Shown piece by piece: positions 1 to 51,311 of a stretch of 51,311 bases of DNA. The position numbers and the translations under genes are program-made. Location: the IMG/VR virus record IMGVR_UViG_3300027861_000004, positions 1 to 51,311 of that record. The stretch is one strand, 5' to 3'. Source of the DNA: a virus. Taxonomy: Duplodnaviria; Caudoviricetes. The notes beneath the pieces are model-generated. The model worked only from the letters and a program-made list of their open reading frames with translations, was not told the DNA's origin and did not search any database. How positions within the stretch are numbered: the first letter of the stretch is position 1; every line of letters begins with the position of its first letter.

Positions 1-127
1 TATTTACCATTGATACGTACATCAATTTCGTCAGCAGTTAATGTCAAAGCTAACTCCTCGATCTCTTCCATCGGAATATATGGGTTTTCTTTCATGCCTC
101 CATATGTCGTATATGTAGGTTTCTCCG
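1..127. repeat. Terminal direct repeat, left copy (circular-assembly overlap)
   Basis: 1-127 is identical to 51185-51311; 127 is a typical assembler k-mer; the TerL reading frame runs through the junction. Confidence 0.95.
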
Positions 128-770
128 AGATTGACTTCAGCCATGCCGTACCCTTTACTGGTGTTGCTGTGATCGACCAAGTTCCGCGATTATCCACTAA
201 CCTTGTTTTGATCTCAGGCCAGATATCTGTTTTCTTGATTTCCTCGTCCATCCAGACATGATCAACTTTCTTACCCTGGAACTTTGCCTGACCCATCTCA
301 GATGACTTGAAATGGATCTCCCAGTATCTATCCTCGTATTGACAGGTCCATATTTGTTTTTGACCGTTCCAATGAGTCTTGTACCACGGAGGTAAGTATC
401 GATCGATCATAGGCCTGTCAACTGTTGCCATCATTGTATTGTCAAGACCAACGACCCAAAGCACTCCATTTTTCGGACATTTGTGCCATGGATGATCTCC
501 AGTGACAATCATTACAGAATCATAAGCACCAATCTCAGTTTTGCCAATTCTATTACCACCAAGAGCACAACGACCTTTCATATGTGCATGACGTAAAAAC
601 TCCCACTGCCAACTCTCAGAACCATCAGATCGATTGTGATACGGAAGGAAATTATAATACGGTAGAGTCTTCCGGTACAGAATCGTCTGGGCCATCTCCA
701 AGTTGCTCGGGTCCTTCAGCCAATCCGAGTTCTTGCATAGCTTGTTCAAGCTCAAGATTGATTTCTTCAT
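1..770 (-). CDS. terL: Terminase large subunit ATPase domain, 5' part (continues across the origin to 51067; ~295 aa in total)
   Basis: Absent from the ORF track; translated by hand. Walker A ALGGNRIGKT (~563-537), Walker B HVWMDEE (~260-240), coupling motif ITATP, in frame with MKENPYIP. Start ATG 770 (alternative 695) overlaps the terS 3' end. Confidence 0.92.
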   Translation of the reverse strand, partial: MKKSILSLNKLCKNSDWLKDPSNLEMAQTILYRKTLPYYNFLPYHNRSDGSESWQWEFLRHAHMKGRCALGGNRIGKTEIGAYDSVMIVTGDHPWHKCPKNGVLWVVGLDNTMMATVDRPMIDRYLPPWYKTHWNGQKQIWTCQYEDRYWEIHFKSSEMGQAKFQGKKVDHVWMDEEIKKTDIWPEIKTRLVDNRGTWSITATPVKGTAWLKSISEKPTYTTYGGMKENPYIPMEEIEELALTLTADEIDVRINGK

Positions 771-1146
771 CTGTTGAGCCGGTAGGTAGCAAGTCGAGTT
801 GTTTTGGGGCGTTATCGCCATATACATCGCCAATCTTTTTAAGAGCACCTAACCTTGTTGGGTTGTCATCGACTGTTTCTAATACTCCATCTACGTTAAT
901 TTCTTTCTGTGCAGTTGTCAAGTTTATTAAGCCGGACGCATAATCTTCTACGGTAAAACCTTTTACTTCAAGTGCTGCAACAACTAAGTCTCGATAGGAC
1001 TTTTTTCGCTTTGTTCTTTTGACCGTATCTCTTGAAACTTCGACTTGTTGTGCTGTTTCGTCCAAGGTTTTTCTTTCTATTGTATGAGCTTGGAATATCT
1101 CTAAGTCTCTTAGTGTTAAAGTGTTATCGTCTATTTTTGCTGGCAT
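652..1146 (-). CDS. terS: Terminase small subunit (putative)
   Basis: N-terminal HTH-like segment (TLDETAQQVEVSRDTVKR), acidic tail, directly upstream of and overlapping terL. Confidence 0.7.
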   Translation of the reverse strand: MPAKIDDNTLTLRDLEIFQAHTIERKTLDETAQQVEVSRDTVKRTKRKKSYRDLVVAALEVKGFTVEDYASGLINLTTAQKEINVDGVLETVDDNPTRLGALKKIGDVYGDNAPKQLDLLPTGSTDEEINLELEQAMQELGLAEGPEQLGDGPDDSVPEDSTVL

Positions 1147-1181
1147 AAGATACCTTTTGTCGGTAATAAAGTTAAAGTATA

Positions 1182-1451
1182 TTAAAATTTTTCTTTTACA
1201 TATCCGTCTTGTTTGTAATGATATTTGATATTGTTTGGCTTACGACCTTGTTTAATTTTCTTCGGAAATGCGTCTGGCCACTTACTTCTCAGCCTCATTA
1301 AACGTCCACGTATTGCAGCCTTTGTGATGGGTGGATCTTGCAATTCACCGGCCTCTCTGTACGATAAACCGCGAATTATGCACATTCTGTAAGCAATAAG
1401 CTCTCTCTCGGTAGGGTTTACGATAGATGGTCTTGGAAGTTCTTTTGCCAT
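1182..1451 (-). CDS. HTH DNA-binding protein (sigma-70 region 4/LuxR-like); possible late-gene regulator
   Basis: TERELIAY...RGLSYREAGE...ITKAAIRGRL HTH pattern; lies just before the packaging genes. Confidence 0.6.
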   Translation of the reverse strand: MAKELPRPSIVNPTERELIAYRMCIIRGLSYREAGELQDPPITKAAIRGRLMRLRSKWPDAFPKKIKQGRKPNNIKYHYKQDGYVKEKF

Positions 1452-1461
1452 TGTCTCTCCA

Positions 1462-1499
1462 TAAAAATAGCCGGAAAGAGGGTTTCTCTCTCCGGCTAT
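1462..1499 (-). terminator. Intrinsic terminator
   Basis: ATAGCCGGA/TCCGGCTAT stem followed by a T-run on the minus strand. Confidence 0.75.
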
Positions 1500-1509
1500 A
1501 GAGTTAAGT

Positions 1510-2052
1510 TTAGTCTAGAACAGCAGTTATCTCTTTTAAAAGACCTGCTTTCCGCTTTTCATGTTTCACTGTATCATATAACATTCCAGCCTCTTCAGGC
1601 GATGCTCGCCCTCCGTATCGACTCATACCTTTGTTTGTAGCCTCTAAAATGGCACTTAAGGTTATATTCTCTTTGCCTTTACGTAAATTGAGATAGGCAA
1701 GGAGCACACCAACCAAGACTGGAATCAATGACTCAGGATCCTTATAGTCAATCCCCAAGAGCTTGTCAATCGATTCTGAGGCGTTTTGCCGGTCTAAGGC
1801 GTTATCATGCCGATCATACGACTTTTCCAACTCAGCGGCAAGCAGGGCGTCTTCTGCAGCACTATTTGACACCTTGAGCTTTGCAACTAATTCCTGCTGA
1901 AGAGCAAACTCTTTAATCTGCTCTTCTTGAGCTTGTTCCTGTATTGCCTGTACAATACCAGATGCACCAGCCCCAGCCGCAAACGACTCAGACCCAGAAC
2001 ACCCAGAAAATACAATTAACAATGGCAAAAACAAGATTACCAAATACTTCAT
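1510..2052 (-). CDS. Lipoprotein with coiled coil and second hydrophobic segment (spanin-like candidate)
   Basis: Signal II/lipobox MKYLVILFLPLLIVFSG-C; helical Q/E/A-rich middle; LIPVLVGVLLAYLNL segment. Confidence 0.6.
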   Translation of the reverse strand: MKYLVILFLPLLIVFSGCSGSESFAAGAGASGIVQAIQEQAQEEQIKEFALQQELVAKLKVSNSAAEDALLAAELEKSYDRHDNALDRQNASESIDKLLGIDYKDPESLIPVLVGVLLAYLNLRKGKENITLSAILEATNKGMSRYGGRASPEEAGMLYDTVKHEKRKAGLLKEITAVLD

Positions 2053-2091
2053 ACTTGTACTCCTAAAAAAGATACATTAAGTTTCTTTTGG

Positions 2092-2511
2092 TTATTGTTG
2101 ATTTGTCCCTTCAACATTACGTTCCTGGCGATCTTTTGTTCTTTGGCTAAGAAACTCAAGTGCCCGAGTGAGATGTTGCAATGCCATCCAGTTAGGGACG
2201 CAAGCAAACTCTCCGGACTGAAACCCAGCAAGCCTATCGATAACGATCGAGAGCAAGTCTTCGTTCTGAAGTCCGTTTATTCCATTTTCCTTTATCGGTC
2301 CGTTCTGGAAATCGACATGACCAAGAATGTCGTCATTTTCTCTGGAAAGCACTTGATAAACATGACAAGCACCACCCTCGCCCGGAATATCACATACAGC
2401 AACATATGTATGATCGCTGTCGTGATTCTTGAGGGTGCGAATGCTAATTTCAGGCTCAACTGCAGTACATGTTTTCGGAGTTGATTCTGGGGTCTCATTC
2501 AATTCTTCCAT
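2092..2511 (-). CDS. tad1: Tad1/Acb2-family anti-defence sponge for cyclic immune signals
   Basis: PGEGGACHVY, FQNGP, NEDLLSIVIDRLAGFQSGEFAC..N..AL.H...AL..L..RT.DR..RNVEGT match my recollection of the Tad1 signature over the whole length. Confidence 0.85.
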   Translation of the reverse strand: MEELNETPESTPKTCTAVEPEISIRTLKNHDSDHTYVAVCDIPGEGGACHVYQVLSRENDDILGHVDFQNGPIKENGINGLQNEDLLSIVIDRLAGFQSGEFACVPNWMALQHLTRALEFLSQRTKDRQERNVEGTNQQ

Positions 2512-2559
2512 AATGTGTTCCTTTCTTAATACTTGTTCTGTTCTTTTCTGTTAATACTA

Positions 2560-2592
2560 CAAAAAAACCTCAATCGAAACGATCAATTAAGG
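2560..2592 (-). terminator. Intrinsic terminator
   Basis: Minus strand CCTTAATTG-loop-CGATTGAGG-TTTTTT. Confidence 0.6.
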
Positions 2593-2599
2593 ACTTGCT

Positions 2600-3708
2600 T
2601 CATTTACTTGCCTCCTTGCAGATTGCGGCGGCTATTTCAAAGTGCTTGGGCTGGGCATAAAAAGCAAACCATCCAGGTACAGACCAATTCACATGAGGTG
2701 CATCGCCTTTATTTCGCATCTCAGCAAGGTACGACTCGTTCATTGCATTAAAGAATGCCTTTTTACCATACTCCTTAACAGCCCAATCTCTCCACCACAT
2801 AGCTACGTTCCAGTCGTTTATGGGGATGGGAACGGAAGCGAGGCAAGAGCCTGAAACCTTTTCTTTATACAAAACATTGCATTTGATGCAACAATTATCT
2901 TCAAAGTGGTCCCAGTCGTGGGGATTGTACTTCCATTTATGCCAACTCTGCGTCTCCGGTTGCAACACCTCCCCCAGCAAAGCAGGAAGCTCTGCGTCTG
3001 TGGCGGCTAGTAGTTTTTCTGTTTGTTTATTCATTACTTGCTCCCTTTCCGGCAGGGTTATTGGTTTCCAGTGAGTGACATTACTAAGCAAGTAAGCTGT
3101 CTCTGATTCGCATAGAACTTCCCAGAAACCTTCATTGAAATAATATTCATCTTTTTCTTCGCAATAATCAGCCTGTTCGTAGTAATCGCCTTCATCTACG
3201 ATGTTGTGTTTCTTGGCATACCAGCCAAGGCTAGTTTTTTCTTTGCCATAGCTGTTCTTCCAGTAAATCTCTATCCTTTTCCCGCTCTCCGGCAATCTAT
3301 CCTCAACGCTCACCCACTGATGCTTGACAAGCTCTACCTCAAGATCAGTCATCCTCGCAGAACCACGCTCATAGTATTCTGAGAAATGCTTTACTTCTGC
3401 CTCAAGCTTGGTGATACGGGCTTTCATCCATTCTGCCATCCAAAGAGATTCGATGCAGTCTTCAAATGCCCCATGGTCTATCAATCCCCGTATTTCCTCA
3501 ATATATGCAAATATACCCTCTTGTGTATATTCTGGCCTGACTTCCTTTCGGCGAGCTTCAAGGTTGCCCTGACGAAGCTCTTTGTTCTCAGACTCAAGCT
3601 GGTCAATGTCCTCCATAGCCTCTGAGAATTTCCCATCTGTCATGTCGTCCATGTAGTCAACGGTGACATGTTCCAAGATTGATTCTATCAGTTCTTTGCA
3701 TTTACTCA
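2600..3708 (-). CDS. Coiled-coil + DUF551-like domain + Cys-containing C-terminal domain
   Basis: WVSVEDRLPE...VTHWKPITLP is the DUF551 signature; ATG 3708 has a GAAAGGA SD. Confidence 0.7.
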
Positions 3709-3753
3709 TATTAAAATCCTTTCGGTTTGTTACATTCCAGAACATGCTCCACT

Positions 3754-4020
3754 TTACCCATTGTTAATCTCCTTTAAGGTTAATTTGTATCGTTTACATG
3801 GACCTTTGCTTAGTTCATATGGCTTGCATGAGCCTTTGCGGGGAGTGAAGCGGAACTCGCTCAGAAACTCAGAGTCCTCTATATGCCAAGGGAGACGGCC
3901 TGAATCTTTATTTTTATCGTAATAGACTCCAACTATAGGAGCAGACTTCAGTACTGGCTTTTCTTGCCATATACACGAAAACCCACTCCTGTTCTTGTCT
4001 CTCGTTACCCATACTTTCAT
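3754..4020 (-). CDS. Hypothetical protein
   Basis: ATG with AAGGAG SD; fits the operon. Confidence 0.7.
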   Translation of the reverse strand: MKVWVTRDKNRSGFSCIWQEKPVLKSAPIVGVYYDKNKDSGRLPWHIEDSEFLSEFRFTPRKGSCKPYELSKGPCKRYKLTLKEINNG

Positions 4021-4044
4021 TATACTGTCTCCTTAAGTTTCTTT

Positions 4045-4458
4045 TTAGCATTCCTGATACGGGTTTTCGTGGATGTTGCCGATTTTCTTTACCGTAGCAC
4101 TCTCTAGAAGGTCTGCATTCAGTATCGCATTAACCAGTAAATCGCCACCGCACATAAAGCACGCTCCTTTGTCGTCCCACACGATAGGGAATACCCCAGA
4201 GCTTCCGCCGTCAAACTCAAGCAAGTCTCCTTCCCACCAATCCAAGTCCTTGTCGTTCTTGTCCTTAAGGCCGGTGTATTGCATGAGGATGAGGTCTTTC
4301 AACTCTGTCACGCAATCGCATTCAGCTGGCTCTATAGCGTGTATTTCAGTAACCGCTAAATCTTCGTGGACAATATATTTTTCGTGCCAATCAATAATCA
4401 ATACGTCCACCATACAATCATCTTGCACCCATGCTCTAAACTTTATCTCTCTACTCAT
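4045..4458 (-). CDS. YopX family protein
   Basis: MSREIKFRAW...MQYTGLKDKN...EGD...IGNIHENP. Confidence 0.93.
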   Translation of the reverse strand: MSREIKFRAWVQDDCMVDVLIIDWHEKYIVHEDLAVTEIHAIEPAECDCVTELKDLILMQYTGLKDKNDKDLDWWEGDLLEFDGGSSGVFPIVWDDKGACFMCGGDLLVNAILNADLLESATVKKIGNIHENPYQEC

Positions 4459-4469
4459 GGCCTTGCTCC

Positions 4470-4820
4470 TTAGATATACTTATCTATATTTTCTTCATAT
4501 GGAATAAGCCTACCTGTTTTTATTGCATGTTTAATTAGTGGGATAAGTCTCAGTTTTTGTTCTTCCGTATAACAAAAGTTATCTGCTCTTATATTATTCT
4601 GTAATGCAATCACATCAACCATTTCGAAATACTCACACATTTTATCATAACGTGAACGTCTATACTCATCGGTTTGAGATGATTCCCCTGAGTCCGAGAC
4701 AGTAATGGAATGTTCAACAGCAAGAGGCAAAGTAGGGAGAAAAGCCTCTTTTATAGAACTACTGCTCGGACTCTTTTGGGAATAAGTCTTGTTTTTCATA
4801 CCTGTCAAAAGAGAGAACAT
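4470..4820 (-). CDS. Hypothetical protein
   Basis: Fills the gap between rusA and yopX, overlapping rusA. Confidence 0.6.
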   Translation of the reverse strand: MFSLLTGMKNKTYSQKSPSSSSIKEAFLPTLPLAVEHSITVSDSGESSQTDEYRRSRYDKMCEYFEMVDVIALQNNIRADNFCYTEEQKLRLIPLIKHAIKTGRLIPYEENIDKYI

Positions 4821-5368
4821 TTTTTTGTCTCCTCACTTTTAACTCTATAAACCTTGATTACTACGCCAGGTTCTTCTGTGCTATAACATTTCTTACACTG
4901 TTTAAACCCAATCACCTGTTTGTCGTCTTCCCATACGATGCCAGTCAATGCATCTTCGGTTGAACGAATGATCTTAGTTAAGTCCGGGAAAGTAGTGTGG
5001 TGTTTTGGAGCTGATGCTTTTAATTTATTACTATTAGCACCAGTCCCAAAATCACCCTTACGAAAAGGAAAGCGAAAGATATAACTACAAATCAATGGAC
5101 CTGTCAGATATTCACCATTGTATTGCTCTTTGGCTTGCCTGGCAACATCCTTCCTCCATCCGGGTAGAAATTTCCCAGACGGACGGATGTATGGCCTTGG
5201 TTTCTCAGGAAGCAAATAGTTGATGTCGATAAGTTTACCTTTATGCTTGGTTATCTTATTGATAAGTTCAGGCGTAATCTCTGTTTTGACTTTAGTTGTA
5301 CAAGCAACAAAAGAACCGCCAGGGGCAGCTTTACCTTTGACAAACATTTCAAATATTTTCACAAGCAT
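4805..5368 (-). CDS. rusA: RusA-family Holliday junction resolvase
   Basis: PDLTKIIRSTEDALTGIVWEDDKQV catalytic motif. Confidence 0.9.
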   Translation of the reverse strand: MLVKIFEMFVKGKAAPGGSFVACTTKVKTEITPELINKITKHKGKLIDINYLLPEKPRPYIRPSGKFLPGWRKDVARQAKEQYNGEYLTGPLICSYIFRFPFRKGDFGTGANSNKLKASAPKHHTTFPDLTKIIRSTEDALTGIVWEDDKQVIGFKQCKKCYSTEEPGVVIKVYRVKSEETKKCSLF

Positions 5369-5374
5369 ATTAGT

Positions 5375-5402
5375 ATTATCGTTTCTTTGACTTAAGTGTC
5401 AA
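5375..5402 (-). promoter_or_regulatory. Sigma-70-type promoter with palindromic operator; likely near-leaderless rusA mRNA
   Basis: TTGACA-N16-GATAAT ending 6 nt before the ATG; TTGAC-N6-GTCAA palindrome over the -35. Confidence 0.5.
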
Positions 5403-5405
5403 GTT

Positions 5406-6986
5406 TTATTTCTTTTTTGCTTTCTTTGTACCATCGGCATTAAGCTCTTTCCAGCTTTTAGGCTCTTGGTACTCTTCTTTGGCGTCGCCTACCCAGCCTG
5501 CCAGATCGATATTGAATAAAGTCGAGATATCTTTCATCCGGCTAATTCCATCTTTCGGGAACTGTGTTATTGGTCCGTTGTATTTCATCCACTCGAGGAA
5601 AGGCTCTTTGATCAGATTGAAAACATCAACCTTAATCTTTGTTCCAATCTCAGGAGTCAGTGGCAGGCCATCTTCGCCGATTGCTTTCGTTATCTTATTG
5701 AATTTAGTGCCATTTCCCCATCTTGAGGTACTGACACATGCGATAAGATACATAATCGTAAAGATTTGACCTTTTGTTTGTATTAAACCGATATCCCAAT
5801 TCTCATTAAGAAATTCATGCAATTTGTCATTAACAAAAGTGTGTCGTTTGTTAGCCAACAATGCACGACGTTCTTTAAGCGGTTTTGGCAATGAACCTTT
5901 ATCAGTTTCAGTTGCATCTCCGGACTTTTTAGATGTAGATGATTTCGGGCCTGCTATCCAGATTAGCTTTCCAAGTGACTTACCATTCAAGATCATAACA
6001 GGAATAGTATTTTTATCTGATTTCTTTTTCTTGGTATACTGATGTGGTTCAAGTATGCCACCAAATGTATGTTGCAACTGACGAGTTTCTGCATGAGTTG
6101 CCTGACCATTGACCCCAATTTTAATTTCTGGATAATGTTCTTTATGTGCGTCAATGAAGCCTTTTATCAAGACAATCATTTTTCGTGTCCAGCACTCTTT
6201 ATTGAGACATAAAGCCTTATGAGTTTTCACATCATCTGCAAACAGATTTGCCTTTGATCCTGAATGGGTCAAACAGTCCACACAAGGGGTCATTTTGCCG
6301 TGTTCGTCTTCATACTTGAACTTATGGTCGAACGGAGCGTTTTCGATCACATGCTCCTCAGCTTCGCAAATTCGTTTAAATTCTTTGAAGTCATGGAACT
6401 GCCAACCAGTAATACTTTCGTTGATACGATCCTGCACCTCAAAACTCAACTTAGAAAGAATTTCAAGATGTGGAAGTGTAGGTTCAACTTCTTCGTCCTT
6501 AAAGTCTTTCAACCATGACTTTGAGATATTGTCAACGATATTGGTTCGTACAGCGATTCCTTTGGGTGTCATATTCAATGCTAGCCCTGCAGCTTCATGG
6601 TCACCGTCAAATGCTTCAAGCACAACCTTAACGGAATCAGCCTCTTCAAAGATAGTCAAGTTTTCTCTGAAGTGATTCTCGAGGTGTGTAATCTTAGCTA
6701 TCTCTCCCATTGGAGTGTCTTCTGGGTATATGATCGCTGGGATAAGTTTCTTTTGAGCAAGTTTAGAAGCAAACAGTCTTCTACTTCCTACGCAAAGATC
6801 GAAATCCTCTTTAACGTTTTCGTCTCTGTTTGTTCTTACTGCTATCGGAACAGCAACGCCACTAACGCCAATGCTTTCAGAAAGCTCTTTGATGCCTATC
6901 GATTTTGAGGTTAGCTCACCTCTAGGATTATTTATAACCCTAATACTATCTACTGGTATCTTTGATAAAATTTTCTGCTCAGACAT
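5406..6986 (-). CDS. ParB/RepB/Spo0J-family protein with long C-terminal extension
   Basis: NPRG..IKELSESI...GVAVPIAVR...GSRRLFAS...ENHFRENLTIFEEA; Cys cluster (CVDC...CLNKEC); start 6986 has an AAAGGA SD. Confidence 0.85.
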   Translation of the reverse strand: MSEQKILSKIPVDSIRVINNPRGELTSKSIGIKELSESIGVSGVAVPIAVRTNRDENVKEDFDLCVGSRRLFASKLAQKKLIPAIIYPEDTPMGEIAKITHLENHFRENLTIFEEADSVKVVLEAFDGDHEAAGLALNMTPKGIAVRTNIVDNISKSWLKDFKDEEVEPTLPHLEILSKLSFEVQDRINESITGWQFHDFKEFKRICEAEEHVIENAPFDHKFKYEDEHGKMTPCVDCLTHSGSKANLFADDVKTHKALCLNKECWTRKMIVLIKGFIDAHKEHYPEIKIGVNGQATHAETRQLQHTFGGILEPHQYTKKKKSDKNTIPVMILNGKSLGKLIWIAGPKSSTSKKSGDATETDKGSLPKPLKERRALLANKRHTFVNDKLHEFLNENWDIGLIQTKGQIFTIMYLIACVSTSRWGNGTKFNKITKAIGEDGLPLTPEIGTKIKVDVFNLIKEPFLEWMKYNGPITQFPKDGISRMKDISTLFNIDLAGWVGDAKEEYQEPKSWKELNADGTKKAKKK

Positions 6987-7002
6987 TCTTTTCCTTTCGG
7001 TT

Positions 7003-8364
7003 TCAATCGGGTATCTCCCAATCAGGTTCATCTAATTCGTTTTCATTTACAGGATTGCAAAACTTAAACTCTTCTGCTAAGTAAGTAAGTTTACATATCC
7101 CACATTCACCTTGTCGATGTTTTGCTATAATTACTTCTGCTTCACCATCAAGCACTGCATTGAGGACTTCACGTTCTCTTTTGTAATCCCCTCGGTGCAA
7201 CAGCAATACGTTATAAGCGTCCTGCTCAAGACTCCCAGACTCTCGGAGATCTGTAAGCTTAGGACGAGTAACCTTTCTGTTCTCTGACTCTCTGTTTAAT
7301 TGTGCTAAAGCAAAGATATGAACGTTGAGTTCTTTACAGGTAGCAAGTAACGTCCGGCTTATTTCCGATACTTCTTCCTGTCTACTTGTCTTGCCATCGC
7401 ATGTCATCAACTGTAGGTAATCTATGAAGATGATCTTAACATCATTTTTTATCTTCATTAGTTTTGCCGCAGTTTTGAATGCTGCAAGTTTCATAGCAGG
7501 AGTGTCATCTATGTAAAGATTTAAACCAGCAATCATTTCTTCACATTCCTGTATGAACTTTAATTGTTCATCAATGAAATGACTTTTCCTTAGTTTTTTT
7601 AAACTAAACCCTGTCTTTGCTGATAGCAATCTTTCAAGTAGTCCATGCCTGTCCATCTCAAGCGAAAAGAATCCTACTGGATAGTCTTGTGCAATGTAAT
7701 CAGCGATATTCAATGCAAGTGTTGACTTTCCCATTGAAGGACGTGCAGCAAGAATTGTATATTCGCCAGGGAACAGTCCGTCGAATTTTTCGTCGATGCT
7801 GTCAAGCCCAGTCACGATAGCACCTTCGGCCTGTTTCCTTATCTCACTGAATAAGCATCTTGCCTGAACTTTGATGTCAGTCGTTTTAGCACTCAGGTCT
7901 AAGTCTGTTATTTTCTCAGCAGCAACAATAAACTTAGAACATTTATCTGTAGCAGATAGCGTAGGATCTTTTATGAATTGACCAAGTTTCTTATATACGT
8001 TATGTGCTTTACGTAAACGATAACAGTCAAGTATCTTGTCAGCGTAATACTCAAACGATGCTTCATTCCTGAAACAGTCAATTATCTTTTTAACTGATTC
8101 TATTTTAACTTTTTCCCATTTCCCATGTTCGACTAATAAGTATTTCAACTTAACTAAGTCTACTGGTTCGCCACTTTCGACTTTGTTTTCTTTCCAAAGT
8201 TTCACAATCCCTTTGTATAGCAACTTATAGTTTGGGTATCCAAAGTGCTTTGGTTGGATTTTAGAGATAACTTTTTCTATCAATGATTGATCACTTAGCA
8301 AAATAGCTATGAAAGCTTTTTCGCTGTCTTCGTCAAGTAATCCAATATTTTCAGCAGTTGACAT
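7003..8364 (-). CDS. dnaB: Replicative DNA helicase, DnaB family
   Basis: AARPSMGKS, FFSLEM, IFIDYLQL, LAQLNR, DLRESGSLEQDA, IAKHRQG. Confidence 0.97.
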   Translation of the reverse strand: MSTAENIGLLDEDSEKAFIAILLSDQSLIEKVISKIQPKHFGYPNYKLLYKGIVKLWKENKVESGEPVDLVKLKYLLVEHGKWEKVKIESVKKIIDCFRNEASFEYYADKILDCYRLRKAHNVYKKLGQFIKDPTLSATDKCSKFIVAAEKITDLDLSAKTTDIKVQARCLFSEIRKQAEGAIVTGLDSIDEKFDGLFPGEYTILAARPSMGKSTLALNIADYIAQDYPVGFFSLEMDRHGLLERLLSAKTGFSLKKLRKSHFIDEQLKFIQECEEMIAGLNLYIDDTPAMKLAAFKTAAKLMKIKNDVKIIFIDYLQLMTCDGKTSRQEEVSEISRTLLATCKELNVHIFALAQLNRESENRKVTRPKLTDLRESGSLEQDAYNVLLLHRGDYKREREVLNAVLDGEAEVIIAKHRQGECGICKLTYLAEEFKFCNPVNENELDEPDWEIPD

Positions 8365-9206
8365 TACGACACCTTTCGTTGTTGTCTCTTCACTCTTTCT
8401 TTAGCTGTTAATCCATCTCCACCTTTTTTTGCTTTTGATATCTTCTTACGTACAGAACCAAATGCTTTCATTCTGAGTTGAGTAAATTGTTTTCTGAGTT
8501 TGTTTCCACTAAGTATATTTGAAAACCAGAAATCATCCTCACTGACCCACTTTATAACTTTCTTGATATCGTCCGGTTCAGCTTTGTCGATTCTTATTAG
8601 TTTTTCAATATCCTTACTCCACCCCTGAAGGCATCTAGCTTTGGGCTTCTTAAATTTAGGATCATTGTTGGAGATGCATGTATATAAATAATCAGCTAAC
8701 AAATAAGCCGGACTTCCTTTGTCACAGTCCGGTTTAGTATTCTTTGTTTTTTCTTTTATTTGTATATCTCTTTCTTTGTAGCTACTGGTTTCCCGTGTCT
8801 CGGGTTTCCCGTGACTCGGAGAATCAATCGTTTTTGCTTTGATTGAATACATTTCTGCCTGTTCGCCAGTAATAAATGCGTTATTTAAAGAGATTTCGCC
8901 TGATTTATCTTGAATCATAGGGAAAGGAGAGATATTCCACGTTTTAGTTGAAAATTGTCGCTTTGTATCAAAGTCTTGGGTTATGATAATATACCCAAAT
9001 GTCTTCAATTCCTTGATTATTCGACTCAACCTCGCTTGTTTGCAATGCTCTCTAATTAATTGTGCTTTCATTACTTTCCAGTTCTCAGGCCTTGACAGCA
9101 ACTCCACTAATAAACCTCTGGCATCATACGAAATGTCTTCTCGTTGTAATAATGAATTTGGTATTATCGTGAAATTGCTTTTTATAAAGCGTTTGATAAT
9201 AGGCAT
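8364..9206 (-). CDS. Phage replication initiator (N-terminal winged HTH)
   Basis: NFTIIPNSLL..ISYDARGLL..LLSRPENW N-terminus; D.FW..NILS..KLRKQF C-terminus; translationally coupled to dnaB. Confidence 0.85.
   Translation of the reverse strand: MPIIKRFIKSNFTIIPNSLLQREDISYDARGLLVELLSRPENWKVMKAQLIREHCKQARLSRIIKELKTFGYIIITQDFDTKRQFSTKTWNISPFPMIQDKSGEISLNNAFITGEQAEMYSIKAKTIDSPSHGKPETRETSSYKERDIQIKEKTKNTKPDCDKGSPAYLLADYLYTCISNNDPKFKKPKARCLQGWSKDIEKLIRIDKAEPDDIKKVIKWVSEDDFWFSNILSGNKLRKQFTQLRMKAFGSVRKKISKAKKGGDGLTAKERVKRQQRKVS
8787..8819. repeat. Tandem 16-bp iteron-like repeat (candidate origin)
   Basis: GGTTTCCCGTGTCTCG then GGTTTCCCGTGACTCG; period 16 is not a codon multiple; next to an AT-rich tract in the initiator linker. 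Confidence 0.55.
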
Positions 9207-9224
9207 TTACGTTCCTTTCAGTGC

Positions 9225-9351
9225 ATAAAAAAACCACCAGCCTTGCTTGTGAAACGTATAAATACAACGTATTCAGGCGGTGGTTTGAATTATGACTCTA
9301 TACGTTTCATCAAGCAAAGTCAAGTGTATTTTATAATCATAGTTGCGTCAA
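9225..9351 (-). promoter_or_regulatory. Tandem promoters plus terminator/antiterminator leader of the replication operon
   Basis: TTGACG(9351-9346)-N17-TACACT and TTGACT(9323-9318)-N17-TAGAGT; terminator AAACCACCGCCT/AGGCTGGTGGTTT+T-run; competing helix TTGCTTG-A-TGAAACGTATA (9317-9299) with TATACGTTTCA-CAAGCAA (9260-9243). Confidence 0.7.
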
Positions 9352-9358
9352 GAACTAT

Positions 9359-10063
9359 TTAGTAAATCTGAGTTTCGACTTCTTCGATCTTTAGTCCAGG
9401 TATTTCTCGAACATTATTCTTTATTGCTTCACGAACAGCTTTTTTGTCAACGGTCTTGATGATATACTTGTCAGGTACATCATCAACATTCATAATGCAT
9501 GTCAATTTCCACTGTTTCCTGACTTTAGTAGAATCGATCTGAGATAATGGAGCAGCAGCGGCCTCGAGAGGTTCGGCATCAACCTGAACCTTAGAGCCAT
9601 CGCCACCCTTGGCAATACTAATGTTCTTACGTCTTTGTTCTTCTTTGGCAGCCTTAGCTTCTTTGGCGGCATTTTCATCGGCAATACGTTTATTCTCTGC
9701 ATCGATCAAACGTTGTTGCTCGGTTCGATATGCCTGCACTTTCTTCTTGCCAGCATTAAAACAAATTTCAAAAAGTTCACTAATGTTTTTAGCTTGCATG
9801 TTTATATCAGCAGTAGCCACGCGTAGTGGTTTTGTTACTTCTAGACGAGACTTGTCGATATGCTTAAGTATCTTATTAAGGCTCGTTAGGTGTTCGTTCA
9901 ACACGTCACACTGAGCCTGATTTGTCACTTCTATCTTATTGATTTTGGCGACAAGTTTCTTTCCTTCTGGCTGAGTCAGGAGCATGTGTTGTGTACTGAT
10001 TGGATCCATGTCATTGACAAGGATTACTCTGGTTACATCTACAGCAATTTTTTCTGACGGCAT
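9359..10063 (-). CDS. Coiled-coil phage protein, Gp157/Gam-like C-terminus
   Basis: Long coiled coil; C-terminal VPDKY..VDKKAVREAIK...EIPGLKI. Confidence 0.65.
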   Translation of the reverse strand: MPSEKIAVDVTRVILVNDMDPISTQHMLLTQPEGKKLVAKINKIEVTNQAQCDVLNEHLTSLNKILKHIDKSRLEVTKPLRVATADINMQAKNISELFEICFNAGKKKVQAYRTEQQRLIDAENKRIADENAAKEAKAAKEEQRRKNISIAKGGDGSKVQVDAEPLEAAAAPLSQIDSTKVRKQWKLTCIMNVDDVPDKYIIKTVDKKAVREAIKNNVREIPGLKIEEVETQIY

Positions 10064-10272
10064 TCGCGTCCTTTCGATTTTGGCAGTACGCCTCGTTTTC
10101 TTAAATTCATCAATGCTCTTGGAACATCAAATGGATTGGGTTTATGCATGAGTTCATAATATAGCTTGATGAGCTTTATTGATTCTCCTGCATCACAACA
10201 GATTCTATCGGCAGCCAAACCACTTTCATTGTTTAGTTGCAGATATGCTTTAATTAAAACATCTTCGTTCAT
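10039..10272 (-). CDS. Hypothetical protein
   Basis: ORF in the operon; ATG 10272 is the likely start. Confidence 0.6.
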   Translation of the reverse strand: MNEDVLIKAYLQLNNESGLAADRICCDAGESIKLIKLYYELMHKPNPFDVPRALMNLRKRGVLPKSKGRECRQKKLL

Positions 10273-10341
10273 AGTATTTCTTTCTTTAAAAAAGCCCACC
10301 ACGACGCTTGGGACGCCGTAGCAGGCTCGAGGGTGAGTTAA

Positions 10342-10533
10342 TTAAAAGGGTGCATCGTCATCGTCCAGGAATGGATTTGAGCTATCGTCAGGTTCGTAGG
10401 CATCACCATTAGACTCAACAAGAGTTTGTCCTTTCTTCATCTTGTTTTTACGCTCATGCTTTCCATAGAAATCGCGATTATACCCAGATTTCTTTTTCTT
10501 CTTTTTCTTCTTCGGTTCCGGCTTGTCAGTCAT
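10342..10533 (-). CDS. Lys-rich/acidic peptide with SSB-type C-terminus (DDDDAPF); possibly the frameshifted tail of the upstream gene
   Basis: Ends FLDDDDAPF; overlaps the upstream ORF as ATGACTGA. Confidence 0.55.
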   Translation of the reverse strand: MTDKPEPKKKKKKKKSGYNRDFYGKHERKNKMKKGQTLVESNGDAYEPDDSSNPFLDDDDAPF

Positions 10534-10786
10534 CCTCTTCGTCGTCATACGGAGGGAATACAGCGAATGAATCATTTTCGTGATTCAGATCAACTCTGAT
10601 CCCTGCCTCAAGGAGATTGTCAAGAACCTTGTCGGGTACTTTTGCAAAGATTACAAGTTCTCCAACTTTCCTGAAGTATGAAATTACTTCACCGTCATCG
10701 TTCTCAGCAGGAATGCCATCCTGCAGCTTAAATCTCTTTTTACAGATATTAAGTTTCGTTAGTCCTTTTTTTCTTTTTTTGCCCAT
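10526..10786 (-). CDS. Putative ssDNA-binding protein core
   Basis: Beta-rich 86 aa after ERF/NinB; acidic end continues naturally into the next frame. Confidence 0.5.
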   Translation of the reverse strand: MGKKRKKGLTKLNICKKRFKLQDGIPAENDDGEVISYFRKVGELVIFAKVPDKVLDNLLEAGIRVDLNHENDSFAVFPPYDDEEDD

Positions 10787-11252
10787 TTGACTTCTTTCTT
10801 TTAAATTTCTTAACTTTAAATTTATAACCCATACTTTTGGGTGACGGTACTACAACTCCAAGTGTTTCTGCACAAAAATAAATTGCTTCAGATATGAGAT
10901 CGCTCATATGGTCACAAGTTATATCTGCTTTTGATACTACGTATTCTAATTCAGTATCTTTGTTCTCAGTAAGAAATATCTTGGATAAAATCTTATCAGC
11001 TTGCTTGGGATTTACAAATGTCTCATAGGTATCAGTAAAGCCCTGTGCTGCATGAACACATACAGCCACATGCCAGTAGCCTAACTGAGGGTTTGTCTTT
11101 TCTTTATCAGCCTTAGAAAAATAGCCATGTATGAGATCGCCATCCTTAAAACTTCCACGTGCCCAAGCGTTCATCGTGTCTTTTTGGATTGGTACTATAT
11201 TTCCCTTTCGCATGCGGAATGGGAATCTTGGTTTATTTTTCCGTCTAACCAT
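10749..11252 (-). CDS. NinB/Orf-like recombination mediator
   Basis: KT..QLGYW...SKADIT...MSDLI..AI.FCAE.LGVVVPSP pattern; adjacent to ERF. Confidence 0.7.
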   Translation of the reverse strand: MVRRKNKPRFPFRMRKGNIVPIQKDTMNAWARGSFKDGDLIHGYFSKADKEKTNPQLGYWHVAVCVHAAQGFTDTYETFVNPKQADKILSKIFLTENKDTELEYVVSKADITCDHMSDLISEAIYFCAETLGVVVPSPKSMGYKFKVKKFKRKKSNGQKKKKRTNET

Positions 11253-11974
11253 CAGTCCCAGTCCTCGTCGTCGCCTTCTTCTTCTTCTTCAAAATCTTCT
11301 TCTTCCGGCTCCGGTTCTGGGTTAGACTTTTTCTTATTTTTAGAACGTTTTGGCTTAGCCTTATCTTTCTTCTTCTTGGCTTTTGCTTTAGCTTTCTCTG
11401 CCGGCGAATCATCTTCGTCGTCATTGCCTGAATAAGTGTCTTCGTTAGCATACTCAGGATCGTCGCCAGTTGGCAGCAGGAACGTCTTCATGAGGAAATA
11501 CTTCACGCCGCCTGTGATAGCCTTGTAAAGCCCTTTGTCGCCACCATCGCAACCTTGACCCATCCACATGTAGATTTCTCTATAGCCTGTTGTGAGGTCT
11601 GTTAGAGCCATACGCATTTCGATCGTATAGACACTTCCATTCTTTCCACTTCCAGGGCGAACCTCTATGAGGCGTGTAACCTCAACTGCAAATCCAAGGC
11701 CACAATTTTGCATCTCAGCTTTTACAGCTTTTACAGCAACTTCATCTGTAACATAGTTGTAATTCTGAAATTTGTTTTTACCTGTCTTCTCAAGACCTGT
11801 AATCCTGCTTGCAACGTCGATCTTGATCATACCAAGTTTCTGTTGTAGCTCAAGCTGTCTTTCGCTTGGCATACAGCCGCACATTGCTATCGGTGGATCG
11901 TAGGATATTGCATTTTCCACGACGTCTTCCATTTCGTCCGGCTTTTCTTTCTTTTTAGTTTTCTTCTTTGCCAT
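11252..11974 (-). CDS. erf: ERF-family single-strand annealing protein
   Basis: KTGKNKFQNYNYV...GQGCDGGDKGLYKAITGGVKYFLMKTFLLPTGDDPE. Confidence 0.9.
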   Translation of the reverse strand: MAKKKTKKKEKPDEMEDVVENAISYDPPIAMCGCMPSERQLELQQKLGMIKIDVASRITGLEKTGKNKFQNYNYVTDEVAVKAVKAEMQNCGLGFAVEVTRLIEVRPGSGKNGSVYTIEMRMALTDLTTGYREIYMWMGQGCDGGDKGLYKAITGGVKYFLMKTFLLPTGDDPEYANEDTYSGNDDEDDSPAEKAKAKAKKKKDKAKPKRSKNKKKSNPEPEPEEEDFEEEEEGDDEDWD

Positions 11975-12123
11975 TATTCATCCTTTTCAGAGAATACTAT
12001 TGTTGTTTCTGTTTCGTCCAGTACGGAATACACTGAACACAATTCGTCGCCTACTGTAAGTAGTTTGACTTCTTTATCTAAAGCTCCATCGCCTGCAAGT
12101 GCAAGCATTTCTCTAAGCGTCAT
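11974..12123 (-). CDS. Small hypothetical protein (49 aa, MTLREMLALAG...)
   Basis: Hand-translated; TAATG stop/start overlaps at both ends. Confidence 0.7.
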   Translation of the reverse strand: MTLREMLALAGDGALDKEVKLLTVGDELCSVYSVLDETETTIVFSEKDE

Positions 12124-13025
12124 TATTTTCCTTTTGGTGAATTATATAGATTGTAAAATTCATTGAGCAAACGAAACCCCTCAAGGTCACGTTCATAAAA
12201 TGGAGTGTAGTCTTTGTAATTACAACGACATGAAACTTTGTCGATTCGTAATACTCCATTACATATTGGTATAGGCAGTTTCTTTCCAGCTTTCAATCCA
12301 CTCAAATAAGCTCGAGCATCGCCAGCATCTTCCAGACAAGTCTGTTCTACATCTTCAAAGTAGGCATGCTTATAGGCCGCTGTCTGCATTCCATAATCAG
12401 CACTATACTGCTTGCTTGTCTTAATGTCAACAAGAGCCTTTACTCGGATCTTACGAAACTCTTTGGTTTCTTTATTGTCGTCACCTTTTAACCAGAAAGC
12501 ATTAAGGACACAAGCGATATCCATCCTGCCTTTGTAGGAAGTATCGTTTGTAACGAGTTTTTCAGTAGCAAGAACCTGAACTTCATGTTTAACGCACCAC
12601 GCTCTGAAGTTAGCCTTGATCTTGATTCTTCTAAACTCTTCGTCTGCAAGACTGTCTTCGTCAATTTCTATAGGCTCAGTACTCGCTGTGCCGGCGATTA
12701 GAGCTTTTAGGTATGCTTCGCAGTCATTATGTATTAAAGTCCCTAGATCAGTCGCCTGCTTGCTCCTGTCCTTGTACTCATACTTAGCAACTTCACCTTG
12801 CAATACAAATTCGTTCTGAAGTCTTTTAAGATATCCGGACTTAGATTCCCCTTTTTCAGGTAATCCAAAATCAAGGATAAACTCTTCGAGATTCTCAACG
12901 GCACAATCGGCAGCCCATTGTTTTAAGAATGGAATGTCAAGCAAACTGAGGATTGTCGTCACTGATGGCAGGAATTTACCTTTATGCTTATACCATCGTG
13001 GTTTGTCAGTTCCGAAAACGATCAT
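12123..13025 (-). CDS. PD-(D/E)xK exonuclease (recombination partner of ERF)
   Basis: LPSVTTIL, GTLIH, E, YKGRMD, VDIKTS, QTAAY motifs. Confidence 0.88.
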   Translation of the reverse strand: MIVFGTDKPRWYKHKGKFLPSVTTILSLLDIPFLKQWAADCAVENLEEFILDFGLPEKGESKSGYLKRLQNEFVLQGEVAKYEYKDRSKQATDLGTLIHNDCEAYLKALIAGTASTEPIEIDEDSLADEEFRRIKIKANFRAWCVKHEVQVLATEKLVTNDTSYKGRMDIACVLNAFWLKGDDNKETKEFRKIRVKALVDIKTSKQYSADYGMQTAAYKHAYFEDVEQTCLEDAGDARAYLSGLKAGKKLPIPICNGVLRIDKVSCRCNYKDYTPFYERDLEGFRLLNEFYNLYNSPKGK

Positions 13026-13233
13026 AATATTGTTCTTCCTTTACTGTTTCTCTGATTACTTCAAGTTCGCCCTTGTCTAGCATGTTGTAGATATTGATAT
13101 CGCCTTCGTTGAAAATGTCGTCAATTATGACTGTGCCTGAAGGCAATATCCTACCAACAACCTTAACTTTAATCAAGTCTTCGCTTGGAAGTTGTGTCAT
13201 TGTTTCTATTACGTATTCCTGAAATCTACTCAT
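13006..13233 (-). CDS. Hypothetical protein
   Basis: Acidic 75-aa ORF overlapping the exonuclease start. Confidence 0.65.
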   Translation of the reverse strand: MSRFQEYVIETMTQLPSEDLIKVKVVGRILPSGTVIIDDIFNEGDINIYNMLDKGELEVIRETVKEEQYYDRFRN

Positions 13234-13237
13234 AGTG

Positions 13238-14200
13238 TTATACCGTCAATAATTGAAGAGCATTGTCCTTAAGTTTCTTCGCAGAACCAAACATCACGCT
13301 ATCCATGCGTGCCAGGTCTTTAGATTTTCCCGAAGTAACACGGAAATTAGAATGATGGTCGGCAAATTCTGTTACAGCGTTATAAGCAGCCCATCGAGTA
13401 TTACGAAAGTCACGATGACCAGTCCCGCGATGGAATAGATTTACAATCTTTTCGCGTTTCTTTTTCGTTTTCGGTCCGACATGATTTTCTTTTTTGTCTT
13501 TCTCGGAAACAGGTACGATAGCTTCGGCAAGGTTAGTCATTTCACCAGTTGAGTATGGAGCGTCAAGCAGTTTGTTAAATGTCTCTTCGAGCTGCCTGTA
13601 ATAAACCTCGGCAGTTCCAAGTATCATCCTGCCTTGCCTGATACCATCTTGGTAGTTCTTAGAATGACGGATATTGAACGATGCTTTCCTGTCAAGTCCC
13701 ATCATCCCGTTTGTGCATATCTGTCTATAAGCGTATAGCTCTCCGATCAGTCCCATGCCACCATCATGTCCAGTACGCAAGAACATCCATTTGCTGATAG
13801 CATCGCCACCGATATTGAAATTATCGCCAAGCTGTGCGGCAAGGAAGACTCTGGATCCGTATGCGAATCCACCGTTAGGAAGTTGACCTGCACATCTGAA
13901 TGTGGCTTGACCTTCTTCTACGAGATGATCGCAAAATCCAAATACTTCTGAGTTCTGTATTGGCTGATAGCTCTTGCTCACAATCCCAAGCACATCACTC
14001 GTTCCGGACTTGATGACAGCTCTTTGTCGAGGTATCTTTTTCCCTACGATTGGAATGCCGTCTATCTTCCTGCTACTCACTAAATGCATTGGGGCAAGCT
14101 CAACTGTATAATTCAGTCCGGCTTGTTTCATTGCATCTGAAGCTGTCTTAGCTCCATCAATCGCTACTCCCATGTTCCGCCATGGTTTCTTTCTCTGCAT
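13238..14200 (-). CDS. DUF932-family phage/plasmid protein
   Basis: PW..MG..AGLNY.V, LGIVS..YQPIQN.E.F.F, GHDG, RQICTN, IRH, TRWAAYNAVTEFADH; start 14200 has a GAAAGGA SD. Confidence 0.88.
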   Translation of the reverse strand: MQRKKPWRNMGVAIDGAKTASDAMKQAGLNYTVELAPMHLVSSRKIDGIPIVGKKIPRQRAVIKSGTSDVLGIVSKSYQPIQNSEVFGFCDHLVEEGQATFRCAGQLPNGGFAYGSRVFLAAQLGDNFNIGGDAISKWMFLRTGHDGGMGLIGELYAYRQICTNGMMGLDRKASFNIRHSKNYQDGIRQGRMILGTAEVYYRQLEETFNKLLDAPYSTGEMTNLAEAIVPVSEKDKKENHVGPKTKKKREKIVNLFHRGTGHRDFRNTRWAAYNAVTEFADHHSNFRVTSGKSKDLARMDSVMFGSAKKLKDNALQLLTV

Positions 14201-14537
14201 CGTCTTTCCTTTCAGTGTTATGGTGTTCATTCCAATAATTATAATATTCAATTAGTTTTGATTCTACTGTACTAATTGCTGTTTGTAATCTTTTTTTTGA
14301 CTGACGATTTACCTCAAGTATCGTTGCATTGAATCCAGTAAATGCACCAAACTCTCTTATGCTTACAGATCCTTCGTTTCTAATCTTAACAGGTACTACG
14401 TTTAATCTGTAAGAACGAGGTATTTGCTTATAGGTTGCATAATTCGTTCCACCTTTATGAAACGTAAGTGCAAATTCTAATACACGTCCTTGCTTATCGT
14501 CAGGAATTGGTATCTGTTTCTTCCATAGAGCCGCCAT
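14157..14537 (-). CDS. Hypothetical protein
   Basis: ORF overlapping both neighbours. Confidence 0.65.
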   Translation of the reverse strand: MAALWKKQIPIPDDKQGRVLEFALTFHKGGTNYATYKQIPRSYRLNVVPVKIRNEGSVSIREFGAFTGFNATILEVNRQSKKRLQTAISTVESKLIEYYNYWNEHHNTERKDDAEKETMAEHGSSD

Positions 14538-14901
14538 TGTCTTTCCCTTCTGGCAATACGCCTATTAACATTGTTGGTGGTTTTGGCAGTACAACCCTGC
14601 CCGTTGGTTTCCATATATGCAAACAGTCTGGATGATTATTTACATAATCTTTCTTTGCAGGGTGATATTGCACGCAAGTCTCGTCTTCACCCCAGAACGC
14701 ATTCTTAAAGACACACATATCTTTCCAGGCTGGAGGTCCGTTATTTCCAAGCAGTACAATCGAAAGATGCTCCCATCCTTTACCCCATGAAAATATAGCG
14801 GTAAAGTATTGGCTAACAAATGCAACCCCATCTTTGCCTTCACCTGCAGGCTCAAAACCTAATTCTTTAATTCGTTTTTTGATGTCTTTTAATGTTCTCA
14901 T
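14500..14901 (-). CDS. Conserved phage protein (WEH.S...P.W..MC..K..FW...YHP....YVN.H..CLHIW family)
   Basis: Recognisable His-rich motif set; start 14901 has a GAAAGGA SD. Confidence 0.75.
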   Translation of the reverse strand: MRTLKDIKKRIKELGFEPAGEGKDGVAFVSQYFTAIFSWGKGWEHLSIVLLGNNGPPAWKDMCVFKNAFWGEDETCVQYHPAKKDYVNNHPDCLHIWKPTGRVVLPKPPTMLIGVLPEGKDNGGSMEETDTNS

Positions 14902-14970
14902 AATATTCCTTTCATAAAAAAACTGAACGCAAACCATCCTAGTCTACGCTCAGCCTATTGTAGCTACTAA

Positions 14971-15013
14971 GAAAAATATATTTAACCTTGCACTAAAGAA
15001 AGGTTAAATATAT
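14971..15013 (-). terminator. Perfect 14-bp hairpin closing the RAMP-array transcript
   Basis: ATATATTTAACCTT (14976-14989) / AAGGTTAAATATAT (15000-15013), 10-nt loop, then TTTT on the minus strand. Confidence 0.65.
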
Positions 15014-15034
15014 CATCTATTCCTGTTGCTTTTT

Positions 15035-15679
15035 TCTGCATGTCACTAAACTGCAATGCCCGAGCTAAACGATGCGTTTGTATTCCAGGCTAATCCATGG
15101 CCAAACAATTCGGCTCTGTTCCTTAGCAGTTCTTCGCGTTTCCTTACTATACCCCAGCAATTCTATTCCGAGCTATACCCCCGCAAGTCTACACTTCGCT
15201 ATTCCTCTGCAATTCTATTCTTCGCTTAGCTAGGCCACGGCTTCACTGTTCCTAGCGTTTCCATTTCTTTGCTCTTCTTACCCCAGCTTCGCCATTGCTA
15301 CTCACATACAGGCATTGCCCCGCCCTGGCTTTGTTTGGCACCGATGCTCTCCGCTGTCGCATTTCATTTCACTGCTTTGCCGTCGCTCATCAATACCGCT
15401 TTCAGCTATTGCCGTTCATTTCAATTCACTGCTCTGCCATTGCTCTGCCTCGCTGCTACTCGCTTTGCCATCGCATTGCTCGTGCTTAGCTTTCCTTCTC
15501 ATTGCCGCCGCTAGTCAAGTCCGAACCTCTCGTCGCCTACGCCATTCTGTGTTCCGTCTCGCCTTTCCGTTGCCTTTCCGTTCTTAGCCTCGCCTGCTCG
15601 ACGTTCCGCCTTGCCTATCCTACGCACTTCTATCCAAGCCTATCTGTTGCTTTGCTGTCAGCCGATCGCTCCGCCTAGC
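15035..15679 (-). ncRNA. Non-coding array of degenerate pentamers NG(C/A/T)-NN in 5n+1 nt units; putative guide-RNA array for the RAMP protein
   Basis: Begins at the RAMP stop codon. Example units on the minus strand: GGA.AT AGC.GA AGT.GT AGA.CT TGC.GGG (15205-15180) and GGT.AT AGC.TC GGA.AT AGA.AT TGC.TGG (15179-15154). No minus-strand ORF of 60 aa or more. Confidence 0.75.
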
Positions 15680-16348
15680 CTATGCTGTTTCTGCAATGAC
15701 CGAGCATTTGTACGTAAAACGACCACAACCTGAATTACGCCACTGTCCGAAACCACGGAGTTTTCCATAGTCGAGACATTGCTTTATAAACTTTTCCAGG
15801 TTCTTGTTCAGAAGAAGGATATCAAACTCCATCGTAGCACCGTCCGGGATCGCTTCGCTCCTTGCAAGAGCTATTCGTTCACCTCTCATTGTTTCTGCAC
15901 GTAAAGGACGTTCAATGTAAGTGATATCGTCCGGAGTATAGTCTGCAAAGAACACACGCCTGTCAGTAATAAATACAAGCTGATCGATTGTTTTCTTGAT
16001 AAGATACTGAGTGCATCGGATCTTTTTCAGTTCTTCCTTTGTGTAGATTCCAGCAGCGATAAGAGCTTGGCCGGCATCTTTGAAGAAACCTTTGATCTGA
16101 TAGTCATACATGAACAGCTTATTATCGATCCGAGGGAAATAAGTTGTCTTCTTTTTCATTTCTGCTTCATCGACAATGCCATCATCAATGTCTTGAGACA
16201 GTTTGCCAATTACTCCTGCTTCTTCTGCCTTTTTATCTTCCGGACAATTCTTTGACATATGATCCGTAAAGATGTCTGGGTTTCCGCTTGTTGTGCCTAA
16301 GATAGGCTCAATGAATTTAACCGATACTTTCAATTTTAACGCTGCCAT
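15680..16348 (-). CDS. Stand-alone Cas7-like RAMP-superfamily protein
   Basis: N-terminal strand + PILG (LKVSVKFIEPILGT), YQIKGFFKDA helix, SEAIPDGATMEFDI strand, C-terminal G-rich loop RGFGQWRNSGCGRF. Confidence 0.8.
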   Translation of the reverse strand: MAALKLKVSVKFIEPILGTTSGNPDIFTDHMSKNCPEDKKAEEAGVIGKLSQDIDDGIVDEAEMKKKTTYFPRIDNKLFMYDYQIKGFFKDAGQALIAAGIYTKEELKKIRCTQYLIKKTIDQLVFITDRRVFFADYTPDDITYIERPLRAETMRGERIALARSEAIPDGATMEFDILLLNKNLEKFIKQCLDYGKLRGFGQWRNSGCGRFTYKCSVIAETA

Positions 16349-16490
16349 ACTAATTCCCTTTCAAAAAGTTAATTTAATTTATTATTCAGCTCAAGGCTGG
16401 ACGAGAGTGCCTGCATTCTACGGTCGGACACCTCACCATCATGATTCTCTCTGCCAATCGTCCTGTCCTTGAAAGGTCTGCTTTAATGAA

Positions 16491-16563
16491 CTGTCAAGGT
16501 GGGACTTGAACCCACATCTGGTCATTATACGTTTCACATGCTCTAGGCTTGAGCTACTTGACA
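16491..16563 (-). ncRNA. tRNA-like RNA with non-canonical anticodon arm (C4/CI-type antisense candidate)
   Basis: Acceptor stem TGTCAAG/CTTGACA, D stem GCTC/GAGC, T arm GTGGG-TTCAAGT-CCCAC; no D-loop GG, no canonical anticodon stem, no encoded CCA. Confidence 0.75.
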
Positions 16564-16641
16564 ACACTACTTTCTGTAAACAATCCACGCATCTGATCCG
16601 CAGTAGTCGCGTTCGGGCTTTAGAGGCCGGATGCTAGAATT

Positions 16642-16656
16642 TTAATAACTTCTCAT
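16642..16656 (-). CDS. Minigene MRSY* behind a perfect Shine-Dalgarno
   Basis: AAAGGAGGTG (16670-16661) TATT ATG AGA AGT TAT TAA. Confidence 0.45.
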   Translation of the reverse strand: MRSY

Positions 16657-16950
16657 AATACACCTCCTTTCCTGTATTAACAATATCGGATAGGTGCTTT
16701 CTGCAAAACACTAACGTCAACAGGGTCATGTGGAAACATCACATTGTCAAGCCCCTAGCTATGGCCAGTACCACTATCCATGAGGTCCAAGAGTCCTTCT
16801 TGCACTCTCGCTTATACGTAACCCCATTCTTCTACTTAATCCGTAATTGATGACTCACTGAACAGGGAACGCAGGGTACTCGCTTGTCCCGGGGTGCAAG
16901 CCAGCCATGTCGATGTGTCTCAGCCTTGAGCCATTGTCATACGTCTTAAG

Positions 16951-17910
16951 CTATCCGAATATCTTGTCAATGATGCTTGTCACATACATTGAATCTATCT
17001 TAAAGTCTGGGTCTTTCTCCAGCCTGTCCTTGCAATAAGTAATTATCTGATTGAAGTAGGCCGCATCAACACCCGTAAGCTGATCCTGCAGTACAGTGAG
17101 GTCAGTAAGGTCCAGGTCAGACAACTGCATACACATCTTGAGTATCTGTCCGGCATTGATATACCAACCTCGTTTGATAAACTTTCGCATCCTGATTATT
17201 GAGCATAACGGATACAAAGATCCTGTGTACTGCAGGTTCTTAGTCACAAGACTTTCAAGGGCTGCTGCATTAAGTACAAGTTTACCAGTTCCGTGAATTT
17301 TAGGGTTTGTTTCTGGCAACCAGTAATTCGTACAATGCACGTAGTCATAGTTCTTATGAACTTCTTCAGGACTGCCGTAGAACCTGATGACGATCTGAAC
17401 GCTATTGCTCAAGGTTATAGCGTTTGATGATAAGAAGATAGGACGATAGTTTTCGCCTTTTTCTTTTAGCATCTCTGCGACAGGTTGTTCGTCTGCTTTA
17501 TCGATAGTCTTGACAAGATCGTCAACGTATGTTGCACCTTGACTTTCTTCAACCTGTTCAAAGTATCTGTATCCACCAGCTTCAGACTCACTAACGACAC
17601 CCTTAGATTTGATATAAATATCAACTCTTTTGGTTTTAGTGTCGAATCTTGCCAGTGGCTTAATCTCAGTTTTAGGATGAAGCCTGTTAAATTCATTGCA
17701 GTAGTAATGTGCTACTGCCCTTGCAGTCTCTATGTTAGTGACATAATAATCATAGTCATTAACCTTTTGAGTCTCAAGCAAAGACGTTATAGCACCGCCT
17801 GTGACGAAAGAGTTTTTACGCATCAGTTCTCTTACGCTTTCGTCTTTGATTGACTGTATGAACTCATTATGTTTTCTTTGTAATGTCCTGCACGTTATCC
17901 TTCTGTTCAT
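16951..17910 (-). CDS. Pol-beta-superfamily nucleotidyltransferase-like phage protein
   Basis: FVTGGAITSLL...VNDYDYY (GG..DxD), YDYVHC, SIIRMRKFIKRGW. Confidence 0.72.
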   Translation of the reverse strand: MNRRITCRTLQRKHNEFIQSIKDESVRELMRKNSFVTGGAITSLLETQKVNDYDYYVTNIETARAVAHYYCNEFNRLHPKTEIKPLARFDTKTKRVDIYIKSKGVVSESEAGGYRYFEQVEESQGATYVDDLVKTIDKADEQPVAEMLKEKGENYRPIFLSSNAITLSNSVQIVIRFYGSPEEVHKNYDYVHCTNYWLPETNPKIHGTGKLVLNAAALESLVTKNLQYTGSLYPLCSIIRMRKFIKRGWYINAGQILKMCMQLSDLDLTDLTVLQDQLTGVDAAYFNQIITYCKDRLEKDPDFKIDSMYVTSIIDKIFG

Positions 17911-18160
17911 TTTCACGTTCCTTTTTTAAGAAATATCTAATAGCATTTAATTGTTTATCATACTCTTCATCGCTTAATGTTCTGCATTTTGTTTCTTTGG
18001 CCTGAGTACCTTTGTGTCTGTCTTTAATGCATACAAGGCATAGTCTGTCTCCGTGTGATCTCATGCCAAACCAAAACCATAATTGACCATCATACCAAAT
18101 CAACTCAGGATTTCTTTTCAGGAATAACATACTTTCTCTCCTTGCACCATTTTCTGACAT
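17867..18160 (-). CDS. Hypothetical protein
   Basis: Overlapping operon ORF; start uncertain. Confidence 0.55.
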   Translation of the reverse strand: MSENGARRESMLFLKRNPELIWYDGQLWFWFGMRSHGDRLCLVCIKDRHKGTQAKETKCRTLSDEEYDKQLNAIRYFLKKERENEQKDNVQDITKKT

Positions 18161-18470
18161 TTAGATTCATCTGATTTTGTGCTGCTGGTCCTCTATGATT
18201 TATAATCTTTACTATGGAAAGTAACTGAGTTATCATTTTATTCCCATATGTAGCAAGAGTAGCTTTCTTTGCTTGTAATTGTAATTCATCGTTAATGAGG
18301 TCGCAAAGAGCAATCGATATGATACATTCTTTTATTATTTCAGGAATATCATCATAACCCCCAAGTATAGCTCTTTCTACAAGAAGGTCACGTCCATAAT
18401 TCCTACCTGCCGGCATTAGATTATCTAACCATATAGCAACCCAAGTCTCATCTTCTTTAGATATTTTCAT
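18105..18470 (-). CDS. Hypothetical protein
   Basis: 121-aa operon ORF. Confidence 0.65.
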   Translation of the reverse strand: MKISKEDETWVAIWLDNLMPAGRNYGRDLLVERAILGGYDDIPEIIKECIISIALCDLINDELQLQAKKATLATYGNKMITQLLSIVKIINHRGPAAQNQMNLNVRKWCKERKYVIPEKKS

Positions 18471-18489
18471 TTTATTCCAATCAAGAAAG

Positions 18490-18555
18490 ATTCCGGCAGT
18501 GAGTCTGAGGCAGGAGGAGGAGGGAGGAGGAGAAACCCCAGTCCACTACCGGAAT
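18490..18555 (-). ncRNA. Stem-loop displaying tandem anti-Shine-Dalgarno CCUCC motifs
   Basis: Stem ATTCCGGTAGTG..CTGGGG / CCTCAG..CACTGCCGGAAT; loop TTTCTCCTCCTCCCTCCTCCTCCTG. Confidence 0.6.
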
Positions 18556-18560
18556 ATAGT

Positions 18561-18749
18561 TTATTTTATTTCAAATTCTATCTTTTCTATTGTGTTCTCC
18601 AAAACAAAATCAGATATTACTTCGAAATCATCTTTTTCTAATTGAATCAGAGAACGTCCAGCAGGCTTACATAGATGTGCTACTACTTTGCCTTTTTGCT
18701 CTGTCTTAGTGAGCTTAACGGTTGTCCCGATATCTGGTTTATGATTCAT
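18561..18749 (-). CDS. Small SH3/KOW-like hypothetical protein
   Basis: IGTTVKL....KGKVV pattern; coupled to the upstream stop. Confidence 0.6.
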   Translation of the reverse strand: MNHKPDIGTTVKLTKTEQKGKVVAHLCKPAGRSLIQLEKDDFEVISDFVLENTIEKIEFEIK

Positions 18750-19450
18750 CAGTTTGCCTCACTTGGTATAAATACATGCTCAGTAGCATGTGGACTGTAG
18801 TTATTCCATTCCTGACAGGATTTCAGATGGTCAAGAATCAATTCTTTCAGCTTATCTTCAACCCATTCCTGACCAATCATCCAGTCAAGGTATTTCCAAT
18901 CCTTGTGAACGGTGATAATATCACGTATCTCAATCCCTTTATATTTGCCAACAGTCATCCGTGTGTTGCTTGGAGTCTTAGGCTCAAGTCCTGCAGGCAA
19001 CAACCAAAAGAAAACATTCGGTGGCACCTGCAGGCTCAAAAGGAGTGAGTAAACTACTTCGTATTTCAACCGACCATTACCTATGCCGGGAAAATTCACA
19101 TTATAAGTACAATCCGGAGTCTTACGTGCTCTCTTAAAGAGCATGTGACATGAATATTTAATCAAGTCCAGATCAGCATCATCTTTAAAGAAATGCTTTA
19201 CTTGGAAAGCTCCAACTCTTTCAGCAGTAATAAACGTACCATACTGCTCGCCCATACGACCTATTATCTGCCCAAACTTCGCATCGATTCCAGGCATGAA
19301 GTCTCTAAGTTGTTTGGCAGCACCCCTACCCATCACCAATGCTCCATTTTTCTTAAGGAACGAATTGGTAGTTATCAGTGTGTAGGTTGACGGATTATTA
19401 AACTCACGCCATATATTTCCGTTTTTGACAAACTCACATACATCAGACAT
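18749..19450 (-). CDS. Macro-domain (ADP-ribose binding/hydrolase) protein with C-terminal DUF3820-like module
   Basis: GNIW, ITTNSF.KKNGALVMGRGAAKQ, FPGIGNGRL; C-terminal GKYKG.EI.DI....YLDW; start 19450 has a GGAG SD. Confidence 0.85.
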   Translation of the reverse strand: MSDVCEFVKNGNIWREFNNPSTYTLITTNSFLKKNGALVMGRGAAKQLRDFMPGIDAKFGQIIGRMGEQYGTFITAERVGAFQVKHFFKDDADLDLIKYSCHMLFKRARKTPDCTYNVNFPGIGNGRLKYEVVYSLLLSLQVPPNVFFWLLPAGLEPKTPSNTRMTVGKYKGIEIRDIITVHKDWKYLDWMIGQEWVEDKLKELILDHLKSCQEWNNYSPHATEHVFIPSEAN

Positions 19451-19485
19451 AATAAACACTCCCATATTTAAAAGTAATATAATAG

Positions 19486-19524
19486 AAAAACACCTGCAAC
19501 GCAAGTGCCTGCAGGTGTTTTTTT
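19486..19524. terminator. Bidirectional intrinsic terminator
   Basis: AAAAACACCTGCA/TGCAGGTGTTTTT. Confidence 0.8.
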
Positions 19525-19530
19525 ATTGAA

Positions 19531-19968
19531 TCAGACGTACCATTCTTTGTCAAGATAGCCAACTTCCATCTCAAGTGTGCTGATAATCTCGAAAGACGCA
19601 TCTTCATAATCATCAGACCCAGGAAGAGGTGATACTACCATAAGACCCTCAATTCCGCCCTCTACATGGGCTATTCTGTGGACAGCATCGCCATCCATGT
19701 ATCCGTAGGCCTCAACGGTCGCTTGGCTTATAGCCAGTGGTATTGCGTCCTTAGCATAGCCTATTCCGTTAAAGAACTCAGTGCATAGCTGGATAGCTTT
19801 AGTACGTTTCTTAGTCCGGAAGAAATTTCCTTTACCAAAGAACAAATCGTCTGCTGTCATTGTCAGTTTAGTTGACACAAGCTCAACGTAGGATCTGTCA
19901 GGCATCATTAGTTCGAGCCATTCTGAATTAAAGTATGGCATTACATATGGTTTCTCTGTAGTTATCAT
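19531..19968 (-). CDS. Hypothetical protein
   Basis: ATG with AGGAG SD. Confidence 0.75.
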   Translation of the reverse strand: MITTEKPYVMPYFNSEWLELMMPDRSYVELVSTKLTMTADDLFFGKGNFFRTKKRTKAIQLCTEFFNGIGYAKDAIPLAISQATVEAYGYMDGDAVHRIAHVEGGIEGLMVVSPLPGSDDYEDASFEIISTLEMEVGYLDKEWYV

Positions 19969-19998
19969 TATACACTCCTGAATAATAGTTAATAATTA

Positions 19999-20034
19999 GA
20001 AAGGGCTGCCTGTTGCGAGGCAGACAACCCTTTC
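19999..20034 (-). terminator. Hairpin/terminator
   Basis: GAAAGGG..CTGCCT / AGGCAG..CCCTTTC. Confidence 0.55.
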
Positions 20035-20042
20035 AGTGAGAG

Positions 20043-20711
20043 CTAGCTAACGCTCTTTAGTAGCTCGAGCTTACCCTCTTCGGCAAGTTTGTTGTAGCAC
20101 TTCTGTGCAGCTTCAGCGAGTACGTCACCGTGACAAGGTAACGGAGCACACCAGCAACCAAGCACCTTGCCATGCAGGTCTGCAACACGCGGAACCATCT
20201 TGTCCGGATGTTTCTCTATCATCTGGTACAGCCATTCTCTGTACTTCTGAATAGATTCGATACGTGACTGCAGGCTTTTATCACCGTCCTTAACAGTGAA
20301 CTGATTACCCCAGTTCGCACCATGATTCCCACGTCCGATGTAAACATCAAACCTGTGATTAGAACGATGCACGACCTTTGCTCTGATATTCAGAACACGT
20401 CTTGCCTCAATCACTGAGTTGTTGCGAGCGATTGCTTCAGCACGTTTGTCTGCCATAGCATCTTTACGTGTTGGACGGTCATCGCCAGGTAATCCTGTAT
20501 CTTCAGCGACTTCTTCTTTACGCTCAGTTTCTGCGACCTTGTACGCTTCAGCAGCAGCCTCAGCTTTCTTCAGGTCATCGAACTCGATAAACTCCAAGCT
20601 CATGCTCATACAACGTCTGATTTCTTTTGAATCGCCTTTGACACGATACACCATCGCAACTTTACCGAAACAAAACACAACTGCCACTGTATTATCCTTA
20701 AGATTCTTCAT
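20043..20711 (-). CDS. DUF4326-domain protein
   Basis: DVYIGRG...WGNQF...LHGKVLGCWCAPLPCHGDVL. Confidence 0.9.
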   Translation of the reverse strand: MKNLKDNTVAVVFCFGKVAMVYRVKGDSKEIRRCMSMSLEFIEFDDLKKAEAAAEAYKVAETERKEEVAEDTGLPGDDRPTRKDAMADKRAEAIARNNSVIEARRVLNIRAKVVHRSNHRFDVYIGRGNHGANWGNQFTVKDGDKSLQSRIESIQKYREWLYQMIEKHPDKMVPRVADLHGKVLGCWCAPLPCHGDVLAEAAQKCYNKLAEEGKLELLKSVS

Positions 20712-20768
20712 TGTGCCCTACTTTCTGCTCATTTGAGCAATTTAAAAAAAAATAATATATTTGAGAGT

Positions 20769-20803
20769 AAAAACTCCCTACGTGAAACGTTGGGGGGGTT
20801 TTT
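20769..20803. terminator. Hairpin/terminator
   Basis: AAAAACTCCCTACG-TGAAA-CGTTGGGGGGGTTTTT. Confidence 0.6.
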
Positions 20804-20851
20804 GCGTAAACTTACAAACACAACACAACATACAAAACATAAATGCTTTAT

Positions 20852-21037
20852 TCAGATGTTTATTTTCATTATACTCTTCTGAACCAATATCTTTGTCTTC
20901 TGCAAGTTTTTCTCTGCTCTGTATGCATATATCAGCAGTTTATTGCTAATGTTATTAGGTATCTGCCAGTCATGCTTACGGAGATATCTCTTTGCTCTGA
21001 CTCTTATCTTGCAGTCATGTTCTATTTTGACTCGCAT
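20852..21037 (-). CDS. Small basic hypothetical protein
   Basis: GAAAGGA SD before the ATG. Confidence 0.6.
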   Translation of the reverse strand: MRVKIEHDCKIRVRAKRYLRKHDWQIPNNISNKLLIYAYRAEKNLQKTKILVQKSIMKINI

Positions 21038-21163
21038 TGCCTGTTCCTTTCTGAGTATGAAGCCATAGTCCGGTTAATCTTCCTTGTGAGGCCAAAGTAT
21101 GTTTATACCTGCATACAGTCCAGCCCATATCGCTGATAATAGTCGTTTCATCCTATATCTCCA

Positions 21164-21403
21164 TTAAAAATCACATTCATTGTCCCAAGAGCCATTCTTA
21201 GGCTTAACAGTCAACAAGCCCAGGATCGCATCCTGTTTGGCTATAATCACCTCAAGGCTTGCTATGGCATCCTCAAACTGTTTAACTCCAATCGTCACCT
21301 TATCAGCATGACGTTTAGCGTTACCCAAGCATGACTTAGCATTCTTGATTGCTGTCTGCGATTTCTTTGCTGCTTTCTTGATTGCTTTCTGATTCACATG
21401 CAT
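21164..21403 (-). CDS. Small early hypothetical protein
   Basis: AAAGGAG SD; helical. Confidence 0.75.
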   Translation of the reverse strand: MHVNQKAIKKAAKKSQTAIKNAKSCLGNAKRHADKVTIGVKQFEDAIASLEVIIAKQDAILGLLTVKPKNGSWDNECDF

Positions 21404-21435
21404 AATACAACTCCTTTAAATTAACAATTAACATT

Positions 21436-21666
21436 TTATTCCAGAATAAGGTCTTCTATCAGCTGCCAGAAATGCACATCTATATCATAGCCAGAATAAG
21501 CCTCGACTAGCTTTGCGATGGCACGTACTGACGTTGCTCTTGTTATCTGATTCGCTAGACTAGTCAAATCAGATATCTTCAGCTCGTATCCAACTTCGCC
21601 ACACCCATCAATATCTTCTTCAATGGTCTCAATCATACATTCTTTCATTACATCCAATACCAACAT
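21436..21666 (-). CDS. Small acidic early protein
   Basis: GAAAGGTGTGT SD before ATG 21666. Confidence 0.7.
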   Translation of the reverse strand: MLVLDVMKECMIETIEEDIDGCGEVGYELKISDLTSLANQITRATSVRAIAKLVEAYSGYDIDVHFWQLIEDLILE

Positions 21667-21701
21667 AATACACACACCTTTCATAAAACATTATAATTAA
21701 A

Positions 21702-21741
21702 GAGCTACTTGCCCTACATAGCGTAGCGGGGCAAGTAACTC
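21702..21741 (-). repeat. Repeated intergenic hairpin, copy 1
   Basis: GAGCTACTTGCCC-TAC...GTAG-CG-GGGCAAGTAACTC (plus strand). Confidence 0.75.
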
Positions 21742-21751
21742 AACAGACACG

Positions 21752-21952
21752 CTAGTAACCAAGGATCTTACATCCATTGCCATCGTGGTCACATTCACCG
21801 TCACATGTCTCACAATATGGATACATGTCATCTTCACACGTATCGTCCGGTTCAAAGGGATATTCAGACGCATCACGCCATCCAAACCATCGTTTGACCT
21901 TATTCCATGCATTACCGATACTATACAGTCCATCAATTAGCCAAGGTTTCAT
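21752..21952 (-). CDS. Small acidic Cys-rich early protein
   Basis: AAGGAG SD; CETC...C....C. Confidence 0.65.
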   Translation of the reverse strand: MKPWLIDGLYSIGNAWNKVKRWFGWRDASEYPFEPDDTCEDDMYPYCETCDGECDHDGNGCKILGY

Positions 21953-22095
21953 GATACAATACTCCTTACAGTCTTAACACGTCTTGATTCAAGCCCACGT
22001 ACTACAGGCTTACGGTCAAGGTAATCATGATACATAGCCAGACACACTCCGGCTATAAAGCTGATACCAAGATACAACAATACTAGTTTAATCAT
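21949..22095 (-). CDS. Small membrane protein (48 aa, MIKLVLLYLGISFIAGVCLAMY...)
   Basis: Hand-translated; same SD leader as 21666; ATGA overlap with the next gene. Confidence 0.65.
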   Translation of the reverse strand: MIKLVLLYLGISFIAGVCLAMYHDYLDRKPVVRGLESRRVKTVRSIVS

Positions 22096-22129
22096 AACAC
22101 ACACCTTTCAAGTAACAATTAACATTAAA

Positions 22130-22164
22130 GAGCTATGCCCTACACTGTAGCAGGGCATAGACTC
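22130..22164 (-). repeat. Repeated intergenic hairpin, copy 2
   Basis: GAGCTATGCCC-TAC-ACT-GTAG-CA-GGGCATAGACTC. Confidence 0.75.
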
Positions 22165-22172
22165 GAGATACA

Positions 22173-22472
22173 CTAAAACGGTACATCGCTGAAATCATGA
22201 GTACCAACACGTGCTTTCTGCTTGCTACGATACACATCCTCAGCAATAGCCTCGTCCTGAATGTCATGGTACACACGACCCATGCACGGCTGACCATACG
22301 CATCGTCATACTCGTACAGGTCGTACAGGTCATAACTCGCTTCAAGCCCACCATCACACTTAGGACACACTGTGTAGTCATCACCACCAAAGGGACAACA
22401 ATGGTGTGCCAGGCTAGTCCCACATTCCGTACACTCACGCTCACATACATCATTCATGTCATCAAACATCAT
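22173..22472 (-). CDS. Acidic zinc-ribbon early protein
   Basis: CTECG...CPKCD; very acidic; GAAAGGA SD. Confidence 0.7.
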   Translation of the reverse strand: MMFDDMNDVCERECTECGTSLAHHCCPFGGDDYTVCPKCDGGLEASYDLYDLYEYDDAYGQPCMGRVYHDIQDEAIAEDVYRSKQKARVGTHDFSDVPF

Positions 22473-22491
22473 ACATTCCTTTCAGTTAAAA

Positions 22492-22527
22492 GTAATTACG
22501 CTCTACGTAAGTAGAGGGCGTAATTGC
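22492..22527 (-). repeat. Repeated intergenic hairpin, copy 3
   Basis: GTAATTACGCTC-TAC-GTAA-GTAG-A-GGGCGTAATTGC. Confidence 0.7.
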
Positions 22528-23055
22528 ATTGTTGTCAGCTTCGAGATCGCACCCAGAACCAACAACATAGAGAGAGAGATACAGAGAGAGTAGTATGATA
22601 ACAGTGATAACACATACAGATAGTACTAATGGCCTAAGAGTAGATAGAACGGTATTGCGGTTGTAACCTACCCACCTATTAGCACCTACGGTCAGCTAAG
22701 GTGATGTAACGACAGTGCCCCTCTTATCTAGAAACGGTTCTCGATTGACGGGGGTACGGTCTATATACATAAAACAACTTCATCACAGAGTCTTCACCAA
22801 ACCATTTCAAGCAAAAGACTAATACTATCTCCTTTAGTAGTAATCCTTTGCTATTTATGGTAGCTATGTATTGTGATAAGTGTTTATGTATGTTTTTCAT
22901 AATTCGTTATGATTTAGAATAGGGTCGAATTTTGAGTTTTTTAATTTCAAATTTTTTTTATATTGTCAAATCTATTGATTTTCGGTCCGGACTGGGTTTT
23001 TAGTGTAATAATGCGTATTTGCCCTGAGAACGCTCAGGATCGATTTTAAGACGTT

Positions 23056-23466
23056 TTACGGTATAGGAGAGTAAATGCTCACACCATACGGCTTATTTGC
23101 AGCCTTGGTGCTGTTACTGCTCGAAAAATAGCCTTTATTGCTGTCATATATGGAATACTTGACTGCTGTTGGTTTCTCGAGTTTAGCGTTTGTATGCTTT
23201 TCGTGTTGACTTGCGTTCATCAACGTTAATATTATGGCGATCATCGAAACGATAACGCCTATTGCTCCACCCAGGAAAGCATAGGCACGTGCTACTTTGT
23301 CAGACATTGCCTGTGTGGGTCTGAATATGAGGTCATCACGAATAACCCTAATATCCTCTTTGACTTCTGCAAGATCGTTAGACACGTCCTGCTTGAAATT
23401 GTCGAGATGATCCTTGATATTTGTTATATCAGTCATGTTTTGAGTTCCTAATGCACATTTTTCCAT
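23056..23466 (-). CDS. Coiled coil + single TM protein (holin-like candidate)
   Basis: AGGAG SD before ATG 23466; TM AYAFLGGAIGVIVSMIAIILTLM; last gene of the late operon. Confidence 0.55.
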   Translation of the reverse strand: MEKCALGTQNMTDITNIKDHLDNFKQDVSNDLAEVKEDIRVIRDDLIFRPTQAMSDKVARAYAFLGGAIGVIVSMIAIILTLMNASQHEKHTNAKLEKPTAVKYSIYDSNKGYFSSSNSTKAANKPYGVSIYSPIP

Positions 23467-23495
23467 TTTTTGCTCCTGAAACAGTGTTGTTATTA

Positions 23496-26400
23496 TCATT
23501 TTGAGCGAAATGCTCGTTTTTTTGTCATTGTACGGCGTTTTTTCTGCCATTGCTTTTCATATGTTGTACTTGTACTCATCCCTGAAGCATGTGTTAAGGC
23601 ATCAAAAGCATCGATCTCACCAGTAAGTAAACCGACAAGCTGTTGAATCTGAATAGGAATCATGCCTTTTGTCGAATCAATAGCAAAAGCAGGTATCTGC
23701 CCTATATTGATCGGACCACTCTTGTTCTTGCTATTCCACGATACTATCTTGTTTGCCGCCTGTGGATCACCAGAGATACCCATAAGCTCACCAAAGGACG
23801 TAAACCGCCTGTGGGCATAATCAGTGCCTTTCATGGCGTTAATCGCAAATCTCGTCGATACAGAGGCCTTATGAGAGAAACTAGCCCCGGGTTTCATTAT
23901 CCACTTGGCAGGATCCTTAAAGTGACCAATAATCGAGAAATACTTCCGAATGTCCTTTTTGCCACCCAAAGCCTTGTATATCGGAGTAACGTCAACATCG
24001 AGCCATTTCAGATTTCCAGCGTCCCAGGCCTTTTTAAATCTGTCATCATCGTCATCGAATCCAGCCATCAGGAGATTAAATGCGATAGTCGCTGCGACGC
24101 CCTTGCCAATGATCCGTGCCCAGAACAATCGATGCACCTTACCACGTTCACCTGCAGCAAGCGATTGATACATACTTCTGAAATTGCTGATAGTCCAGTC
24201 CGGACCGAGGAAGGCAAGCCTTTGAACATGAACAGCCGTAGGGTTCGCACCCTCTCTTTCGCGGTTTAGACCACCAAAGTCATTATTCATAAGGTTTGCA
24301 ACTTCACCATATATCTCTTCAAGAGTCATCTCTCCGGACTCAAGTTTCGCTCGGTTCGCCTCAACACGTTTTCTTGCCTCGATAATACCAGCCTGCATCT
24401 TCAAAGCAGGTCCGACGTACCCAAACAGGTATTGTTCGTATTGACGTTTTATATTATACAGTTTTTTCCACACCATGTTCCCACTGTTGGCTTTTTCCAA
24501 CAACCACTTATCCGAAGCAGACGGGTCGAAATCAGCTACCCTACCGACCGTCATGCCAGCACGGATAAGATTCCTGGCCTCTGGTGTGAGTTTTCGTATT
24601 GCCTCCATCCCCTGCCGTTGCATCTCGCGAAGATTCCACCCACGTTTGGAGAATGGAGTGTTTTTATCAAAGAATATAGGAACAGAACCGCCTAACCAGA
24701 AAGATCTATAATAGGCCTGCTGATGGAAAAAACTGGTTAAAAGCAGTATATTCTTTGTAATGGCATTGAATTGTGTCAGGAAGTCCACGACCGGCATACC
24801 CTGGAGCTTCGACCTGCGAAAACTATTGTTCAGGTTGTTAGCGATCACTGGGGCTGCATAGAGCGTGTTTGCCACGTAAAGCTGACCGGTTGGGGATATA
24901 AATGCCCTGCCAATGCCAAGGGAATCAGGGTTTATATCAGATGGTCTATGGAGGCCTGACTTGCGATTTCCGTAAGGCTGGTCATATTTAACACGTACAT
25001 ACCACTCTCCATCGATCTCAAAGGAACGCTCAATCTGTCCGGACACATGCTTAGGCTTTCCAGTAGCCTTATCAACACCCACCTTGACGTCTGCATGAGC
25101 ATCTTTCAGCTTGCCCTTTTTATTCCACTTGACGATAGCAGGATGATTGATAGGCTTAAAGCCTCTGCTGCCGGCCTCGGTAATATCATCAGTAATCATG
25201 TTGTTTGTCTCGAGAGCATCCATCAGGAGGTGAGCACGCCCACTGAGAGCAAGCTGATCCATCCCAATCTTCATTGAGGTCGTAACATCGTCCGTCTTGA
25301 GGTTCTTGCCATACGACCAACCCTCGAGGATACCACCCTCTTCGAACTGACGAAGTTTCGTTACAGGAGGATTCAACCCAAACGTCTTAAATGCAGGCTT
25401 TTTAGACTTGGTACCAAAATCCCACGCACGATGAATATAGCTCTTGTACTGCGGAAGATCCTTAAACCACGAATCAGACTTGAACTGATTAGCGAATTTG
25501 TCCTGTATCTTGACAATATCATCAGCAACTTTCTTGAACTTCGAGAACTGAGGATCAGTCTTGATACGTTCAGCAAGATCAACAAGCCCACGCTTAGTAA
25601 GATTCAGCTTGTTATAAAACTTGCTAAATGAGTCCGGATAGTTTTGCATGTCAATGTAAACCATCATGGCGGTTGATACGTCTTTCATGGTGACTGAGCT
25701 TTTATCGCCGTTGAGTTTCGTATAATCAAACGTGTCGGTTAGAGAGTAACGTTTCCGGCCGATCGCATTCGCAAGTGCTTTCTGAACACTATGTAGTGAG
25801 TTGTTTATCTCTTGACGGTAAAGCTCGAGTTCACCATAAAACGAATCCAAAAGCTCACGCCCCAGGATCATTTCGCTATCAGCAAAGTTTCCGTAACCTG
25901 CTTGCTGTAATATTTTGTCGAGATGCGGCTTAACACGACGTTTCCATGCAGCCGGATCCATTGTTTTCTTCTGAAAATTGATATTAGGACTAGATGAATC
26001 GAAAGTTCCTTTGTTGGATATTGCAGATTTAATCTGAGATGACTCAAAAACTACCATTTCATAAGAGCCAACCGCTTCTTCGCCAACAATCACTCCATCA
26101 TACCCTTCGGCCTCTAAAGCCTTCAGAAACTCAGGAGATTTATTGAACAAACTAGGGTGTTGCATGATGTGCTTCGGATTCTGAATAGAAAGATAGACTG
26201 GCTTGATTGCAGATCCTGGGGGCTGTTCTAATTCGTCATTAAAGGTATAATCCTCTGCATGGTCAGGGTCATAAGTAAAATGAAAACCCATATCTCCGTA
26301 TCTTTCAATGCCTTGTTCCCATGTGGCAGGGTCGAATTCGTCGAAATTCGCTGTTTTAGTTCCATGGTATACAACAAGTGGATTGCCTTGCCTATCAACG

Positions 26401-29400
26401 ATTTTACTGTTACGGAACCACTCCTTGAATTGAGGTGTGGATATCTGTTTTTTCTGAAAGAATGGCTGAGATGGGTTTGGCGTGAAGTTTAGATCACCTT
26501 TGTTATTAGCTGCAAGATTATTGTCAGCATTAAACTCAGCACGGCTTTCATAAGTATCAGCCTCTTTGTGAAGTATCTCAGCTTTCGTAGCACCAGTAAT
26601 GAATGCCTTAGCAATAGCAGCACGAATCCTTAGCAAATTATCAACAGCACCATAGACGTTAGCTTCGGCTCTATGGGCGGCGACAGTGATCTCTGGCCTA
26701 TTTAAACTCCCACTGTCAATAACCCTATCAAACTGCCTGAACTTGCCATGTATTTCGTCAATCATCCGACTAGTGCCTTCAGCAGCATGACCAATAAAAG
26801 CAACGGGATTTGTCGTTACAGGACTACGCTCTATAATATTACGCCAGAACTTCGTATTATTCGCATTGTGCATGATATAATTAGGAAGTAATTCACCAAG
26901 CGTATTATTCTGTTTTGCGTTCTGATAGAGGTAGTCAAAGCGATTATCCATAAGGCGTAACATCTCGACAAGATTGTCATAACCATGTTTGTCGATATGC
27001 TCAAGCCTGTGCGTTATTTCATGTATAGTAATCGATTGCAATATCTCCGCTTGGCTTACATCGCCTTTTGATGTTTCATCACTAAGAAAGACAAGTCCCA
27101 TGCCGCCAGCCATAGCAATAGTCCCATCGGTCCCAGATAAAACAGCACCTCTAGCACCAACTCTTGCGGTAGTTTTGAAAGGATTGTCGTCAGCAAGTGT
27201 TTCACGATTAAGGCTATATAGAACTAGCTTGTCACCAAAGACACGATTAACGAGACTTGCAAGGCGTTGCTCAAGCCCAGTCTTTGGACTTCTAAAAGTA
27301 ACTGCATCGGCAGCAGCTTTTAAATGTGTCTCGAAATTATCATCGCCAACGAAATGCTGACCTCGAGTAAATGCAACAGCAGTGGCGAAACCGCGAGACT
27401 CGAGGAAGTCGCTTTGTGCTTTACTAAGGTTATTATTAAACCCTTTCTTGGGATGTATCTGGAACGCCTTATCAAACTTCTTTTGGACCTGCGGAGGCAA
27501 GCTCGGAAGTTCCTCTTTGAGCTGTTCAGCATATTCAACTTCAAACTGAGGGTTTGTGATACGTGCAGGGTCTAACTCTTTGTTCTTTTCAGTAACAAGT
27601 TCATCGCCAAACTCATTAACTTTCATAAAGTCACGGTCAACAACGTCACCTCTTTGGCGAGCCTCGTACTGTTCGTCAAGAGTTAGCTTGTTAAAGTCCT
27701 GCACATCCTGTCCGCTAAGTGCCTTATCGCTTGTTTCGTTAATGATCTGACGAAGACGTTTGATCTCGACAGAATATGGATCCGTAGTCTGCTCCCACCC
27801 TTTTCCAAACTCATCGTTCATCTTTTCCCAGGTACGCTCAGTTAAACGAGAAACCTGACCAAGGCGATTTAAGCCTGTACTCCGATACCATTTTCTAATG
27901 TCACGTGGAGTAGCCCAAGCAACACCAGTTCGTTCGCCCTGTACTCGAGCATGAGGACTTGCAAAGGCACGTTGCTTATCTGCAGGCTTTGGAGCAAAAG
28001 CAGACTTCTCACGCTGATGTGCATCTTTGCCAGCTTGATTAGCAATGGCATTGCTTAACCATGCACGTATGTTCTTGGCACGCTTAGAGGCTGCAGGGTG
28101 TTCTTTATACCACTGTGCAGACTTATTGTATATATCACTCCAATCCCTGCCAAACGTCTTATCTGCAGCATCAAACACTTTTCTGAGAGCATAGCCGGCG
28201 GCGTCCCTCGAAAGACCGTGGTTCTCCATAACCCTGTCTTCGATCGCCATATAAGTCTTTGCCGGCATCTGCTCTGCAGGAGGTCGATCCTCAACCTCAC
28301 GTTGATTGAATACATCAGTAGTGCCTGTCTCGCTTGGTCTGCCTTTTATGCGTCTGTCAGTCTGGTCGAAATGCCCAAACTCACCAGCTTCATCCATATC
28401 AACTGTAACAAGTGGATCTGTCTTGCCAAGGTCTATCTTAGCCTTGCGAGCTTTCACCTGCTGCTGTGTCGATTCTGCCGTTCGTGCCAATGCTGTATCC
28501 GAGGGAGATCTTTGGCTTGAATCCGTTCGGGTGAAGATATCCCCGCTCTCTACGGACTTCTCTACTGCGACTGGATTCGTAGTCCGGAGTATCCCTGCTT
28601 TCAACCCGTCGTATATGTCTTTTAGTTTCTGCCATGCCTTACCAGCCTTTCCTTCTCTTTGGCGACTCTCAAAGTAATATGCAGGATCCTCAGCGACGCC
28701 CTGTTCACCTTTGCGAGTTTTCTGTATTGTTGTTAATTCTTCTTCGGTCATCAATGTTTCAGCGAAGTGGTAAACCTCATGACTAAGCGTGCTCCTGTCA
28801 GCTTCAAAACCGTCAAGGTCGACGATAGCGTCAACTTTCATCGTATCGCCAGTCTCCATGTTAGTCACTTCAAACACACTACCCCGAGTAGTCCTGCCAG
28901 CAGCAACCTCGTCTATCCCAATCTCAGCCTGTTCTTCTTCCGAAAGCTCAATTCCCTCATCATGAATATTGAACGCAACAGTTTTATCGCCAGGGAACTG
29001 CACTACAAATTGATCCGGACTTGTCTGCTCAACAGTAGCACCCATCTTTTCGTAACGTGCCACGAAATCGTCCATGGTGACGCCAGCACTCGTACCCGTA
29101 TGTCTTGCCGCCCCAGTCTCAACATTGGCATATTCGCCGACAGCAATATGCTCAGAGACTTTCTTGCCAAACGCATCAGCAACTCCACTTGACGGAGCTG
29201 TACTGTTTCCGTATATGTCAGTAACGTCCTGAATCGAAGCATCAATAACAGCACCAGCCTGTTCTTTGGTCAGGTTAGAACTGTTCATAATATCGTTGAC
29301 GATCGATTGACGAACAGAAGTGCCGCCTTTTATCTTGTTAATGACACGACCTGCACCACCAACGCCACCAGTAGCAAGCGTAGTGGTAAGAGCAAGTAAA

Positions 29401-30305
29401 CCCTCTTTCGCTCTATCGTCAACAAACTTCCAGATCCCATCCTTGAACACATCTTCGTCCATGACGATCTTTTGTGTCACATCACCCCAAGTACCCTGTG
29501 CCATTTCTTCAAGAGCTTCTTTAACTGCAGTCTGTCCCATCATAGGCAGGAACTTGCCGCCATTATCGGCCAATGCCCTTGTCAGGTTTCTAACACCAAG
29601 ATTCTTAACGCCAGTCCTGTTAATTCCAAGCAGTCTCATTCCCTGTTTAACCTGAAGCATCTCGATTGCAGTAGAAACAGTACCATAGATATTGCCAGCC
29701 CACAAAGCCTCTTCGTCAGTAGCACCGGACGCAAGTGCCCTCTGTACCGCCTCTTGACGTTCTAAGCCAAATATGATAGTTGCACCAACAGAAGGAGCAC
29801 CCATAGCCATAGAAACGCCACCAGCGATCAACTGAGGTGCATTCGAGACAACACCGCCCAATAAGGCCTCTGGACTCGAAGCAAGGTCAGTGAACTTCTC
29901 AGGAGACTGATAAGCCCAGTCCGGGTTATTAGTGTTAATGCTTTCGATACCGGCAGCCCATTTATCTGTCAGAACACGAGGGTTCAGTGCGTGAAGCATT
30001 TCCTTGCCGGCACTGTAGTAAATGTTATTCTCATTAACGCCAGTCAGCTTACGAAAAGCAGAATCATAAGTCTCAAAAGCCGCACCCGGCAACTTCGCCA
30101 GTCCAGCACCAGCACTAACCGTAGCAGAACCAAAATAACCTATCTGTTTCTCCATGCCAGTAGGCTCATGAGTGAGGATAGATTTCGCTCTACCGGCAGT
30201 ACTTCCACCTTGACGCTTTCGAAAAGTAGAAAGCATCTTGTCACCAAAGTCAGGTGTATCTGAACTTTTGTGTTTTTCAAGAAGTTGCTGTGAGAAGTCG
30301 GCCAT
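23496..30305 (-). CDS. Large polyvalent internal-virion/ejection protein with an ADP-ribosyltransferase-like domain and two HExxH metallopeptidase motifs
   Basis: 2269 aa; LVVYHGT...GFHFT...VYLSIQNP...GYDGVI...E.VVF..SQIKSA; SHEVYH; IHEITH; Gly/Ala-rich hydrophobic N-terminal region. Confidence 0.8.
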   Translation of the reverse strand: MADFSQQLLEKHKSSDTPDFGDKMLSTFRKRQGGSTAGRAKSILTHEPTGMEKQIGYFGSATVSAGAGLAKLPGAAFETYDSAFRKLTGVNENNIYYSAGKEMLHALNPRVLTDKWAAGIESINTNNPDWAYQSPEKFTDLASSPEALLGGVVSNAPQLIAGGVSMAMGAPSVGATIIFGLERQEAVQRALASGATDEEALWAGNIYGTVSTAIEMLQVKQGMRLLGINRTGVKNLGVRNLTRALADNGGKFLPMMGQTAVKEALEEMAQGTWGDVTQKIVMDEDVFKDGIWKFVDDRAKEGLLALTTTLATGGVGGAGRVINKIKGGTSVRQSIVNDIMNSSNLTKEQAGAVIDASIQDVTDIYGNSTAPSSGVADAFGKKVSEHIAVGEYANVETGAARHTGTSAGVTMDDFVARYEKMGATVEQTSPDQFVVQFPGDKTVAFNIHDEGIELSEEEQAEIGIDEVAAGRTTRGSVFEVTNMETGDTMKVDAIVDLDGFEADRSTLSHEVYHFAETLMTEEELTTIQKTRKGEQGVAEDPAYYFESRQREGKAGKAWQKLKDIYDGLKAGILRTTNPVAVEKSVESGDIFTRTDSSQRSPSDTALARTAESTQQQVKARKAKIDLGKTDPLVTVDMDEAGEFGHFDQTDRRIKGRPSETGTTDVFNQREVEDRPPAEQMPAKTYMAIEDRVMENHGLSRDAAGYALRKVFDAADKTFGRDWSDIYNKSAQWYKEHPAASKRAKNIRAWLSNAIANQAGKDAHQREKSAFAPKPADKQRAFASPHARVQGERTGVAWATPRDIRKWYRSTGLNRLGQVSRLTERTWEKMNDEFGKGWEQTTDPYSVEIKRLRQIINETSDKALSGQDVQDFNKLTLDEQYEARQRGDVVDRDFMKVNEFGDELVTEKNKELDPARITNPQFEVEYAEQLKEELPSLPPQVQKKFDKAFQIHPKKGFNNNLSKAQSDFLESRGFATAVAFTRGQHFVGDDNFETHLKAAADAVTFRSPKTGLEQRLASLVNRVFGDKLVLYSLNRETLADDNPFKTTARVGARGAVLSGTDGTIAMAGGMGLVFLSDETSKGDVSQAEILQSITIHEITHRLEHIDKHGYDNLVEMLRLMDNRFDYLYQNAKQNNTLGELLPNYIMHNANNTKFWRNIIERSPVTTNPVAFIGHAAEGTSRMIDEIHGKFRQFDRVIDSGSLNRPEITVAAHRAEANVYGAVDNLLRIRAAIAKAFITGATKAEILHKEADTYESRAEFNADNNLAANNKGDLNFTPNPSQPFFQKKQISTPQFKEWFRNSKIVDRQGNPLVVYHGTKTANFDEFDPATWEQGIERYGDMGFHFTYDPDHAEDYTFNDELEQPPGSAIKPVYLSIQNPKHIMQHPSLFNKSPEFLKALEAEGYDGVIVGEEAVGSYEMVVFESSQIKSAISNKGTFDSSSPNINFQKKTMDPAAWKRRVKPHLDKILQQAGYGNFADSEMILGRELLDSFYGELELYRQEINNSLHSVQKALANAIGRKRYSLTDTFDYTKLNGDKSSVTMKDVSTAMMVYIDMQNYPDSFSKFYNKLNLTKRGLVDLAERIKTDPQFSKFKKVADDIVKIQDKFANQFKSDSWFKDLPQYKSYIHRAWDFGTKSKKPAFKTFGLNPPVTKLRQFEEGGILEGWSYGKNLKTDDVTTSMKIGMDQLALSGRAHLLMDALETNNMITDDITEAGSRGFKPINHPAIVKWNKKGKLKDAHADVKVGVDKATGKPKHVSGQIERSFEIDGEWYVRVKYDQPYGNRKSGLHRPSDINPDSLGIGRAFISPTGQLYVANTLYAAPVIANNLNNSFRRSKLQGMPVVDFLTQFNAITKNILLLTSFFHQQAYYRSFWLGGSVPIFFDKNTPFSKRGWNLREMQRQGMEAIRKLTPEARNLIRAGMTVGRVADFDPSASDKWLLEKANSGNMVWKKLYNIKRQYEQYLFGYVGPALKMQAGIIEARKRVEANRAKLESGEMTLEEIYGEVANLMNNDFGGLNREREGANPTAVHVQRLAFLGPDWTISNFRSMYQSLAAGERGKVHRLFWARIIGKGVAATIAFNLLMAGFDDDDDRFKKAWDAGNLKWLDVDVTPIYKALGGKKDIRKYFSIIGHFKDPAKWIMKPGASFSHKASVSTRFAINAMKGTDYAHRRFTSFGELMGISGDPQAANKIVSWNSKNKSGPINIGQIPAFAIDSTKGMIPIQIQQLVGLLTGEIDAFDALTHASGMSTSTTYEKQWQKKRRTMTKKRAFRSK

Positions 30306-30307
30306 TA

Positions 30308-31771
30308 CTAAAATTTACCTCCGGATCCGGGAGCAGTTCGTTTATCATACAATTCTTTGCCTTTGTCAAGCCAACGTGGATCCTCAAAACTCTTATGCTT
30401 AAACCACTTGGAGTTTCTAAACTCATTCTTGATTGCAGATATTTGCTTAGGAGTCATATACTCACTAACTTCATCCAGCATCCTATTCATGGAATATTCG
30501 TAGACATTGCCTTGGTAACGTCCAGATGAAACTGCAAGTTGAGCTTCGCCGCCCATGATCTCCTGGAAGACAGTATGCATGGCATTTCTTTCGGAATCAC
30601 TAACCCCTGCAGCACTTGACATAACATCGATCGAAACACGAAGTTTCTGCATACCCGGACTATTCTCTGGGTTATTGTACGTAAACAATGGCTCAGGTAT
30701 CTCATGCCTATCCATAGAGTCAGGCTGAAGCCACGCTCTATCCTTTTGGGATTGTTTGATAGACCAAGATTCAATCTGTGCTTTGATCATGTCCTGTATC
30801 TCAGGTTCGATCTCGTCGATACTCTTAGCACCTTTGGCAGCACCGCCACCACTTCTAAGGTAATCGTTAGCCATAGCATCGTAAGTCTCAAGGTAACTCT
30901 GACGTTTAATATTAGGACCAACCTTAGGACTATGAGCCTTGTTAAGCAAAGCAGTAGTCTTTAACTGTGAACTGTCAATCCACGACTGCGAAACTTCACT
31001 ATTTGCAACATTCTTAGCAGTAAGGTTTGATCGTTTTATTGCATTGTCAATCTTGTCATTCGAGAGCGAACGTTGGAATTTAGCCAACTCAAGATTAGAG
31101 GTATTGCGTTTTGTTATGGCATTATACGTTGAAAGACCACGTTGATATTTCGCATCAAGCTCCGCAACGGTAAGCCTACGATTGTTCTGCTCGTTGACAA
31201 TACCACGCTGATCTTCGCCTGATTCAAAGGCAGCACGCCTATGATCTATCACATCGCCAGTGTTCTCGTTCGCGAGACCCATAGCATCGAGTCGTAAAGG
31301 ATTTGATTCTTTTACAAAACCAAGGTTCTCTCTCTTTAGATCAGCGTCTAGATTAGCACCTGCAACAACAGAAGGCTGTATCAGTTTTCCAGTACTAAGA
31401 GCAAGCTCACTTTGCTCGTTGCCAATCTCCTTCCCTTTCACACCCGCCTCCATACCTCGGTCAACAATTCCGCGTCTACGCTTATAGTCGTCAATCTGAA
31501 GCCCAGTCAATTCTGTCTTCTGATCAAACAAGGTACTTTCTCTGGCATGCCTGGCAGCTCCAGTAAGCATACTAAACTTCTGACGATCCTCAGCCATCGC
31601 TATCATACGACCGCGATAGTTATCGTCTTTTAACGCACTCTCTTTCCTGAAGGCAAGCTCTTTGTTGTAACGAACCTGTTCCTTCGCCATCTGCATGCCC
31701 TGTAGATAAGCACTCAGAAAACCCTGTGAAGCAGAGATACCAGCACGTCCGGCGTTTCTTAAACTTGACAT
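30308..31771 (-). CDS. Putative internal virion/ejection protein
   Basis: Helical, coiled-coil; lies between the tail genes and the large ejection protein. Confidence 0.6.
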   Translation of the reverse strand: MSSLRNAGRAGISASQGFLSAYLQGMQMAKEQVRYNKELAFRKESALKDDNYRGRMIAMAEDRQKFSMLTGAARHARESTLFDQKTELTGLQIDDYKRRRGIVDRGMEAGVKGKEIGNEQSELALSTGKLIQPSVVAGANLDADLKRENLGFVKESNPLRLDAMGLANENTGDVIDHRRAAFESGEDQRGIVNEQNNRRLTVAELDAKYQRGLSTYNAITKRNTSNLELAKFQRSLSNDKIDNAIKRSNLTAKNVANSEVSQSWIDSSQLKTTALLNKAHSPKVGPNIKRQSYLETYDAMANDYLRSGGGAAKGAKSIDEIEPEIQDMIKAQIESWSIKQSQKDRAWLQPDSMDRHEIPEPLFTYNNPENSPGMQKLRVSIDVMSSAAGVSDSERNAMHTVFQEIMGGEAQLAVSSGRYQGNVYEYSMNRMLDEVSEYMTPKQISAIKNEFRNSKWFKHKSFEDPRWLDKGKELYDKRTAPGSGGKF

Positions 31772-31788
31772 TTTTTATATCCTTAAAT

Positions 31789-32634
31789 CTAACCTAACTG
31801 TTTATTGAAACTACGCATCCCAAGCATCTCGACTGCACCGCCAAGAGCATCACCTCTCTGGATATCCCTCCATTGCTTAAAGCCGGACTTTGCTACATTC
31901 GACTGAGCAACCAACAACGGAGTCTGATTCTCAAGAGACATTATATTCTTGCCTTGGTTCAGAGCATTGATAAGATTCTCACGCGTCATGCCTGAACGCC
32001 ATTTAGAGCTTGCAGTACCACCTTCAAAGTTCTCGTCAGCCATACTCAAGATACCACCAACATTAAGACCTCCGGTAGTGCCATACTTGCTTTTAGAGCC
32101 AACGCCGGCACCTATATTGCCCATAGCACGTCGTGTCGATCCGTAAGACTTCGCAAACCCACCAATGATAGGAGCAGCAATGTTTGGATCTATATAGCCA
32201 TCCTTGGCTTTAGTATAGTCATCCTGACTCTTTTTATGTAAGGCTGTTTGACCTTTTTGAGCAGTCGGAGAAAGTGGTATCTTGTCAGCAGGAGCATACC
32301 CCGAACTGGATCCACCACCGAATGCCTGAGCAATATTCATTCCAGCACCAGCCATCGACATTGTATCGAACAATCCTTTACTGCCAAGCAACCCTTTATT
32401 GACTTGTGCCTGTGCTCCCTTAGACGCAATACCAGAGGCACCACCAGTAGCATTCGCACCACCAGAGACACCACCTATAGCAGGCCCGGCTGCAGTACTA
32501 GCACCGTACATGCCACCACCAACACCACCAACGATCGCACCTGTCATAGGAGCGTCATCACTCCATCCCCAATGGTCTTTACCGACAGAACCAACTAAGG
32601 CTCCAACGCCCATACCTATTAACACTGGCCACAT
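31789..32634 (-). CDS. Gly-rich DNA ejection/pilot-like protein
   Basis: Glycine-zipper N-terminus (GMGVGALVGS...GAIVGGVGGG). Confidence 0.6.
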   Translation of the reverse strand: MWPVLIGMGVGALVGSVGKDHWGWSDDAPMTGAIVGGVGGGMYGASTAAGPAIGGVSGGANATGGASGIASKGAQAQVNKGLLGSKGLFDTMSMAGAGMNIAQAFGGGSSSGYAPADKIPLSPTAQKGQTALHKKSQDDYTKAKDGYIDPNIAAPIIGGFAKSYGSTRRAMGNIGAGVGSKSKYGTTGGLNVGGILSMADENFEGGTASSKWRSGMTRENLINALNQGKNIMSLENQTPLLVAQSNVAKSGFKQWRDIQRGDALGGAVEMLGMRSFNKQLG

Positions 32635-32635
32635 A

Positions 32636-32830
32636 TTAACCTCGCATTTCTTGAAGCACCTTGCAGTAAGGCTTGTTTAATTTCCAGTCTGTGACTCTGC
32701 ATATCACTGGTCTTTTGTTGTAAATCTTGCATTTCTTCGTTTCCTTGTCGTAATGCTCACATTCTTTACCAAGCACCTTTAGCGGTAAAATCTCGCAACA
32801 AGCACCGCATTGCTCGCATCCATCAGCCAT
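32636..32830 (-). CDS. YkgJ-family CxxCxxCC metal/Fe-S cluster protein
   Basis: CEQCGACC...C.HYD....KCKIYNKRPVICR; TAATG coupling at 32830. Confidence 0.85.
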   Translation of the reverse strand: MADGCEQCGACCEILPLKVLGKECEHYDKETKKCKIYNKRPVICRVTDWKLNKPYCKVLQEMRG

Positions 32831-33492
32831 TAACCACCAGCCATCATCTGGCCATACTTCTGACCGGCAGAAACCCATCCAGCACCAGCACCGAAACCTG
32901 CGGCAACATTAGAATTAAACGTACCGTACTGCTGTTCGGTTGAATAGTTTTGAGCCTGCTGCTGGTTATAGATACTCAATATACTTGTTCCCATCCTACG
33001 CGAACCCGAGACAAGATCTGTCATCATTGCAGTGCCAAGGTCTTTGTCTTGCGTGTCCTGGTAATCATACTGTTTTTTTGTTTCATTAACAGCAGTACGA
33101 TAGGATCTGTCTAATGTCTCATCAGTGAACTGTTTTACACGCCTATCACCAGACTTGACATTACGACTGATAAGCCCACCTGAAAATTGCTTTGTATCAG
33201 CATATGACTTCTCATATGAATTAAGTTCATTGCGAAGATTCCCAGCCTTAACGCCAGCCGGCAACAACCCCTGTCCGGACAATAATCGATTAGCAGCACC
33301 GTAGGACACACCCTCCCAGTACTTACCCTCGGCAGACAGTGACGGCTTAGCAGGTGGCTTGTATTCGTCTTCGGAACTACCACCACCACCGTCAAATCGA
33401 CGGAAAGGATTTTCCCAGAAACTATTTACATCAAACTCTAATCTATTATGCATTTTTCCATTATCCGTTTCTCGCTCATTTTTAAACCCCAT
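32830..33492 (-). CDS. Putative ejection/internal virion protein
   Basis: GGGGS linker near the N-terminus, Gly-rich C-terminus; podoviral position; start uncertain. Confidence 0.55.
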   Translation of the reverse strand: MGFKNERETDNGKMHNRLEFDVNSFWENPFRRFDGGGGSSEDEYKPPAKPSLSAEGKYWEGVSYGAANRLLSGQGLLPAGVKAGNLRNELNSYEKSYADTKQFSGGLISRNVKSGDRRVKQFTDETLDRSYRTAVNETKKQYDYQDTQDKDLGTAMMTDLVSGSRRMGTSILSIYNQQQAQNYSTEQQYGTFNSNVAAGFGAGAGWVSAGQKYGQMMAGG

Positions 33493-33866
33493 TTCCTTGC
33501 GAAAGTTTTCGGGGTTCGAGTAGTTTGCATTTCAAATTTCGTAGCACCTTTTTTCCTAAGCCAATCTTCTGCTTGAGCAAGCATAGATAGTTTGACTTCT
33601 TTATTAAGTTCTCCATCGTGAACAGCAATAACTATATACCCAAGCTCAGGATACAGACCGTTCGGAGCTTCAGCGTGTATGTATCCATGCAGCTGACCTT
33701 TATTATCATAAGTCCCAAACAAAGCAACTCGGCCATGCGGGAGAGTATTGCGAATATATGATACATATGCATCAATATCTCTTGTACTGTCTTTGATATG
33801 CTCAAGCAAACCAAGGATCTGTATTATCACTAAATTGTTAATAAATTGTATTTGTTCTATAATCAT
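33438..33866 (-). CDS. GNAT-fold protein of the virion module
   Basis: AEDWLRKKGATKFEMQT.R...FARKWG; standard slot before the ejection genes in podoviruses. Confidence 0.65.
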   Translation of the reverse strand: MIIEQIQFINNLVIIQILGLLEHIKDSTRDIDAYVSYIRNTLPHGRVALFGTYDNKGQLHGYIHAEAPNGLYPELGYIVIAVHDGELNKEVKLSMLAQAEDWLRKKGATKFEMQTTRTPKTFARKWGLKMSEKRIMEKCIID

Positions 33867-35761
33867 TATTTATCCACATTGATATCTGCTTCAGGAAGTG
33901 CATAGGCAGCCCCCGTAACAACACCAGAAGAAATATTGTTACTAAGGCAAACAACACTAATGTAGTATGTACTGCTAACAGAAATACCTAACTCATATGG
34001 CAAAACACCACTAAAAGCAAGTTTGCCAGATGTACTACTCATAATCAATGGGCCTTCGGTAAATAAAACAGACGAATGATAAATGCTTGAAGGTCCGGTA
34101 GCGTTGGAAATAAGCAGATAAAAATAATCACCTGATCCAGCACTGGAATTAACGTAAGCATGTGTAGTTTCGCCTTTCCCACTTAACGTTCGGCTTGCAA
34201 ATGTTTTTGGCGTACCTAATGTTAATGCTCCGATTGAACTTGAAAAGTCAGCGGTCCTGGTACCCACTCCCTTGAAAGTTATCCCGTTAATCGTTGTGGC
34301 ATCGATTACCGAAGCAGTTATATAGCCAGCTTTTATTTCAGCTGCGTCTAAATTGACAACAGACACTTCATCTGCGTCTAACGTACCAGTGCTTATCGAA
34401 CTTGCACTGAGATTAGTAACAGTCATTAACGAAGCGTTAAACGTGCCACCTGAAATGTAACTTGCACTTAAAGTGCCTGTAGTTATACTTCCAGCATTCA
34501 AATTAGAAACAGTCACAACGCTTGCATCGAGAGTGCCAGTGGTTATCATGTTTGCAGTAAAACCACTTGCGGCCATATGCGAAGCAGTTATCTCACCAGC
34601 ATATATATCGTCAGCGTATATCGCACCTGCAGAGAAAGAGCCTGCTATGATACTGCTTGGGGCAATAATGCTACCGTCAATGTCCTGCTGATTAAAAGAT
34701 GGATAAGCATAGTTTGATGGAGTTGTATTGCTATCGATAACCATCTCAAGCATAACGCCATCGACGTAATGATCGACAGCACTACCCTGGAAAAGAAAGG
34801 CTATGTTCGCCGCTTCGTCTCCATCGGAACTAAAGTCGAATACCATCGATTTCCGTTCCCATGTGTTTGCCGACGAAATGCCATATGTGCTACTTAGATT
34901 AGAACTGTCATTACGAAAATAAACAGTACCTACATTAGCACCAGTAGTAGCTGAACGAGTCCAGAAACTTATTATCCATTTCTGATTACCTGTGATAGGA
35001 ATATTATAAGTTGTTGACGTAGCTGCAAGATATACCCACCCAGAAGCAGCAGATGGAGTTGCCTTTAAAGAATAAGCTCCAGTTTTAACGTATGTGGTAC
35101 TGACAGCGACAGTCAAGTCGGCACTTTGGCCAATAGGCGTATTTGCAGTAAAGACAGAGTATTCAGAGTTTGCAATATTAGAGCCTTTTGCACCAACAAA
35201 TCCAGCCAGCTCCGGATGGAGTATGTCCCAGAGAACAGGATTGACAGTACTGCTTTCAGGTCCGACAAGAGCTGATAGATTGCCAACATAATCAACAGCC
35301 TGAATCCAATAGTAATACGTGTCAGTGATGTTAGGAGGCGTAATGTCAGCGTATGAACTCCAGCGTGAAGTACCAACAAGAGTTGATCCGGACGGATTGT
35401 TATCAGTATCACGATAGATTCTATAATGGCTTACGTCAGTGCTTGTGCTTGCAGTCCAGTCAAGGAAGATTGCTTTCGTGGCGGCATAGATAGATAACCC
35501 AATAGGGTCTGCAGGTGAACCTGCATCGTCTATAAGGTCTATCTGAGCATTGAGATTGCTATCAAGGTTCGTAAGGTCTACTGCACCTGTCTGGATCTGA
35601 CTGGAGTTAATGATAGCAGAGTTTTCAAGCTGTGCCTCTCCAATGCCTCCAACACCGATAGCTGTATATATCTCCGTAAACTCAGCGTTAAGGTGATCGG
35701 CAAGTATATCCTCACCAGTAGCAACTTGAACGTTCGTATATTGTCTTGAGTATAGAGCCAT
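33866..35761 (-). CDS. Tail fibre/host-specificity protein
   Basis: ILADHLNAEF anchor; FN3 (LDWTAS...HYRIYR...YYYWIQAVD.VGN.S); CBM-like domain; I.AG.I.A / ITTGTLDAS repeats. Confidence 0.8.
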   Translation of the reverse strand: MALYSRQYTNVQVATGEDILADHLNAEFTEIYTAIGVGGIGEAQLENSAIINSSQIQTGAVDLTNLDSNLNAQIDLIDDAGSPADPIGLSIYAATKAIFLDWTASTSTDVSHYRIYRDTDNNPSGSTLVGTSRWSSYADITPPNITDTYYYWIQAVDYVGNLSALVGPESSTVNPVLWDILHPELAGFVGAKGSNIANSEYSVFTANTPIGQSADLTVAVSTTYVKTGAYSLKATPSAASGWVYLAATSTTYNIPITGNQKWIISFWTRSATTGANVGTVYFRNDSSNLSSTYGISSANTWERKSMVFDFSSDGDEAANIAFLFQGSAVDHYVDGVMLEMVIDSNTTPSNYAYPSFNQQDIDGSIIAPSSIIAGSFSAGAIYADDIYAGEITASHMAASGFTANMITTGTLDASVVTVSNLNAGSITTGTLSASYISGGTFNASLMTVTNLSASSISTGTLDADEVSVVNLDAAEIKAGYITASVIDATTINGITFKGVGTRTADFSSSIGALTLGTPKTFASRTLSGKGETTHAYVNSSAGSGDYFYLLISNATGPSSIYHSSVLFTEGPLIMSSTSGKLAFSGVLPYELGISVSSTYYISVVCLSNNISSGVVTGAAYALPEADINVDK

Positions 35762-37776
35762 TATGAAGGAGGTGCCAAAGGTTTAAAATAATTAACCAAT
35801 GAGGTTATAATGCTCGATCCACCGTCCGTAGACTGTAGAGAAACTGCAAAGGTACGCCCCTTTACACCTCTTGGTATTTTCCTGTGATGCTTTCGTGATG
35901 TGTTCGGACCCGGAGCATAGACGGCATTGCCATACGTGCCAGCACCGTACTTACTTGTAAAGTCATAACTTGCATCTTCAGAACCCATAGTTATCGTGAA
36001 AGCCTTATTGAACTTATTAGCATCAACAGTTATCAGACCTGAATAGACAGTCGCGGGACCGTCACCCAAGACGCTAATAGAACCAAATATCTTGCGGGCA
36101 ATTTCATGCCCAAAATCGAAATCTTTTGTTTCAAGGGCAACTGAAATATCAACAAGACCTGCGGCATGAGTGTTTTTATCTTGCGTCGCTGCCGTCTGCC
36201 CATGTTCCATGATGTACTTATTAGTGTCGTCTGCTGTATATAAAACTTTCTTAAAAACCTGTGAATGATTACTGTCCCAGGAGAGAGCAGACCAACCGCC
36301 ATACTTACCATTTGAATATAAAGCAATACCGACTTTGACATTCCAGCACCTCGTTGCATTGTTCGTTGACCCACTAATAGGAAACGAAAGATAATATTTA
36401 CCGTCACAAAATACGCCTGCTGCCTTGTATGCCTGAGCAACAGGAATTGCATCGAATATATCCTTGATGGGTTCTCCGATCGGGATAGGGAAATCTCCAT
36501 CATTAGACTGGGTATTAAAATCAACCCAGAATACATTGCCATCGCTTAAGAATACAATGCCATTTCCAACATCAACAACTGATGCAGAGGACGTTGTTCC
36601 ACGTTCGCATATAACCAAAGGCTTATTAGAGTCCGGGTCCATTCCTGCTACGAAATATATTTTCTGTGTAGTGAATATATAAGTGTTCCCGTTAAACTCA
36701 ATTATTTTCTTAATGTCACCATCGAGATAAGTATAGTTCAATGATGGAAAGACGTCCGGGATACCTTTCAGGCTCCAGCACAATTTATTGCCTAACTCTC
36801 CATTGGAATTCAGTCCGGCACACACGAAGTAACCATTGATAACCGCAGGATGCTTTGGCCTAAGCTCAGAGAACCCAAAGTCGAGAACAGGCTCAACACC
36901 CTCTTCTCCGTTCGGAGTTGTATCAGTGAAAGCAGTTCCAGAAGAATAATAACCAACCCGCTCAAACGGACCGTTGATCTCGTCAACAGGAGAGCGATAT
37001 ACATAAACCCTTGTCGCATTAGCCGGAATAGCAGGCAGGTTCGTCAAAGCAATATGGAAAGGGTCTCCTGGGGTGGAGTGTTCAGCAATAGCAAACCCCG
37101 TAGGATTGTTCAATATTGCAGTTGCCCCTGATTCGCCGTACAGTGTGCCAGCAGAGTAAAAAGCCGACAACTTGTAGTAATATGTACCTGACTTCGTTAA
37201 ACCGCGTGCATTGGCCGCCTGTTCGCTTATAACGCCTGCTTCTAAGGTAGTTAATGTTGGAACTGCAAGCCCCATTGTCCGGACACCTCCTGTGGGATTC
37301 CAGGCTAAAGGAGTCCCGTTCCCATCACAAATGAGCATATCCGTGTACTCATTGACAGTAAACGGAACCATCTCAACGTCATAATCGTCAAGCATGGTAG
37401 TCCTTGCGACCTCAGCCCAGGCACTTCCATTCCAATAATCAATGATATTGTAGTCGCCGCCACCGTCACGAACCGAAAGCAACCTGTCAATATCACCAGA
37501 CGCCGTAGTGAATGTTCCCCATTTAAAACGTAATGGAGCAGTAGCCAATACGGAAGTGTCTCCACCAGTATTGTATGGGCGATAAGGATCGCGGCATTTT
37601 AAAGCACCATTGTCTTTCATGATGAAATTAGCCAGAACAAGCAGCTGATTGTCGTCAAGAGTGCGATTCTCGAACGAGGTGGTCAATCCTCCGTAGAAGT
37701 GACCTATTATGTGCCTTTGCCAATCAACACCCTCATTCGGGTATATAGGCTGTTCTGGGAGTCGTGGAGTACCCAT
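35761..37776 (-). CDS. Tail nozzle/stabilisation protein (P22 gp10/T7 gp12-like)
   Basis: FYGGL...L.N....G.L..R N-terminus; beta-propeller-like body; ETKDFDFG...K.F. Confidence 0.75.
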   Translation of the reverse strand: MGTPRLPEQPIYPNEGVDWQRHIIGHFYGGLTTSFENRTLDDNQLLVLANFIMKDNGALKCRDPYRPYNTGGDTSVLATAPLRFKWGTFTTASGDIDRLLSVRDGGGDYNIIDYWNGSAWAEVARTTMLDDYDVEMVPFTVNEYTDMLICDGNGTPLAWNPTGGVRTMGLAVPTLTTLEAGVISEQAANARGLTKSGTYYYKLSAFYSAGTLYGESGATAILNNPTGFAIAEHSTPGDPFHIALTNLPAIPANATRVYVYRSPVDEINGPFERVGYYSSGTAFTDTTPNGEEGVEPVLDFGFSELRPKHPAVINGYFVCAGLNSNGELGNKLCWSLKGIPDVFPSLNYTYLDGDIKKIIEFNGNTYIFTTQKIYFVAGMDPDSNKPLVICERGTTSSASVVDVGNGIVFLSDGNVFWVDFNTQSNDGDFPIPIGEPIKDIFDAIPVAQAYKAAGVFCDGKYYLSFPISGSTNNATRCWNVKVGIALYSNGKYGGWSALSWDSNHSQVFKKVLYTADDTNKYIMEHGQTAATQDKNTHAAGLVDISVALETKDFDFGHEIARKIFGSISVLGDGPATVYSGLITVDANKFNKAFTITMGSEDASYDFTSKYGAGTYGNAVYAPGPNTSRKHHRKIPRGVKGRTFAVSLQSTDGGSSIITSLVNYFKPLAPPS

Positions 37777-38387
37777 TAGTCAGTATCCTCCACATTATCA
37801 GCAGTAAGGATCGATACCGAGTCACGAATCTGCGAGAATTCAGCATATGCCAAAGAACCCATACTTTGTTCCTTGTCGTGTGCCCTGCATCTGTATTCAC
37901 CATAAGCCGCTAAAGCACTTATCCCAATATCGTCAAGCAGAATAGTATCAGTGATTACTGTGTAATCGTTAGGTTTGCCTGCTATAAACGCCGTGATCGT
38001 TGTAGTGTTTGCAGGGATCGCATCAAAGTAAGCACGCTTGTCACTGGAAGAATTCCCAAACAAGTGCCAGCCAAGAGGCACACCGGCAACAGCATTCCAG
38101 TCCTTTGCTTCGTTAAGGTCAGCCTTGGCCAATCCAATCCCATCATGCTTGATAGCAAGGCAATGAACAAAATTCACATTCCCGCAATTAGCATAGGTAA
38201 ACTCAACGTAGTCGTTAGAGCCACCCATAGTAAAAGATGCGATAACTTGAAAGACACCAGACGTAATACAATATATATCCTGTCCGTCATTGATAAAATC
38301 AATAAGCATTGCATCGTCGTATGCCTCGTCAAGTACATCGCTCATACGAGTTCTTATTTTTAATATAACATCGTCAACTGTGGCCAT
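37776..38387 (-). CDS. Head-tail adaptor protein
   Basis: TV.DVI..IR.RM.D...Y.D..L.DFINDGQ N-terminal helices. Confidence 0.7.
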   Translation of the reverse strand: MATVDDVILKIRTRMSDVLDEAYDDAMLIDFINDGQDIYCITSGVFQVIASFTMGGSNDYVEFTYANCGNVNFVHCLAIKHDGIGLAKADLNEAKDWNAVAGVPLGWHLFGNSSSDKRAYFDAIPANTTTITAFIAGKPNDYTVITDTILLDDIGISALAAYGEYRCRAHDKEQSMGSLAYAEFSQIRDSVSILTADNVEDTD

Positions 38388-39076
38388 TAGTTTGCCCTCG
38401 ATTGTAATTGTTCGCTGCGAACATTCTGCCTACGCTGTATATTACGTGGAGCGTTCGAGCCTGAGTTTCCTTTAAAGTTCATAAGCCGGTCTCTGTATGA
38501 TCTTCCAAACGATAAAGCGTTCTGATCAAAACCGAGATTTCGTAATGATATCTCTCTTGATTTATCGCTCAAAGCACCAAGCAAAGTATTCGGAAAAGCA
38601 GAAATATCTTCAGCTTCAACGATAGTCTCAGCTTTAAACTTCATAGTATATACTGCGTCAGGTTTAGGCCATAAAGCCAATCGTATCTGATCAGCTGCAG
38701 CACTACCGTCAAGGAAATATGTATTAGGCTTACCTGTGACAGTCAGTTCAGGGTCAGCATCAAATAATTGATTAAGACCTGTACCTAAAAGAACCTTATC
38801 ATTACCTATCCGGACTGTGCCAGGAACAACATTAAATACTCCTGAGTCCAAATCGACATACCCTTGATCCGCGACAGTGGCAACAGTAGCGTCAGTCTGC
38901 AGGAATCGCCAGTGGTCAACCTTGTAATCCATACACATATCGATCATCGCCTCATTGATAGCGTCAGATATGACAAGACGTTCACCGTATGATACCTCGT
39001 CAGAATCCTGCAAACGCTTTATCAACGTTTCGATCCTGTTTACCATGTTTCGTTTTGTCGTAGTCCATATACTCAT
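38387..39076 (-). CDS. Head-tail adaptor protein (second paralogue)
   Basis: I.DAINEA...HWRFL...T.A.Q...TGKP..Y...LWPKPDAVY. Confidence 0.75.
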   Translation of the reverse strand: MSIWTTTKRNMVNRIETLIKRLQDSDEVSYGERLVISDAINEAMIDMCMDYKVDHWRFLQTDATVATVADQGYVDLDSGVFNVVPGTVRIGNDKVLLGTGLNQLFDADPELTVTGKPNTYFLDGSAAADQIRLALWPKPDAVYTMKFKAETIVEAEDISAFPNTLLGALSDKSREISLRNLGFDQNALSFGRSYRDRLMNFKGNSGSNAPRNIQRRQNVRSEQLQSRAN

Positions 39077-39078
39077 TA

Positions 39079-39519
39079 TTATTCTCCATGAAACGCTACT
39101 GACAGTTTGCCTTTTCTGTGCATATCAGCAGCATTGGCAATAGTTCTCGATGCATCACTAACCTTTAAATCGGACTGGTAAGTATCTTCTTTTTGCTGTG
39201 CAAGATACTCAGCCCGACGTTGCAGATTAGAAACCTGTCTTCTGTTTAACAACTCAATACCTTTTGCAATATTACATTGAGGCCCAATAACGATAAGGCA
39301 TTTGTATAGTTCATTCGGAACCATATGCCAAATCTCATATTCCTTTGAAGCAACCCTGTATCTGAGGCTTAAGTATCTGTCCGAAAAAGAGTTTTGTAAT
39401 TTCTTTTCGTCAGTCTTCATATGAGCACCATGCACCTTTGCAGGTATTGTAATTTTCTGGCAATAGGCGTTTAGCTTTTTACGCCTTAAATATTTCTTTT
39501 GCTCTTTACTTACTTTCAT
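39079..39519 (-). CDS. Hypothetical protein
   Basis: ORF in the late operon. Confidence 0.7.
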   Translation of the reverse strand: MKVSKEQKKYLRRKKLNAYCQKITIPAKVHGAHMKTDEKKLQNSFSDRYLSLRYRVASKEYEIWHMVPNELYKCLIVIGPQCNIAKGIELLNRRQVSNLQRRAEYLAQQKEDTYQSDLKVSDASRTIANAADMHRKGKLSVAFHGE

Positions 39520-39733
39520 CAGTCACCTCCGTACGTATACGAGTTACTGAAGCAATAGCACCGTTGGTTCGTTCCAGATCAACCTTAATGTTGTCTCGTC
39601 TTTGTATCAATACTTCGATATCCTTAATGACATTATTGATTGAATCGATGCAATCTTTCTTATGATCTTTCAACTGAATCAGCTCGAGATCAATAATGTT
39701 CTCCGGACTTCGTTTTGTGGTTTCTTTTGACAT
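39506..39733 (-). CDS. Small coiled-coil protein
   Basis: AAAGGA SD; heptad pattern. Confidence 0.7.
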   Translation of the reverse strand: MSKETTKRSPENIIDLELIQLKDHKKDCIDSINNVIKDIEVLIQRRDNIKVDLERTNGAIASVTRIRTEVTDESK

Positions 39734-39755
39734 AACATTTCCTTTTTGGTTTTAA

Positions 39756-39789
39756 GAAAACTCGAGGATGAATTTAATCACCCTCGAGT
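39756..39789 (-). terminator. Intrinsic terminator
   Basis: ACTCGAGG/CCTCGAGT stem then TTTT. Confidence 0.7.
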
Positions 39790-39809
39790 AATAATCATTT
39801 ACTTACTTT

Positions 39810-40493
39810 TTACGTCAACAAAGCATGCCCGAAAGTACGGAAAATCAGCTGACCAGCCGTATAGGTATCGTTAGTTGTTCCACCAGACGCCAAATACCAA
39901 TAGTCATTAGCAGTAATCGCTGGGTCTAAATTGACTACTGATAAACCAGCAGACATCGTTCCACCGTTAATGAGGTAATCTGTTCCAGCCGCTTCATCTT
40001 CTTGGATATCAGCGAGAGTATTCTCGACAACATTGATGTCTGTGTCACCTCCAGCGGGAACCTCAAGGCAGATCAACTCAGCCTTAAAGATGATACCATT
40101 GGTAGCAACTACATTACGTCCGATATAGCAACCGTCTGTTGCGACAAGCCCAATCGCGTCATTGGCAGCACCACCACTATTTAGATCAGTAAGGTCAATC
40201 TTGATCTCGGTAATAATAATGCCATTCTCAGTCCGGCGATAAGTTGCAGGAGCAACGCCAGTACCAATAGCACCAGCACCGTGTTCAGCAGCAACAGCGA
40301 TCTGAGAGTTTGCGAGATCAACCCACGCTGATCCGTTATAGCTTTTCATGATATTGTAGGTTGTGTCAAACCAAAGATCGCCCTCTGTAAGAGTCCACAA
40401 ATTACCTGGTATTGCAGCCATTTCAGTTGACGTACCTGTATAAAGCATACGAAACTTACCGTTCTTATCGTAAAGATTTTTCTGCGTAATCAT
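39810..40493 (-). CDS. Capsid decoration/minor head protein (putative)
   Basis: Beta-rich and acidic, directly after the capsid gene; EGDLWFDT...YNGSAW motif. Confidence 0.55.
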   Translation of the reverse strand: MITQKNLYDKNGKFRMLYTGTSTEMAAIPGNLWTLTEGDLWFDTTYNIMKSYNGSAWVDLANSQIAVAAEHGAGAIGTGVAPATYRRTENGIIITEIKIDLTDLNSGGAANDAIGLVATDGCYIGRNVVATNGIIFKAELICLEVPAGGDTDINVVENTLADIQEDEAAGTDYLINGGTMSAGLSVVNLDPAITANDYWYLASGGTTNDTYTAGQLIFRTFGHALLT

Positions 40494-40510
40494 AATTCTA
40501 TTCCTTATAT

Positions 40511-40546
40511 AAAAATAAAAGGGGTGATTGTATATGGCTCACCCCT
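40511..40546 (-). terminator. Intrinsic terminator after the capsid gene
   Basis: AGGGGTGA/TCACCCCT then TTTATTTTT. Confidence 0.8.
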
Positions 40547-40602
40547 AGACAAGCCACCTTACTTTACAACGAGCAAAGCAAGCACCAAAAAGAAACCAAC
40601 AA

Positions 40603-41943
40603 CTATTCTGTGATGCCATAAAACTTGCACTGTTGTCCAGGGTTCTCGCAAACAAAGTTCACGTAATCCACGGCAGTTGCAAATTTATTGTCACTTCCTT
40701 CTTTCTGCGTCATGATCGAACCGTCACTACCGGTCAACCATTTGTATCCAGTCATTCCCGGAGGACGCATGAATTTGAACTTGGTAGAATCGATCATCAT
40801 TCCAGTACCAGTTTTGATACTGTTCAGACTTGTCAACATCAAGGATTTACTTCCAAGCTGGATTCCAAGGCGTTTGTAACCACCAGTCCAGTCGAACGCG
40901 TCCATAGTGTTGAATCGACGATCTTCCTTGCTGTTCATGAAGTACTTCAGCATTGCACGCTGTGAGAACATAAGCATATTGGGATTACCCATATACTGAT
41001 TCTCGTTCTCCATGATAGCCTCGAGAAGAATTTCTTCGTCAAGTTCGTCATCGACATTAACCATCTGACTCGCAAGTTCAGTATAGGTAGTTCTGTCTTT
41101 ACCCCAGACATTCTTAAAGTTGTCGCCGGTCTCGGAGTTGCTGGCACCATCACTAATGATGTTATTCATGCCATCGCATTCAAGACAGGTTGTTCCGCTG
41201 TAAGCGTACTTACGAGTAATGACGTCGCCAGCTGAAAGGTTATCTGCCACCATACCTGTAACAGTAAGACCGCCATAAGTCCTGTTTCCAGTCTTCTTAC
41301 TTCCTTTTGTAACAGCAGTTACAGGAGCAAAGTAAAGAGAGCTTGACGCACTAAGATCCAGCTCAGTACCAAAAGCACCCTCGTCATGAACTTCGATGAT
41401 AGTGCCCTGTGGGATGAACTGAGTATCAAAGAAAGCAGGACCATTAACAGTACAAGAACCAGCACCTATAGTCTGAAGTGTTGCCAGTGTGCCATCGCCC
41501 TGACCCATCCAGATACGCTCAGCATCCAGCTTGGCAGTTTTAATGAGAGAAGTCATGTGCCTGTCAACGATATCGACATATGCACCCTGACCATTCTCGA
41601 TCGTAGCAATAGCAGGACCAGTAAGCTCGAAGTATGCGTTAGTATACTTAAGCCACTGTTCACCCTGAATAGCATCAATCGGGACATTCCCACGGAATGA
41701 GCCACCTTCAGCCATCGGACCAACACCACCAGCCATCTGAGTTTCGAACGCCATGATCATTTTACGACCTGTGGCATCAAACTTACCTGCAACTTGCTCG
41801 ATAATACGGCTGAATTGATTATCGAAATAAACAGTATTTTGCATTGCTGGAAGATATACATCTTTCAGAACGCCAGTCATGGTGGTTGCAGAACCCATGT
41901 CCGCCCGGGTTGAACCGGTAGTTGAAATTACATTACTAGCCAT
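40603..41943 (-). CDS. Major capsid protein (HK97 fold)
   Basis: 446 aa after portal and scaffold; LKDVY...GVG..AEGG, GQGDG.LA, GMNNII; followed by a terminator. Confidence 0.85.
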   Translation of the reverse strand: MASNVISTTGSTRADMGSATTMTGVLKDVYLPAMQNTVYFDNQFSRIIEQVAGKFDATGRKMIMAFETQMAGGVGPMAEGGSFRGNVPIDAIQGEQWLKYTNAYFELTGPAIATIENGQGAYVDIVDRHMTSLIKTAKLDAERIWMGQGDGTLATLQTIGAGSCTVNGPAFFDTQFIPQGTIIEVHDEGAFGTELDLSASSSLYFAPVTAVTKGSKKTGNRTYGGLTVTGMVADNLSAGDVITRKYAYSGTTCLECDGMNNIISDGASNSETGDNFKNVWGKDRTTYTELASQMVNVDDELDEEILLEAIMENENQYMGNPNMLMFSQRAMLKYFMNSKEDRRFNTMDAFDWTGGYKRLGIQLGSKSLMLTSLNSIKTGTGMMIDSTKFKFMRPPGMTGYKWLTGSDGSIMTQKEGSDNKFATAVDYVNFVCENPGQQCKFYGITE

Positions 41944-41955
41944 AATAAATTACTC

Positions 41956-42975
41956 CTACACTCGAGGATTGGCATTGGCCATATAGTTCCTTGCTGCAGA
42001 ACCCATGTTGTTAACATTCAACATTTCGCCCTGCGGCAAAGTAGGGCCAGTGCCACTATTCGAGGAAATTGGATTAACAAGATTGTTTGGTGGGTTACCA
42101 CCTGTAGGAAGATCGCCTCCTGAAGGTGGCGGATTAAGTTCCGCTTCACGTTTATCGTAACCCATTTGTACATAATGATCTCTAAGTTTACCGAAAGACT
42201 CTTGTGCCCTTGCTCCATAGTACTTATAGTTCTCTGGAGTAAAGAAAGATTCTCTTTGATCTGACCTTAACTGATTACGCTGGATTGCAGCATTAGCTTG
42301 CTCTCCAACCATATTGTCAGTAGCCAAAACAAACATATTCTCTTCGATCAGTTTCAAATCTGCCGGTAATGAGGTGTGTCTCTCGTCAGCAGAAATTACA
42401 CTTTTTGCAGATGACATGCAGTTTTCAATCAAAGCCATTTGATCATTCTGAGTGCTCTTAGCTGTTTCGCCTGCAACAAAGTTTGACATTACCTCCAAAC
42501 TTTTAATGTAATCTTCCTTAGAGATGTATTCGCCTTCTTTTGCTGCCTGAATGAGTTTGCTAAAACTGTCCTGTACAGACGGTTCTGGTTGTGATGGATT
42601 TTGATTTCCACCATTACCAAGTTTTGCCTGTAACTCTTCCGGACTAACAAGCCCACGCTGCAAACGATTTGCAAATTCACCATTAGGATCTATGCCTAAC
42701 ATGGCAATTGTCTTGCCTAAGTCTGAGACTTGCTGTTCCAAACGCTGAACGCTATCGTCCGGCTCTACTGCCGGAGCTACGTTTGGATCAGGCTGAACCG
42801 TATTATCTGCATTGACAGGAATGTCAGATACGGGTGTCGTCGAGGTCGGGTCATTGCCGCCAGGAGGTACAGTAACGATAGGTTGTGTGTTGTCGTTGGC
42901 AACAAGATTACCTCCGCTTGGTGTCCCGCCATCATTGGTAGGATCAGTCGCATTGGTTAAGTCTACTTCGTTCAT
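41956..42975 (-). CDS. Scaffolding protein
   Basis: Disordered Pro/Asp/Thr N-terminus, helical core, between portal and capsid. Confidence 0.7.
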   Translation of the reverse strand: MNEVDLTNATDPTNDGGTPSGGNLVANDNTQPIVTVPPGGNDPTSTTPVSDIPVNADNTVQPDPNVAPAVEPDDSVQRLEQQVSDLGKTIAMLGIDPNGEFANRLQRGLVSPEELQAKLGNGGNQNPSQPEPSVQDSFSKLIQAAKEGEYISKEDYIKSLEVMSNFVAGETAKSTQNDQMALIENCMSSAKSVISADERHTSLPADLKLIEENMFVLATDNMVGEQANAAIQRNQLRSDQRESFFTPENYKYYGARAQESFGKLRDHYVQMGYDKREAELNPPPSGGDLPTGGNPPNNLVNPISSNSGTGPTLPQGEMLNVNNMGSAARNYMANANPRV

Positions 42976-42995
42976 AATAAAGGTCCTTTCTAAAA

Positions 42996-45140
42996 TTATT
43001 TAGTTTTGCTCGAGGTCTTTGCCTTCGAGTCTACGGGTTTCGATTTTTTAATAAGTAATTGCGGGATAGTATTCCCACGTTTAAATGCTTCAAGTTCTGT
43101 TTCTTTCTGTGCGGCCATCAAAGCATTATGTTGGATAATCTGTTTATGTTCTTCGACATGAACAACCATTGCCTGCACTAATAATTGCAAGGCAGGGTTT
43201 CCTGACGATTGTAACTCCCAGAACTTATCCATCATATAATCACCATGAACCATGATATGTATATGATTGTTGTCAAATGCGTTAGGATGCGACATGAATA
43301 CAAACTGCTCAAGCATCATCTGTACGCCAGCCTCGTCTAAGCCCGGAGGTATAGGAGGCATTTCCATAGCAATCTTTTCGGCGTTAATGAATTCCTTCTG
43401 AGCAAAGTCAATCTGCTTAGCGTCTTTCTTGAGTAAGGCTTCAATGTTACCAAAGTCCATCTGACGCATGACATAAGCCCTAACCTGTGGATCGTTAGGA
43501 TTGCCCAGTATACCGGACTGCCATGCCTCAGATGCTTTCTGTGATTCGATCGCTCTGGTCAAAGGTAAAGAAGATCCTGCTCGAACAATGACATTGTATT
43601 TACCATTCAATTCAGCAGTATTGACCTTCTCTATTGCCCAAGAGTTATCCTTACCCATGATAGGGATTGATCTTTCGCCATAGTTTTGTATGGAAAGCGA
43701 TAAGAGCTGATGTACGACTCTCTCGTCGTCTTCGTCCAGATCCTTAACCATTGGTCCCATTTGAGTAAAGTCGGCCTCCTGTAGCAACTGAAGCCCTCTT
43801 CCGGACTCAATTCCAGGAGGTGCTTGCCCTCTTGATGGACCGTGGAAAGCGAATATCTCATCGATACCCATCTTAACCTCAGCTAAGTGAGAAAAGATGC
43901 CGTTTGGAAGCGGAACGCCAGACGCACGTGTGGGTTTCATTATCCCATCGTATTCAACAACATTAGCGTTTGTATTGTCTATCTGCGACCATGCAAGATT
44001 AGAATCCCTTGACGCCATGAAGATACTGTTATACATCGCGTCAGCATGATCTTTCATGCAACTGCGAAGCTCATTATATTCACGTTGCAAAGGACGAGCC
44101 TGACTGATACGAGAGATGCCTTGTGGAGTAATACCCTTTAGCGACAAAGGAGCAGACGCAATAAATGGAACTAAACCGTGTGGGTATTGCTCAATAGGAT
44201 AAGGCTGATTAGTAACAACAAGACCATTGACCTTTACAGCGTAAACGCCTTCAGGAAACATGTCGTCACGTTCATGCCATAATTCTCTGTACTCTACAAT
44301 ATTGTCGTATGGAATCATTTTGTTTCTGTCAACTCCGTCAGTCTTCTCGGGGATAACAGTAGGAGCGATATCCTCAGCGAGCTTAGCAAAGTCACGCAAG
44401 ATACCAAGCTCAAAATCATTATCCATGTTTGCAACAGATTCGTTGTTGACAGCATAGACTTTCTGTGCTGCCTCAACTCCAAACCTGCTCACAACCTCGC
44501 CAAGAGTGATACGCTTTGCATGGATAATCCATTTTTGCCTTTTGTAGTTTTTGTTTCGATGGTCAAAGATGATCTCGTTATTACCAACAGTTTCAACAAT
44601 AGCTTCACCGTTCCATAACAACGCACCTTCTTCCATCCCAGTCTGATGACCCGGCTGGTCTTGCATTGGGTTTGTACCTGCAACAGAATGCTTGCCATCC
44701 CAAAAAACCTTTCGCCAGGCAATGCCGGCAAGATCGTACCAAAGAACAACCCCGCTGCGGCCTAAGTCTTTACCGTTAATCCTTTGGAGGTAAGGCATGA
44801 ATCGCTGACCCATCAAAGCAGTAGCTTTATCGTCTTCGTCTGTACCTGCAGGAACAACATCGATCGTTGGGTTTGTTTTTGTGGCAACGGCTATGTCATT
44901 GACTACGGCTGGTAGAATTCGATTGCTGACAACTTGTGTTTCGTAAGGACTTGGCAATGGATGTATCTGACCACCTAATACAAAGATGTTCTGATGCCCA
45001 CACAAATATGCAATATTAGCTTTAATGCTTAACTGTGCTGCTTTCCAGTATGGCTTGAAGTCTCTTTCTCTCTGAGTCATAAAGTCAGAGATAGCCTTAT
45101 CTTCAGGAGACTGATTTACATTGTTAATGTCTTCGCTCAT
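42996..45140 (-). CDS. Portal protein (P22-like)
   Basis: 714 aa; YL.GHQ, NRI.P.V, V.PAG.DE.D..TA, I.PLQREYN, RGQ.P.G..SG..L..LQE.D. Confidence 0.9.
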   Translation of the reverse strand: MSEDINNVNQSPEDKAISDFMTQRERDFKPYWKAAQLSIKANIAYLCGHQNIFVLGGQIHPLPSPYETQVVSNRILPAVVNDIAVATKTNPTIDVVPAGTDEDDKATALMGQRFMPYLQRINGKDLGRSGVVLWYDLAGIAWRKVFWDGKHSVAGTNPMQDQPGHQTGMEEGALLWNGEAIVETVGNNEIIFDHRNKNYKRQKWIIHAKRITLGEVVSRFGVEAAQKVYAVNNESVANMDNDFELGILRDFAKLAEDIAPTVIPEKTDGVDRNKMIPYDNIVEYRELWHERDDMFPEGVYAVKVNGLVVTNQPYPIEQYPHGLVPFIASAPLSLKGITPQGISRISQARPLQREYNELRSCMKDHADAMYNSIFMASRDSNLAWSQIDNTNANVVEYDGIMKPTRASGVPLPNGIFSHLAEVKMGIDEIFAFHGPSRGQAPPGIESGRGLQLLQEADFTQMGPMVKDLDEDDERVVHQLLSLSIQNYGERSIPIMGKDNSWAIEKVNTAELNGKYNVIVRAGSSLPLTRAIESQKASEAWQSGILGNPNDPQVRAYVMRQMDFGNIEALLKKDAKQIDFAQKEFINAEKIAMEMPPIPPGLDEAGVQMMLEQFVFMSHPNAFDNNHIHIMVHGDYMMDKFWELQSSGNPALQLLVQAMVVHVEEHKQIIQHNALMAAQKETELEAFKRGNTIPQLLIKKSKPVDSKAKTSSKTK

Positions 45141-45394
45141 TATAATTGTCCTTTTCCGACGATTCCTTTTTCACCATTGACCCGGACTGCCATCTTGCAT
45201 TTGCATACAACCGACATATCAAATCCGCATACCTGCATACCTTTGTGATAAAACTCAAGGATATAAACATCCTCGTTATCCTGAGTGATCAATACTCTCT
45301 TACAAAGCAATCGACCACACTTAGGACAAAGGCACTTGATCCATTTCGGCTTAGAGGATAGTCCCGTCTTTGATTTCACTGGGGTCAAAGGCAT
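45140..45394 (-). CDS. Zinc-ribbon (Com-like) protein
   Basis: CPKCGRLL...CKCK; TAATG coupling on both sides. Confidence 0.7.
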   Translation of the reverse strand: MPLTPVKSKTGLSSKPKWIKCLCPKCGRLLCKRVLITQDNEDVYILEFYHKGMQVCGFDMSVVCKCKMAVRVNGEKGIVGKGQL

Positions 45395-45861
45395 TAGGCT
45401 TGTTCTCCGTCGGTTCGTCCGGGTTCAGTTCGATCTTCTTCACTGTCTTCTTCTTCGGCAATAGAGTCATCGGCGGCATCATCTTCGCCATCTCCATTTC
45501 CACTATCGTCATCTTCTTCAACATCGACGGGTGTTTCTGTTTCATCCGTAACCAGCACTTCAGAAAGAATTGGTTTGTCTCCATCTTTGGTTTCCTGTGA
45601 TTTAATATTTATTGGTAATGGGTTAGGCTCTTCGCTCAAGCTGCCTAAATTCAATAGGCTTAATGCTTCATCTGAGCAATCGACGTCCAGTTTAAACTCT
45701 GCATCAGCAAACTCAATAAAGCATTCATGGCAAACTCGAATAGTTCTTTTCTTTGGAGAATGAACCTTAATAACAAAACATTCTTTTTTGCCCTCGCAAC
45801 AATCACATACGTGCCGTATTGAGCGAAAAGCAGTATAGCGTCTTCCATCTGAGGTTTTCAT
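45394..45861 (-). CDS. Zinc-finger protein with acidic tail
   Basis: CDCC...VCHEC; GAAAGGA SD. Confidence 0.7.
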   Translation of the reverse strand: MKTSDGRRYTAFRSIRHVCDCCEGKKECFVIKVHSPKKRTIRVCHECFIEFADAEFKLDVDCSDEALSLLNLGSLSEEPNPLPINIKSQETKDGDKPILSEVLVTDETETPVDVEEDDDSGNGDGEDDAADDSIAEEEDSEEDRTEPGRTDGEQA

Positions 45862-45872
45862 AATGTTCCTTT

Positions 45873-46619
45873 CTAAGCGATTTTAATATTATCTTTTCTC
45901 ATGTTATTTGTCATTTTACTGAAAATCTGATTGTTGAATCTGTCCATCATGGCACGCTGCTGTAACTGATCGTCACTTAATGTCTGCTTCACTGATGTAA
46001 CAATAGCACGTTGAGGATATAAAATGCAACCATGCAAAGCAAGCATAGATGAAATAACAGAGTCATCATTGAACCCAGATGGAGCACCTGTCTTAGAACG
46101 ATCTTCAAGATACACGAATTGACCAAGCTCTGTCAATGTAATTTCGCATACAATTTCAATAGTCTTATCAATCAATGCTTTTTCCATCTGACGTATAAGC
46201 ATCCACTTCGTTGCTTCTAATGTATAAAATCCGAACTTAGTAGAAATGTCAGGATCTTCACTTAAATGTTGTTCGCCTTGATAAAGCCTTGGGTATTTAT
46301 AAGTAACAATAAGCCCGTCAATAAGAGCAGACCCACAATGATTTGCCTCTGGGACTATCAAAGCGTTATTATAAAACCTCCCAAGGCGATCAGCGTAATC
46401 AGTAGCTTTTGTTATTCCTATCTTCGCACGTAAATGAGCAACCTGCCTAAACTTAGGAAGTCTGCAGTTGTACACACTCATAGATGTGTAGTCAGTAGAA
46501 AGACCAGTTGCAGTATCAATGCCCACTACGTACTTTTCCCCAGGTATCGGGTGTTCCCATACGGAAAACAGTCCGGACTGAGTTGGTACGAATTTAGGTA
46601 TTGAGTTTTTTCTACTCAT
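45873..46619 (-). CDS. terL: Terminase large subunit RNase H-like nuclease domain (separate gene)
   Basis: GLFSVWEHP.PG.KYVVGIDTATG, YNNALIVPEAN, KFGFYT...K, GFNDDSVIS. Confidence 0.92.
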   Translation of the reverse strand: MSRKNSIPKFVPTQSGLFSVWEHPIPGEKYVVGIDTATGLSTDYTSMSVYNCRLPKFRQVAHLRAKIGITKATDYADRLGRFYNNALIVPEANHCGSALIDGLIVTYKYPRLYQGEQHLSEDPDISTKFGFYTLEATKWMLIRQMEKALIDKTIEIVCEITLTELGQFVYLEDRSKTGAPSGFNDDSVISSMLALHGCILYPQRAIVTSVKQTLSDDQLQQRAMMDRFNNQIFSKMTNNMRKDNIKIA

Positions 46620-46649
46620 TGTAACTTGCCTTATCTTGCTATGTTATAT

Positions 46650-48923
46650 TTATTTGCCTTGTACGAAAAAGCCGCCTTTATTGATAGATACGGGAAGTTC
46701 GCCAGAGATAGGGTTTCCAATTTCTATTTCGCTTATCTCCTTGCCGTCAATAGTAAAAGTGAACGGTCCATTTTCCTGAATCGTTTCGTCCGAGCCAGTC
46801 AAGAAGAACTCTCTGTTTGTTATCCGCTGTTCGGGTACTGCTCCCTTTTCAGGGAAAGAGTAAGTTGTATCACTTACGTCAACGATGATACATTTCAGCT
46901 TAAAGTCTTCTGCTAGGTATGTTACAATTATTTTACCGTCGCTGTTAGCAACTACTGATACTTGAACGTGATTAAAATTATAATCCAGAGGAGCTTCGAC
47001 TAATGTGAAAATAGCACTCCATGCACCAGCAGCTTCACGTTTCTTCATATAGATTCTGTCATTACTTGCCCAGATAACGTAAATATAGTTTGTGTCAGGA
47101 TCTATAGAAATAGTCGGATTGGTTGTCTCAAAGTCGGTATAAGCAGAAGTTGCCAACAACACTTCGTCAACGTCCCACGAGCCTCCAGGTGCAGCAATTC
47201 TATTTCTAAAATAAATATCACCAAGTGTGTCCATGTAAGCAATGAAGATTCCTTGAGAACCGTTACTTGCGACTCCTATGGTTGCTATTTCTGCATTGTA
47301 GACTTGACAATAGCACTCTCTTAGCGTCACAGTCTCGTTACCTAACATTGTATCTATGCTTTCGTCAAAGAGATTGCCGAGTAGTTGTGAATTTATACCC
47401 CATGAATGACGAACAAAATAAACGTCACCACCTACAAGAGGTACAACCTTTTGAGCTGTATTTTTGCCTCCAATCTGCGAGAAATCATACTCTATGCCAG
47501 TTCCCCAAGTCCCATTGCTATACTGACCTCTATACGCTCCATGTGTAGGACCATCGCCAGCCACACCTATCCACGGATACCCACTAGTGTCAACGCACAT
47601 CCCACTATCAGAGAACACGCTCTGGTTAGATTCTGCGGACGCCCAAGTGATAGTGCTATCAGAGTTTGGCACACCTCTGCGATACCATACGCCAGTAATA
47701 TAATGGACATTAGTCCCATCAAACCATAAAGACCAACCAGCATCACTAAGAGTAGAAGTATATGATGTAGGAATATCAATAACGTCAGACCAAATTTTAC
47801 CGTCCGCTGAAGTCCTATAGCTGAGATATGTTGTAGTGGCATCTGCGTGCCTCACAAACCACACCCAGTACAAGCCAGCTGCATAATAACTATTCGTTTG
47901 ATTAGTAGGTATTCTGGCCGAAAAATATGGCTCTCTATCAACGCCATAAGCCAACTTTGCTGTGTCATTGACCGTAAGTTCATAAGGACTTGTTTCGGTT
48001 GAGAACACCTCTACTCCAGCGGCGTCCTTGCAGATGACAGGAACATTACCCCTTGGATTACCAGCGGAATCTACAACTTTTGTGTTGAACGTGTAGATTT
48101 CGTTTGTGCGTGAGTCGCCAGTTGACTCTGCACCATGCTGAATTGTGAGGACTTTAGCCACTTTATATTTAGGGTCAACAACACTAAATTCGTGGTCAGT
48201 ATTTGTATCGTTATTACACGATATAGCATAACTACCTCTTCTTGCTGTTGAAGAAATACCTGCGGCAGTTATATCTGCACCATACCCTCTGACGCCACTA
48301 GCAACTCTGTTGATTTTTAAATCTTTACAGAAGATAGGGTCTGTCCGAAATTCAACTGTTAATAAATTTGCACACTCGAAGTCGTTGATATATGCAGTAA
48401 TGGTAGTATAAAAATACAATCTCTGTTGGCTTAAATTATCGCCATCATCATATCGCCTGCCGGTAAATTTACTGCTCCTAATCTTAACCACACCTTTATC
48501 AAAGAATATTCTGCGATTATTCCTAAGGTAGATAGTTGAGCCATACCAGTTAAACCTTGCCCCTATAGCATTCACAATACCGAGTGGTGTTGTTGACGGG
48601 GCAATCGACCAATAAGAGCCATCAAAACCCTGAACGTCAAGTGCTGTGCCCATCTGCATTGTCGCCGCCGCTTTGACTGTTAGGTCTTTATCGTCTTCCA
48701 TATAGACAAACTCACGCTTAGTCTGGAAGAAGGTTTCTGTTGTGCCGTCGCCGATCTGAATATCAGCGTCAACTGTATAGTTTGCAGATTCCTCAGTCTC
48801 AGTTACAACGTTCCATGTGCCCAAGACATCTGCGTCGTGCATTGCCGCCATATCAGCAGGGTCATCAGGCGTGCCACCTGTTACTGTTATTTTACCGCCT
48901 GCATATGCATATGTACCTGCCAT
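46650..48923 (-). CDS. Putative virion surface/receptor-binding protein: beta-helix + Ig-like domain with inserted BNR/sialidase-like propeller
   Basis: KVVDSAGNP.GNVPV.CKD..G.EVF Ig strand set; YRTSADGKIWS Asp-box; repeated blade motifs. Confidence 0.6.
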   Translation of the reverse strand: MAGTYAYAGGKITVTGGTPDDPADMAAMHDADVLGTWNVVTETEESANYTVDADIQIGDGTTETFFQTKREFVYMEDDKDLTVKAAATMQMGTALDVQGFDGSYWSIAPSTTPLGIVNAIGARFNWYGSTIYLRNNRRIFFDKGVVKIRSSKFTGRRYDDGDNLSQQRLYFYTTITAYINDFECANLLTVEFRTDPIFCKDLKINRVASGVRGYGADITAAGISSTARRGSYAISCNNDTNTDHEFSVVDPKYKVAKVLTIQHGAESTGDSRTNEIYTFNTKVVDSAGNPRGNVPVICKDAAGVEVFSTETSPYELTVNDTAKLAYGVDREPYFSARIPTNQTNSYYAAGLYWVWFVRHADATTTYLSYRTSADGKIWSDVIDIPTSYTSTLSDAGWSLWFDGTNVHYITGVWYRRGVPNSDSTITWASAESNQSVFSDSGMCVDTSGYPWIGVAGDGPTHGAYRGQYSNGTWGTGIEYDFSQIGGKNTAQKVVPLVGGDVYFVRHSWGINSQLLGNLFDESIDTMLGNETVTLRECYCQVYNAEIATIGVASNGSQGIFIAYMDTLGDIYFRNRIAAPGGSWDVDEVLLATSAYTDFETTNPTISIDPDTNYIYVIWASNDRIYMKKREAAGAWSAIFTLVEAPLDYNFNHVQVSVVANSDGKIIVTYLAEDFKLKCIIVDVSDTTYSFPEKGAVPEQRITNREFFLTGSDETIQENGPFTFTIDGKEISEIEIGNPISGELPVSINKGGFFVQGK

Positions 48924-48955
48924 GTTATAGCTCCACTATCGTCGTCTGTGTCGTT

Positions 48956-49111
48956 TTAATTGTCAGTATTTTGCTGTCGAGCATTTGCGATCTCTTCCAT
49001 CAAACCATTAAATTCTGTTACTTTCTCGTTGAGAATTTTTTTTGATTCTGAAATCTCAATATTCAAGTCGGTTGCTCTTATCTTTTTTTTGTCTAATTCC
49101 TGTTCGGTCAT
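48956..49111 (-). CDS. Small coiled-coil protein (51 aa, MTEQELDKKK...)
   Basis: Hand-translated; fills the intergenic gap. Confidence 0.55.
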   Translation of the reverse strand: MTEQELDKKKIRATDLNIEISESKKILNEKVTEFNGLMEEIANARQQNTDN

Positions 49112-49129
49112 TTTCTTGCTTTCTATTTA

Positions 49130-50746
49130 TTAACTTAATGTGTGTTCTGCGTTACCATAGTAAGCGTGAAGCCCATCGCTTTCCATCCATATCATTCCGT
49201 TTTCTGGGTCGCTCGGAATCGCTGCGAGGTATGGTAACTTAACAACCCCGTCGCCTCTTATCTCCATCCCATCGTCTTTTGATGCTCTTATCTTGAAATA
49301 GTCTTCTATGGGAGGCTGAACTAAAGCGTTACGGGTTCTCTGTATTGCAATGTAGTATGCTTCTATAATGGCATTGCCATCCATGTCTTCGTCGTCTTCT
49401 GTCCAGTCAGCAGGTGCAGTGAAATTGAACTGCCCGTTCTCTCTCATACCGCCTGTAGTATCAACGACCGTTAGTGCTGTCCAGTTACCGCCAGATTTAG
49501 AGTAAAAGAACTGCAAAATCGCATCTTGGTTCGCACCCGTGTCAAGTGCAACGTCAACAATCTCGAATTTCTCGTCTGAGCCTATGAGAATATAATCGTC
49601 GTCATTGTCCATTATCGTTAAGTCAGAGCCACTACTTGACAAGAACGCTGTGGTGTCGGCAGTCCCTCCGTTTACCCTATCACCTGACAAACCTGACGTA
49701 TTCTCATATCCATATCCAGGGTCAACAGCAGAAGCACCATACACTTGAAAAGCCTTGCTGAATCCTGCGAGTGCCAAGAATGCCTTTGTGGTTGCATTGC
49801 TCCCATCTTCAACGCCAGCGATATAACATGGGACTGAGGTTGATGCGTCTGCATTCGTGGCCTCTGATACATCAACATGAGTATAGATGCCCGCTACAGA
49901 TTCACCTACTCCCAAGTCGCCTGACTTTATATGTACTTCCTGTCCTACAATGTTATTGTGCCCTTCGCATTCTACTCCAACGTATATCCCACGCTGATTG
50001 TTTGCGGCAGAATTGAACTCAAATTCAGCTAACTTCCCGCCTGCAAAGTCATAACCGACAACTTCAAACTCGCCTGCACTTCCACACGAAAATTCATGTT
50101 TATAACCATCGCCCGTTATAAAACTGGGATGCTGCGATACAAAATAATTGCCCGGCGATACGCCTGAGTTTATATCTTCCGTCCATCCCATTCCATCGAC
50201 AATAGCAGTCTCGGTGTCTATCACTAGCTTTATCTCACAGACTGAATTGATTTTCGCTCCGGTAGTGAATACTATCCAATCACCAATGTTTTCTGAAGTG
50301 AAGTTCGCACCGGAAGTTTTAGTGAACATATTTTCGTATGTGCCGCCAGTGTGGTCGTACCAGCCTTCACCTGCTTGAACAATACTATCAGTCCCAAACG
50401 CCAGCGAAACGATAGACGCTCCAAACTCAGGTGATAGCGTCCTTATGCCTCGGTTTCCGATAATATGTCCGTCAGCCTCTAATGTTCCTGTGCCAAGAAA
50501 CTCGTAGCCTTGGTTATCGACAGCGTTGCCAAAGACGATCTTATTCGTGCCACCATTCATTATAAGCCAGTCGTTTGCGGCGTCTCTGAAGCTAAAGGCA
50601 GTAGTTCCGCTTATTATGACTGCCTTTGGACCGTCACTTGTATCGAGGATATACTCGCCAACGTCTGACCCTAACCATGTACCGGAGTCCATTAGCTGCC
50701 ATGGAGTGCTTAGAGCATTATTGTTATCACTGAATTTTTGTCCCAT
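49130..50746 (-). CDS. Putative virion surface/fibre protein
   Basis: Acidic, Gly/Thr-rich beta sequence; C-terminal PSDPENGMIW....LHAY fibre-type motif. Confidence 0.6.
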   Translation of the reverse strand: MGQKFSDNNNALSTPWQLMDSGTWLGSDVGEYILDTSDGPKAVIISGTTAFSFRDAANDWLIMNGGTNKIVFGNAVDNQGYEFLGTGTLEADGHIIGNRGIRTLSPEFGASIVSLAFGTDSIVQAGEGWYDHTGGTYENMFTKTSGANFTSENIGDWIVFTTGAKINSVCEIKLVIDTETAIVDGMGWTEDINSGVSPGNYFVSQHPSFITGDGYKHEFSCGSAGEFEVVGYDFAGGKLAEFEFNSAANNQRGIYVGVECEGHNNIVGQEVHIKSGDLGVGESVAGIYTHVDVSEATNADASTSVPCYIAGVEDGSNATTKAFLALAGFSKAFQVYGASAVDPGYGYENTSGLSGDRVNGGTADTTAFLSSSGSDLTIMDNDDDYILIGSDEKFEIVDVALDTGANQDAILQFFYSKSGGNWTALTVVDTTGGMRENGQFNFTAPADWTEDDEDMDGNAIIEAYYIAIQRTRNALVQPPIEDYFKIRASKDDGMEIRGDGVVKLPYLAAIPSDPENGMIWMESDGLHAYYGNAEHTLS

Positions 50747-50763
50747 GATAAATCTCGCTTAAA

Positions 50764-51048
50764 TTATAGTTCAGTTCTATAACGTGGAACGTACCTGATC
50801 TGAACAGCACTGGCGATAGTTAAGTTTAAAATCTGTCCTTTAATCATACGCAAGGTTTCACCATCGAAACTTTCTTTGCTACCTGATGTTATCGTCCAGT
50901 AATTAACTGCATCACCTTCAACATACATTGTGACATCACCACCAACTGCATGTATCGCCCACGATATACAGTTTGATGGGACGGTGTATGCTTTAGGACT
51001 AACGCCAACAGCGTAATTCTCAATAACCATTCTTATTTTTGCCATCAT
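50764..51048 (-). CDS. Small beta-sandwich virion accessory protein (putative)
   Basis: AAAGGA SD; first gene of the block inside terL. Confidence 0.6.
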   Translation of the reverse strand: MMAKIRMVIENYAVGVSPKAYTVPSNCISWAIHAVGGDVTMYVEGDAVNYWTITSGSKESFDGETLRMIKGQILNLTIASAVQIRYVPRYRTEL

Positions 51049-51066
51049 ACTTCCTTTGATTTAATT

Positions 51067-51311
51067 TTATGCTGCTTCCATTGTTATAGTCCCAATTTCA
51101 GGGTAGTTCTTATCAGCCTTAACTCTATCCAGCATTTTTCTTATCTCGCTGCCAGGGAATACAGGATTACCACCAAACGTCATGTATTTACCATTGATAC
51201 GTACATCAATTTCGTCAGCAGTTAATGTCAAAGCTAACTCCTCGATCTCTTCCATCGGAATATATGGGTTTTCTTTCATGCCTCCATATGTCGTATATGT
51301 AGGTTTCTCCG
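51067..51311 (-). CDS. terL: Terminase large subunit ATPase domain, 3' end
   Basis: ENPYIP.EEI...EIDVRINGKY....NPVF is the typical end of a TerL ATPase; in frame with 1-770 across the circular junction; stops at TAA 51067. Confidence 0.9.
   Translation of the reverse strand, partial: EKPTYTTYGGMKENPYIPMEEIEELALTLTADEIDVRINGKYMTFGGNPVFPGSEIRKMLDRVKADKNYPEIGTITMEAA
51185..51311. repeat. Terminal direct repeat, right copy
   Basis: Identical to 1-127. Confidence 0.95.

What the first reader, a model, noticed from the sequence alone, without database searches (positions are those of the whole stretch)
15035..15270. Higher-order grammar in the array: units of 26/31/36 nt (5n+1) starting GG(A/C/T) and closed by a 6-mer
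Seen, consecutive on the minus strand: GGAAA CGCTA GGAAC AGTGA AGCCGT (26); GGCCT AGCTA AGCGA AGAAT AGAAT TGCAGA (31); GGAAT AGCGA AGTGT AGACT TGCGGG (26); GGTAT AGCTC GGAAT AGAAT TGCTGG (26); GGTAT AGTAA GGAAA CGCGA AGAAC TGCTAA (31); GGAAC AGAGC CGAAT TGTTT GGCCAT (26); a 36-mer; GGCAT TGCAG TTTAG TGACA TGCAGA (26). Every unit closes with NGC-NNN followed by GG. Near-duplicate units also occur upstream (15414-15438 vs 15356-15381). Inference: the +1 phase shift marks processing sites or filament boundaries that delimit individual guides, and the array grows by unit duplication and divergence rather than spacer acquisition.
Basis: partly seen in the sequence, partly recalled or inferred. Interest (0 to 1): 0.8.

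Follow-up and report, generated by a model that had tools for sequence, protein, structure and literature searches.

The report
Punctuated pentamer guide-RNA array in phage
Right behind a small Cas7-like gene, a marine phage carries about 650 bases of five-base repeats broken every 26 or 31 bases by one extra base, most likely marking off some twenty very short guide RNAs of the recently described VIPR kind.

Summary
On the minus strand, 15262-15035 reads exactly as the eight listed units (26/31/26/26/31/26/36/26 nt). The same grammar runs through the whole 657-nt array, 15679-15023, which has 17 clean units of 26 or 31 nt. It beats dinucleotide shuffles and permutations of the repeat order.

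It is a family trait. All 71 arrays of at least 200 nt next to homologues of the adjacent 222-aa gene have a period of 5.11-5.22 nt, not 5.0. Their units end in a conserved six-base closer, GCAAH+G.

The gene encodes a Cas7-like RAMP distantly alignable to the SUSP1 Vipr protein. The locus therefore fits the VIPR systems described in 2026 preprints, probably their tail-less "staggered vrRNA array" form, which was mentioned but not tested.

My best reading is that each 5n+1 unit is one short guide of 5-7 Vipr-binding repeats, and that the extra base is the junction or processing point. Conserved punctuation and whole-unit differences between related phages support this. No RNA ends and no targets could be obtained.

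The idea that the array grows by duplication is poorly supported. It is a new member of a known kind and of moderate interest.

The parts
15680..16348 (-). Gene for a 222-aa Cas7-like RAMP (Vipr-like protein). Its stop codon directly abuts the first repeat of the array.
   Evidence: The ORF is and has no Pfam or PHROG family. There are 5702 homologues with E<=0.001. The AlphaFold model has pLDDT 83 and pTM 0.77. The best PDB folds are type VII Cas7, Csm3 and Csf2, with E down to 1.7e-8. hhalign against the SUSP1 Vipr family gives E 1.8e-4 and probability 48% over 174 columns. The C-terminal G-rich loop is visible.
15023..15679 (-). Whole pentamer-repeat array. About 125 repeats of the form G-(C/A/T)-N-N-N, with one extra base every 5 or 6 repeats, giving a period of 5.18 nt.
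   Evidence: No Rfam family matches. A 300-nt part folds no better than its shuffles, z -0.22.
15480..15619 (-). Five consecutive clean units of 26, 26, 31, 31 and 26 nt.
   Evidence: Parse.
15324..15468 (-). Five consecutive clean units of 31, 31, 26, 26 and 31 nt.
   Evidence: Parse; sequence.
15096..15292 (-). Seven consecutive clean units of 31, 26, 31, 26, 26, 31 and 26 nt. Six of them are units listed in the finding.
   Evidence: Parse. Tandem Repeats Finder also reports a 26-nt period at 15147-15226, with 3.1 copies and 75% matches.
15035..15262 (-).
   Evidence: read by eye; the steps are.
14975..15014 (-). A+U-rich hairpin followed by a U run, just after the last repeat. It is a possible intrinsic terminator of the vipr-array transcript.
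   Evidence: Folding 14960-15040 as RNA gives -20.7 kcal/mol, z -3.7, and 0 of 200 shuffles fold as well. The consensus scanner did not list it. Terminator-like sites are not enriched after arrays across the family.

Best explanation
The array is the guide-RNA locus of a VIPR-like system. It is transcribed with the Cas7-like gene as one purine-rich RNA.

Proposed binding (inferred):
- Each five-base repeat binds one protomer of the RAMP through an invariant G and a following C, or A/T in this phage.
- The remaining bases are left free to specify a target.

Proposed role of the extra base (inferred):
- The array is not one long guide. It is a head-to-tail string of about twenty short, tail-less guides, each of 5 to 7 repeats (26, 31 or 36 nt).
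- Each guide starts with a full GG+pyrimidine-type motif and ends with a conserved closing repeat plus one extra base.
- That extra base breaks the register of the protein filament and is where neighbouring guides are separated, either by cleavage or simply as the end of one filament segment and the start of the next.
- By analogy with the characterised VIPR systems, each unit would direct the filament to a short DNA site in a competing phage or mobile element and silence it.

Shown here: the grammar, its conservation, its link to the gene, the fold of the protein, and the modular turnover of units.
Inferred: transcription, protein binding, processing at the junction, and DNA targeting.
For: (1) Grammar in the window. 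There are 17 clean units of 26 or 31 nt and a period of 5.18 nt, far beyond shuffles and token permutations.

(2) Family-wide link to the gene.
- All 80 fetched viral loci that encode a homologue (39-46% identity) have a periodic stretch beside the gene.
- The detector fired in 0 of 9220 background windows.
- All 71 arrays of at least 200 nt have a best period of 5.11-5.22, with median power 14.6 there against 0.8 at exactly 5.00.
- With equal penalties, six-base steps outnumber four-base steps 1025 to 201.

(3) Regular unit size. In 227 of 320 intervals there are 4-6 pentamers between closers, with a mode of 5, which is a 31-nt unit.

(4) Punctuation. At 240 closers the consensus is G 99%, C 95%, A 73%, A 84%, A/T/C, G 95%, then G 100% and C 74%. 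Internal pentamers have G 95%, C 52-78%, and three positions with information of about 0-0.2 bit. Among orthologous units the closer also changes less than internal repeats.

(5) Modularity. In 38 related arrays, shared units keep their order and arrays differ by whole units. In alignments made without knowledge of the units, indel lengths peak at 26 and 31 nt and at their sums (57, 62, 67, 88, 93). Their classes mod 5 fall as 149, 98 and 66 for remainders 1, 2 and 3.

(6) RNA level. 98 of 98 array regions score higher on the gene strand, 91 lie downstream of the gene, and the purine fraction is 0.65. The array starts at the stop codon and is unstructured.

(7) Protein. It has a Cas7-like fold.
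- In the profile alignment to the SUSP1 Vipr family, the Trp and Arg are kept (W203, R204). The structure preprint says these hold the second G and the pyrimidine.
- The Asp said to read the first G aligns to an invariant Gln.
- This fits a repeat in which only the second G and the C are fixed. It is an inference.

(8) Literature.
- The VIPR preprint (Results, Discussion and part of Methods read) describes Vipr RAMPs with pentamer vrRNAs, alternative YNNNG and NNNNG repeats, and untested 'staggered arrays'.
- The structure preprint reports six protomers per helical turn without DNA and five with DNA. These are the sizes of the commonest units here.

(9) Control. In 80 loci of the SUSP1-type family the periodic windows have a median period of 5.01 (76 of 80 loci). 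The 5n+1 grammar is therefore specific to the window's family.
Against: - No RNA evidence. No listed sequencing run is RNA, so ends, processing and even transcription are untested.
- No targets were found. A local search of 398 units against 0.7 Mb under 12 reading rules stayed near its controls.
- A unit with 4-5 variable repeats would specify only about 8-15 bases. That is far fewer than the 9-16 repeats of the characterised vrRNAs.
- The structure preprint treats 7-protomer filaments as incomplete intermediates.
- There is no 3' tail or pseudoknot, which caps the characterised vrRNAs.
- Homology to Vipr is only moderate: hhalign probability 48%, and cross-family HMM E-values of 2e-4 or weaker in a set of 241 proteins.
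- In this window the closers are less conserved than the family consensus. 20 of 24 start with GC and 18 of 24 end in G.
- Unit boundaries in the token comparison come from my own parser. The unit-blind alignments are noisy: only 79 of 266 indel events have equal offsets to a boundary at both ends.
- Terminator-like sites after arrays are no commoner on the gene strand than on the other strand (15 against 16 of 31).
- I could not see the figure of the 'staggered arrays', so equating them with this grammar is a guess.
Confidence: 0.6

Rival explanations
1. One continuous ribonucleoprotein. The whole 650-nt RNA is coated by a single long filament, and the extra base about once per helical turn is a register correction or flexible joint, not a boundary between guides. 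The array would then cover long stretches of DNA or act as a scaffold.
For: The period is phase-coherent over the whole array. Units of 5-7 repeats match the 5-6 protomers per turn reported for Vipr filaments. The structure preprint notes natural vrRNAs of up to 30 repeats and says that RNA length sets filament length. There are no tails, hairpins or ribozymes between units.
Against: In a helical filament all protomers are equivalent, so no once-per-turn special base is needed. Unit length varies (26/31/36/41), which does not suit a geometric constraint. The closing repeat has fixed rather than variable bases. Units are gained and lost singly between related phages.
Confidence: 0.2
2. RNA decoy or sponge. 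The array does not guide anything. It titrates a host RNA-binding protein, or host Cas7-type effector subunits, as RNA anti-CRISPRs do, and the phage RAMP helps to package it.
For: The RNA is a long, unstructured, purine-rich repeat next to a RAMP gene in a phage. RNA-based anti-CRISPRs are known (search listing only).
Against: A sponge needs no hypervariable positions, yet three of five positions are nearly random and differ between related phages. It also needs no whole-unit turnover. The gene-array pair is conserved in 80 of 80 loci from very different habitats, which points to a self-contained system.
Confidence: 0.07
3. A DNA-level element. This would be phased protein-binding sites or a structural DNA signal with a repeat of half a helical turn (5.18 x 2 = 10.4 bp), for example an origin, partition site or packaging site.
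For: The period is close to half the B-DNA helical repeat, and GC is a palindromic dinucleotide. A ParB-like gene lies in the window at 5406-7031.
Against: There is strong strand asymmetry, always on the strand of the RAMP gene (98 of 98; purines 65%). The non-integer period resolves into discrete five- and six-base steps with a sequence-specific closer, not a smooth 5.18 spacing. The partner is a Cas7-like, RNA-binding fold.
Confidence: 0.03
4. Chance, or a decayed tandem duplication of a 26-nt unit with no higher-order meaning.
For: Tandem Repeats Finder reports a 26-nt repeat with 75% matches at 15147-15226. A few true duplicate units exist in the family.
Against: Shuffle and permutation tests reject chance. 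The same grammar is found in arrays with unrelated unit sequences from 39 non-redundant loci. Within-array units are not more alike than unrelated ones.
Confidence: 0.02

Closest known systems
VIPR systems, type II (Escherichia phage SUSP1, Pseudomonas fulva prophage): Vipr RAMP plus vrRNAs. Source: bioRxiv 10.64898/2026.04.26.720920 (Results, Discussion and the first part of Methods read) and 10.64898/2026.04.26.720927 (Results part 1 and Discussion read).
   Same: Both are phage-encoded. Both have a single small RAMP of about 200 aa with a G-rich loop, and an adjacent co-oriented array of five-base repeats with fixed scaffold bases and hypervariable bases. Neither has cas genes or CRISPR repeats nearby.
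   Different: - SUSP1 vrRNAs are 12-14 GGY-NN repeats with a strict 5.0-nt period, followed by a structured tail of about 40-60 nt, and they are separate RNAs of about 100 nt.
- Here only one G and the next base are fixed, and three positions vary.
- Units have 5-7 repeats, there is no tail, and units abut with one extra base.
- Up to about 25 units sit in one array.
- No conserved accessory gene was found among 25 non-redundant loci.
'Staggered vrRNA arrays' of the VIPR preprint (legend of Fig. S18; figure not seen)
   Same: [quoted passage not shown] The preprint's Methods also list YNNNG and NNNNG repeats, which is the repeat seen here when read from the C.
   Different: The legend says '1 nt overlapping', whereas I see one extra base per unit. 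Whether that is the same thing counted differently cannot be told without the figure. The preprint says that only the ribozyme-interspersed and single-vrRNA forms were confirmed by small-RNA sequencing. The text I read gives no unit lengths, no closing motif and no period.
Class 1 CRISPR arrays and Cas7 backbones (types I, III, IV, VII)
   Same: The protein has a Cas7-like fold. A short conserved element alternates with variable sequence. Arrays of related genomes differ by whole units. From my own knowledge, not from any call here, the number of repeats per unit (5-7) resembles the number of Cas7 subunits on a crRNA.
   Different: - The 'repeat' here is a six-base closer rather than a repeat of more than 20 nt.
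- The 'spacer' is itself periodic, with a fixed G every five bases.
- The step is five bases, not six.
- No Cas1/Cas2, Cas5, Cas6 or large subunit was seen among the neighbours examined.
Non-canonical VIPR-like arrays found by a genomic language model (bioRxiv 10.64898/2026.10.21.760802; passages only)
   Same: These are 5-nt periodic arrays beside Vipr-like folds, with repeat motifs other than GGY.
   Different: Those motifs (GAC, CAC, WGT, TGH plus NN) are reported to repeat about 10 times with period 5. The passages I read mention no 5n+1 units.

Membership tests
VIPR (Vipr protein + vrRNA) | Small single-domain RAMP with an RRM core, a thumb and a glycine-rich loop | tested here: met
   The protein is 222 aa. 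The model has pLDDT 83. The best PDB folds are Cas7 of type VII, Csm3 and Csf2. A G-h-G-x5-G-h-G loop sits at the C terminus and is conserved across the family.
VIPR (Vipr protein + vrRNA) | Sequence homology to a characterised Vipr (SUSP1) | tested here: inconclusive
   Profile-profile comparison gives E 1.8e-4 and probability 48% over 174 columns, end to end. The profile against the single SUSP1 sequence gives probability 18%. Cross-family HMM hits are weak, best E 1.9e-4 in 241 sequences.
VIPR (Vipr protein + vrRNA) | Adjacent, co-oriented tandem five-base repeats with fixed scaffold bases and hypervariable bases | tested here: met
   98 of 98 array regions are on the gene strand. G is 95% fixed, and the three last positions carry about 0-0.2 bit.
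VIPR (Vipr protein + vrRNA) | Canonical GGY/NN repeat | tested here: not met
   Internal repeats are N-G-C/A-N-N. A full GG+C occurs only at the start of each unit. The preprint allows 'a related consensus' and lists YNNNG and NNNNG repeats, so this does not exclude membership of another VIPR type.
VIPR (Vipr protein + vrRNA) | Conserved structured 3' tail capping each vrRNA (type II) | tested here: not met
   Units abut directly. There is no structure beyond shuffles and no Rfam ribozyme.
VIPR (Vipr protein + vrRNA) | Accessory vap gene next to vipr | tested here: not met
   Clustering of neighbouring ORFs in 25 non-redundant loci gave no family shared by most of them. The best non-Vipr real cluster is in 6 loci and is a Rha/antirepressor-type protein.
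VIPR (Vipr protein + vrRNA) | Viral, non-CRISPR context | tested here: met
   The window encodes a portal, a major head protein, tail-fibre-like proteins and a DnaB-like helicase. Homologues came from the viral-contig collection. No cas families were found among the proteins scanned; not every ORF of the window was scanned.
VIPR (Vipr protein + vrRNA) | vrRNA expressed and bound by Vipr; DNA recognised through the variable bases with a skipped base | not testable with these tools
   No RNA run holds the sequence. The local target search was uninformative.
CRISPR array | Direct repeats of more than 20 nt separated by non-periodic spacers, with adaptation genes | tested here: not met
   The only recurrent element is a six-base closer, and the spacers are themselves five-base periodic. 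No cas1 or cas2 was seen among the neighbours scanned.

The most novel reading that the evidence does not exclude
The 5n+1 unit is a quantum of about one helical turn of Vipr filament, and the six-base closer is a minimal 'repeat'. On this reading the array has a genuine repeat-spacer architecture at pentamer scale. More than twenty tail-less guides of only 4-6 informative repeats would be released at the extra base, without a ribozyme, a tail or a dedicated nuclease. They would be the shortest natural RNA guides known. The arrangement would also be an architectural intermediate between single tailed vrRNAs and CRISPR arrays, carried by a protein family (5702 hits) larger than the set used to define VIPR.
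Probability: 0.3. Interest if true: 0.7.

Novelty: new member of a known kind. Interest (0 to 1): 0.5.

Why it matters
VIPR was described only in 2026, and so far only the tailed, strictly five-base-periodic vrRNAs have been studied at the bench.

This locus belongs to a very large sister family that is widespread in phages of marine, sediment and gut samples (5702 proteins with E<=0.001). In that family the guide array is organised differently:
- the units are short, about the size of one filament turn;
- each unit ends in a conserved closing repeat;
- one extra base sets the register of the next unit.

The grammar gives exact, testable predictions for RNA ends. It gives a simple rule for calling individual guides in thousands of metagenomic arrays, which is needed before their targets can be predicted. 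It also raises a mechanistic question: how are tail-less guides separated, and how can 8-15 informative bases suffice?

If the units are indeed separate guides, such arrays would be compact natural templates for multiplexed targeting.

Tried and rejected
- DNA similarity to deposited phages: no match. By protein, only 4 unannotated gut-phage records matched.
- Rfam: no family in 13000-18000 except a tRNA-like hit.
- First ideas, from my own knowledge, were dropped once the family and the literature were seen. These were TRAP-like or CsrA-like protein-binding repeats, and a half-helical-turn DNA signal.
- Targets. 398 distinct units were searched against 0.7 Mb (window plus loci, arrays masked) under 12 rules: three choices of read positions times skips of 0-3. 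Hits were mostly bare 12-base seeds and at most about twice the reversed-order controls. This is uninformative.
- Coding signature of the variable triplets. TAA and TAG are depleted (observed/expected 0.62 and 0.54) but TGA is not (1.30). This is ambiguous.
- Sequencing runs: no RNA holder is listed. Three seawater-metagenome DNA runs were listed, one of which may be the source.
- Complex prediction with three copies of the protein gave no verdict, with a median score of 0.40 against a mark of 0.42. This counts neither for nor against.
- Terminators after arrays: 15 of 31 on the gene strand against 16 of 31 on the other strand. There is no enrichment.
- Offsets of indel ends to unit boundaries, in alignments made without knowledge of the units, were too noisy to use. 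Only the length spectrum was informative.
- One paper reading failed on a badly written search term and was not repeated.
- Collection-wide scans for targets were not run. They would need patterns joined from parts of units.
- Supplementary figures and data of the preprints could not be seen. They may already show this grammar.
Full report
**What is there**

On the minus strand, a noncoding stretch of about 740 nt lies between the stop codon of a 222-aa ORF (15680-16348) and the next ORF (14500-14937). It is 66% purine. Each starts with GG plus A, C or T, and each closes with NGC-NNN. Seven of the eight are followed by GG.

The signal is not local.
- Autocorrelation over the whole stretch peaks at lags 5, 10/11, 16, 21, 26, 31 and 36.
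- The Fourier spectrum has one sharp peak at 5.18 nt with power 16.4, against a median of 1.8 for 300-nt windows of the contig.
- A dynamic-programming parse that penalises four- and six-base steps equally finds 96 five-steps, 24 six-steps, 3 four-steps and 2 seven-steps in 15680-15021. It yields 17 clean units, nine of 26 nt and eight of 31 nt.

**Is it more than chance?**

The parse score is 210, against 2.5 +/- 16 (maximum 54) in 300 dinucleotide shuffles. A stricter control keeps all repeat tokens and permutes only their order. It gives 4.5 +/- 1.9 units of 26/31/36 nt (maximum 13 in 10,000 permutations), against 17 observed. The parser's weights were trained on all arrays, this one included, which slightly favours the observed score.

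**The neighbour and its family**

The 222-aa protein has no Pfam or PHROG family. It has 5702 homologues with E<=0.001 in the large protein collection, and none of the 120 listed carries a Pfam domain. Its C terminus carries a conserved glycine-rich loop of the RAMP type. An AlphaFold model built from 21 sequences has pLDDT 83 and pTM 0.77. Its best matches among solved structures are Cas7 of type VII CRISPR complexes (E 1.7e-8), Csm3 of type III and Csf2 of type IV. A sequence profile also weakly hits the type VII Cas7 (E 0.007).

The window itself is a tailed-phage genome, with a portal, a major head protein, tail-fibre-like proteins and a DnaB-like helicase. It is the whole assembly held. 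The only sequencing runs that hold it are seawater metagenome DNA.

**The grammar is a family trait**

I fetched 80 viral loci that encode homologues of 39-46% identity.
- All 80 have a periodic stretch beside the gene. The same detector fires in 0 of 9220 windows away from the arrays.
- In 78 of 80 loci the strongest 300-nt window anywhere in the locus has a period of 5.12-5.24.
- All 71 array regions of at least 200 nt have a best period between 5.11 and 5.22 (median 5.15). Their median power is 14.6 there and 0.8 at exactly 5.00.
- All 98 array regions score higher on the strand of the gene. 91 lie downstream of the gene and 7 upstream.
- Over all regions the parse gives 4553 five-steps, 1025 six-steps and 201 four-steps.

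In 39 non-redundant arrays, the number of pentamers between successive six-base steps is 4 in 63 cases, 5 in 110, 6 in 54 and 7 in 28, out of 320 intervals. The variance is 3.1, against 26 for a geometric distribution of the same mean. The units are therefore 26, 31, 36 and 41 nt, with a mode of 31.

**What the extra base looks like**

I aligned 240 six-base steps from the non-redundant arrays.
- Internal pentamers are G (95%), C (52-78%, otherwise mostly A), then three positions with almost no information.
- The closer is G (99%), C (95%), A (73%), A (84%), A/T/C, G (95%).
- The next unit begins with G (100%), C (74%), A (63%).
- So each unit ends in a repeat whose 'variable' bases are fixed, followed by one extra base. 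Only at the junction does a full GG-C motif appear.
- In the window the closers are looser: 20 of 24 start with GC and 18 of 24 end in G.
- Among orthologous units of related gut phages, the invariant G rarely changes (0.04 changes per column). The other four positions of internal repeats change equally (0.18). The closer's C-A-A changes less (0 to 0.10).

**Units behave as modules**

I wrote 38 related arrays as strings of unit identities. They share units in a conserved order and differ by presence or absence of whole units. For example, one array lacks six consecutive unit tokens that its relative has, and another has a block of seven extra ones. These boundaries come from my parser, so I also aligned 19 arrays pairwise without using them. 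Indel lengths peak at 26 nt (41 cases), 31 nt (41) and at sums such as 57, 62, 67, 88 and 93. The remainders mod 5 fall as 149, 98 and 66 for 1, 2 and 3, as expected for one, two or three units. The pairs are not independent, and the positions of indel ends were too noisy to use.

**Duplication**

Same-length units within one array are no more alike at their variable positions than units from unrelated arrays (0.308, n=366, against 0.296, n=9421). 17 of 366 pairs reach 60% identity and 5 of 366 reach 70%, three of them identical. Between arrays the figures are 1.6% and 0.5%.

**What is known**

A full-text search found three 2026 preprints on VIPR systems.

The first is 10.64898/2026.04.26.720920. 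I read its Results, Discussion, the first of four parts of Methods, and passages with the supplementary-figure legends.
- It describes phage-encoded Vipr RAMPs with vrRNAs of 9-16 YNNGG repeats plus a structured tail. The two variable bases read DNA with one skipped base.
- It describes seven types and alternative NNNGG, YNNNG and NNNNG repeats.
- It mentions 'staggered arrays with overlapping vrRNAs'. The legend says that individual vrRNAs derive from '1 nt overlapping positions' and that the end of one marks the start of the next.
- Only the ribozyme-interspersed and single-vrRNA forms were confirmed by small-RNA sequencing.

The second is 10.64898/2026.04.26.720927. I read Results part 1 and the Discussion.
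- It shows one protomer per repeat in a right-handed filament, with six protomers per turn without DNA and five with DNA.
- D177 reads the first G, W178 stacks on the second G, and R179 holds the pyrimidine.

In the third (10.64898/2026.10.15.759431), and in a language-model survey (10.64898/2026.10.21.760802), I read passages only. None of them mentions 5n+1 units.

**Is this a VIPR?**

I located the SUSP1 locus in its GenBank record. Its vrRNAs are plain GGT-NN runs with tails. I built a profile of its Vipr family.
- The profile-profile alignment with the window's family runs end to end, with E 1.8e-4 and probability 48%. This is suggestive, not proof. Cross-family HMM scores are weak.
- In that alignment, W178 and R179 correspond to the invariant W203 and R204 here. 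D177 corresponds to an invariant Gln, and the His that also reads the first G falls in a gap.
- That fits a repeat in which the second G and the C are fixed but the first G is free. This is inference.
- Read in the preprint's frame, the repeat here is the YNNNG or NNNNG kind.
- As a control, 76 of 80 loci of the SUSP1-type family have periodic 70-nt windows with a median period of 5.01. The SUSP1 vrRNAs themselves give 4.94-5.05. The non-integer period therefore belongs to the window's family, not to VIPR arrays in general.
- No accessory gene is shared by most of 25 non-redundant loci.

**How it most likely works**

Shown: a conserved gene-array pair on one strand, a Cas7-like protein, a five-base scaffold with free positions, conserved punctuation every 5-7 repeats, and unit-wise turnover.

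Inferred:
- The array is transcribed with the gene. It starts at the stop codon. In this phage it is followed by a hairpin with a U run of -20.7 kcal/mol (z -3.7), but terminator-like sites are not enriched across the family.
- The RNA is unstructured (z -0.22) and is coated by the protein, one protomer per repeat.
- Each 5n+1 unit is one short guide. The canonical GG-C at its start and the fixed closer at its end define the segment. The extra base is where register is broken and where neighbours are separated.
- The commonest unit sizes, six and five repeats, equal one turn of the published filament without and with DNA. This may be why the units have this size.

I put 0.6 on this reading and 0.2 on a single continuous filament with a once-per-turn joint. 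Smaller odds go to a decoy RNA, a DNA-level element, or chance.

**What remains open**

There are no RNA ends, no targets and no binding data. The local target search was uninformative, the coding-signature test was ambiguous, and the oligomer prediction gave no verdict. I could not see the supplementary figure that may already depict this arrangement.

**Verdict**

The locus is a new member of the recently described VIPR kind, probably of its untested 'staggered array' form. I could not find the following points in the text I was able to read: the 5.11-5.22-nt period, the 26/31/36-nt units, the conserved closer, and the unit-wise turnover.

Noticed in passing
window 16491-16563 (-): A tRNA-like element lies between the RAMP gene and the upstream ORF. 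Rfam scores it at 42 bits, above the gathering score of 29. ARAGORN calls no tRNA anywhere in the window. In the alignment the D arm and anticodon arm look atypical.
   Followed up: partly
L002 3081-3930 and 4641-5230: One GC-rich relative has long arrays on both sides of the RAMP gene, both on the gene strand. Six other array regions, in L037, L060, L065 and L078, also lie upstream of the gene.
   Followed up: partly
L019 2875-3492 (also L063, L073, L076): In four loci the array starts about 640 nt after the RAMP gene. In L019 a 205-aa ORF fills that gap; it has a weak NUMOD1 (homing-endonuclease-type) match, E 0.002, below Pfam's cut-off. The gap in the other three loci was not examined.
   Followed up: partly
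L011 2354-3130 and five related loci: In six of the loci compared, a Rha/KilAC antirepressor-type gene sits upstream of the RAMP gene. It is the only recurrent neighbour found, and it is not shared by the marine or sediment relatives.
   Followed up: partly
window 23496-30305 (-): There is a single 2269-aa ORF. All 19 ORFs of at least 250 aa in the 51.3-kb contig are on the minus strand.
   Followed up: no
window 13238-14937 (-): Directly downstream of the array lie a DUF7694 protein (145 aa), a 126-aa ORF with no family, and a DUF932 protein (337 aa). None recurs next to the array in the other loci examined.
   Followed up: partly
L071 about 4644-4880: A block of several units, about 110 nt, is duplicated almost exactly within one array. 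This is the clearest case of multi-unit duplication seen.
   Followed up: partly
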